A stretch of DNA of 31,908 nt from Terrimicrobiaceae bacterium. Its GTDB lineage: Bacteria > Verrucomicrobiota > Verrucomicrobiia > Chthoniobacterales > Terrimicrobiaceae. Of the stretch, positions 1 to 31,908 are shown in pieces. The notes beneath the pieces were generated by a model. It saw only the letters and a program-made list of their open reading frames with translations, did not search any database and was not told where the DNA came from. Position numbers and translations under genes: made by a program. Positions within the stretch are counted from its first letter, which is position 1. Each line of letters starts with the position of its first letter. The stretch is taken from positions 1 through 31,908 of the forward strand of contig JBMTBF010000001.1 of NCBI GenBank assembly GCA_049429585.1, written 5' to 3'.

Positions 1-188
1 ACCACCTCGATGTCATCGCCGAAGCCGACCACATCCTCGACATCGGCCCCGAAGCCGGCTCCCAAGGCGGCAAAGTCGTCGCCACCGGAACCCCGGAAAA
101 AATCGCCCAATCGAAAACCAGCCGCACCGCGCCGTTTTTGAAGGAGCTTTTGACATCCAACCCAATCCGCTCCGCTCTTTCACCGTGA
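1..188 (+). CDS. uvrA: Excinuclease ABC subunit A, C-terminal end (gene starts before the window)
   Basis: Frame from base 3 reads [61 protein letters not shown] (TGA 186-188), matching the UvrA H-loop/D-x-GP-x-x-G-x-x-GG-x-VVA-x-GTPE tail. Not in the ORF track because it is truncated. Confidence 0.9.
82..153 (+). repeat. Direct repeat copy 1 (uvrA 3' end, 72 bp)
   Basis: Hand alignment with 1440-1511: 69/72 identical; the first 46 bp (82-127) are perfect; mismatches at 128, 142 and 147. Confidence 0.95.
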
Positions 189-204
189 TAAATTCAAATA
201 ATCT

Positions 205-219
205 CCTTATATTATAAGG
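205..219. repeat. Perfect AT-rich palindrome CCTTATA-T-TATAAGG between convergent stop codons
   Basis: 7-bp arms with a 1-nt spacer read directly; function unknown. Confidence 0.6.
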
Positions 220-1053
220 TTACGCCAAGGCAGCGCGCAGGTAATCAGACATCAAACGCGCACTCATCAGCTCGAAGCCACGGCGAGAAATGCATTCGCG
301 ATGCTCGTGATTTTCAAGCAGCTCGCAAGCATTGCTTTCCAATTCCCCATATTCTGCAAACGCAACGCCTCCGGCAAGCGACGCATATTCCTGAGGATCG
401 GAGCCAGTCTCCGAAAGAACGACACATCGATTTGCAAGTAGGTAGGATATACGAACGATTTCAAGAACCTTCGACTCGTAAAAGTGAACATTCAGCAAGA
501 GCTTGGATCGACCAATTAAGGAATCGCGCTCTTTACCATAGACTCCAAAAACGGCGACCACATGAAGCCCAGCAGCTCGCAAGCGATGGATAATCAACTG
601 GCGTCGGGGATTCATCGAACCAACAAACAAGACGTCTATGTCGCGTTGGTCCGCGAATCCGATGCGGGTTAGTTCCTTAACATATCCTATCGGGACGACA
701 CGTTCCACCTTCACGCCAAGCGCACCAAGAGCAACAGCATTTGTTTTGCTGTAGTCCCAAACTCGGTATTTGCGAAGCAATGTAACGAGTTCCTGACGAA
801 ACCACGCCGAACCCGGGTCAACCTGTTCTAGGTTGTAAAGAATTGCATCTGATTCAAGAGGCAACGGATAAGCAGGCAGAAGATTTGACCCTAAAACAAT
901 GTGTTGCCTCCCAGGCAATCGACCCTCCGTAGTTAGAACTGAGTCGTAGCCCAGCGACAACAATCCATAGTGTATGGATTCGGCCACCTCATGAAAGGCA
1001 GCGGAGTGTATGTAACCTGGTGGCGAGACAACAGTGACAGCAAACTTTCTCAT
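220..1053 (-). CDS. Glycosyltransferase-like protein (GT-B fold, Glyco_trans_1_2/CgeB-like C-terminal half)
   Basis: 277-aa ORF with DIDVLFVGSMNPRR, FGVYGKERDSLIGRSKLLLNVHFYESKVLEIVRISYLLAN and VLSE motifs typical of GT-B nucleotide-sugar-binding domains; lower GC than core genes. Confidence 0.65.
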   Translation of the reverse strand: MRKFAVTVVSPPGYIHSAAFHEVAESIHYGLLSLGYDSVLTTEGRLPGRQHIVLGSNLLPAYPLPLESDAILYNLEQVDPGSAWFRQELVTLLRKYRVWDYSKTNAVALGALGVKVERVVPIGYVKELTRIGFADQRDIDVLFVGSMNPRRQLIIHRLRAAGLHVVAVFGVYGKERDSLIGRSKLLLNVHFYESKVLEIVRISYLLANRCVVLSETGSDPQEYASLAGGVAFAEYGELESNACELLENHEHRECISRRGFELMSARLMSDYLRAALA

Positions 1054-1159
1054 CGGTTAATTTAAGAATCATTTCCAAAGCTCAATTCGAATACATTAAT
1101 TTTTGGGTGTATAAAGTTTCTTCTGTAATTGGGCTCTTCACGATTCCGGCGCCGACGGA

Positions 1160-1439
1160 GTAGATGCCGAACTCCAATCCAGGTGCGATCGCCCTCTGGG
1201 AAGCTGTTCCTACATGATCTTGGACGCCAGATACAAAAAAAGTCCGACTGGGCGGCCAACTCCAGGACTGCGCCGTCCTCATCGCCTTCGGGACGCCTCC
1301 GACGGAAAGCACTCCTTTCTGGGTGTCAGCGTCGCCCTCAACGAGGACGAGGTTCACTGGTGCACTTTCCAGCACTCACTTCAATCCCGAGGGCTTCACG
1401 GCCTCTCCTTCATCGTCAGCGATGCCCATGCAGGCTTCT
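1160..1439 (+). mobile_element. IS256-family transposase internal fragment (pseudogene, two compensating frameshifts)
   Basis: Reads DAELQSRCDRPLGSCSYMILDARY, then KVRLGGQLQDCAVLIAFG in a shifted frame after the A7 run near 1235-1241, then DGKHSFLGVSVALNEDEVHW...LQSRGLHGLSFIVSDAHAG. These are the first two DDE aspartate motifs (LDA and SDA) of IS256; both ends are missing. Confidence 0.85.
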
Positions 1440-1516
1440 CCACCGGAACCCCGGAAAAAATCGCCCAATCGAAAACCAGCCGCACTGCGCCGTTTTTGAG
1501 GGAGATTTTGAAGTAA
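1440..1516 (+). repeat. Direct repeat copy 2 of the uvrA 3' end with its own stop ([24 protein letters not shown])
   Basis: 1440-1511 matches 82-153 at 69/72 and continues to TAA at 1514-1516. Confidence 0.95.
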
Positions 1517-1554
1517 GCTATCGGCCGATGCTAAAATAAAGGCCTCGATTTTCC

Positions 1555-1938
1555 TTACTTTCTGGACGATTTCGCCATGTATTTAACTCCCTCCTTGCCT
1601 TGAAAATGGGAGTCCTGACTCCAAAGAGTCGCGCTGAATTTTTTAGCGATTGTGTAAATCACGGAATCAGCAAATGCCAAGCCCTCCTCCAAGCCGATCG
1701 AGGCTGCTTCCAACGCCAAATCAGCGTCCATATCCACAACCATTCCCTGCTGCATGGCCGCTGCAATGGTCAATGCGTCGTCCTCCCCACGCTCCCTCAG
1801 CACCACTTTAAAAACCTCGTAAATGCAAACCGTGGGAACAATCAACAACTCGGTATCCTCGATGGCTTCCGAGAAAAAATCGGCCGTCAGCTCACCTGCG
1901 AAGTAAGCAAGCCATGCCGAGGAATCCACGAGATTCAT
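1555..1938 (-). CDS. vapC: VapC-family PIN-domain toxin (type II TA)
   Basis: 127 aa with N-terminal VDSSAW, YEV and FADS and terminal SQD acidic PIN residues; 4-bp ATGA overlap with the upstream antitoxin. Confidence 0.9.
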   Translation of the reverse strand: MNLVDSSAWLAYFAGELTADFFSEAIEDTELLIVPTVCIYEVFKVVLRERGEDDALTIAAAMQQGMVVDMDADLALEAASIGLEEGLAFADSVIYTIAKKFSATLWSQDSHFQGKEGVKYMAKSSRK

Positions 1939-2141
1939 ACCCGGTCGCCTTCGCGATCAAACGAGGTGCTGATTCCCTTCAAATACCCGCGCAAGCTGCG
2001 AACATCGCGCATGGGGATGATTTCGATCCGGTTTCGGAATGAAACCATCTTGGCCTTTTCGCCGGAACGAAGCCCCATAGACTCACGAATCTTTTGGGGA
2101 ATAACGACTTGAAACTTCGGAGAAATAGTAACAGTTTCCAT
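1935..2141 (-). CDS. vapB: AbrB/MazE/SpoVT-family antitoxin
   Basis: 68 aa, TISPKFQVVIPQKIRESMGLRSGE swapped-hairpin signature; directly upstream of the PIN toxin. Confidence 0.9.
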   Translation of the reverse strand: METVTISPKFQVVIPQKIRESMGLRSGEKAKMVSFRNRIEIIPMRDVRSLRGYLKGISTSFDREGDRV

Positions 2142-2160
2142 TCGTCATACGATATTACGA
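2142..2160. promoter_or_regulatory. Putative TA autoregulatory operator (imperfect inverted repeat)
   Basis: TCGTCATACGATATTACGA: 7 of 9 positions pair; it abuts the antitoxin start codon, as expected for AbrB-type antitoxin operators. Confidence 0.5.
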
Positions 2161-2173
2161 TCGATCTAAGCGT

Positions 2174-2400
2174 CTATAGACTTTTTTGACAATTTCCGAT
2201 GGCGGCATTGCTTCTTCCGGGGATGCAGCTCAAGTCATGGGCACTTCGTCTCTGGCCGAGGCCTTTGACCTCGATGAAGCCTCGGGGCTCACATTCGTAG
2301 TCGGAGCCAAGCTCGAGCCGGGTAGACTCGGAGATGCGGATGCGACCCGAGAGGCCAGAACTTTCCATGCGGCTGTCGTCGTATCACGAGGAACTTGCAG
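2174..2400 (-). pseudogene. Class III adenylate/guanylate cyclase C-terminal remnant
   Basis: In-frame SRMESSGLSGRIRISESTRLELGSDYECEPRGFIEVKGLG matches the cyclase ASRMES...GRIxISE...E-x-RG-x-IEVKG motif. Upstream, KFL and DT traces lie out of frame and an in-frame TGA precedes SRMES. Confidence 0.7.
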
Positions 2401-2510
2401 GCGGCCAGTCCGCCGGGCCAAGAACATCCTCTCCCGCAAACGCTGCTTCGGAGATATTCATTCAACGGGGATTATCAAAAAAAATCTCAGAAAGGGTCGA
2501 TTGCTAGGGC

Positions 2511-4712
2511 TCACAGGGACACATCGCCGAGGTAATTGCCCAGGCTGAGGGCTCGCGCTTCAGTATTAGCGCGGCCGAGGAGTTGCAGAGTGGAGCGGAT
2601 GCGGGCGGAGATTCCCATCATAGGAATACTGGTCTCGGGGGAGGTTTGCTCGAGGCGGATTTGCTGGCGAAGCCACTCCATCCATTCGTCCCAATCGCGG
2701 AGGGCTTTGTCGAGATCCTCGGTCAGGTCGGCGGGCCGACGGGCAGCGGCGAACGAATCAGAGATTTCCACAAGCCCTCGACGGAAGGCTCCCTTGACCC
2801 GCTCGATCGCTGCGCTGCCTTTTTCCAAGAAACCAGATGGGAGAATCGGGTGGAGCCGTCCGAGACAGAGCGAGAACTCCCAGCACATTTCCTGGATCGT
2901 GAGAATGAACTCTTCCAAGCGGCGAGCCTCGTCGGGCGGGCATGTCGGGCCGCGCATGGCAGCAATGGCGAGGCGGGCCTTTGCGGGAAAGAGGGTCAGC
3001 TCCGTGCGCCGCCAGAGAGGAAGACTCCACATGCCGTCATGGAGGGCCGCCACCATGGCATCGAGGTATTTTTTCACTCCTAGGCGAAGGTTGTTTTGGG
3101 GAAGTGCAGGCCACATGAGGCGTTGGGCGAGGGCGGCGATGATCGGGCCGTTAACCAAGCCGAAAAACATACCGACGATCGCTTCGAACGACACGGGCTT
3201 CTGCGCATTCAGTGACACCACGCAGGCGAGCATCATGAAAGAATAGGTGAGTGGAACGGTGATGCCGCCGGCGCGGTGAAACCAATAACCGAATAAAAAC
3301 GCCCATGCGACCATGACGGTGTTTTGGACGGCGTAAATCGCTAGCAGAGGCGTGGAGGCCAGCATGGCCAGCGAGCCCACCACCATCACAAGGGTGAAAA
3401 AAATCAACTGCCGGAACGCCGGGCGGTCACCCGATTCGTCGGGGCTGATGGCATTCAATGCTGTGAACGAATAAATGCTGAGCATCATCATTCCGCCGCC
3501 GGGAGGATTCAGCCAGTTCTCGATAATCAATCCGGCGACCACTGCAGTGCCCGCGCGGATACCGCGCTGAATCCAAGGCACGGAAGGCCAGGCAGGCGCA
3601 AGGGCGAGGCGCTCTGAGAGCGGGTAGGTTTTTGACAGATCGTTGTTGAGGGCGTCGAATTCCTTGATGAGATCGGAAAGTTCGCGAAGCAGGAGCAGGT
3701 GGGCCGACATCACGCCAGACTCCAAGGGGGCGAGTTTTTGAATCTCCGGATCGACGCGGAACTCCAAAACGAACGCGTCGAGACGGGCCCAGATTTCGGT
3801 GACGCGCGTGTTCCATTCCGCCGGCAGAGGCTTCTCATCCTCCAACGCGAGAAATCCCTCCCGAAGAAGTTGTCCGAGTTCCTCGACATTGCTTTCGAGC
3901 CGCCTGCGGATTTGCTCTGGAACGGGTTCGTGGCGGGCGAAAGATCGGACGAGAGCTGCTGCCTTGGAAATAAGTTCCACCTTTTGCGCATGGCGGCCGA
4001 TATTTTGCCGGAAGGCTTTGCTTTCCATGGCACCGAAACGCAGGAGCACTCGCATCTGCGTGGATTTGGCGGGAAAGTCCCGCAAGGTTGCGACCAAGCC
4101 GGTTTTTTCCTCTGAGAAATGCCGGATACCAAGCGTCACCGCCTCGGCGAGTTCGGCCAGCGCACTGCGGATCAGGCCGGCGAATCCATCATTCGCAAAG
4201 CGCGGGAAGATGAGCACCTGCACAACCATGCTCACCACCACCCCGAGTCCAACCTCCTCCACCCGGAGCACTGCGTAGCGTGAGGCGGTCGAGGGGTCGT
4301 TCAAGCTGTTCGAGGCCACGACTACATAAGTCATACCGACGAGGAAAAAGGCATACGGCGCGCGGGATTGACCGAACATCGCGACGGAAAACGACACCAC
4401 CACGAATGTGAGCGGAAGGTAGAGTAAGGGTGCCTGCTGAAGCGAGGAGGTCGCGAGGTAGCCAAGGGCACCGCCGACAATCGTTCCGATCAAGCGCAGG
4501 GCGGCTTTTTCCTGGACTGCACCGACGAAGCGCGCCATCGAGAGCATCAGAACGGTGAAGACAGCCCAACCCGGATACTCAAGCCGCAGGACCAGCGCAA
4601 AAAATAGCGCAACAACGACCGACACCGCCATCTGAATGCCCTGAGACACACCATCGCGGTCCACGGCATCCAGCAGGCGGGCCAATCCAAATCGCCGCAA
4701 GGTCGCTTCCAC
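2511..4712 (-). CDS. FUSC/AaeB-family inner-membrane efflux protein
   Basis: 733 aa, two hydrophobic repeat blocks each followed by soluble helical regions; WAVFTV...KAALRLIGTIVGGALG and RVEEVGLG motifs of FUSC proteins; GTG start. Confidence 0.85.
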   Translation of the reverse strand: MEATLRRFGLARLLDAVDRDGVSQGIQMAVSVVVALFFALVLRLEYPGWAVFTVLMLSMARFVGAVQEKAALRLIGTIVGGALGYLATSSLQQAPLLYLPLTFVVVSFSVAMFGQSRAPYAFFLVGMTYVVVASNSLNDPSTASRYAVLRVEEVGLGVVVSMVVQVLIFPRFANDGFAGLIRSALAELAEAVTLGIRHFSEEKTGLVATLRDFPAKSTQMRVLLRFGAMESKAFRQNIGRHAQKVELISKAAALVRSFARHEPVPEQIRRRLESNVEELGQLLREGFLALEDEKPLPAEWNTRVTEIWARLDAFVLEFRVDPEIQKLAPLESGVMSAHLLLLRELSDLIKEFDALNNDLSKTYPLSERLALAPAWPSVPWIQRGIRAGTAVVAGLIIENWLNPPGGGMMMLSIYSFTALNAISPDESGDRPAFRQLIFFTLVMVVGSLAMLASTPLLAIYAVQNTVMVAWAFLFGYWFHRAGGITVPLTYSFMMLACVVSLNAQKPVSFEAIVGMFFGLVNGPIIAALAQRLMWPALPQNNLRLGVKKYLDAMVAALHDGMWSLPLWRRTELTLFPAKARLAIAAMRGPTCPPDEARRLEEFILTIQEMCWEFSLCLGRLHPILPSGFLEKGSAAIERVKGAFRRGLVEISDSFAAARRPADLTEDLDKALRDWDEWMEWLRQQIRLEQTSPETSIPMMGISARIRSTLQLLGRANTEARALSLGNYLGDVSL

Positions 4713-4776
4713 GCCGGAAGGCTAGAGGCGGCTCGGGCTTGCGTCTACGGCAAAGGCATGAAAGAAAATCCAAATC

Positions 4777-4992
4777 GTGCCTGTCATTTTGCAAAACGCT
4801 GAGATTGCCCTAGGTGAATTCCTCCTTCCGTGGGGAATGGTTGTCAGCGCCCTCGGATTCCTTGCCGCATGGCTGGTGACTGCGGTGCTTGAGCATTTCG
4901 GACTCACTCGGTTTTTCTGGAACCTCCCGCTGTTTTTCGTCGCGCTCTCCGTCTTTTTCGGCTCGGTGCTCGGCCTGATCCTCGCCCCATGA
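4777..4992 (+). CDS. DUF1656/AaeX-like small membrane protein
   Basis: 71 aa hydrophobic, EIALGEFLLP...FFWNLPLFFVAL pattern; ATGA overlap with the following HlyD gene, as in aaeX-aaeA. Confidence 0.8.
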   Translation: MPVILQNAEIALGEFLLPWGMVVSALGFLAAWLVTAVLEHFGLTRFFWNLPLFFVALSVFFGSVLGLILAP

Positions 4993-5849
4993 AACCAGCT
5001 GGAACAGCCTATGTCCTCACGGGAGTGGTCATACTCCTCGCGGCGGTGGCCGCTTTGGGAATGTATCAACGCTACACCACAAAACCCTGGACGCGTGACG
5101 GCCAGGTGCGCGCCAACATTGTGGGCATCGCGAGCCGCGTGGAGGGACCGATCATCCAGATTCCGATCCGCGACAACCAGCAGGTGAAAAAAGGCGACCT
5201 GCTTTTCGAGGTCGATCCCTCGACCTTTCAGGCGACCGTCGATCAATGCACGGCGAAGCTCCAACAATCACAAGCTGCAGAGATCCAGGCCCAGCAAGAA
5301 CTCCAGCGCCAGACGATGCTCTACCAAACGAAAGTCAACGACCTTCGCGATCTGCAAAATGCCCAGGACTCCCTCGCCTCCGCCACGGCCGATGTTGCCG
5401 CTGCCGCCGCCGCACTCGAATACGCGAAGCTCAATCTCAGCTACACGAAAATCTTCGCTCCCGTGGACGGCTATCTCACGAACATGAATACCTCCCCCGG
5501 CACCTATGTTTACGCCGGCCAGCAACTCCTCGCGCTCGTAGATTCCTCCTCTTTTTGGATCGCCGCGTATTTCAAGGAAACCCAGCTCCAGCATGTGAAA
5601 GAGGGGGGCAAAACCAAACTCACCTTCATTGGCCGAGAGGACCAGCCTTTCGAGGGCGTCATTGAAAGCGTGGCGTGGGGGATTTTCGATCCAAATGGCT
5701 CCACCGTTCAGCTCCTGCCACAGGTCGGCCAGACGGTTGACTGGGTGCGCCTGCCGAATCGTTTCCCCGTGCGCATTCGCGTGACCGGCCAGTCGCCGAT
5801 TCCGCTGCGCATCGGACAGACCGTTTCGATCGCAACGATCGACAAGTGA
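4989..5849 (+). CDS. HlyD-family periplasmic adaptor, AaeA-like
   Basis: N-terminal anchor, PWTRDGQVRA, lipoyl-like VEGPI...VKKGDLLFEVDP, coiled-coil, IFAPVDG and DWVRLPNRFPVRI. Confidence 0.9.
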   Translation: MKPAGTAYVLTGVVILLAAVAALGMYQRYTTKPWTRDGQVRANIVGIASRVEGPIIQIPIRDNQQVKKGDLLFEVDPSTFQATVDQCTAKLQQSQAAEIQAQQELQRQTMLYQTKVNDLRDLQNAQDSLASATADVAAAAAALEYAKLNLSYTKIFAPVDGYLTNMNTSPGTYVYAGQQLLALVDSSSFWIAAYFKETQLQHVKEGGKTKLTFIGREDQPFEGVIESVAWGIFDPNGSTVQLLPQVGQTVDWVRLPNRFPVRIRVTGQSPIPLRIGQTVSIATIDK

Positions 5850-5855
5850 TTTTCC

Positions 5856-6359
5856 ATGCCCACACCGACCCTTCCCATCGAGCCAGTGATTCAGGATACG
5901 GAGGTGATTGCCTCGACAATTTCGCCGGTGCTTTTTGGCGGGCTTGTGATGATTGTGATTCTTGCAAACCACGCTTTTTTCTCGGAGTTCGTGCAATGGG
6001 TTCATCTGCGTTTCACGATGCCGATTCACGATAAGAAAGGTCTTTGGATGGCGCGTCCCTTTCTCTACCTGACAACGGTTTTGATTCTCACCTCGCATTT
6101 GGTGGATATTGTCATTTGGTCCTACGCGCTGGTCTGGAGCGGGCTTGTGAAAGACATATCGCAAGCCTTATATTTCAGCGGAAACACATACACCACATTG
6201 GGTTACGGCGCGGACATCATGCCGCCTTCCTGGAATGCCATTACCGCCGTGATCGCACTCTCGGGGATGTTTTGCATCGCTTGGACGACCTCCTTGCTCA
6301 TGAACATCATCAGCGCTTTTCACCCGCACAGGCTTACGACCCGCAAAACCAACCCCTAG
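5856..6359 (+). CDS. Minimal potassium-channel-family pore protein (Ion_trans_2-like)
   Basis: 167 aa, several TM segments, pore helix ALYFSGNTY and filter TTLGYG followed by an inner helix. Confidence 0.8.
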   Translation: MPTPTLPIEPVIQDTEVIASTISPVLFGGLVMIVILANHAFFSEFVQWVHLRFTMPIHDKKGLWMARPFLYLTTVLILTSHLVDIVIWSYALVWSGLVKDISQALYFSGNTYTTLGYGADIMPPSWNAITAVIALSGMFCIAWTTSLLMNIISAFHPHRLTTRKTNP

Positions 6360-6456
6360 CAGAATCCACCCCCCGATTCGCAAAGCAGGACGGGCTAAAC
6401 AAGATATTGCAAGGCGGGGAGATTTGATTCAAATTCCACCTTCCACAAATTCCGGC

Positions 6457-8010
6457 ATGGACAACGATCAAACCAATCCCAACAACGAAGTAATGAACGG
6501 CGACGAGGCGGCGACTTTCCTCAAAATGCCGAAATCCACGCTGCTGAAACTCTGCAGCGAAGGTCAGTTGCCCGCCGTGAAAGTCGGCCGGAATTGGCGT
6601 TTCAACCGCACCGCCCTCGAAAAGTGGAAGAGTGAAAAAGCAGGATCCGAAGTGGATTTTTCTGACGACTCCGGAGTGGTTGGCGAGCCGACACCGCTGG
6701 ATTTCGAAGAAAATCTCTCCGAAGCTGAAGCCTCTGTCGGCAAGCAGATCAAGGAAGTTGTCGGATCGGTTGGCGGGGATGATTTTGAAACAACTGGTGA
6801 TGTCGTGGAATTGGACAGCATGTCCGAAGGCGTTGGCGAAGTTCACGAAATCGAGGAAGCCCCGGCCCCGAAATCCTCCCGGCGCGCGCGTTCCTCCTCG
6901 GCCCTTGATTTGATGGCCCAGATATCCGACAAATCCCCCGGACGCCGTGGCGCTAAAACGACCCGCGCCAAGACAGCTCCGGCTCCGGCCCCTCGAACCA
7001 AACCTGCCCCGGCTTCCGCACCAGTTTCCCCTCTGCCCAAGCGCGACACCCGCCTCGATGACGGCGCGGTGGAAGTCTCTCGACCCTACAACCGCCATGC
7101 GGGTGCCGCTCCGGCGCCTCGCGCTCCAGAACGCCGCTCCTCCGGTGGAGGCGCCTTCGGCGTCCTCAAAAAAGTGGTCTACTGGGCGGTCGTGCTCGTT
7201 GTTTTGGCCATGGCCGGCGTCGGTGTGAAAAGCATGCTCGTTCCGATTTCCACCGAACCGATGGTGGGAATCTCCGAGGAGGTCGTGACAACCGAGACCC
7301 CCGCCTTGCCCGAATTCCAAGTAGTCTATCGCCACAATGAGGAGGAATCCCTGAAGGAGGACAACCTCGCGGTTCCCACGCCCCCTCCTTCGGCTCCCGA
7401 GCCGGCAGCCCCGACCGCCCCGCTGACCTCTACTGCTGCTGTGGATACCGTGGCCCTTCAAGCTCCCCCAGCTCCGCAGCAAGCTCCCCAAGCCGCTGCC
7501 GCCGCCAAAGAGGGCACACAACAACCGGCGGTTCCCATTGCCACCAACCCGCCGGTCAGCCGCAGCCTCGAGGCGATCAATCGCCTTCTCCCCGCGCTGT
7601 TCAACCTTTCCGGCACCACGGTCAACAGCAACAACAACGAAATCCGAATCACCTTTCAGGAGGGCGTCTTCTCTTCCGGAATCACGGTCAGCGAGTCGGG
7701 AAAATCCCAACTCTCGCGCGTGGCGGAATTCCTGAAGGTCAATGCCCCGGACTTCTGGGTCATCATCGAGGGCCAGACCGACAGCAAGCCGGTCCGGTCG
7801 AACTCTCCCTTCCGAGACAACTACACCCTCGGCCTTCGCCGCGCAGTGGCCGCGACCGAGGTAATGCGCTCCGAAACGCAATTCCCCAACGATCGCCTGC
7901 TCGCCAGCTCCTCAGGCGGCCTTCCGCCTCCATTCCCTGAAAACGACCCTGGATCGGCCTCGCGCAACCGCACGGTCATCCTGCGCCTCGTTCCCAGGAT
8001 TCTGGAATAG
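6457..8010 (+). CDS. HTH_17 (excisionase/MerR-like) + single TM + OmpA/MotB-like peptidoglycan-binding protein
   Basis: N-terminus MNGDEAATFLKMPKSTLLKLCSEGQLPAVKVGRNWRF; TM VVYWAVVLVVLAMAGVGV at about 7174-7227; C-terminus IIEGQTD...NYTLGLRRA...RNRTVILRL. The ATG at 6457 is preferred over the track's 6424. Confidence 0.85.
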   Translation: MDNDQTNPNNEVMNGDEAATFLKMPKSTLLKLCSEGQLPAVKVGRNWRFNRTALEKWKSEKAGSEVDFSDDSGVVGEPTPLDFEENLSEAEASVGKQIKEVVGSVGGDDFETTGDVVELDSMSEGVGEVHEIEEAPAPKSSRRARSSSALDLMAQISDKSPGRRGAKTTRAKTAPAPAPRTKPAPASAPVSPLPKRDTRLDDGAVEVSRPYNRHAGAAPAPRAPERRSSGGGAFGVLKKVVYWAVVLVVLAMAGVGVKSMLVPISTEPMVGISEEVVTTETPALPEFQVVYRHNEEESLKEDNLAVPTPPPSAPEPAAPTAPLTSTAAVDTVALQAPPAPQQAPQAAAAAKEGTQQPAVPIATNPPVSRSLEAINRLLPALFNLSGTTVNSNNNEIRITFQEGVFSSGITVSESGKSQLSRVAEFLKVNAPDFWVIIEGQTDSKPVRSNSPFRDNYTLGLRRAVAATEVMRSETQFPNDRLLASSSGGLPPPFPENDPGSASRNRTVILRLVPRILE

Positions 8011-8019
8011 TCGCGCCCG

Positions 8020-9252
8020 CTACTTTTTGATTCTCAAGCGTAGGAAGGTGGGGACATCCAAATCCTCGCCTTCCACGATGGTAGGCTCGCTTTTTTCGAA
8101 ACGGCCGCGGGCGATGGGTTCCAACGGGAGGAAGTCCTGCTTCACCTTTTGGGTTTTTGTCGATGGAACCGCGGGCTCCGCTGCGGATGGCATTTCCTCG
8201 CGTGGCGGCGCCAAACTTGGCACGGGGACACTGGCTTCCGGCTTGGCTTCAATCGGCAAGGCGGGCGGGAGGCAGGGCTTTTTTTCCTCAACCCCGGTGC
8301 GTCCGATAATCGTCACAATCAGCGGCGCGGAGTCATCCCCCGCCGTGCCGACTCCCAGACAGAGATTCGCGCCAGCGGCTGTGCTTTTGGAAATCCCGTT
8401 CATCACGGCGGACACCTCCGCGAATGTCAGCGATGAGGGCCCCGAGAGATGGACGAGAATTTTTCCAGCCTCTTGAAGGAGGCGCCCCCTGTCGAGCAAC
8501 GGACTGCGAAGAGCCTGCTCCAAAGCCTCATGGGCGCGGTTTGCACCCTCCGACTCGCCACACCCCAACAGGCACCCTCCCTTGGTCGCACGCAGGACCG
8601 TGAGGACGTCGTTGAGGGCAATCGGCACCGGTCCCGGGCTTCCGAGAATCCTGACGAGGCCGCCAATGGCTTGGAATAAAAGTCCATCACAAGCCGCGAA
8701 AGTCTCGGCGACATCGGCCCGGGGCTCGACGAGTTCGGCCATTCGGTCGTTCTCGAAATGCACCAGGGCATCAGCATGCTTCACCAGCTCGGAAAGCGAC
8801 TCACCGGCTTGTTGAGTGCGTCGGCGTCCCTCGAATTGGAAAGGCGATGTGACCACCGCCGAGACGAGAGCCCCCTTGTCCTTCGCCATTTTGGCAAGCA
8901 GGGGAACAATCGCGCTGGCCGTGCCTCCACCGAGCCCACCGCAAAGAATCACAACATCGGCTCCGGAGACGACCTGTTGAAGATCGCCAAGCGATTCCCT
9001 CGCGGCATCGATCGCTCGCTCCGGATCCCCCCCAGCTCCAAGCCCGTGGGTCGTCATCGGGCCGAGAACCAGTTTCTGCGCTGCGACCGAGGCGGCAAGC
9101 GATTGCTGGTCGGAGTTCAACGCCACGGTGTGAACTGACAAAGCGGCGCGCATGGTAAGCCGGTCCGTGATGTTCACGCCCGCGTTACCGATTCCAATAA
9201 GCCGGATCACAGACTCCTTGGCGGGTTCCTGATAGCGTGGATAGGGGCTCAT
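8020..9252 (-). CDS. ftsZ: Cell division protein FtsZ (divergent)
   Basis: GLGAGGDPE, PFQFEGRRR, END, SPLL and the C-terminal DLDVPTFLR peptide; last gene of the dcw cluster, after ftsA. Confidence 0.95.
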   Translation of the reverse strand: MSPYPRYQEPAKESVIRLIGIGNAGVNITDRLTMRAALSVHTVALNSDQQSLAASVAAQKLVLGPMTTHGLGAGGDPERAIDAARESLGDLQQVVSGADVVILCGGLGGGTASAIVPLLAKMAKDKGALVSAVVTSPFQFEGRRRTQQAGESLSELVKHADALVHFENDRMAELVEPRADVAETFAACDGLLFQAIGGLVRILGSPGPVPIALNDVLTVLRATKGGCLLGCGESEGANRAHEALEQALRSPLLDRGRLLQEAGKILVHLSGPSSLTFAEVSAVMNGISKSTAAGANLCLGVGTAGDDSAPLIVTIIGRTGVEEKKPCLPPALPIEAKPEASVPVPSLAPPREEMPSAAEPAVPSTKTQKVKQDFLPLEPIARGRFEKSEPTIVEGEDLDVPTFLRLRIKK

Positions 9253-10460
9253 AGGCCGAGATTGAAGTTGATGAGTTTTTTGAATTTTCCGATGAGCGTC
9301 TCCTCCGGCATGTCGGCATTGACCGCCTGCGCGTATCTCACAAGACCGATGCAGGTCGAGAGCTGGGGATTTTCAAAGGCCGAGGTCGGACCCGACACGG
9401 AATGCGCATGGGCAAGGCTCACAGGGGCCTCGAAAATCGTCTCCGCCACCTCTCGGACACCGCGAAGCATGCTGCAACCTCCCGTGAGGAGGATTCCCGC
9501 GCCAAGCAGGTGCTCGGGAACCACCTCGTGAATCCGCTTTTTGAGAATCGTGAAAAGTTCGGCCACCCGCGCGTTGATGATCATGTTCAGCATGTCGCGG
9601 TCGATTTCCTTGCCGGAAAATCCCGTATCGTTCTTGAGCGTTATTTTTTCTCCATGGGGATGTCCGCCGGGAAACGCGGATCCCTCTTCGATCTTCAGCT
9701 TCTCGGCGCGGGTGATCGGAATCCGGAGGCCGATGCAGAGGTCGTTCGTGATATGGTCGCCACCGATGGCGATAACGCCGCTGTGGCGCACGGCCCCGTC
9801 GTGATAGACGATGTAGTCGGTGACGCCGCCGCCGATATCGATCACCACGGCCCCGGCCTGTTTTTGGGCATCGCTTAAAACCACCTGCGCGGAGGCCACG
9901 GAATTCACCACGACATCATCGACCTCGATATCGAATTCCTTCACGCAGCGGATGGTGTTTTGAATCCTCGTCATCACGCCGTGGATGATGTGGTAATCGG
10001 CCTCAAGCTTCGCGCCCAGCATTCCAAGAGGATCGATGACCCCCTCCTGGCCATCCACATAGTAGCGCTGGATGATCGAGTGCAGGATCACATTCTCCTT
10101 GGGAATCGAGATTTCCTTGGCCTTGTATTCGACATCCCCGATTTCCTTTTCGGTGATCTCGCTGTCCTCCGGCATGGAGATCGAACTGCGGTTGTTGAAA
10201 CTTTGCAGATGGCTTCCGGTGACCGCGAGCCACACACTGTTGATCTCCTGATCGCTCCGCTCCTCGGCGTCTGCGAGGGCATCATGAACGCACTTGGAGG
10301 CGTTTTGAAAGTCCACGATTTCGCCTTTTCGGACACCCCGAGAGGGGCTCTCCCCCACCCCGAGCAGACGGATTTCACCATCGCGCCCGCACTCCGCCAC
10401 CACGGCGCAAACCTTGGTGGTTCCGATTTCCAGCCCGACATGGATTCTTTCTTTGGACAT
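9249..10460 (-). CDS. ftsA: Cell division protein FtsA
   Basis: GLEIGTTKV, GVRKGEIVD, DIGGGVTD, GGDHITNDL, AEKLKI, LTGG; between ftsQ and ftsZ. Confidence 0.96.
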   Translation of the reverse strand: MSKERIHVGLEIGTTKVCAVVAECGRDGEIRLLGVGESPSRGVRKGEIVDFQNASKCVHDALADAEERSDQEINSVWLAVTGSHLQSFNNRSSISMPEDSEITEKEIGDVEYKAKEISIPKENVILHSIIQRYYVDGQEGVIDPLGMLGAKLEADYHIIHGVMTRIQNTIRCVKEFDIEVDDVVVNSVASAQVVLSDAQKQAGAVVIDIGGGVTDYIVYHDGAVRHSGVIAIGGDHITNDLCIGLRIPITRAEKLKIEEGSAFPGGHPHGEKITLKNDTGFSGKEIDRDMLNMIINARVAELFTILKKRIHEVVPEHLLGAGILLTGGCSMLRGVREVAETIFEAPVSLAHAHSVSGPTSAFENPQLSTCIGLVRYAQAVNADMPEETLIGKFKKLINFNLGL

Positions 10461-11398
10461 CAGTTTTTTTGTTTGGATTTCGTTGCCGTGGCTCCCGCTT
10501 TCGCCGGCGGGGCGAGCGATGCCATAACAAATTTCACAGGAGTGTTTTTTGAGACCATGAGGTTCACGGAATCAAGTTCGCGTCCGGTGTCCCGGCAATG
10601 TGCGAGAAGCCTGCGCAGCTTCTCAACCTGGCCGCTGAAATCCGAACGACCGAATTTTACCCGGGCGTTCTGATCGGTGATCGCATCGATGCAGTAACCC
10701 TTCGAGATATTGAGTGAGCGCAAACAAACCAGTGAATCGGGTCTGGATGAGGCCTCATCGAGAAGCGCGATCGCCTTTTTTAAATCGTCATTGTGGAGAG
10801 GCTTTCCCTCGAGGATTTCGCTGGAATTCACCCCATAAATGACAGGCAGGCTGTGGAACTCCTGCGGAATAAGACGCGGACGCATGAGAAATCCGGACGC
10901 ATCCACCAGAAGCATGCTGGAAACATCGTAGGGCACCGCGGGATCCGTGGATGAGGAGACCCAAGCCACCGGTTCGCGGGCATCTAGAACGATGTGCATC
11001 CGATTCGGCAAAACCCGCTCGATCACGACATCGGCCACCATGGGAATAGCCCGAAGCCGACGGTCGGCCTCATTGATGTCCAGCTCGAAGATGTTTTTCC
11101 CCTCCACAATTCCTGTTTCCTCGCGCAGGTCCTCAGGCGTCAGGATACCATCCAACTCCAGTTCGAGCTCGGTGAGGTCGTAGGCGGAGTTCGAGAAAAA
11201 GAATTTGTCCAATGCGCGGCTGATTCCGAACCATGCGACTCCGCAAAGCAGCGACAGGCCGATCACAACGACAGAAAAGCTCATCAACAATTGCTGGCGT
11301 TTGCGCTTCGCTGTTGCTGCCCTCATTTTGACATTCAGCATCCGCTGTCCACGCGGCGTCCGGCGGCTTGCCGAAGTTTTGAGAATCCGCCCCTTCAT
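10460..11398 (-). CDS. ftsQ: Cell division protein FtsQ/DivIB
   Basis: Basic N-terminus, single TM, POTRA-like region (IPMVADVVIERVLPNRMHI...EPVAW, LVDASG); position between ddl and ftsA. Confidence 0.88.
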   Translation of the reverse strand: MKGRILKTSASRRTPRGQRMLNVKMRAATAKRKRQQLLMSFSVVVIGLSLLCGVAWFGISRALDKFFFSNSAYDLTELELELDGILTPEDLREETGIVEGKNIFELDINEADRRLRAIPMVADVVIERVLPNRMHIVLDAREPVAWVSSSTDPAVPYDVSSMLLVDASGFLMRPRLIPQEFHSLPVIYGVNSSEILEGKPLHNDDLKKAIALLDEASSRPDSLVCLRSLNISKGYCIDAITDQNARVKFGRSDFSGQVEKLRRLLAHCRDTGRELDSVNLMVSKNTPVKFVMASLAPPAKAGATATKSKQKN

Positions 11399-12321
11399 CG
11401 TGCGCTACCCTTGGCGGAAAGCGAAAGCCCCGCGATCTCCTCGCAAAGCGACGCGAAATCCAAGCCCGCCACGGCGGCGGCTTTAGGTAAAAGACTCGTT
11501 TCCGTCATGCCGGGGATGGTGTTGACCTCAAGAACGATCGGCTTGTTGGCCACATCGAGCAAAACATCCACGCGCGAGTAGACCTCCAATCCCAGCGAGC
11601 GATGTGCAGCGAGAGCCGCGGCTTGCACGGCCCGCGCGACATCCTCGTCGAGGCGCGCTGGGCAGAAGTAGTCCGAGTTGCCCTTTGTGTATTTGTTCTC
11701 GTAGCTGTAGAAATCAACCTTGGGAACGATTTCCACGACCGGCAGCGCCTCGTCTCCCACAATTCCCACTGTCAGTTCCCGGCCACGCACGAACTGTTCG
11801 ATCAGCACCTCGCTGTCGCGGGAGAAACAATCCTCCAGCGCTGGAGAGACTTCCTCCGGGGTTTGAACAATGTGAACCCCGACACTGGATCCCTCTCGGG
11901 GTGGCTTGGCGACGAAAGGAAGAGGGATCGACGGCTTGTCTCCAGCGCAAAGAATCTCCCATTTCGCATTCGGCACACCTGCCGCGTCGAATTTCTTCTT
12001 GCTGGCAATCTTGTCGAAGGCCAAGCGGCTTCCCGCCTCGCCTTCGCCGGTATAGGGAACCCCTAGACGGTCGAGGATGCCCTGTAATTCGCCGTCCTCG
12101 CCAAAAGTCCCGTGAATCATGTTGAACGCCAGGTCGGATTTTTCCGGGAGTTGAAAATCAGGACCGGTCACATCGATCTCCACGACCTCAGCCCCCACGG
12201 ATCGAAGCGCCTTGGCAACGGCCGCGCCGGAGTTCAATGAAACAGGCCGTTCCTTGCCGGGTCCGCCCATGAGAAGAGCAACCTTTTTGCCTTGCAGGAT
12301 TCCGGAATGATTTTTCTTCAT
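11395..12321 (-). CDS. ddl: D-alanine--D-alanine ligase
   Basis: HGTFGEDG, EGSSVGV, FYSYENKY (Tyr omega loop, D-Ala-D-Ala type), LEVNTIPGMTETSLLP. Confidence 0.97.
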   Translation of the reverse strand: MKKNHSGILQGKKVALLMGGPGKERPVSLNSGAAVAKALRSVGAEVVEIDVTGPDFQLPEKSDLAFNMIHGTFGEDGELQGILDRLGVPYTGEGEAGSRLAFDKIASKKKFDAAGVPNAKWEILCAGDKPSIPLPFVAKPPREGSSVGVHIVQTPEEVSPALEDCFSRDSEVLIEQFVRGRELTVGIVGDEALPVVEIVPKVDFYSYENKYTKGNSDYFCPARLDEDVARAVQAAALAAHRSLGLEVYSRVDVLLDVANKPIVLEVNTIPGMTETSLLPKAAAVAGLDFASLCEEIAGLSLSAKGSAR

Positions 12322-14606
12322 AAATCGACCCCCGTGATTTGGACCTCGGTTTGTAGCTGGATGCCTCGCTTCTCTTCCGCGACATGCTGGATTTCACGGA
12401 TAAGCGCGAGGATGTCCGCCGCGCTGGCACCGCCATCGTTGACGATGAAGTTGCCGTGGACCTCGGACACGCGGGCCGCACCAACCGAGCGGTTTTTCAG
12501 ACCGAGTTCCTCGATCAGTCGACCGGCCGGAATTTCAGCGGGGTTTTTGAAAATACATCCCGCGCTGGCGGCGACAGGTTGACTGGAGCGACGCTTGGAA
12601 ACCGAGGCCGCAATCGCGGAATCGATCTGGACCGCGCTCCCGGGCTGGCCGCGCAGAACGGCGGACAGCGCGAAGTTCTGCCTGAACATCGGAACATTCC
12701 GGTAGTGAACATCCATTTCGGCGGGGGTTTTTGTGAAAATATTCCCATCCTGATCGCAATAGCGCACACGCACGACCTGATCGAAGGTCTGGATTCCCAT
12801 GGCGCCGGCGTTCATGCGAAGCCCGCCTCCGAGGTTTCCTGGAATTCCCTCCATCCATTCGAAACCGGCGATTCCCGCGCCCCGCGCGAGAGCCGTGAGT
12901 TGTTTGAATTTCACGCCGACACCGGCGGTGATTTCCATTCCATGAATTTCGTGGTTTGCGAATTCGCCGCGTGCCAGATGTGCCACAACACCCGGAATCC
13001 CGCCATCGCGCACGAGAAGGTTGGAGCCTCGCCCCATGACCATCAGTGGCATGTTGTCGTCGAAGCAAAACCTCACGAGGTCGGCAAAACCCTCCTCGGT
13101 TTCAGGTTCCGCCCAAAATTGCGCCGGGCCACCCACACGCATCGTCGTGTGTTTGGCAAGGGGCTCGTAAAGTTTGATCCGGCCCGCCCCCATGACCTCC
13201 AAAAGGCGGTCGCGGGTTTTTAGATCGACGGCTAGACGGCTTCCGGCCTCGTGGATATTTCCAGCTCCAAGACTCAGAACGAGGTCGCCGTCCTCGAGAA
13301 TCGCACCAACCGCCTCATGGATTCTTGAAACCTTGGGAACAAACTTCACCGACGGATGGCCATTCGCCGCGACGGCATCGACAATCGTCTGTCCGGTGAC
13401 ACCGGGGATTGGCAATTCGCTTGCGGGATAAATGTCTGAAACAAAAACATGATCGGCTTTTTGGAACGCCATTCCAAAAAGGTCTTTCAAAGCCTGGGTC
13501 CGCGTGAACCGGTGTGGCTGGAACATGACGATTACGCGCTTGTTCGGCCCGGTACGGGCGGTGGCAATCGTGGCGGCGATTTCGGTTGGATGGTGGCCAT
13601 AGTCGTCGACCACGATCTGGCGCGGGCTGCCGTAGAGAATCTCGAACCGGCGACGCGCTCCACGAAAGGTTTCCAGTGCAGCGCTGATTTTTTCAAATGG
13701 AACACCGATCTCGGAGGCGAGGGCGATCGCGGCGAGGGCATTCAGGGCGTTGTGCGCGCCGGGAATGTTGAGAATCACCTCTCCAAGGATTTCGTTGTTC
13801 CGTTGAACCCGAAAGTAGGAGCAGAAATTTTTTGTCGCCAAATCCACAAGCCGATATCGCGCGGACGGTGAATGGCCATAGGAAATAGCCCGAGGATTTC
13901 CGGATACAACACGGGAGGCCCCGTTGTCATCGGCGCAGTAGAAAATGTTTCCCGAGGTTTGCGAAACCAGGCGTTCGTAAACGGCGTCGATCGCCTCGAG
14001 ATTCTCGTAGTAATCCAAATGCTCGGGCTCGATGTTGAGCACGATCGCATGGCGTGGATGGTAGTTCACCAGAGTCCCGTCGCTCTCATCCCCCTCGGCG
14101 ACAAAATAGATTCCTTCCGAATCCCAGCGGGCATTCGTACCGAGGATCGGAATTTCGGCGCCAACATAGTGAGAGGGCTTGAGCCCCCCGGCGCGGAGGA
14201 GGTGGGCAGCCATCGCCGAGGTGGTTGTCTTGCCGTGCATTCCGCAAACCACGATGCCCTGTTTCGAGGCCATTATTGCCGCCAAGGCGTCCGCGCGGCG
14301 AACCATTGGAATCCCCAGGCGCACCGCCTCGTCATAGGCGGGATTTCCCGTCCGGATGGCGGAGGAATAAACCACGAGATTCACACCCCGAACGCATTCG
14401 GCGGTGTGAGGACAAGAAAAGCGGAGACCCTTTTTGGAAAGCCGCTCTACCTCGACGGTGTCGACTTTGTCGGAACCGCCAACATCATGGCCCAGCCCGA
14501 GGAGAAGCGCGGCGATCCCGCTCATGCCGGAACCCGCCACACCGATGAGATGGATTTTTGCCGGAGCGGGGCCGGCCAGAAGGCCATGGAGTTTTTCAGC
14601 CTTCAT
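12318..14606 (-). CDS. murC-murB: Fused MurC (N-terminal) - MurB (C-terminal)
   Basis: 762 aa single ORF. MurC motifs GVAGSGMSG, GMHGKTTTS, EGDESDG, DDYGHHPTE, GAGNI; MurB motifs HTTMRVGGPA, GIPGNLGGGLRMNAGA, SAGCIFKNP, HGNFIVN. Confidence 0.97.
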   Translation of the reverse strand: MKAEKLHGLLAGPAPAKIHLIGVAGSGMSGIAALLLGLGHDVGGSDKVDTVEVERLSKKGLRFSCPHTAECVRGVNLVVYSSAIRTGNPAYDEAVRLGIPMVRRADALAAIMASKQGIVVCGMHGKTTTSAMAAHLLRAGGLKPSHYVGAEIPILGTNARWDSEGIYFVAEGDESDGTLVNYHPRHAIVLNIEPEHLDYYENLEAIDAVYERLVSQTSGNIFYCADDNGASRVVSGNPRAISYGHSPSARYRLVDLATKNFCSYFRVQRNNEILGEVILNIPGAHNALNALAAIALASEIGVPFEKISAALETFRGARRRFEILYGSPRQIVVDDYGHHPTEIAATIATARTGPNKRVIVMFQPHRFTRTQALKDLFGMAFQKADHVFVSDIYPASELPIPGVTGQTIVDAVAANGHPSVKFVPKVSRIHEAVGAILEDGDLVLSLGAGNIHEAGSRLAVDLKTRDRLLEVMGAGRIKLYEPLAKHTTMRVGGPAQFWAEPETEEGFADLVRFCFDDNMPLMVMGRGSNLLVRDGGIPGVVAHLARGEFANHEIHGMEITAGVGVKFKQLTALARGAGIAGFEWMEGIPGNLGGGLRMNAGAMGIQTFDQVVRVRYCDQDGNIFTKTPAEMDVHYRNVPMFRQNFALSAVLRGQPGSAVQIDSAIAASVSKRRSSQPVAASAGCIFKNPAEIPAGRLIEELGLKNRSVGAARVSEVHGNFIVNDGGASAADILALIREIQHVAEEKRGIQLQTEVQITGVDL

Positions 14607-15712
14607 TTCATGCCCTCCGCAACGGCGCGTTCCATGACATCCGCCACATTCGCCGCGGCCGACTCGGGCGAAAGCCCCCGTGCGGCCGACGACATCATCG
14701 CACGGCGCTGAGAATCGGAAAGCAGCTTGGAAACCACTGAGGCGAAAACCTCAGGCTGGATTTCCCTTTCGTTGATCAACTCGGCGGCACCCGAACGGAC
14801 GAAAATTTCGGCATTCGCCCTTTGGTGGTCATCGGTGGCGTAGGGATAGGGGATGAGTATGGAAGGCATGCCAAACATCGCCAGTTCGCTCAGGCTCGAG
14901 GCTCCTGCCCGGGATACGACGAGATCGGCGGCGGAATAAGCCTCCTCCATCCGGTGGTGGAACGGCGCGACATAATGCGGAATCTGGTCGCGCTGGTAGT
15001 TTGCCGCCGCAAGACGGTCGTCATTTTTCCCGGTGAGATGGATGATTTGAAGATTCCCGGCCTGCAGGAGGGGCGCCGATTTGAAGAGGAGTTGGTTGAT
15101 CCCGCTCGCACCCTGGCTGCCTCCGGTGACAAGCAGCGTGGTCCGGGAAGGATCGAGGTTGAAATGCTTCAACGCCTCCTCCCGAGGGAGTGGACGGCCG
15201 AGGTTTTTACGAACGGGAGTGCCAGTAACGACACAGGAGGAGCCGCTGAAAAACGGACGGCAATCCTCGAAGCCCAGCAGGACTCTCGTGGCAAATTTGG
15301 CGGCGAGCTTGTTGGCACGACCAGGAACGGCATTCGACTCGTGAATAAAGCAGGGAAGTCCAGCCAGCCTGGCGGCTAGAATCGGGGCCGTTGATGTGAA
15401 CCCCCCCATGCCCAGCACGACAGAGGGGCGGTTTTTTCGATAGACAGATCGGCAGTGGCGGTAACTTTCCCAAAACCTCCGGAGAAAACCGACAAAAGCA
15501 GGTGAAAGGACCATAGACGGCATGCCGACCGACGGGAGTTTTTCGGAACGGAACTCCGGGTGCGCCTGCAGAGCGGTGGCGTCGATTTCCTTCTCGGAAA
15601 CAAAAAGCAAGATTTCGTGGCCTCTGGTGTGAAGAGTCTCCGCAACAGCCAGACCGGGGAAGAGGTGCCCACCGGTTCCGCCGCAAGCGATGATGGCTTT
15701 GAATGGTTTCAT
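14603..15712 (-). CDS. murG: MurG GlcNAc transferase
   Basis: GGTGGHLFPG, HESNAVPG, GTPVR, GGSQGA, SRAGASSLSE, HQRANA. The start ATG at 15712 overlaps the ftsW stop (ATGA); the track's longer ORF start is spurious. Confidence 0.96.
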   Translation of the reverse strand: MKPFKAIIACGGTGGHLFPGLAVAETLHTRGHEILLFVSEKEIDATALQAHPEFRSEKLPSVGMPSMVLSPAFVGFLRRFWESYRHCRSVYRKNRPSVVLGMGGFTSTAPILAARLAGLPCFIHESNAVPGRANKLAAKFATRVLLGFEDCRPFFSGSSCVVTGTPVRKNLGRPLPREEALKHFNLDPSRTTLLVTGGSQGASGINQLLFKSAPLLQAGNLQIIHLTGKNDDRLAAANYQRDQIPHYVAPFHHRMEEAYSAADLVVSRAGASSLSELAMFGMPSILIPYPYATDDHQRANAEIFVRSGAAELINEREIQPEVFASVVSKLLSDSQRRAMMSSAARGLSPESAAANVADVMERAVAEGMK

Positions 15713-16851
15713 ACCCGGGGTTCGATGTGCGGCCGCAGAAGAACCGGCGCAAAGCGTGAGACCAGCGGTTGGCCCTGGCGGTGGATGTTGACGAGAAGAC
15801 CGATCAGGAACAGGCAAACCACAAGGTTTGAACCGCCGTAGCTGATAAAGGGAAGCGGCATACCTTTGTTTGGAAGAAGCGAGGTTGTGACGCCAAGATT
15901 TACGATGCTTTGGATCGTGATGAGCATCGTGCAACCGAATCCGAGCAACATACCGAAGCGGTCCCGGGCATTCGCAGAAATGAGGGCTCCGCACAGGAGG
16001 ATCACGAGAAAGGCGAAAACCGTGAGCGCGGTCGCCTTCAATCCCAATTCCTCCCCGATCATAGGAAAAATGAAGTCGGTGTGGGCATACGGGAGGTAGT
16101 GCATTTTCTGGCGACCCTCGCCGAGCCCGAGACCATCGAAACCGCCGGATCCGAAAGCGATGAGACCCTGCCATTGCTGGAGGCCTTCACAGAGTCGGTA
16201 TTTTTCGGGATCCATGAATGCAAGCAGGCGCTGAACACGCTCCGGAACGGCGAGCGCGACCAGAAAAATGGATGCAAATGCCAACGGAGTGAGAACGGCG
16301 AGCCAGCGGAGCGCGGCACCGGCCACGAACATGACTGCGAGGGCCGAGGCCCCGATGAGGGCGGTATTCCCGATATCGACCTCCAGCACGATCAGTAACA
16401 TCGGAATCGCGAGAATCGAGAGCGGAAGGGCGAGCCCGTTTTTAACTTTTTCAAAAGTGATATCCTCCCGGGAAAACCACCATGCGATGAAAAAGATCGA
16501 GCTGATCTTTGCAAATTCGCTGGGCTGGAGCGTACCGAAGCCGAGGTTGATCCACCGCGAAGAGCCGTTGATGCGCTGCCCGATCGGGGGAATGAAGCAA
16601 AGAACCAAAAGCACCGCACTGCCGACGAACAAGACCAACCACCACCTGCGCCAGAAATGATAGTCCACACTCGCCGCAAACAAGGCGGCCGCGACTCCCA
16701 CCACCAGCCAAAATCCCTGCCGCTTCACAAAAAGATACATGTCGCCATGGCTGTCCCGCGCATAGGCCCCCGTGCTGAAAAGCATCACGAGTCCCAGCGC
16801 GATCAATCCCGCAACGGCGAACATCAGGATGGTGATGACATTTTTTTGCAT
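15709..16851 (-). CDS. ftsW: FtsW (SEDS peptidoglycan polymerase)
   Basis: GSSRWI, QPSEFAK, GEGRQK...LPYAHTDFIF, PNKGMPLPFISYGGS. Confidence 0.96.
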   Translation of the reverse strand: MQKNVITILMFAVAGLIALGLVMLFSTGAYARDSHGDMYLFVKRQGFWLVVGVAAALFAASVDYHFWRRWWLVLFVGSAVLLVLCFIPPIGQRINGSSRWINLGFGTLQPSEFAKISSIFFIAWWFSREDITFEKVKNGLALPLSILAIPMLLIVLEVDIGNTALIGASALAVMFVAGAALRWLAVLTPLAFASIFLVALAVPERVQRLLAFMDPEKYRLCEGLQQWQGLIAFGSGGFDGLGLGEGRQKMHYLPYAHTDFIFPMIGEELGLKATALTVFAFLVILLCGALISANARDRFGMLLGFGCTMLITIQSIVNLGVTTSLLPNKGMPLPFISYGGSNLVVCLFLIGLLVNIHRQGQPLVSRFAPVLLRPHIEPRV

Positions 16852-16884
16852 GGCCGGGTGCTTGGATTTACTGGCAACTCGATC

Positions 16885-17679
16885 TCAGGGAATGGCGAGT
16901 TTTTGCCCGATCTTCAACTTCCGGGGATCGTCGATATTGTTGGCTTTCATCAACGCCTCCTGGGTGACTTTGAATTTCTTCGCGATCGAATACGGGTTGT
17001 CGCCTTTCGCCACGACATAGGACTGGCCTCCAGCGGAGGATTTATCTGTAGCCGGTGCGGCAGGCGCTGGAGCCGGCGGTGCCTCGGGAGCGGTTTTTGC
17101 AACCACGGGTTGAACGGGTGCGGGTTTGGCTACGATTGAGGGTGTGGCCTGTGATGCGGGAACCGGCGCGGAATTGGCCGAGGGTGTAGCCGATACTTTT
17201 CCGACGACAAGAACCTGACCCGTCCGGATGATCGAAGTGCTCGAGAGGTTGTTGGCTTTTTCCAGCGCCTCGATGCTTGTTTTGAATTTTGAGGCGATTT
17301 TTTTGAGCGTGTCGCCCGCCACCACCGTGTAGGTCTGCACAGTGGCCTCGACGGGTTTGACGACAGATGCGGCAGGCTTGGCTTCTGCCATGGGTTCGGG
17401 AGCTTTTTCCGCAATCACCGGAGCGGACTCCTTCTTTGCGGCAATCGGTTTCGCGGAGCTTTCCTTCAGTTTGTTGAATCCGTAGATGCCGGCTACCGCT
17501 ACGACATGAAGGACAAGAACAACGATGAACGCTTGGGAGAGCTTCATGCTTGGCTCAGCCTCGGATTCATATTCCTCGATTTCATCTCGGCTCGATGCCG
17601 CGCGGGCGTGGAGTCTTTTGCGTGGAACCAAACGGCGGTTTGGAAGCTGTGGAGCGGGTTTGTTTTTTTTGAACAGCAT
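16885..17679 (-). CDS. Membrane-anchored protein with two LysM domains
   Basis: N-terminal TM (AFIVVLVLHVVAVAGIYGF); LysM repeats YTVVAGDTLKKIA...GQVL and YVVAKGDNPYSIA...GQKL separated by Pro/Ala linkers. Confidence 0.92.
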   Translation of the reverse strand: MLFKKNKPAPQLPNRRLVPRKRLHARAASSRDEIEEYESEAEPSMKLSQAFIVVLVLHVVAVAGIYGFNKLKESSAKPIAAKKESAPVIAEKAPEPMAEAKPAASVVKPVEATVQTYTVVAGDTLKKIASKFKTSIEALEKANNLSSTSIIRTGQVLVVGKVSATPSANSAPVPASQATPSIVAKPAPVQPVVAKTAPEAPPAPAPAAPATDKSSAGGQSYVVAKGDNPYSIAKKFKVTQEALMKANNIDDPRKLKIGQKLAIP

Positions 17680-17687
17680 GGTGGTTT

Positions 17688-19016
17688 TCAGGGTGTGGTG
17701 GTTTGGAGTTGTTGGACGAATGTTTTGAACTGGTTTCCGCGCTCGCCGTAGTTGCGGAACATGTCGAACGAGGAGGTTCCTGGGGAAAAGAGGGCTGTGT
17801 CACCGGGTCGGGCGATCTTTCGAGCAAGTGCCACGGCGTCTTCGAGCGTGTCCACGCAGTGGCATTCGGTTTTTTCCCAAGACCGGGCAATGCGATGGCG
17901 CATTTCGCCGATCAAGACGGCGGCGCGGGCGCGGAGATGGATTTGTTCCGCAATGTCGTCGAACTCGAATCCCTTGTCCTTGCCACCGGCGATCAGAACA
18001 ACCGGCCCGTCGGCCGAGCGCAGCGCTTGCGCCATGGCATCTAGATTTGTGGCCTTCGAGTCGTTGACCCAGCGGACGCCATCGAGTTCCCGAACAAACT
18101 CGCAGCGGTGCGCCGGCGGTGCGTAGTCCGAGATTGCCGCTGCCAAGTTATCTATATCCATTCCCACGGCATACCCTATGCCGAGCGCGGCCATGATGTT
18201 TTCGGCGTTGTGCGGCCCGGGCAGACGGGTTGAGGATTGCTCAAGGATTTTCCTCGAGCGGAAATAAATCGCCGAGTTGCGAAACGTGAAGTCGGCCTTG
18301 TTTGTGGAGGCGCTGAAGGTGATCGTTTGGGCCTTAAGTGGGGGCAGGTCGTTGACGGCGTTCACCACCGCGAAATCCTCGGAGCTCTGATTCTCGAAAA
18401 TACGAAGTTTGGCTGCCCGATATTCTTCGATCCCGGGATAGCGGTCGAGGTGGTTTGCACTCAGATTCAGCCATGCCGCGACCTTGGGTCGGAAACTCTT
18501 GATCGTTTCGAGTTGGAAGGAACTCACCTCAAGGACCATCACATCCATCACGCGGCTTTGCCTGACGGCGGTCGCGAAGGGCAGTCCGATGTTGCCGCTC
18601 GCCATGGTGCGCAGTCCGCAACCTTGGAGGATTCGCGTCGTGAGTTCGGTGGTCGTTGTTTTTCCGTTCGTCCCTGTGATGGCCACGACCGGACAGGCGC
18701 ATTCCTCAAAGGCCAACTCGAGTTCGCCCACGACCGGAATGTTTTTCGCAACCACATTCCGGACAAGAGGAACACCAGGGTCGATTCCTGGACTGAGAAC
18801 CGCGAGATCGTAGAATTCGGAATCCCACTCGGCCTCAGTCCCCAGCAAAACCCGGACTCCCCGAGCGCGCAGAGCCTCGGCCTTTTCGCGGATGGCCGGA
18901 GAGTCGGAGGACTCGCAAACCGTCACGACGGCGCCATGGTCGATCAAAAGCTTGGCCGCAGCATCGCCGCTGTGGCCTAGCCCGAGAACAACCGTTTTTT
19001 TGCCGCCGTGGTTCAT
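17688..19016 (-). CDS. murD: MurD ligase
   Basis: LGLGHSG, SPGI, AITGTNGKTTT, EVSSFQL, NHLDRY, NDSKATN, SPGTSSFDMF. Confidence 0.97.
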   Translation of the reverse strand: MNHGGKKTVVLGLGHSGDAAAKLLIDHGAVVTVCESSDSPAIREKAEALRARGVRVLLGTEAEWDSEFYDLAVLSPGIDPGVPLVRNVVAKNIPVVGELELAFEECACPVVAITGTNGKTTTTELTTRILQGCGLRTMASGNIGLPFATAVRQSRVMDVMVLEVSSFQLETIKSFRPKVAAWLNLSANHLDRYPGIEEYRAAKLRIFENQSSEDFAVVNAVNDLPPLKAQTITFSASTNKADFTFRNSAIYFRSRKILEQSSTRLPGPHNAENIMAALGIGYAVGMDIDNLAAAISDYAPPAHRCEFVRELDGVRWVNDSKATNLDAMAQALRSADGPVVLIAGGKDKGFEFDDIAEQIHLRARAAVLIGEMRHRIARSWEKTECHCVDTLEDAVALARKIARPGDTALFSPGTSSFDMFRNYGERGNQFKTFVQQLQTTTP

Positions 19017-19017
19017 G

Positions 19018-20148
19018 TCAACGCAGTTTCAAAGTGGCCAAGCCGAGCAGCGCGAAGAACACGGAGAGAATCCAGAAGCGGACGATGACCGTGTTTTCCT
19101 TCCAACCGCTCAGCTCGAAGTGGTGATGGATGGGAGACATCTTGAAAATCCGGCGTCCGGTGGTTTTGAAACTCGCCACTTGGAGAATCACCGACATCGC
19201 CTCGATGACAAAAACGCCACCGACAATCACAAGAAGAAGTTCCTGTTTGCAGCAAATCGCGACGGCTCCGAGCATCCCGCCGATGGCGAGCGAACCTGTG
19301 TCTCCCATGAACACCCGGGCAGGGTAGGCATTCCACCAGAGGAACCCGAGGCATGCCCCCAGAAGGGCGATGCAGAGCACTGTGAGCTCGCCGGAGAATT
19401 GAACAAACGGCACCTGCAAGTAGGTCGCGGCTTTGAAGTTGCCCGCCACATAGGCGAGGACGGCGTAGGTCGCGGCCACCGTCGCGGTGCAACCCGTCGC
19501 GAGACCGTCCAAGCCGTCGGTAAGATTCACCGCGTTTGAAGTGCCGACAATCACCAGCAGGTAGAAAATAAAAGTGAACGCCCCCATTCCCAACACGAGA
19601 GGATCTTTGAGGAACGGGATGTAGAGCTGCTGCGCGGTGGCGGAGAGTTGCGGATTGAGCAGGAAAAAGAGGGTGAAGACGCCCGCGAGCGCACATTGCA
19701 GGGCAAATTTCAGCCGACTGCTGATGCCATCGGAGTTTTTCTTCGAGACCTTGAGCCAATCGTCGTAGAGCCCAATGCCACCTAGGAAAAGCGTGCTGAA
19801 AAGAACGAGCCAAACAAACGGGTTCTCCGGCTTAGCCCAGAGCAGGGTGGAAATCACAATCGAGCCAATGAGCAGGATGCCGCCCATCGTCGGAGTTCCT
19901 TTTTTCGCACCGTGGAGTTCGTAGAGTTTGTGGACCTCGGCTGCGGTGCGGATGGGCTGGCCGAACTTGAGCGAGATCAATTTCCGGATGACGAAATTTC
20001 CAAAGAGCAGCGACAGAAGAAAAGCCGTCACCCCGGCACAGATGGCCCGGAAAGTAATGTAGGAAAAAACATTCAGCGCCTTGAAAAGGTCGCTGGTCCA
20101 ACCGCGGGCCACAGCCCAGTCGCCGAGTTCAGAGAGGTAGTAGAGCAT
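19018..20148 (-). CDS. mraY: MraY translocase
   Basis: KKGTPTMGG, DDWLK, SNAVNLTDGLDGL, FMGDTGS, PIHHHFE. Confidence 0.98.
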   Translation of the reverse strand: MLYYLSELGDWAVARGWTSDLFKALNVFSYITFRAICAGVTAFLLSLLFGNFVIRKLISLKFGQPIRTAAEVHKLYELHGAKKGTPTMGGILLIGSIVISTLLWAKPENPFVWLVLFSTLFLGGIGLYDDWLKVSKKNSDGISSRLKFALQCALAGVFTLFFLLNPQLSATAQQLYIPFLKDPLVLGMGAFTFIFYLLVIVGTSNAVNLTDGLDGLATGCTATVAATYAVLAYVAGNFKAATYLQVPFVQFSGELTVLCIALLGACLGFLWWNAYPARVFMGDTGSLAIGGMLGAVAICCKQELLLVIVGGVFVIEAMSVILQVASFKTTGRRIFKMSPIHHHFELSGWKENTVIVRFWILSVFFALLGLATLKLR

Positions 20149-21515
20149 TAGTTCCGGAGATGTTCGAAGAGGGTTTCCATGCGGGCGGAGCGACTGCCCT
20201 TCACAAGGACGAGATCCCCGGGTCGCGCGAGTTGTGAAAGCATTCTGGCGGCGGCGGCCGTGTCCTCGACCTCGTGAATGCGTCCGAGTCCCGATTCCCG
20301 CGCTGCGGCGGAGATCGAGGAGGCATCCGCTCCGACAGTGAAAAGAATATCGGCCCAGCGCGCGGCGGCTTGCCCCACGCGGCGGTAGCCTTCACCGGCG
20401 TGCTCGCCGAGTTCCCCCATTTTTCCCAGAACGGCGATGCGGCGCCCGCTTCCTGGAACGAGGCGAAGGGTGCTCAATGCCGCCTCCATGGATTCGGGAT
20501 TCGCATTGTAGCTGTCGTCGAGATAGGTGACGCCAGCGATGGTTTTTTGTTCTAGCCGACCCCCGACGAGGCGCGCCTTGGCAAGTCCCTTGACCCCCTT
20601 TTCGAGGGGAACCCCCATCTCCAATCCAGCGGCCAGCGCGAGAAGTGCGTTTTGAACCATGTGGGTTCCGTGAACCCCGATGGAGGCGGAAATTTTCGCG
20701 CCATCGCGAATGACGGTGAAATTCGTTCCTTCAGACGTGGATTGAATATCCGTCGCCACGAGGTCGCCTTTGGCCACTCCTGTCCGAACCACCTTGGCGC
20801 AACAGCGCGCGGCGATTGCATCGGTTTTGTCATCCTCGGCAGGAAGAACAACGGCTCCACCGGCGGGCACGGCCTCGGCAAGCATGCCTTTTTCCAACGC
20901 GATCGCGTCGCGCGTTTTCATGTATTCGATGTGCGCGGTGCCGATATTGGTAATGATCGCACAAGCAGGCTGGATCATTTTAGCCAGGGGAGCGATTTCA
21001 CCTGGATGGTTCATTCCGACTTCCCAGACGGCTGCTTCGGCTTCAGAACCCGCCGAGAGGATCGAAAGCGGAACGCCGATGTGGTTGTTCAGATTTCCCT
21101 CGGTTTTGACGACGCGGTATTTCGAGCCAAGAACGGCGGCAGCGAATTCCTTGGTGCTCGTTTTGCCACTGCTGCCGGTGATTCCAAGCACGCGGAGCTT
21201 CAAGCGGGAACGCCATGCGGCGGCCAGGCTGGCGAGGGCTTCCAGGCTGTCTTTTGCCAGAATTACCGGGTGGGTGGCGGCGAGTTTTTCTGCGATCGTC
21301 GGCGAGTCGAGCAAAGCGGCGGCCGCGCCAAGTTCAAATGCATGCGAAGCAAACTCGTTTCCGTCGAATGTTTCACCGCGAATGCCGATGTAGAGGTCGC
21401 CGGGCTTGATGGTTCGGGTGTCCTTGTTGAAACGCGAAACCATGGCGCTTGTATCCGGCCCTATCAGAGCGGCTCCAGCCATGGCCGCAATTTCCCGCAG
21501 CGGTAAAGGGTCCAT
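20148..21515 (-). CDS. murF: MurF ligase
   Basis: ITGSSGKTSTKE, NLNNHIGVP, EVGMNHPGEI, DDSYNANPES, VKGSR. Confidence 0.97.
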   Translation of the reverse strand: MDPLPLREIAAMAGAALIGPDTSAMVSRFNKDTRTIKPGDLYIGIRGETFDGNEFASHAFELGAAAALLDSPTIAEKLAATHPVILAKDSLEALASLAAAWRSRLKLRVLGITGSSGKTSTKEFAAAVLGSKYRVVKTEGNLNNHIGVPLSILSAGSEAEAAVWEVGMNHPGEIAPLAKMIQPACAIITNIGTAHIEYMKTRDAIALEKGMLAEAVPAGGAVVLPAEDDKTDAIAARCCAKVVRTGVAKGDLVATDIQSTSEGTNFTVIRDGAKISASIGVHGTHMVQNALLALAAGLEMGVPLEKGVKGLAKARLVGGRLEQKTIAGVTYLDDSYNANPESMEAALSTLRLVPGSGRRIAVLGKMGELGEHAGEGYRRVGQAAARWADILFTVGADASSISAAARESGLGRIHEVEDTAAAARMLSQLARPGDLVLVKGSRSARMETLFEHLRN

Positions 21516-22987
21516 CAGGCGTCGCCTCCTTTCTTGTCAGAGATGGCACGGGCTGCAACGGCAACATCGTCGAAGGGAACCTTTCGGTCTGCGAATTCCT
21601 GCGTCTTTTCGTGTCCCTTGCCCGCAATCAAAACAATGTCCCCCGGGCCGGCCAACTCCACCGCCCGGCGGATGGCCTGCTCGCGATCCACGATTTTTTC
21701 GTGGGTTCGGCGAGCAAGGCCCTTCTCCATTTCATTCAAAATCGCCTCCGGATCCTCGCTACGGGGATTGTCCGATGTCAGAATGAGATGGTCGGCCAAA
21801 ACCTCGCCGGCATTAGCCATCAAGGGACGCTTCGCACGGTCTCGATCGCCTCCGCACCCGAAGACGGCGATCAATCTCGCCGGACCGGCATCGCGGAGGG
21901 TCTGGAGGACATTTCTCAAGGCGTCATCGGTGTGAGCGTAATCCACAAAAACCTGGAAATTGCGGCGCGACGGGACGCGTTCGACTCGACCAGGAACCTG
22001 GGGTGCATCGGCAAGGGCGTCGATCGCACGGCGGAGTTCGACACCGCAGGTCATCGCGGCCGCGAGGGCTCCGAGGACATTGTAGACATTGAATAGACCG
22101 ATGAGCGGTGTGCGGACGAGGTAACTCTTGCCCCGCGCCTCGAGGGCGAATCGCGTGCCATGCAAATCCTGGCGGATCGAACTTGCCCGGAATTCCGCAT
22201 GGACATTCTGCCCGAATGTGACGGTTTTGATTTTTTTGGAAATGCGGTCGATGAGGCGTTGGCCGAAGCGGTCGTCGGAATTCACCACCGCGCGCGCCTT
22301 TTTGGTTTTCTGCTCCGCAAGGGCCTCAAACCATTTCGCCTTCGCCTCGAAGTAGGCGTCCATGGAACCGTGGTAGTCCAGATGGTCCTGAGTGAGATTG
22401 GTGAAAATACCTGCGTCGAATTCAACGCCCCGCACCCGGTGTTGAACCACCGCGTGGCTTGAAACCTCCATGGCGACCGAGCGTCCCCCCTTGTCGCGAA
22501 TTTCGGCGAGGATTTGCTGGAGGTCGATCGACTCGGGAGTGGTGTGCGGGGCGGGACGCTCCTCACCGGCCACGACATATTTCACAGTTCCAATCAAACC
22601 GGGGCGCTGGCCCGCCGCGTCGAAAATGTGCTTCACCAGATACGCGCTCGTGGTTTTGCCATTGGTTCCGGTGACGCCCACGCATTTGAGGTCCCGGTCG
22701 GGATGGTCGTAAAATTCCGCCGCGATATCGGCCATGGCGGCGCGGGCCTTCTCGACAACAACGACTGGGCAATCCGAGCCGGGATCCGCATTTTCAGCGA
22801 CCACAGCGGACGCTCCGCGCTCCACAGCTTGAGCAACGAATTTCGCGCCGTCGGATTTCGCACCGGGCAGTGCGAAAAAAAGGCACCCCGGCTTCGCCAG
22901 ACGGGAGTCTTGGCAAAGCGAGGAAATATCGGGGTCGGCCAAGCCGGGGGCTATTCCCGAGGCTTGGAGAAGGGCACGGAGTCGCAT
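21515..22987 (-). CDS. murE: MurE ligase (meso-DAP type)
   Basis: DSR, GVTGTNGKTT, HTTPES, MEVSSH, DHLDYH, DYAHT, DNPR (meso-DAP specificity motif), GKGHE. The ATG at 22987 lies just after the ftsI stop. Confidence 0.96.
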   Translation of the reverse strand: MRLRALLQASGIAPGLADPDISSLCQDSRLAKPGCLFFALPGAKSDGAKFVAQAVERGASAVVAENADPGSDCPVVVVEKARAAMADIAAEFYDHPDRDLKCVGVTGTNGKTTSAYLVKHIFDAAGQRPGLIGTVKYVVAGEERPAPHTTPESIDLQQILAEIRDKGGRSVAMEVSSHAVVQHRVRGVEFDAGIFTNLTQDHLDYHGSMDAYFEAKAKWFEALAEQKTKKARAVVNSDDRFGQRLIDRISKKIKTVTFGQNVHAEFRASSIRQDLHGTRFALEARGKSYLVRTPLIGLFNVYNVLGALAAAMTCGVELRRAIDALADAPQVPGRVERVPSRRNFQVFVDYAHTDDALRNVLQTLRDAGPARLIAVFGCGGDRDRAKRPLMANAGEVLADHLILTSDNPRSEDPEAILNEMEKGLARRTHEKIVDREQAIRRAVELAGPGDIVLIAGKGHEKTQEFADRKVPFDDVAVAARAISDKKGGDA

Positions 22988-22991
22988 GGGA

Positions 22992-24755
22992 TCAGCGCGT
23001 GGCCTCCTGGGCATCGAGCGATGCGGTGACTGGGTCGGGTTGCAGGGCGATGGCCGGTTCGGTCGGCACAAGATCGAGGTGACGGGCGGAGCGCTCTGCG
23101 ATGCGTGAGAAAATCGGCGCGGCGACGAGACCGCCGTAGTTGAGACCCGAGGAAACTTGGGCGTCATCCACCATCACAAGACAAACAAACCTTGGATCCT
23201 CGGCGGGCATGTAACCCACAAACGAAACGACATATTTTCCCGGCGCGTAGCCGCCCTTGTCGCTGACTTTTTGAGCTGTTCCGGTTTTGCCGGCGACATT
23301 GAATCCATTGACCCGCGCGAATGTCGCAGTGCCGCCGGGCTGTGTGACCGCCGCGAGGGCGTTGCTGATGAAGTGCGCTGTTTTTTCAGGAACGACCTCG
23401 CGGACGACCTTGGGCTGGTGGCGGTCAATACCGCCCGCCTGATCCTCGACTGACTTCACAATTTGGGGCGCCATGAGTTTTCCGCCGTTGGCGATGACCG
23501 ACATTCCCATGGTAATCTGAAGCGGAGTGACAGCCACGGAATGGCCCATCGGCATGCGGGTGATGGTGAGTTTGTCCCAGCGGGACGGCGGGTGGACGAG
23601 TCCCGGAATTTCCCCGGGAAGCTCGATACCGAGGCGGTCCCCGAACCCGAAGCGTTTGACATACTCGTGGAATTTTTCGCCACCCATCATCATCGCCATT
23701 TTCGCGCACCCGATGTTCGAGGATTTCACCAGAATCTCGTGCACGCTCATGTGTCCGTAGCCGTGGTGGTCCTTGAGAGTCCGGCCACCATAAAAATACC
23801 GGCCGTTCTCGCAGAAGATGGATGATGTTTCATCCACCTTACCCTCGTTCAAAGCACCTGCGGCAACGACAATCTTGAAAGTCGATCCCGGCTCGACCAT
23901 GTCGATGATCGATCGGTTTTTCATCGTCTCGGGATCGGATTTTCCGGGGGTGTTGGGATCGAAACAGGGGCGGCTGGCCATCGCGAGGATTTCGCCCGTT
24001 TTAGGATCCACCATAATGGCGTTGACGGTATTCGGCTTGAGGTCGCGGTAGGTCGCGTCGATCTCCTCCTCGAGGATTGCCTGGAGACCCATGTCGATTG
24101 TGAGGCGGATGTTTTTGCCGTGCTGCGGCTCCTGCTCCTGGCCCCGGTAGAGAACAATCTCGCGGCCGGTGCGGTCGCGCTCGGTGAAACGAAAACCATC
24201 CTCGCCGGCGAGCGCCTTTTCCATCGTCCGTTCGATCCCTTGAACACCCTTGCGCTCGTGGTTCAGGTATCCGAGGACATGGCCGAGCATCGGGCCATTT
24301 GGATAAGAGCGAATCGAATCCACCTCGGTGTAAACTCCGCGCAGATTGCGATCCCGCATTTCGGCTTGGAGTTTGAGGACTGTTGCGTCCGGCACTTTGC
24401 GTTTGAGGACAAGGTATTTGCCGCCCGTAGCGATTTTTTGCGCTACCTCCTCGCGCTTGAGTTCGAGAAACCGGGCGACGAGATCGGACACCTGCTCGGC
24501 ATCCTTGATGTGCGAGGCATCGGCGAAGACCGTGTGCACCGGCAAGTTGACGGCAAGCTTGTCGCCATTCCGGTCCAGAATCAAACCGCGCTTGGCGGGA
24601 ATCACCTGGCGGACGGTGTTTTTTTCTGCCGCGATGCGCGAGTATTCCTCGTGCTTTCCGACATGCAGATCAACGAGACGCGAGGAGACGATGGTGAATA
24701 CCAAGGCACCCGCACCGCAGGCCCAGGCGATTCGCATCCTCTCCGGTTTCCTCAC
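22992..24755 (-). CDS. ftsI: Class B penicillin-binding protein (FtsI/PBP3)
   Basis: PAKRGLILDRNG dimerisation domain; transpeptidase motifs STFK, SSN and KTG(TAQK); position after ftsL. Confidence 0.93.
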   Translation of the reverse strand: MRKPERMRIAWACGAGALVFTIVSSRLVDLHVGKHEEYSRIAAEKNTVRQVIPAKRGLILDRNGDKLAVNLPVHTVFADASHIKDAEQVSDLVARFLELKREEVAQKIATGGKYLVLKRKVPDATVLKLQAEMRDRNLRGVYTEVDSIRSYPNGPMLGHVLGYLNHERKGVQGIERTMEKALAGEDGFRFTERDRTGREIVLYRGQEQEPQHGKNIRLTIDMGLQAILEEEIDATYRDLKPNTVNAIMVDPKTGEILAMASRPCFDPNTPGKSDPETMKNRSIIDMVEPGSTFKIVVAAGALNEGKVDETSSIFCENGRYFYGGRTLKDHHGYGHMSVHEILVKSSNIGCAKMAMMMGGEKFHEYVKRFGFGDRLGIELPGEIPGLVHPPSRWDKLTITRMPMGHSVAVTPLQITMGMSVIANGGKLMAPQIVKSVEDQAGGIDRHQPKVVREVVPEKTAHFISNALAAVTQPGGTATFARVNGFNVAGKTGTAQKVSDKGGYAPGKYVVSFVGYMPAEDPRFVCLVMVDDAQVSSGLNYGGLVAAPIFSRIAERSARHLDLVPTEPAIALQPDPVTASLDAQEATR

Positions 24756-25132
24756 TGGGCGGACTCCGAGTTGAAGGCTGTGCGCATCACACCGTCCTCC
24801 GAGGCCGTGGAGGGAGGGGTGAGCCGGGCGATTTTATCGCCGCTGATCGCCACCACATTGATGAATTTCTGGGCGACGCGCTTTTGAAGCATCGGGCGGG
24901 AGGAGAGTTCCGTCACAGTGGCGATGAGCACCTCGTTGCGGGAATGGACATCGCGGATTTGGCGTTCGGTCTTTCGAATTTGATCGGCGAGAACGAACTG
25001 CTGGTTTTTCAAATAAACATAAGCGAGTCCCAACGCGCCAATGAGAAAGGTCAGTGCGACGAACTTCGCAACCTTCGCAGCTTGGACGGGATTCGAGGTT
25101 TGAAGAGATTGGGGTTGGATTGTCAGGTTCAT
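24752..25132 (-). CDS. ftsL: Probable FtsL
   Basis: 126 aa, one TM followed by a coiled-coil; located between rsmH and ftsI with an ATGA overlap. The assignment is positional and structural. Confidence 0.7.
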   Translation of the reverse strand: MNLTIQPQSLQTSNPVQAAKVAKFVALTFLIGALGLAYVYLKNQQFVLADQIRKTERQIRDVHSRNEVLIATVTELSSRPMLQKRVAQKFINVVAISGDKIARLTPPSTASEDGVMRTAFNSESAQ

Positions 25133-25142
25133 AGGAGGCCTT

Positions 25143-26120
25143 TCAGAGTTTTTCCACGACGCGCAGTTTGGCGCTGCGGGCCCTGGGGTTTTGCTGCGTT
25201 TCCCTCGCGGTCGCCGTGACGGGATGCGGGGTCAAAAGACGGAAAAGACGGTCGGGATTGCGGCGCGGTTCAGGCCACTCGGGACGGTCGAGCCACTCGC
25301 GGCTGTGCTCGCGGAAGAAGACCTTAACGATCCGGTCCTCAAGAGAATGAAAGGTGATTATGGCGAAGCGGGCACCGGGCGCTAAATGTGGCGGAATTGC
25401 CAACAAGGCCCGGCGCAGGGCTCCCAACTCATCATTCACATGCATGCGCAGAGCTTGGAAAACCCTAGTCGCCGGATGGCGCGGTCCCCGTCGCGGGATG
25501 ATCTCGCAGACGGCATCGGCAAGCTGCAGCGTGGTTTCAAAGGGGCGGGTTTTACGAAGCCTGACCAAATGCGCCGCGATCTGCTTGGCGCGCTGCTCCT
25601 CGCCATATTCGAAAAAAATCTTAGCCAGCTCGGAGGCCTCCATGGTGTTCACCACCTCGGCAGCCGTTTGCCTGATTCCGGGTCCCATTCGCATATCGAG
25701 CGGGCCTTCCCGCTGGAACGAAAACCCCCTCTCGGCAGCATCCAGGTGACGGGACGAGACCCCGAGGTCCAGCAACGCGCCGTTGAAGTGACGCGTTTCA
25801 CCAATTCCCTCAAGCGCCTCATCGACATTCTGGAAATTTGTTTCGACCCAGCGAACGCGGCGCCCCAAATCCCCCAACTGCCGCCGGCACTCGGTCAACG
25901 CCTCGGGGTCCTGGTCGAACGCCACAACCTCCGCTCCAGCCTGAAGCATCATCCCCGTGTGCCCTCCCCCGCCGGCCGTGCCATCAAGAAACAATCCACC
26001 CGGACCGGGTTGCAAAAAGGCCATCACTTGCTGGCCCATCACCGGCACATGGTAAACGGAGTCTTTATCGAGTTCTTCCACGCTGATTCCTAAAAATTGG
26101 TCGCAATCTAGATTCTTCAT
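25143..26120 (-). CDS. rsmH: 16S rRNA m4C1402 methyltransferase RsmH (MraW)
   Basis: HVPVM, DGTAGGGGH, DLGVSS, RGFSF...GPLDMRM, HPATRVFQALR, FHSLEDRIVK, NPRARSAKLR. Confidence 0.97.
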   Translation of the reverse strand: MKNLDCDQFLGISVEELDKDSVYHVPVMGQQVMAFLQPGPGGLFLDGTAGGGGHTGMMLQAGAEVVAFDQDPEALTECRRQLGDLGRRVRWVETNFQNVDEALEGIGETRHFNGALLDLGVSSRHLDAAERGFSFQREGPLDMRMGPGIRQTAAEVVNTMEASELAKIFFEYGEEQRAKQIAAHLVRLRKTRPFETTLQLADAVCEIIPRRGPRHPATRVFQALRMHVNDELGALRRALLAIPPHLAPGARFAIITFHSLEDRIVKVFFREHSREWLDRPEWPEPRRNPDRLFRLLTPHPVTATARETQQNPRARSAKLRVVEKL

Positions 26121-26255
26121 GGTTTTTCAATCCCCGGAATCCCGCCCGCCCGCCGCCGACCCGCTTTTCCGGGCCACGCATCACGGCGTGTGGCGTCAGG
26201 ATTTTCAGCCCTCCCCCGTGCTCATGGTTATTGGTTCAAGGTTCATAAAAATTCG

Positions 26256-26708
26256 TTACAGGCCGATCTCGACCGCCACGCGCTGGTAGATGCCGGTGTT
26301 CGCGCTGACATCCGCCTCGTGGCGCTGTTTCGACCAAATTTCAAAGCGCCGACCCGCCCCCACGATCACGATCTCGGCTTTGAGGTCCGCTGCAGCCGCA
26401 TGGTTTTCGGGAATAAGGATGCGCCCCTGCTTGTCGGTGGTGACCTTGTGCGCCTCGCTGAAAAACCTCCGGATCGCCTGGCGTTTCTCTTGGGCTGTCG
26501 CCCCGGAAGCCATGATGCGTTGCTCCGTCGAGTGGAATTCCTCCGGTGGCATCACCATCAGGTAGCCATCCTGCGGGTGTGGAATCACATAAAAATCCGA
26601 CTCCGATCCCTTGATCCAAGCCGACGGAACGGCCGCGCGGTTTTTCGCGTCGATCGCCCGATCGTAAGTGCCCGAGTAGAAGGGCACATCTGGAGGTTCG
26701 ATTGGCAT
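26256..26708 (-). CDS. mraZ: Transcriptional regulator MraZ
   Basis: Two SpoVT/AbrB repeats with DAKNR and DKQGRILIP; the ATG at 26708 is preferred over the track's 26732. Confidence 0.95.
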   Translation of the reverse strand: MPIEPPDVPFYSGTYDRAIDAKNRAAVPSAWIKGSESDFYVIPHPQDGYLMVMPPEEFHSTEQRIMASGATAQEKRQAIRRFFSEAHKVTTDKQGRILIPENHAAAADLKAEIVIVGAGRRFEIWSKQRHEADVSANTGIYQRVAVEIGL

Positions 26709-26736
26709 CAGGTCTTTGGGATCATTAAACAATATT

Positions 26737-26772
26737 CACCACTGCTCCCCACAATTACCCACCTTACTCCAC
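26737..26772 (-). promoter_or_regulatory. Four MraZ-binding repeats at 10-bp periodicity
   Basis: Minus strand reads GTGGAGtaag GTGGGTaatt GTGGGGagca GTGGTG, matching the known GTGG-type MraZ boxes upstream of mraZ. A candidate -35 TTGCCT (26775-26780) and T/A tracts lie just upstream. Confidence 0.88.
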
Positions 26773-26927
26773 GAAGGCAATGAGTTTTTTTTGAAAAAAA
26801 TCAGCCTCAAAAACGTCTCCGGACGATATGTTGGACGGAGTGATTTCAGCCCATCACAGCAGGATCGAATCCGGCCTCCCGGAAATTTCGGCTTGCCGCG
26901 CGGAAGCTGGAAAATAGGGTGTCCGGC

Positions 26928-27452
26928 ATGTCCACAACACTCAGCCCCGTGGCTTACGACGGGAAGATCGAGGGCAATGTCATCTTCACGCAACTCGATG
27001 CCGCCATCAACTGGATGCGCAGCAATTCGCTTTGGCCGATGCCCATGGGTCTTGCATGCTGTGCCATCGAACTCATGGCCGCCTCGTCCTCGCGGTTCGA
27101 CATTTCCCGCTTTGGCGCGGAGGTCATGCGGTTCTCGCCTCGCCAGGCCGATGTGATGATCGTTGCCGGCACCGTGACTTATAAAATGGCACTCGCCGTG
27201 AAGCGCATTTGGGATCAAATGCCCGAGCCGAAATGGTGCATCGCCATGGGGGCCTGCGCGTCCTCGGGCGGCATGTATCGGAGTTACGCGGTCCTTCAAG
27301 GAATCGACCACCTCATCCCAGTCGATGTCTATGTTTCCGGTTGCCCACCCCGCCCCGAGGCGCTTCTCGACGGCCTCATGCGACTCCAGAAAAAAATCAT
27401 GGGCGAGCACGCCTTGGCCGACCAGAAAAAGGAACTTCTCGAAAACCTATGA
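26928..27452 (+). CDS. nuoB: NADH-quinone oxidoreductase subunit B
   Basis: [43 protein letters not shown]. Confidence 0.97.
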
Positions 27453-28057
27453 CCTGCGAAGACGCCGTTAAAAAGCTCCGCGAGGCTTTTCCCGACTCGA
27501 TCCACGAGGAAATCCAATTCCGCGGGGAGACCACCCTCCGCATCGCGAAATCCTCCCTCCGTGACATCTGCCTGCACACCCGCGACCGCATGGGATTTGA
27601 TTATCTCGTCGATGTCTCGAGCGTCGACCACTTCGGCCAGGAGCCGCGCTACGAGATGGTCTACGAGCTTTACACGCTACGAGATGAAATCCACCTACGG
27701 CTCAAAACCGAGGTCAGCGAGGACGACAACACCGTGCCTACGGTTTCTGACATCTGGCCCACCGCCGATTGGCATGAGCGTGAGGTTTACGATCTCATGG
27801 GAATCCGTTTCGAGAACCATCCGGACCTCCGCCGCATTCTGATGTGGGACGGCTATCCCTACCACCCGTTAAGGAAGGATTTCCCGCTCCAAGGCAAGAC
27901 GACAGACCTTCCTGGAGTGGCTTTCAGCGAGCCCGCGCCACTGGCCGGCGGGCCGTTTGTCACGGTGCCGACCGATGGAACCACCCAAGTTCGCGAACCC
28001 CGGGCGCGCCACGCCGGCGAGATGCCTCCGTCCGATAAATTCATCGCCGAGCCTTGA
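27449..28057 (+). CDS. nuoC: NADH-quinone oxidoreductase subunit C
   Basis: [41 protein letters not shown]; ATG 27449 overlaps the nuoB stop. Confidence 0.96.
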
Positions 28058-29106
28058 TCGCCGACCAGAAGGCGCTCGAGGAGCTGGTCGATGAACTCCG
28101 CAGCCAACAGCGCATCGCCATCGACACCGAGGCGGACAGTCTCCACTGCTACTTTGAAAAAGTCTGTCTGATCCAGATCAGCAGCGGCCCCGGGCACTGG
28201 CTCGTCGATCCTTTGGCGAAACTTGAACTCCAACCGCTCCTCGATGTCGTCTGCTCGCGGCGCTTGGTTTTCCACGGCGCGGACTACGATTTGCGCCTCC
28301 TTCGCCGCATCGGGAATTTCGAGCCGGTTGATCTTTTCGACACGATGATCGCCGCCAGGCTCGCTGGAAAGTCCGGCCTCGGCCTCGCCGCGCTGGTGAA
28401 GGAGTTTTTCGGCATCGAGCTTTCCAAAGCCTCGCAGAAAGCCAATTGGGCGATCCGCCCGCTTCCGCCCGAGATGGTTGCTTATGCGCACAACGATACG
28501 CGCTACCTCTTTGAAATTTCCGACCGCCTCGAGGCCGACCTCCAAAGGCTCGGACGCCTGGAATGGTTCACCGAATCCCGTGATCGCATGATCGCCTCCG
28601 CCCGAGAAGTGAGGGAGCGCGATGACAACACCGTCTGGCGCATCAGCGGCTCCTCGGCCCTCTCGCCACGCGCCCAAGCGGTACTGCGTGTGCTTTGGTT
28701 CTGGCGAGATTCCGAGGCCCGCGCGTGGGACCGCCCGCCGTTCCATGTGATCGGCAATGACGACATGCTGCGCGCCTCAGAACAAATCGCCTCGGGAGGA
28801 AAATTTACCGCGCCGCGAATGAACGGACGCCGCCGCAAGAGCTTCGAGGTCGTGCTCGCCCTGGCCCTTCAAATTCCGGAATCCGAGTGGCCGAAAATCG
28901 AAAAAGTCCGGCGCAAGCGGGTTTCGAAGGAACAGGTCGAACGCTGCGATCAGCTCAGAAAAATCCGTGACCGCGTGGCGGGTGAACTCGGGCTCGATCC
29001 CTCGATCATTGCTCCCCGGGCCGCTCTGGAAGCCACGGCGGCGGACATCTCTTCGAATGTTCTGATGAGTTGGCAGCGCCGCCTTCTGGAGCTCCCAGCG
29101 GCCTGA
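28054..29106 (+). CDS. rnd: Ribonuclease D-like 3'-5' exonuclease with HRDC domain
   Basis: IAIDTEADSLHCY...CLIQI, HGADYD, FDTMIAARL, NWAIRPL, YAHND (DEDDy); HRDC WRDSEARAWDRPPFHVIGND; TTG start overlapping the nuoC stop. Confidence 0.9.
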   Translation: MIADQKALEELVDELRSQQRIAIDTEADSLHCYFEKVCLIQISSGPGHWLVDPLAKLELQPLLDVVCSRRLVFHGADYDLRLLRRIGNFEPVDLFDTMIAARLAGKSGLGLAALVKEFFGIELSKASQKANWAIRPLPPEMVAYAHNDTRYLFEISDRLEADLQRLGRLEWFTESRDRMIASAREVRERDDNTVWRISGSSALSPRAQAVLRVLWFWRDSEARAWDRPPFHVIGNDDMLRASEQIASGGKFTAPRMNGRRRKSFEVVLALALQIPESEWPKIEKVRRKRVSKEQVERCDQLRKIRDRVAGELGLDPSIIAPRAALEATAADISSNVLMSWQRRLLELPAA

Positions 29107-29113
29107 CCCTGCC

Positions 29114-29947
29114 ATGCCGGACCTTGTCGATCTTGCGCTGGCTGAGGACATCGGCTCCGGTGACATCACAGCCAATTTTTTCACCAACCCCGGGTCAACC
29201 GCCCGCGCAAAAATCACAGCCCGCCAAAGCGGGTGCCTCGCCGGCATCGAACTCGCCGGGGATGTTTTCCGCCGAGTGGATTCGACCCTCAAGGTGGAGA
29301 TCAAAATGCAAACCGGTGCGCTGTTTCACAAACACGACACCGTTTTGGAAGTCTCGGGAAACGCCGCAGCGATCCTGACCGCCGAACGCACGGCCCTGAA
29401 TTTCCTCCAGCATCTCTCCGGTGTGGCCACTCTGGCCCGGCGGTTCGCTGACGAGATTCACGGAACACGAGCCCAAATCCTCGATACGCGCAAAACCACT
29501 CCGGGTTTTCGTTTTTTGGAAAAACAAGCCGCAGCCGCCGGAGGGGTTCGCAACCACCGCATGGGCCTCCACGACATGTTTCTCGTGAAGGACAACCACC
29601 TCGCCACCGGCCTTGATCCTTCGTTGCTGCAGTCCATGATAGATCGCGCCCGCGCCGCCCATCCCGAGGCCAAACTCGAGATCGAGGCTGATACACTCGA
29701 TCAGGTGAAAACATTCTACACCTTGCAAGGCGTGGATTTTCTCCTTCTCGACAATATGAGCCTCGACGATTTGCGTGAAGCGGCGCGCCTTTGCCCTCCC
29801 CACATGCAACTCGAGGCCAGCGGCGGCGTGAATCTATCGACTGTCCGGGCGATCGCTGAAACAGGAGTTCATTTCATTTCGGTCGGTGCGATCACCCACT
29901 CCGCCCCGGCGGTGGATTTCGGCCTCGACTTTCAACCCGTCGGCTAA
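29114..29947 (+). CDS. nadC: Quinolinate phosphoribosyltransferase
   Basis: ALAEDIGSGDIT, ERTALNFLQHLSG, DTRKTTPG, KDNH, LLDNM, EASGG, ITHS. Confidence 0.97.
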   Translation: MPDLVDLALAEDIGSGDITANFFTNPGSTARAKITARQSGCLAGIELAGDVFRRVDSTLKVEIKMQTGALFHKHDTVLEVSGNAAAILTAERTALNFLQHLSGVATLARRFADEIHGTRAQILDTRKTTPGFRFLEKQAAAAGGVRNHRMGLHDMFLVKDNHLATGLDPSLLQSMIDRARAAHPEAKLEIEADTLDQVKTFYTLQGVDFLLLDNMSLDDLREAARLCPPHMQLEASGGVNLSTVRAIAETGVHFISVGAITHSAPAVDFGLDFQPVG

Positions 29948-29963
29948 AACCGGATTCGCCGCG

Positions 29964-30461
29964 ATGCCTTCTGGAAAATCGAAAACTCCCGGGATCACCT
30001 TGCTGGCGGCAGCCATTGTCTTGATCCCGGCCTGCGAAAAAAAACAGTCCGCGCCGCCACCGCCACCCGCTGCTCCGTCATTTCCACGCGAAGCCCCGCC
30101 GGAGCGCATTAGCAAAAAGACACCCGAGGCGATCCTTCAAACCCTCCACCACGCCGCGCAAGAAATGGCCCTCGACGGATTCCAATTCGACAAACCGGAC
30201 CTCGGTTGGCCATACGATTGCCGCGCCAGCACCTCCTCAGGCTACCTCGCCTTGCTTGCGGAAAAAGGCTATCTCGCCAAGGAAGACTTGGGACTTTTCA
30301 ACGAAATCGAAATCGCCAACCTCAGCGACTCCGACCCGGGTGACTCCGCTTTTGCCGTCATTCCACACGGTAAAACCTTCCTTTTCGTTCTTAAAGACGG
30401 CCACATTTCCAACAGTCCGGAAAAACCAAAATCCTCCCGTGACCCGGCCTGGCTCCCCTAA
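29964..30461 (+). CDS. Putative lipoprotein of unknown function
   Basis: MPSGKSK + hydrophobic stretch + IPAC lipobox-like motif, Pro-rich linker, globular C-terminus; ATG at 29964. Confidence 0.6.
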   Translation: MPSGKSKTPGITLLAAAIVLIPACEKKQSAPPPPPAAPSFPREAPPERISKKTPEAILQTLHHAAQEMALDGFQFDKPDLGWPYDCRASTSSGYLALLAEKGYLAKEDLGLFNEIEIANLSDSDPGDSAFAVIPHGKTFLFVLKDGHISNSPEKPKSSRDPAWLP

Positions 30462-31009
30462 TGAACCGACTCACCTCCAACTCACTGATACTCGCTGCAG
30501 TCATTCTTCTCGCCGCCTGCGCCACGAAAAAGGAAGCGAATCCTCCCCCCCCCACGGAGGAATTGACCGCCTCGTTTGTCGATGGCCCTGCGGAAATCCT
30601 CCCTTTCCTGTCACGCGCCGGATCTTTTTTTTCCAATCTTCTTCCTTCCAAAAAAACCCGCCCCGCCGTGGCTTTGCCGGTCCAATGGGCAGGCGAAATT
30701 CGAATGGTTAATGTCGCAGAGAATTTCGTCCTACTGGAATCCACCCCGGCGGTAGCGACTGTTCCCGGCGAAAAATACACCGCGATTCGCGATAGCCGGG
30801 AAACCGGTGTCGTGCGAATGACCTCCCTGCGGAATCCCCCGTTTCTCATCGCGGATATCGTTTCGGGCGACCCCTCGCCAGGGGACAAAATCCACCTCCC
30901 CCGACCCACCGCTCCGATTCCAGCCGCCGAACCTCAACCCGCACCCATGCCCGGATTTTTGCCAAAGTTTCTTCGTGAAATTCTTCCCACACCCAAGCCA
31001 AATCAGTAG
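30461..31009 (+). CDS. Putative lipoprotein of unknown function
   Basis: Classic lipobox LLAAC, Pro-rich linker, beta-rich C-terminal domain (GEIRMVN...FVLLE...FLIADIVSG); TAATG overlap with the previous gene. Confidence 0.7.
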   Translation: MNRLTSNSLILAAVILLAACATKKEANPPPPTEELTASFVDGPAEILPFLSRAGSFFSNLLPSKKTRPAVALPVQWAGEIRMVNVAENFVLLESTPAVATVPGEKYTAIRDSRETGVVRMTSLRNPPFLIADIVSGDPSPGDKIHLPRPTAPIPAAEPQPAPMPGFLPKFLREILPTPKPNQ

Positions 31010-31027
31010 TTATTACCCAACGTCCAC

Positions 31028-31908
31028 ATGACCCGATACTTCTCCACTCTTGCCGCCATTCTCAGTACGGCATCGCTATTGATCGCCCAAGCCCCGGAGT
31101 CGGCTCCCGCGCCTGCTCCAAACGCCCCTGAAATCCCGAGCCTGCCAACCCCGCCCCCGCTTCCTCAGTTTACCCCCCTGCCTTTAACTCCCCCACCTGT
31201 CCCCGCAACGACACCAGGCGCAGCTCCAACGCCGCTCCCTGACGGTTCGATGCCGCTCCCGTTGCCTCCGATGCCTGCCGCGCCTCCCTTGCCGAACGCC
31301 CAGCAAATTTCCAGCGATCTCTCAGCCCCCTTGCCTCCGCAACAGGCTGAACCTCTCGCTCCGGGACCCGAAACCCAAATCCTGAAATCTTCCAACCGCG
31401 AGGCGATGACAAAGGAGATGGCGACCACGAACTTCTACAAGGCCCTGGATGAGTTGATCGCCAAGCAACGCAATCCCAAGGTTCCCGACTTGACGATTCA
31501 GGATGCCATCACCACGGCAATCCAAAAAAATCCTGACATCCTCGTGGCGGCGCAGGAACTAAATACCACCTCGGGCCGCTTTATCAGCATCCGCTCCCGA
31601 ATCATTCCCCAAGTCACGGTCAAATCCGACTACGGCTACACGACCCGCGACTTGAATTTTGTCCAAGACCTCGGCGCCCAGAATATCAACGACGAGCAAT
31701 GGGGCGTGAATATCGAGTTCTCCCAACTCATTTATGACGGCGGCGCCGTGGTTTCCGACATACGCGCCGCGATTTCCGACGAGGTCGAATCCTACTACCG
31801 CCTGCGCGGGGTCATTGACCGCGTGATCTTTGAGGTGAAAACCAATTTCTACGAGGTCCTCCTCAACCGCGCTCTCATCATCGCGAACCAGCAATCCGTC
31901 GACCTCCT
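31028..31908 (+). CDS. TolC-family outer-membrane efflux protein with a Pro-rich N-terminal extension (partial)
   Basis: Manual translation from ATG 31028 is open to the window end: signal peptide, about 100 Pro-rich residues, then LTIQDAITTAIQKNPDI, IPQVTV, QLIYDGG, EVKTNFYEVLL. Absent from the ORF track because there is no stop codon in the window. Confidence 0.88.
   Translation, partial: MTRYFSTLAAILSTASLLIAQAPESAPAPAPNAPEIPSLPTPPPLPQFTPLPLTPPPVPATTPGAAPTPLPDGSMPLPLPPMPAAPPLPNAQQISSDLSAPLPPQQAEPLAPGPETQILKSSNREAMTKEMATTNFYKALDELIAKQRNPKVPDLTIQDAITTAIQKNPDILVAAQELNTTSGRFISIRSRIIPQVTVKSDYGYTTRDLNFVQDLGAQNINDEQWGVNIEFSQLIYDGGAVVSDIRAAISDEVESYYRLRGVIDRVIFEVKTNFYEVLLNRALIIANQQSVDL

Follow-up and report, generated by a model that had tools for sequence, protein, structure and literature searches.

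To our knowledge, the links described between bacterial DNA and the cell envelope are either indirect (RacA-DivIVA, ParB-PopZ, ParA-HubP) or end at the membrane, as with Noc and the ToxR-type regulators. HTH domains can also bind protein: the RodZ HTH binds MreB, and CbpM binds CbpA. Many bitopic regulators and anti-sigma factors are released by proteolysis, in which juxtamembrane cleavage is followed by cleavage within the transmembrane (TM) segment. Here we describe P0001, a protein of 517 aa encoded in the window (the whole stretch of 31,908 nucleotides that was analysed), which combines an N-terminal HTH, a disordered linker, one TM helix, a spacer and a C-terminal OmpA/MotB-like domain. 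A literature search for the HTH_17 + OmpA combination found no paper, in line with the original prediction, which knew of no characterised protein joining this HTH to a peptidoglycan-binding domain, and we treat the architecture as uncharacterised.

Identification of the gene and its domains

In the list of open reading frames of the window, the gene appears as an ORF at 6424-8010 (+). We place the true start at the ATG at 6457, since all homologues begin at the matching position and the TTG at 6424 falls within a promoter-like element that is conserved. The coding sequence runs from 6457 to 8010 (+) and ends with a TAG at 8008-8010, leaving the 9 bp gap to the ftsZ stop (8020-8022) that had been pointed out earlier. 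Profiles, AF2 models and hydropathy recovered all parts of the predicted architecture, confirming a genuine gene for an HTH-linker-TM-spacer-OmpA-like inner-membrane protein. Metatranscriptome contigs from four studies map onto it, with contaminating DNA remaining a possible source. As a check on chance fusion or assembly error, we looked for split genes in relatives. Full-length genes of this type are present in 36 species-level genomes from many studies (~90 protein clusters), and the sole split copy, P0095 (424 aa, HTH only), was rejected as a sequencing-frameshift artefact because its contig likewise has LpxK and the S8 protease split into pieces. The remaining short family matches come from 1-2 kb contigs and are fragmentary.

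The predicted excisionase/MerR-like HTH was matched by Pfam HTH_17 (PF12728) on residues 16-60 (E 1.7e-12, 47.8 bits against a cut-off of 27) and by NCBIfam TIGR01764 'excise' (44.8 bits against a cut-off of 28.8); the PHROG match is also of excisionase type. This winged HTH of the excisionase/BldC/RacA/MerR type, probably cytoplasmic, spans residues 12-62 (6490-6642, +; net charge +5) and is modelled by AF2 (pLDDT ~90) as two helices, a beta-hairpin wing and a C-terminal helix, which is the expected fold. Structure comparison (VIA) matched it to RdfS (Z 7.2) and BldC-DNA (Z 7.0, rmsd 1.5), and its Foldseek neighbours include RdfS, NmlR, RacA-DNA (5i44, rmsd 2.3), BldC and Xis, with E-values of only 0.016-0.1, as expected given a 50-residue domain. 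Nearly all of the fold neighbours are DNA binders, several of them solved on DNA (BldC-DNA, RacA-DNA and NmlR-DNA among them); CbpM is also present, and the MerR-like fold can bind protein too. Within the family alignment the HTH is near-invariant (mean column conservation 0.88), and a region search with residues 1-70 for other long proteins with the same HTH returned family members only.

The linker had been described as ~180 aa of acidic, then basic and Pro-rich sequence. This charge order stands: the acidic disordered part (residues 63-146; 6643-6894, +) has a net charge of -16, and residues 147-236 have +9, with 23% Pro within 161-199. However, the ~170 aa are not featureless, as three conserved islands lie amid variable sequence. 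Motif B (residues 98-120; nt 6748-6816, +), recognised by family conservation, sits inside the acidic part, which also has a weak helix at 83-94. Motif D (residues 147-160; 6895-6936, +) is a short conserved helix (149-158, pLDDT ~70) with invariant S148, A149, L152, M153, I156 and S157. Motif E (residues 200-212; nt 7054-7092, +), with AVE.SRP invariant, is contained in the basic Pro-rich disordered segment (residues 161-233; 6937-7155, +). In a second AF2 model, of residues 1-236, the linker motifs were unpacked from the HTH and the only helices were 84-92 and 149-158 (pLDDT 55-70). Separately, motif D loosely resembles, over a very short stretch, the ParB N-terminal ParA-contact peptide of P0194 and P0244, two proteins taken up below.

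The only hydropathy peak corresponds to a single TM helix at residues 234-262 (7156-7242, +; AF2 helix 234-261), and the TM region (about residues 233-262) has RR..KK on its N side, as had been expected from the basic residues noted there. A lone TM whose N side is basic follows the N-in logic and suggests that the N-terminus is cytoplasmic. The TM has an A-G-x-G that is conserved in the family and, in seven diverse members, no acidic residue. Beyond it lie motif F (residues 282-295; 7300-7341, +; P.LPEFQVVY.HN, conservation 0.86), which would be periplasmic and juxtamembrane, and the anticipated Pro/Ala-rich spacer, presumably also periplasmic (residues 296-364; 7342-7548, +), which is poorly conserved and of variable length.

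The C-terminal OmpA-like domain (residues 365-513; 7549-7995, +) was likewise borne out, as a putative peptidoglycan-binding domain of the MotB/PomB type (AF2 pLDDT >90; Z 17-18 to the MotB/PomB/MotS fold). The highest VIA scores were to MotB-like DVU_2228 (Z 17.8), MotS (17.2) and PomB (16.9), within a range of Z 10-18 to MotB, PomB, Pal, OmpA, OprF and RmpM; the best fold matches, all MotB-type, have Z 16-18 with 129-148 residues aligned. Foldseek found Helicobacter pylori MotB (E 1e-8), PDB sequence matches were PomB (3e-5) and also MotB, and NCBIfam OmpA-type models matched at 4e-11. Pfam OmpA (PF00691) gave no match at E<=1 to the window's protein and none was listed in a six-frame search of genome G000; orthologues do reach this model (30 bits against 27.2 for the copy in G414), and many homologues carry it. 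Defence and phage libraries gave weak ZorB/MotB matches only, plus mad1-HTH and excisionase HTH matches. Two other assignments were rejected. TALE-repeat matches at residues 360-388 (E down to 1e-16) are artefacts, because the E-value sums many single-repeat matches of which none is significant alone (per-repeat E 4 to >1000). For the TssL long form (DotU-TM-OmpA), only the OmpA part matches, with no match to the cytoplasmic DotU and whole-protein scores far below the cut-offs (TIGR03350, 43 bits against 139.8; PRK07033, 32 against 520).

The claim that the domain keeps the Asp and Arg that contact meso-DAP holds for P0001 itself, which has D442 (nt 7780-7782, +) in GQTD (439-442) and R462 (nt 7840-7842, +) in LGLRRA (458-463). 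These are equated with meso-DAP contacts via the motif, not by residue-level structural superposition; in Acinetobacter baumannii OmpA we take the contacts to be D271/R286. Family-wide, the claim stands for the Arg, as R462 and NRTV are invariant across 94 family clusters, but not for the Asp: 75 clusters have D at this position, 16 have N and 3 have S (Asn/Ser in 19/94). The local MurE (21515-23167, -) is of the DAP type, as stated previously, with the meso-DAP-type signature DNPR at residue 466.

Lineage restriction, gene context and promoter-like element

A full-length single copy was found in 19/19 sampled genomes of the window's genus (uncultured freshwater Terrimicrobiaceae). The 61 genomes examined from 15 sister genera gave no match, and the rest of the Verrucomicrobiota sample yielded no copy of full length. 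Terrimicrobium, a relative in culture, is likewise without the gene. Universal single-copy presence in one abundant freshwater genus, absence from all sampled sister genera and the existence of ParB_N versions beside ParA genes (see below) suggest a function particular to this lineage, not a chance joining of domains.

Gene context was compared at the 35 loci with usable sequence. The gene has ftsZ nearby in 8-9 of these, all in one clade (support 100/99): at 7 loci it lies directly downstream in convergent orientation, and at one more it is 2 kb off. Another clade (16 loci) has lpxK and a GHMP kinase gene upstream and an S8 protease (subtilase) gene downstream, and the remaining loci have PFK/Hsp20, CHAD, DUF6580 or glycosyltransferase neighbours. 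Altogether there are at least four contexts besides ftsZ, and adjoining genes include those for a K+ channel-like protein, FtsZ, YchF, LpxK, S8 protease, PFK and CHAD, among others. Across the contexts examined, no conserved neighbour hints at a target and no synteny with mreB, ftsZ or parA is conserved. The original prediction had suggested a link to ftsZ and a divergent FtsZ. This was rejected, with adjacency confined to one clade, the genes convergent and the other clades carrying the gene elsewhere; as the gene also keeps its own promoter-like element in every context, no functional ftsZ link is supported, and we consider its position beside ftsZ incidental.

This element (6396-6435, +) consists of an A-tract, a -35 TTGCAA (6407-6412, +) and, after a 17-nt spacer with a T-tract, a -10-like CAAATT (6430-6435, +). 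It is kept in 36/36 loci and at least five gene neighbourhoods, with TTGC invariant, as are A and T in the second hexamer. From its sequence, the gene is probably transcribed autonomously, with the same promoter-like element whatever the neighbours; the predicted 5' end of the transcript lies near 6442. A 48-nt PWM of the element scores 36.8 bits on itself, and the next match in G000 scores 17.3, which is shuffle level; because there is no second copy in this 72%-complete genome, no regulon is visible. A simple sigma-70 scanner did not call the element. A sigma-54 reading of TTGCA was discarded by eye, as the -24 GG is absent.

Related wall anchors with other cytoplasmic heads

The nearest relatives of the P0001 anchor bear other cytoplasmic heads, namely TPR, GYF and ParB_N. 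The ParB_N-TM-OmpA-like proteins (P0194, P0243 and P0244) have a TM + MotB-like anchor that is 29-35% identical to that of P0001, and ParB_N-headed genes are often found directly after a gene for a ParA-like ATPase. Relatives of P0194 with this architecture were identified via genome loci; a word search gave none at 1e-10 among the matches listed. In the anchor tree, the sister group of the P0001 family is TPR-headed, not ParB_N-headed. For an orphan ParA that might act as a partner within the genus, we searched G243 and found only one ParA-type ATPase.

Proposed function and alternatives

That the protein tethers DNA to the wall or regulates across the envelope, as suggested earlier, is plausible. 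It gains indirect support because the fold neighbours of the HTH are almost all DNA binders, including the chromosome anchor RacA, and because related wall anchors fused to ParB_N heads are encoded beside ParA genes. We tentatively propose, as a reading with almost as much for it as against it, that P0001 is a wall-immobilised, membrane-tethered DNA-binding protein that acts as a regulator or tether. Weighing against it are the sub-threshold Pfam OmpA result for the window's protein, the Asn/Ser variants at the Asp position, the absence of a visible regulon or of a conserved neighbour pointing to a target, and the capacity of MerR-like folds to bind protein. In the periplasm, the MotB-like domain, which is probably dimeric as MotB-type domains are, would bind meso-DAP peptidoglycan non-covalently and so fix P0001 in place, with the Pro-rich spacer spanning the gap between membrane and wall. 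The cytoplasmic winged HTH, carried at the tip of ~170 residues of flexible linker, would bind DNA, and motifs B, D and E would probably serve to engage partner proteins or to modulate the HTH, such that DNA and linker partners could be held at a wall-fixed point of the envelope. We slightly favour a site-specific membrane-retained regulator (the logic of ToxR/CadC) over a purely structural chromosome-envelope tether (the logic of RacA, Noc and HubP); for a regulator, its own conserved promoter would be the first candidate target. If the proposal is true, P0001 would span the distance between DNA and sacculus as one polypeptide, a simpler link than any yet described, and would offer a PVC lineage of poorly known cell biology a fixed point on the wall from which its chromosome could be organised or its genes controlled.

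A broader version is doubtful but worth stating: P0001 as a direct link between DNA, inner membrane and peptidoglycan within a wider, undescribed Verrucomicrobiota class, in which a MotB-like anchor carries DNA-handling heads (HTH_17, or ParB_N with its own ParA-like ATPase). Were this the case, specific chromosomal sites or partition complexes would be pinned at fixed places on the sacculus, in the service of nucleoid occlusion or of positioning or segregating the chromosome.

It is also possible, though we think it unlikely, that the HTH binds protein and that P0001 is a RodZ-like scaffold, linking a cytoskeletal, divisome or ParA-type protein to the wall rather than DNA. Short conserved motifs such as those in the linker are typical of partner binding, and the presence of CbpM among the fold neighbours, the loose and very short likeness of motif D to a ParA-contact peptide and the adjacency to ftsZ in one clade are consistent with this. 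The HTH, however, is HTH_17 and not XRE type, its closest fold neighbours are DNA-bound proteins, mreB, ftsZ and parA show no conserved synteny with the gene, and G243 offers a single ParA-type ATPase. In a check for RodZ replacement, MreB was present and RodZ_C undetectable in the genus, as a scaffold would have it, but the sister genera have the same combination without the P0001 gene.

Distinctly improbable is a latent wall- and membrane-bound form from which an envelope signal, through juxtamembrane and then TM cleavage, would release a soluble HTH-linker transcription factor. The mechanism is common among bitopic regulators and anti-sigma factors, motif F and the A-G-x-G of the TM are conserved, and in one clade a subtilase gene follows. 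Against this, no protease partner is conserved across contexts, cleavage is not evident in the data, and the TPR, GYF and ParB_N heads on related anchors suggest that anchoring itself is the purpose. An ion-driven stator-like subunit (of the MotB, ZorB or TolR kind) with a MotA-like channel partner is very improbable despite the best structural matches being MotB, PomB, MotS and ZorB, because the TM lacks Asp/Glu in all seven members checked and a MotA, ZorA or ExbB-like gene neither lies beside P0001 in the window nor was identified in the contexts examined; P0001 also has no MotB_plug match. An artefact (chance fusion, assembly error, shadow ORF or mobile-element excisionase) is refuted for practical purposes: the HTH is of an excisionase family and a 515-aa antisense ORF overlaps the gene, but the Pfam domains at the locus are confined to the + strand, the architecture is identical and full-length in all 36 genomes and single-copy in all 19 sampled genomes of the genus, the protein tree agrees with stable synteny clades, and the annotated flanking genes in the window include no integrase.

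Comparison with known systems

Each part of P0001 has counterparts in described proteins. MotB, PomB, MotS and the MotB-like DVU_2228 share the single TM (probably N-in in P0001 too), the periplasmic spacer and the OmpA-like domain with an extra N-terminal helix; P0001 differs from MotB, PomB and MotS in having no TM Asp, plug or MotA partner, and in having a putatively cytoplasmic region of ~230 aa with an HTH where they have a short tail. RodZ follows the same order, from a cytoplasmic HTH through a linker and one TM to a domain in the periplasm, but its HTH is of the XRE type and binds MreB and its periplasmic domain is RodZ_C, and neither family matches P0001. BldC and the excisionases Xis and RdfS have in common with P0001 the small MerR-like winged HTH without an effector domain, whereas they are small and soluble and bind cooperatively to repeats.

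Among proteins that bring DNA to the envelope, RacA, the chromosome-to-pole anchor of Bacillus subtilis, attaches DNA to a landmark on the envelope by means of a MerR-like winged HTH that shares the P0001 fold; the likeness shown is one of fold, not of sequence. RacA itself is a soluble protein that depends on a coiled coil and on DivIVA to reach the membrane, whereas P0001 is a predicted integral membrane protein with its own putative wall anchor. ToxR, CadC and TcpP similarly use a single TM to keep a DNA-binding domain at the inner membrane and have a sensor domain in the periplasm; they differ in their OmpR-type winged helix (Pfam Trans_reg_C has no match in P0001), short linker, non-peptidoglycan-binding sensor and adjoining target genes. 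In HubP/FimV, a peptidoglycan-binding domain and a TM are combined with an extended acidic stretch in the cytoplasm. This stretch recruits ParA-type proteins and, through them, the chromosome origin, but the anchor is LysM and these hubs do not themselves bind DNA. Noc functions only by binding DNA and membrane simultaneously, as proposed here for P0001, but with an amphipathic helix and a ParB-type domain. Finally, the uncharacterised ParB_N-TM-OmpA-like proteins, from other classes of the phylum, have the same kind of TM + MotB-like anchor and a DNA-partition-type head, which is ParB_N where P0001 has HTH_17.

Gene model and protein architecture

The plus-strand open reading frame spans 6424–8010, and taking ATG 6457 as the start gives a protein of 517 amino acids (P0001). 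The equivalent methionine opens every homolog, and the in-frame TTG at 6424, upstream of this ATG, falls within a conserved promoter-like element, in its spacer. Pfam assigns HTH_17 alone (residues 16–60, 47.8 bits), and NCBIfam reports an excisionase HTH plus several OmpA-type C-terminal models (TssL, over its OmpA part, at 3.9e-11, followed by MotB, MotD, MotS and Pal). An AlphaFold2 model built on a 34-sequence family alignment has a confident winged HTH (residues 12–62), a TM helix (residues 234–261), an OmpA-like domain (residues 369–513, pLDDT >90) and two low-confidence helices (residues 83–94 and 149–159), with the rest disordered; a separate model of residues 1–236 agrees. Hydropathy gives one TM only, and the topology is probably N-in, as basic residues precede the TM and acidic ones follow it. 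The linker is acidic over residues 63–146 (−16) and basic over residues 147–236 (+9). The original prediction thus read the sequence correctly: the domains, the single TM, the 9 bp separating the stop codons of the gene and ftsZ, and the DAP-type MurE encoded in the window, which carries DNPR, are all as described. A 515-amino-acid antisense ORF (6334–7881, minus strand) overlaps the gene in this GC-rich stretch; it has no domain evidence, and its conservation only mirrors that of the plus-strand gene.

A structural search of P0001, run all against representatives, returned matches that separate cleanly by domain. Residues 365–515 align with the MotB-like DVU_2228 (Z 17.8, rmsd 2.6, 148 aligned residues), MotS (Z 17.2), PomB (Z 16.9), Helicobacter pylori MotB (Z 16.2) and ZorB (Z 13.4), and also with YfiB and T6SS wall anchors; Pal, OmpA and OprF score lower (Z 10–13). 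Residues 10–66 match the excisionase RdfS (Z 7.2) and BldC on DNA (Z 7.0, rmsd 1.5), as well as Xis proteins and MerR-family regulators. Foldseek with the N-terminal model likewise found RdfS, NmlR–DNA, RacA–DNA, BldC–DNA and Xis (rmsd 1.3–2.4), with E-values (0.016–0.1) whose weakness reflects the small size of the domain. By these matches, the C-terminal anchor is of the MotB subtype, with the extra N-terminal helix, and the head belongs to the class found in excisionases, BldC, MerR regulators and RacA, a chromosome anchor. Residues 360–388 (7534–7620; PIA..PPV...LEAINRLLPAL), before and in the first OmpA-like helix, resemble a single TALE repeat; we consider this an artefact, as the E-values of 1e-13 to 1e-16 against PDB sum many insignificant repeat matches.

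Conservation and distribution

Family members were matched in 97 protein clusters, with identity as low as 41%; nearly all are full length, and the order of parts is unchanged. Mean column conservation is 0.88 for the HTH (residues 12–62), 0.77 for motif B (98–120), 0.85 for motif D (147–160), 0.79 for motif E (200–212), 0.71 for the TM (237–262), 0.86 for the periplasmic, juxtamembrane motif F (282–295) and 0.75 for the OmpA-like domain (360–513), compared to 0.42–0.57 for the segments in between. From this contrast, what was described as a disordered linker is a string of short conserved motifs. In the anchor, both NRTV and the arginine of x-R-A are invariant; at the GQTD aspartate, 75 clusters have D, 16 have N and 3 have S.

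Among 1.8 billion representatives searched exhaustively, only four or five full-length clusters were found at 50% identity, the remaining matches covering just the C-terminal part or just the HTH. By profile search, the window's genome aside, each of the 19 genomes sampled from its genus carries one full-length copy, and 61 genomes from 15 other genera of the family gave no match at E≤1e-5. Wider samples, of 200 genomes from the order and 300 from the phylum, contained no full-length copy. The 36 species-level genomes with the gene are publicly labeled as freshwater Terrimicrobiaceae, Spartobacteria or Chthoniobacter MAGs, and UniProt/AFDB holds a member named only "OmpA-like domain-containing protein". 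The sole apparently truncated copy is on a contig where other genes are broken too. Separately, a 280-amino-acid metagenomic protein (P0118) matches the family HTH and linker start over its first 84 residues (62% identity), and its remainder resembles an unrelated enzyme; P0118 may be a recombinant or an assembly chimera.

Genomic context and expression

Downstream of the gene lies the dcw cluster, which ends in the convergent ftsZ. This cluster also encodes a MurC–MurB fusion of 762 amino acids (12318–14606, minus strand; Mur ligase domains, FAD_binding_4 and MurB_C) and, adjoining murD, a 264-amino-acid protein with two LysM domains (16885–17679, minus strand). Directly upstream is a K+ channel-like gene (5856–6359, plus strand; 167 amino acids, Ion_trans_2, TLGYG filter), preceded by an HlyD-type gene (4989–5849); the channel gene faces a FUSC-type exporter gene (2511–4712, minus strand). 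These surroundings are absent even in close relatives, which have ychF upstream instead. The original prediction had connected the protein to FtsZ, and this connection was not upheld: ftsZ is the direct downstream neighbor in 7/35 loci and 2 kb off in one more, and the ftsZ-linked loci all group as one clade in the protein tree (support 100/99). In another clade (16 loci), the gene sits between a divergent GHMP-kinase–lpxK pair and a subtilase gene, and other loci have PFK/Hsp20, CHAD, DUF6580 or glycosyltransferase genes nearby. As no neighbor is conserved family-wide across the 35 loci compared, function cannot be read from the position beside ftsZ.

All 36 of 36 loci, whatever the context, share an element that lies roughly 22 nt ahead of the ATG and spans 6396–6435 in the window. 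An A-tract is followed by TTGCAA (or TTGCAT), then by 17 nt of spacer containing a T-run, and last by a hexamer whose second position is always A and whose sixth is always T. It reads as a putative sigma-70-type promoter with a weak −10, on which a simple promoter scanner makes no call; in the 72%-complete genome, a whole-element PWM matched significantly only at the element itself. The gene is therefore an autonomous unit, and its upstream element may double as an operator site for the protein's own HTH. Short contigs from four metatranscriptome studies map on the gene with 0–2 mismatches, none upstream of 6462, although such contigs cannot show transcript starts. Two of them, from two RNA libraries, bridge the convergent 3′ ends of the gene and ftsZ (7896–8124), which points either to transcripts that overlap or read through, or to DNA carry-over. 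Given both points, the contigs are weak evidence of expression.

Relatives of the anchor

The closest anchor modules (37–41% identity) belong to proteins of 320–360 amino acids with a cytoplasmic TPR head and one TM. The anchor tree recovers the HTH family as monophyletic (100/100), with the TPR-headed proteins grouping beside it (98/97). Other heads on related anchors are GYF with a coiled coil, and ParB_N. For example, P0244 combines an LGRGL-type ParB N-terminal peptide and a GxxRxxA ParB_N box with a TM and the anchor. ParB_N–TM–OmpA-like loci occur in other classes of Verrucomicrobiota (L005:763–2061, L004:928–1956, L126:6001–7767; also L008–L010 and L013). A ParA/AAA_31-type ATPase gene directly precedes the ParB_N–OmpA gene in 5/11 genome loci, and likewise in NCD32325.1 (L126). 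Genomes with this gene retain canonical ParB too, so the arrangement looks like a second, putatively wall-anchored ParA/ParB-like pair. Considering these TPR, GYF and ParB_N heads, the MotB-like anchor is probably a reusable module that fixes various cytoplasmic heads to the wall, some of them DNA-partition proteins. This lends indirect support to a DNA-to-wall role for the HTH version.

Proposed function

Our tentative best reading is that P0001 would be a wall-immobilised, membrane-tethered protein with predicted DNA binding. Between the structural tether and the regulator originally proposed, we slightly favor a membrane-retained site-specific regulator. It is rather unlikely that the HTH binds protein instead of DNA, as in RodZ or CbpM, and slightly less likely still that the head is freed by regulated proteolysis. 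A stator-like role, which the MotB-type anchor might bring to mind, is very improbable: no acidic residue was found in the TM sequences of the family members checked, and a MotA-like partner is missing from the gene contexts compared. That P0001 is an artefact is hardly credible.

The HTH family is conceptually neat and under strong constraint, yet it is restricted to one uncultured genus. Our literature search found no paper joining HTH_17 to an OmpA-like domain and none on a wall-anchored ParB. HTH_17, the OmpA-like domain and the bitopic layout are each of a well-known kind; their combination is new and uncharacterised.

What the first reader, a model, noticed from the sequence alone, without database searches (positions are those of the whole stretch)
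8020..9252. FtsZ with degenerate GTP-binding and T7 catalytic loops but an intact FtsA-binding tail
Seen, aligned by eye to E. coli FtsZ: the T1 loop GVGGGGGN is GIGNAGVN; the tubulin signature GGGTGTG is GGGTASA (8911-8931); the T7 loop PGLMNVDFAD is PGPVPIALND (8608-8637), i.e. N207 to P and D209 to A with D212 kept. NSD, GLGAG, E138, R142, N165, D186 and the DLDVPTFLR tail are retained. Established: N207/D209/D212 activate GTP hydrolysis in the neighbouring subunit and drive treadmilling; PVC relatives (Chlamydiae, Planctomycetes) have lost FtsZ. Inference: a slow or GTPase-poor scaffold FtsZ inside an otherwise complete divisome, possibly an intermediate on the way to FtsZ-independent division.
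Basis: partly seen in the sequence, partly recalled or inferred. Interest (0 to 1): 0.72.

Follow-up and report, generated by a model that had tools for sequence, protein, structure and literature searches.

The report
FtsZ with remodelled GTPase-activating loop
This is the only cell-division FtsZ gene of a freshwater verrucomicrobial bacterium, and it lacks two of the three loop residues that model bacteria need to split GTP. The loss is ancient, shared by whole orders and kept by selection, so it is a stable variant and not a gene on its way out.

Summary
ORF 8020-9252(-) is a 410-aa FtsZ with T1 GIGNAGVN, T4 GGGTASA and T7 PGPVPIALND, which is N207P and D209A with D212 kept (E. coli numbering). 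It has an intact DLDVPTFLR tail.

- **Context:** it is the last gene of a complete mraZ-to-ftsZ dcw cluster. It is the only tubulin-fold gene found in this 72%-complete MAG, and each of 37 other genus genomes with a hit has exactly one.
- **Not errors:** three independent public assemblies carry the same key residues.
- **Not specific to this genome:** all 41 FtsZs of its sub-clade (Terrimicrobiaceae-like Chthoniobacterales) lack N207 and D209. They keep D212, a new T1 Asn and every nucleotide-side contact checked (D45, G69, G105-107, E138, R142, F182).
- **Wider spread:** the other 79 sampled D209-less (Gly) FtsZs, labelled Chthoniobacterales or Verrucomicrobiales, include Verrucomicrobium spinosum, whose ftsZ is experimentally essential.
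- **Selection:** dN/dS is 0.05-0.08.

My reading is a functional, FtsA-tethered division FtsZ whose trans-acting catalytic loop was remodelled long ago. It probably hydrolyses GTP slowly or by a different route, but this is untested. "Intermediate towards FtsZ-less division" is not supported for this lineage.

This scan has reported similar verrucomicrobial FtsZs on other DNA. I class it as a new variant of a known kind, of moderate interest.

The parts
8020..9252 (-). ftsZ CDS, 410 aa. Sole tubulin-fold gene found in the genome.
   Evidence: AF2 model core pLDDT 80-93; best Foldseek match is B. subtilis FtsZ 2vxy, TM 0.86.
9172..9195 (-). T1 loop GIGNAGVN (residues 20-27). The new Asn23 sits at E. 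coli G20.
   Evidence: Asn at this position in 41/41 members of the sub-clade.
8911..8931 (-). T4 / tubulin signature GGGTASA (residues 108-114): G109A, T110S, G111A.
   Evidence: Identical in contigs of three independent runs. G105-G107 are 41/41 and T108 is 40/41 in the sub-clade.
8608..8637 (-). T7 synergy loop PGPVPIALND (residues 206-215): L205P, N207P, D209A, A211N, D212 kept.
   Evidence: In the sub-clade P205 is 40/41, N207 0/41, D209 0/41 and D212 41/41.
8566..8628 (-). Cluster of seven C/G differences between the window and three independent assemblies (V209L, V216L, L229F; the rest synonymous).
8074..8289 (-). Disordered Pro/Ala-rich C-terminal linker (residues 322-393).
   Evidence: pLDDT below 50 in the AF2 model.
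8080..8109 (-). Conserved pre-tail block RGRFEKSEPT (residues 382-391).
   Evidence: G383, F385, P390 and T391 are invariant in alignment A1. The block is seen in other orders and classes sampled, with a degenerate form (ARFKGTDKT) in V. spinosum.
8038..8064 (-). C-terminal peptide DLDVPTFLR (residues 397-405), the presumed FtsA-docking tail.
   Evidence: Predicted helix 400-406.
9249..10460 (-). ftsA. Its stop overlaps the ftsZ start by 4 bp.
   Evidence: Pfam FtsA 124.9 bits and SHS2_FTSA 84.5 bits; coordinates.
10460..11398 (-). ftsQ
   Evidence: POTRA_1 and FtsQ_DivIB_C.
11395..26732 (-). Rest of the dcw cluster: ddl, murC-murB fusion, murG, ftsW, LysM protein, murD, mraY, murF, murE, ftsI, ftsL-like ORF, rsmH/mraW and an mraZ-like ORF.
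   Evidence: Pfam hits; ORFs. The ftsL and mraZ assignments rest on position and size only.

Best explanation
This is the single, functional division FtsZ of a freshwater Chthoniobacterales (Terrimicrobiaceae-like) bacterium.

**Shown.**
- It sits in the ancestral ftsQ-ftsA-ftsZ slot.
- It has the FtsZ fold and keeps its C-terminal docking peptide.
- It keeps every nucleotide-side ('bottom') contact of the composite active site: T2 D45/Q47, T3 G69/G71, T4 GGGT, E138, R142, N165 and F182.
- It is under strong purifying selection.
- The trans-acting 'top' half of the active site, the T7 loop, has been rebuilt. N207 and D209 are gone, and their positions now vary among small residues. A Pro at 205 and D212 are fixed, and a new Asn is fixed in T1.

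**Inferred.**
- The protein still binds GTP and polymerises head-to-tail into FtsA-tethered filaments that organise the FtsW/FtsI septal synthases encoded beside it.
- The canonical swinging-Asp mechanism for positioning the catalytic water is absent. GTP turnover, and hence subunit exchange or treadmilling, is therefore probably slower or differently catalysed than in E. coli, B. subtilis or S. aureus.
- The remodelling happened in steps. D209G, a basic residue at 207 and A211D arose in a lineage ancestral to the sampled Verrucomicrobiales and Chthoniobacterales. L205P, loss of D211 and T1 G20N followed in the Terrimicrobiaceae-like sub-clade. T4 G111A and G109A came later.
- It is a stable, selected state, not a stage of decay.
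For: - **Identity, fold and context:**
- **Single copy:** one hit in the own genome. Each of 37 other genus genomes with a hit has exactly one, including a 100%-complete genome.
- **Purifying selection:** dN/dS 0.045-0.08 for genus pairs with dS 0.18-1.1.
- **Residue conservation in the 41-sequence sub-clade:** N20, D45, G69, G105-107, E138, R142, F182 and D212 are all 41/41, and P205 is 40/41. Position 207 is P/A/G/Q and position 209 is A/S/G/T.
- **Stepwise distribution on the FtsZ tree:**
- **One T7 acid is nearly always kept:** of 180 verrucomicrobial FtsZs only 3 lack both D209 and D/E212.
- **V. spinosum:** its FtsZ was identified by both published primers and has N207R and D209G with D212 kept. 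That gene is essential by TraDIS in a binary-fission organism (PMC12283558).
- **Mechanism of the lost residues:** the S. aureus equivalents are D210, which swings to place the catalytic water, N208, which contacts K+ and the Mg2+ shell, and D213, which bridges to R143 (PMC8936486).
- **Low-GTPase FtsZ can still divide cells:** chromosomal E. coli D212A/G mutants are viable, and D212G has about 14% of wild-type GTPase and about 7% of wild-type treadmilling speed (bioRxiv 10.1101/077610).
- **Key codons confirmed** in three independent public assemblies.
Against: - No biochemical data exist for this or, as far as my four full-text searches showed, any verrucomicrobial FtsZ. 'Slow GTPase' is inference from model organisms.
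- In S. aureus FtsZ the single mutants N208L and D210N abolish assembly altogether (PMC8936486). The lineage must therefore carry compensating changes that I could not identify. The same compensation might also restore normal hydrolysis.
- The own genome is only 72% complete. Absence of a second ftsZ rests mainly on relatives.
- The test for co-variation between T1 G20 and T7 N207 was underpowered, with a median sign-test p of 0.25.
Confidence: 0.62

Rival explanations
1. Fully compensated enzyme. The remodelled site hydrolyses GTP at an ordinary rate. D212 and R142, plus lineage-specific residues such as the invariant new T1 Asn acting in cis, do the job of N207 and D209. In the sister clades a Lys/Arg/His at 207 and an Asp at 211 would do it. 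Dynamics and treadmilling would then be normal, and the sequence change would be neutral re-wiring.
For: - The new residues are fixed and not drifting: N20 41/41, P205 40/41 and D212 41/41.
- In the sister clades D211 is 77/79 and position 207 is mostly R/H/K.
- Almost every FtsZ sampled keeps at least one T7 acid, 177 of 180.
- Selection is strong.
- The V. spinosum gene is essential (PMC12283558).
Against: - In this sub-clade positions 207 and 209 vary freely among P/A/G/Q and A/S/G/T. No new side chain has taken their place within T7.
- No basic residue at 207 and no Asp at 211 exists here.
- The equivalent single substitutions are strongly deleterious in S. aureus FtsZ (PMC8936486).
Confidence: 0.28
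2. This is a GTPase-dead static scaffold that marks a lineage in transit to FtsZ-independent division, as in Chlamydiae and Planctomycetes.
For: - N207 and D209 are lost and T4 is partly degenerate.
- MinC and ZapA were not found in five genus genomes.
- Elsewhere in the phylum FtsZ is eroded much further. One family has a 248-aa half-FtsZ in the ftsA-ftsZ slot. Another gives only N-terminal-domain matches.
Against: - The state is shared by all 41 sub-clade members, and D209 is Gly in the 79 other D209-less FtsZs sampled.
- dN/dS is 0.05-0.08.
- The GTP-pocket residues checked and D212 are invariant.
- The same T7 type occurs in an essential FtsZ of a binary-fission bacterium (PMC12283558).
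- The full FtsA/Q/W/I set is retained beside it.
Confidence: 0.08
3. Artefact or non-division gene: assembly or read errors, a pseudogene, or a divergent FtsZ-like paralogue unrelated to cytokinesis.
For: - The score is below the NCBIfam equivalog cut-off.
- The window carries an odd cluster of seven C/G differences at 8566-8628 relative to three public assemblies.
Against: - The key codons are identical in three independent runs.
- The frame is intact in about 40 genomes.
- The gene has strict dcw synteny with a 4-bp ftsA overlap.
- It is the sole copy.
- Selection is strong.
- 112 of the 121 phylum genomes searched have no FtsZ match above the same cut-off, so a sub-threshold score is the norm in this phylum.
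Confidence: 0.02

Closest known systems
Verrucomicrobium spinosum FtsZ (Yee et al. 2007, PMC1845146; essential by TraDIS, Henriques et al. 2025, PMC12283558)
   Same: - Same phylum and class.
- The tubulin signature is GGGTGSG in V. spinosum; the window shares only the Ser at the sixth position (GGGTASA).
- T7 lacks N207 and D209 (PGIVRMGIADLL) and keeps D212.
- The tail is EGEDLDVPTW, preceded by a related conserved block.
- The murC-murB fusion is also present in the cluster.
   Different: - V. spinosum keeps a normal T1 (GVGGGGLN), Leu-type 205 and a basic residue at 207.
- It carries a long essential C-terminal extension (673 aa in total).
- The window protein has T1 GNAG, a Pro-rich T7 with no basic or second acidic residue, and T4 GGGTASA.
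Canonical bacterial FtsZ (E. coli, B. subtilis 2vxy/2vam, S. aureus; TIGR00065)
   Same: - Same fold (TM 0.86) and domain order.
- Same nucleotide-side contacts.
- Same linker-plus-C-terminal-peptide architecture and ftsA-ftsZ synteny.
   Different: - Below the equivalog cut-off (234.6 against 295.2 bits).
- T7 has NxDxxD replaced by PxAxxD.
- T1 carries G20N and G23V.
- The last Gly of the tubulin signature is Ala.
E. coli T7-loop and GTPase mutants (D212A/G, G105S) and S. aureus N208L, D210N, D213N
   Same: They change the same active-site positions. The E. coli D212A/G mutants show that a cell can divide with an FtsZ of low GTPase activity and little treadmilling (bioRxiv 10.1101/077610).
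   Different: - They are single laboratory substitutions with fitness or assembly defects (PMC8936486).
- Here the change is natural, multi-site, fixed for a long time and presumably compensated.
Nitrosopumilus maritimus FtsZ (PMC3684127)
   Same: A natural FtsZ homologue that lacks a conserved T7 loop.
   Different: - That protein also lacks the GTP-binding signature.
- It does not polymerise.
- It coexists with a Cdv division system.
- The window protein keeps the GTP pocket and the FtsA tail, and it is the only candidate division scaffold.

Membership tests
FtsZ (orthologue, by descent) | Tubulin/FtsZ GTPase domain followed by the FtsZ C-terminal domain | tested here: met
   PF00091 115.5 bits and PF12327 51.8 bits, both above their cut-offs.
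FtsZ (orthologue, by descent) | FtsZ three-dimensional fold | tested here: met
   AF2 core pLDDT 80-93. Foldseek finds 2vxy with E 6e-33 and TM 0.86, and the top 50 listed matches are all FtsZ structures.
FtsZ (orthologue, by descent) | Position at the end of the dcw cluster directly after ftsA, as the sole copy | tested here: met
FtsZ (orthologue, by descent) | Disordered linker plus conserved C-terminal peptide (D/E-x-L-D-[IV]-P-x-F-L-R) | tested here: met
   DLDVPTFLR at residues 397-405. The linker at 322-393 has pLDDT below 50.
Canonical FtsZ GTPase (NCBIfam equivalog TIGR00065) | Score above the curated equivalog cut-off | tested here: not met
   234.6 bits against a cut-off of 295.2. 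Only 9 of the 121 phylum genomes searched have a match above the cut-off, while all 13 control genomes with a match are above it.
Canonical FtsZ GTPase | Tubulin signature GGGT[GA][ST]G (pattern recalled from PROSITE, not checked here) | tested here: not met
   GGGTASA. The last Gly is Ala; GGGT is intact.
Canonical FtsZ GTPase | T7 synergy loop N-x-D-x-x-D with both catalytic aspartates | tested here: not met
   P-x-A-x-x-D. Only D212 is kept.
Canonical FtsZ GTPase | Nucleotide-side contacts (T2 N43/D45/Q47, T3 GxG, E138, R142, N165, F182) | tested here: met
   All are present in the query. D45, G69, E138, R142 and F182 are 41/41 in the sub-clade; N43 and N165 are 40/41, G71 39/41 and Q47 35/41.
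Canonical FtsZ GTPase | GTP-dependent polymerisation, GTP hydrolysis, treadmilling | not testable with these tools
   Needs purified protein or live-cell imaging.

The most novel reading that the evidence does not exclude
Free-living, peptidoglycan-walled bacteria of the Terrimicrobiaceae-like clade may build their Z-ring from an FtsZ that binds GTP but lacks the trans-acting catalytic Asp/Asn pair. In a milder form this would hold for all sampled Chthoniobacterales and Verrucomicrobiales. Such a ring would either barely treadmill or use a different catalytic arrangement: a cis Asn in T1 here, and a fixed Lys/Arg in place of the K+ ion in the sister clades. That would be a natural, long-lived exception to the rule that GTPase-driven treadmilling of FtsZ is needed to guide septal wall synthesis.
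Probability: 0.3. Interest if true: 0.75.

Novelty: new variant of a known kind. Interest (0 to 1): 0.5.

Why it matters
FtsZ's GTPase, formed between neighbouring subunits by the T7 loop, drives the treadmilling that distributes septal cell-wall synthesis in the model bacteria. It is treated as a near-universal feature of the protein. Here entire orders of ordinary, wall-bearing, binary-fission bacteria have dispensed with two of the three T7 residues, while keeping the GTP pocket, the FtsA tail and strong selection. One of these organisms has a proven-essential ftsZ.

That gives a natural, evolutionarily tested answer to how much of the catalytic loop FtsZ really needs. The graded series, from canonical through D209G plus D211 to a Pro-rich loop with D212 only, can be expressed and assayed directly. 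It also corrects the tempting reading that such degeneracy signals imminent loss of FtsZ in the PVC group.

Tried and rejected
- **Second canonical ftsZ:** searched with PF00091 and TIGR00065 in the own genome and PF00091 in 40 genus genomes. None was found.
- **Read or assembly error:** rejected for the key residues by laying contigs of three independent runs. Those contigs did reveal a local cluster of C/G differences that changes V209, V216 and L229.
- **Pseudogene or relaxed selection:** rejected by dN/dS.
- **Co-evolution of T1 G20 loss with T7 N207 loss, and of D209 with D212:** tested by independent contrasts on the FtsZ tree. There were too few independent events (median p 0.25 to 1), so only raw cross-tabulations are reported.
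- **Pilhofer et al. 2007 and 2008:** these analysed verrucomicrobial FtsZ residues, but the library does not hold them. I cannot say whether they already noted the T7 changes.
- **Literature searches:** four full-text searches turned up no biochemical assay of a verrucomicrobial FtsZ.
- **Other regulators:** MinC_C and ZapA were not found in five genus genomes. No further FtsZ regulators were searched.
- **Naming of groups:** Only V. spinosum could be identified, through the published primers. Other group names rest on NCBI record titles.
- **Dimer model:** a model of the active site could not be made, because the structure tool predicts monomers only.
Full report
**What is there.** The ORF at 8020-9252 on the minus strand encodes a 410-aa protein. 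It has a Tubulin/FtsZ GTPase domain (115.5 bits) and an FtsZ C-terminal domain (51.8 bits). Against the NCBIfam ftsZ equivalog it scores 234.6 bits, below the 295.2-bit cut-off. phmmer against PDB sequences finds FtsZ of B. subtilis, S. aureus, M. tuberculosis, E. coli and others at E 1e-54 to 1e-44. An AlphaFold2 model built on 16 relatives has a confident core (pLDDT 80-93) and a disordered linker at residues 322-393. It superposes on B. subtilis FtsZ 2vxy with TM 0.86.

I checked it with the B. subtilis alignment and a profile alignment with E. coli FtsZ taken from MG1655.
- T1 is GIGNAGVN (G20N, G21A, G23V).
- T4 is GGGTASA (G109A, T110S, G111A) at 8911-8931.
- T7 is PGPVPIALND at 8608-8637, that is L205P, N207P, D209A, A211N with D212 kept.
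- N43, D45, Q47, the T3 GLGAG, E138, R142, N165, F182 and the tail DLDVPTFLR are retained.
- One numbering point: the retained Asp in helix H7 aligns with E. coli N186 (B. subtilis and S. aureus D187), not with an E. coli Asp.

**Not sequencing error.** Near-identical sequence is present in at least 12 public runs from about 10 studies, mostly freshwater and estuarine. Contigs from three independent DNA runs agree with the window at T1, T4 and the T7 residues P210, A212 and D215. All three differ from the window at seven clustered C/G sites (8566-8628). Those differences change V209L, V216L and L229F, so the loop reads PGPLPIALNDLL. The window's L229 departs from a Phe kept in at least 90% of relatives. 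This small tract may therefore be a MAG consensus flaw or a strain allele. It does not affect the finding. Two short contigs in a metatranscriptome run lie on the gene, which is weak evidence of transcription.

**Context.** The gene is the last of a complete dcw cluster on the minus strand. The order is an mraZ-like ORF, rsmH/mraW, an ftsL-like ORF, ftsI, murE, murF, mraY, murD, a LysM protein, ftsW, murG, a murC-murB fusion, ddl, ftsQ, ftsA and ftsZ. The ftsA stop overlaps the ftsZ start by 4 bp.

The genome is a 1.73-Mb, 304-contig MAG that is 72% complete. It holds one tubulin-fold gene. Of 40 other genomes of the genus, 37 have exactly one hit and none has two. One of these genomes is 100% complete. 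MinC and ZapA were not found in five genus genomes. Record titles of the nearest public contigs name the group as Spartobacteria, Terrimicrobiaceae or Chthoniobacterales, phylum Verrucomicrobiota, from lakes.

**The substitutions are lineage-wide and stepwise.** I collected 180 verrucomicrobial FtsZs, aligned them to E. coli numbering and ordered them on a tree built without the T7 columns. This is a single FastTree topology, and I inspected no branch supports for the nodes that matter.
- Several families from other classes of the phylum keep the canonical loop, for example PGLVNVDFADVR.
- Four families of the same class keep N207 and D209 but have replaced D212 by Thr, Ser, Ala or Gly.
- A set of 79 sampled FtsZs outside the window's sub-clade have Gly at 209. 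I defined this set by that residue, so the 79/79 is by construction. By record title or kinship they fall in Chthoniobacterales and Verrucomicrobiales. They usually have Arg, His or Lys at 207, Asp at 211 (77/79) and Asp or Glu at 212 (77/79), as in PGLIRIGFDDLL.
- The window belongs to a 41-sequence sub-clade. It includes the genus, allied families and two 0.9-Mb closed genomes.
  - T1 Asn20 is 41/41, Pro205 is 40/41 and D212 is 41/41.
  - N207 and D209 are 0/41. Position 207 varies among P/A/G/Q, position 209 among A/S/G/T, and D211 is lost.
  - The nucleotide-side residues D45, G69, G105-G107, E138, R142 and F182 are all 41/41.
- T4 G111A arose within the genus. G109A is seen in 12 of the 41.
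- Over all 180 proteins, only 3 lack both D209 and an acid at 212.
- Only 9 of the 121 phylum genomes searched have an FtsZ match above the NCBIfam cut-off. All 13 control genomes with a match are above it.

**Selection.** Nei-Gojobori dN/dS for genus pairs with unsaturated dS (0.18-1.1) is 0.045-0.08. The gene is under strong purifying selection.

**Link to an experimentally studied organism.** The two internal ftsZ sequencing primers published for Verrucomicrobium spinosum (PMC1845146) both match one 8.22-Mb genome, inside its FtsZ ORF. That FtsZ is 673 aa long. It has T1 GVGGGGLN, T4 GGGTGSG and T7 PGIVRMGIADLL, so N207R and D209G with D212 kept.
- Yee et al. called it canonical. They noted eight changes at otherwise invariant positions and did not discuss T7.
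- Henriques et al. 2025 showed by TraDIS that ftsZ and nearly all of the dcw cluster are essential in this binary-fission bacterium. They called its FtsZ one of the most divergent.
- Loss of N207 and D209 is therefore compatible with an essential, working division FtsZ.

**What the lost residues do in model FtsZs.** High-resolution S. aureus filament structures give the roles (PMC8936486).
- D210 (E. coli D209) swings to place the catalytic water.
- N208 (N207) contacts the K+ ion and the Mg2+ shell.
- D213 (D212) and R143 (R142) frame the site.
- N208L, D210N and D213N each abolish assembly in solution.

In E. coli, chromosomal D212A and D212G mutants are viable. D212G has about 14% of wild-type GTPase and about 7% of wild-type treadmilling speed, and it makes misshapen septa (bioRxiv 10.1101/077610). 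A natural precedent for a truly degenerate FtsZ is Nitrosopumilus maritimus. Its FtsZ lacks both the GTP signature and T7 and does not polymerise, and that organism divides with Cdv proteins (PMC3684127).

**Interpretation.** It is shown that this is the sole, selected, syntenic FtsZ. Its GTP pocket and FtsA tail are intact, and its trans-acting catalytic loop was rebuilt in an ancestor and then frozen. It is inferred that the protein binds GTP and polymerises. Positions 207 and 209 now drift among small residues, so the canonical swinging-Asp mechanism is gone, and hydrolysis is probably slower or catalysed differently. Candidates for the new arrangement are D212 with R142, and the invariant new T1 Asn acting in cis. 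In the sister clades, a fixed Lys or Arg at 207 might replace the K+ ion. These candidates are hypotheses.

The rival view, that compensation restores normal rates, cannot be excluded without biochemistry. I give it about 0.28. The state is old, conserved and found in an essential FtsZ.

At the level of the phylum there are much more eroded forms.
- One family gives only N-terminal-domain matches.
- Another has, in the slot after an ftsA-like gene, a 248-aa half-FtsZ without the C-terminal domain but with an NLDVPTCIRLK tail.

A gradient of FtsZ reduction therefore does exist in Verrucomicrobiota.

**Novelty.** The general divergence of verrucomicrobial FtsZ is published (PMC1845146, PMC12283558). 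The two papers most likely to have tabulated functional residues, Pilhofer et al. 2007 and 2008, were not available to me. I found no paper that states the loss of the T7 catalytic residues or tests its consequence. This scan has already reported comparable FtsZs in other verrucomicrobial genomes. I class the finding as a new variant of a known kind, with moderate interest. The value lies in the clade-wide pattern and the ready experimental series, not in this one gene.

Noticed in passing
window 8566-8628 (and 9156): The window differs from contigs of three independent public runs at seven clustered C<->G sites, which change V209L, V216L and L229F, and at one further site (T33A). The window's L229 departs from a Phe conserved in at least 90% of relatives. 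This is a possible MAG consensus flaw, a strain allele or a recombination tract.
   Followed up: partly
L186:1486-2232:+ (family f45, another class of the same phylum), with an ftsA-like ORF at L186:124-1449:+: Four 94-95%-complete genomes have no TIGR00065 hit. After a weak FtsA-like gene sits a 248-aa 'half FtsZ'. It has only a weak N-terminal tubulin domain (25 bits, T4 = LGGNVCG) and no C-terminal/T7 domain, but it ends in NLDVPTCIRLK. A separate 366-aa tubulin-like ORF with GGGTGNG lies elsewhere (L188:724-1821:-).
   Followed up: partly
L147, L148, L183 (family f22, same class): These FtsZ homologues match only over the N-terminal domain (E about 1e-17). Their T1 is degenerate (GLGKMG, GIGRAG) and so is T4 (GGTTGSE, GGAMGSA), and the T7 region could not be aligned or is unrecognisable. 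FtsZ erosion here goes further than in the window's clade.
   Followed up: no
window 8080-8109; also the FtsZ tails in L120, L125, L114, L130 and V. spinosum (L185 plus L184): A conserved block, [RK]G[RH]F[ED]K[ST]EPT, lies about five residues upstream of the DLDVPTFLR tail. It is present in other orders and classes sampled, with a degenerate form (ARFKGTDKT) in V. spinosum. It may be an extended docking motif for FtsA or another partner.
   Followed up: partly
window 12318-14606 (-): MurC-MurB fusion protein (762 aa) in the dcw cluster. The same fusion is reported as essential in V. spinosum (PMC12283558).
   Followed up: partly
window 16885-17679 (-): A 264-aa protein with two LysM domains is inserted between murD and ftsW in the dcw cluster.
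   Followed up: no
window 6424-8010 (+): A convergent neighbour of ftsZ. It is a 528-aa protein with an N-terminal HTH_17 domain (Pfam) and a long low-complexity region.
   Followed up: partly
L078: A contig labelled 'Nitrospirota bacterium MAG261' carries an FtsZ with the same T1, T4 and T7 motifs as Candidatus Udaeobacter contigs. It is probably mis-binned or mislabelled.
   Followed up: no
genus genomes G000, G008, G162, G168, G170: MinC_C (PF03775) and ZapA (PF05164) were not found in the window's genome or in four near-complete genomes of the genus.
   Followed up: partly
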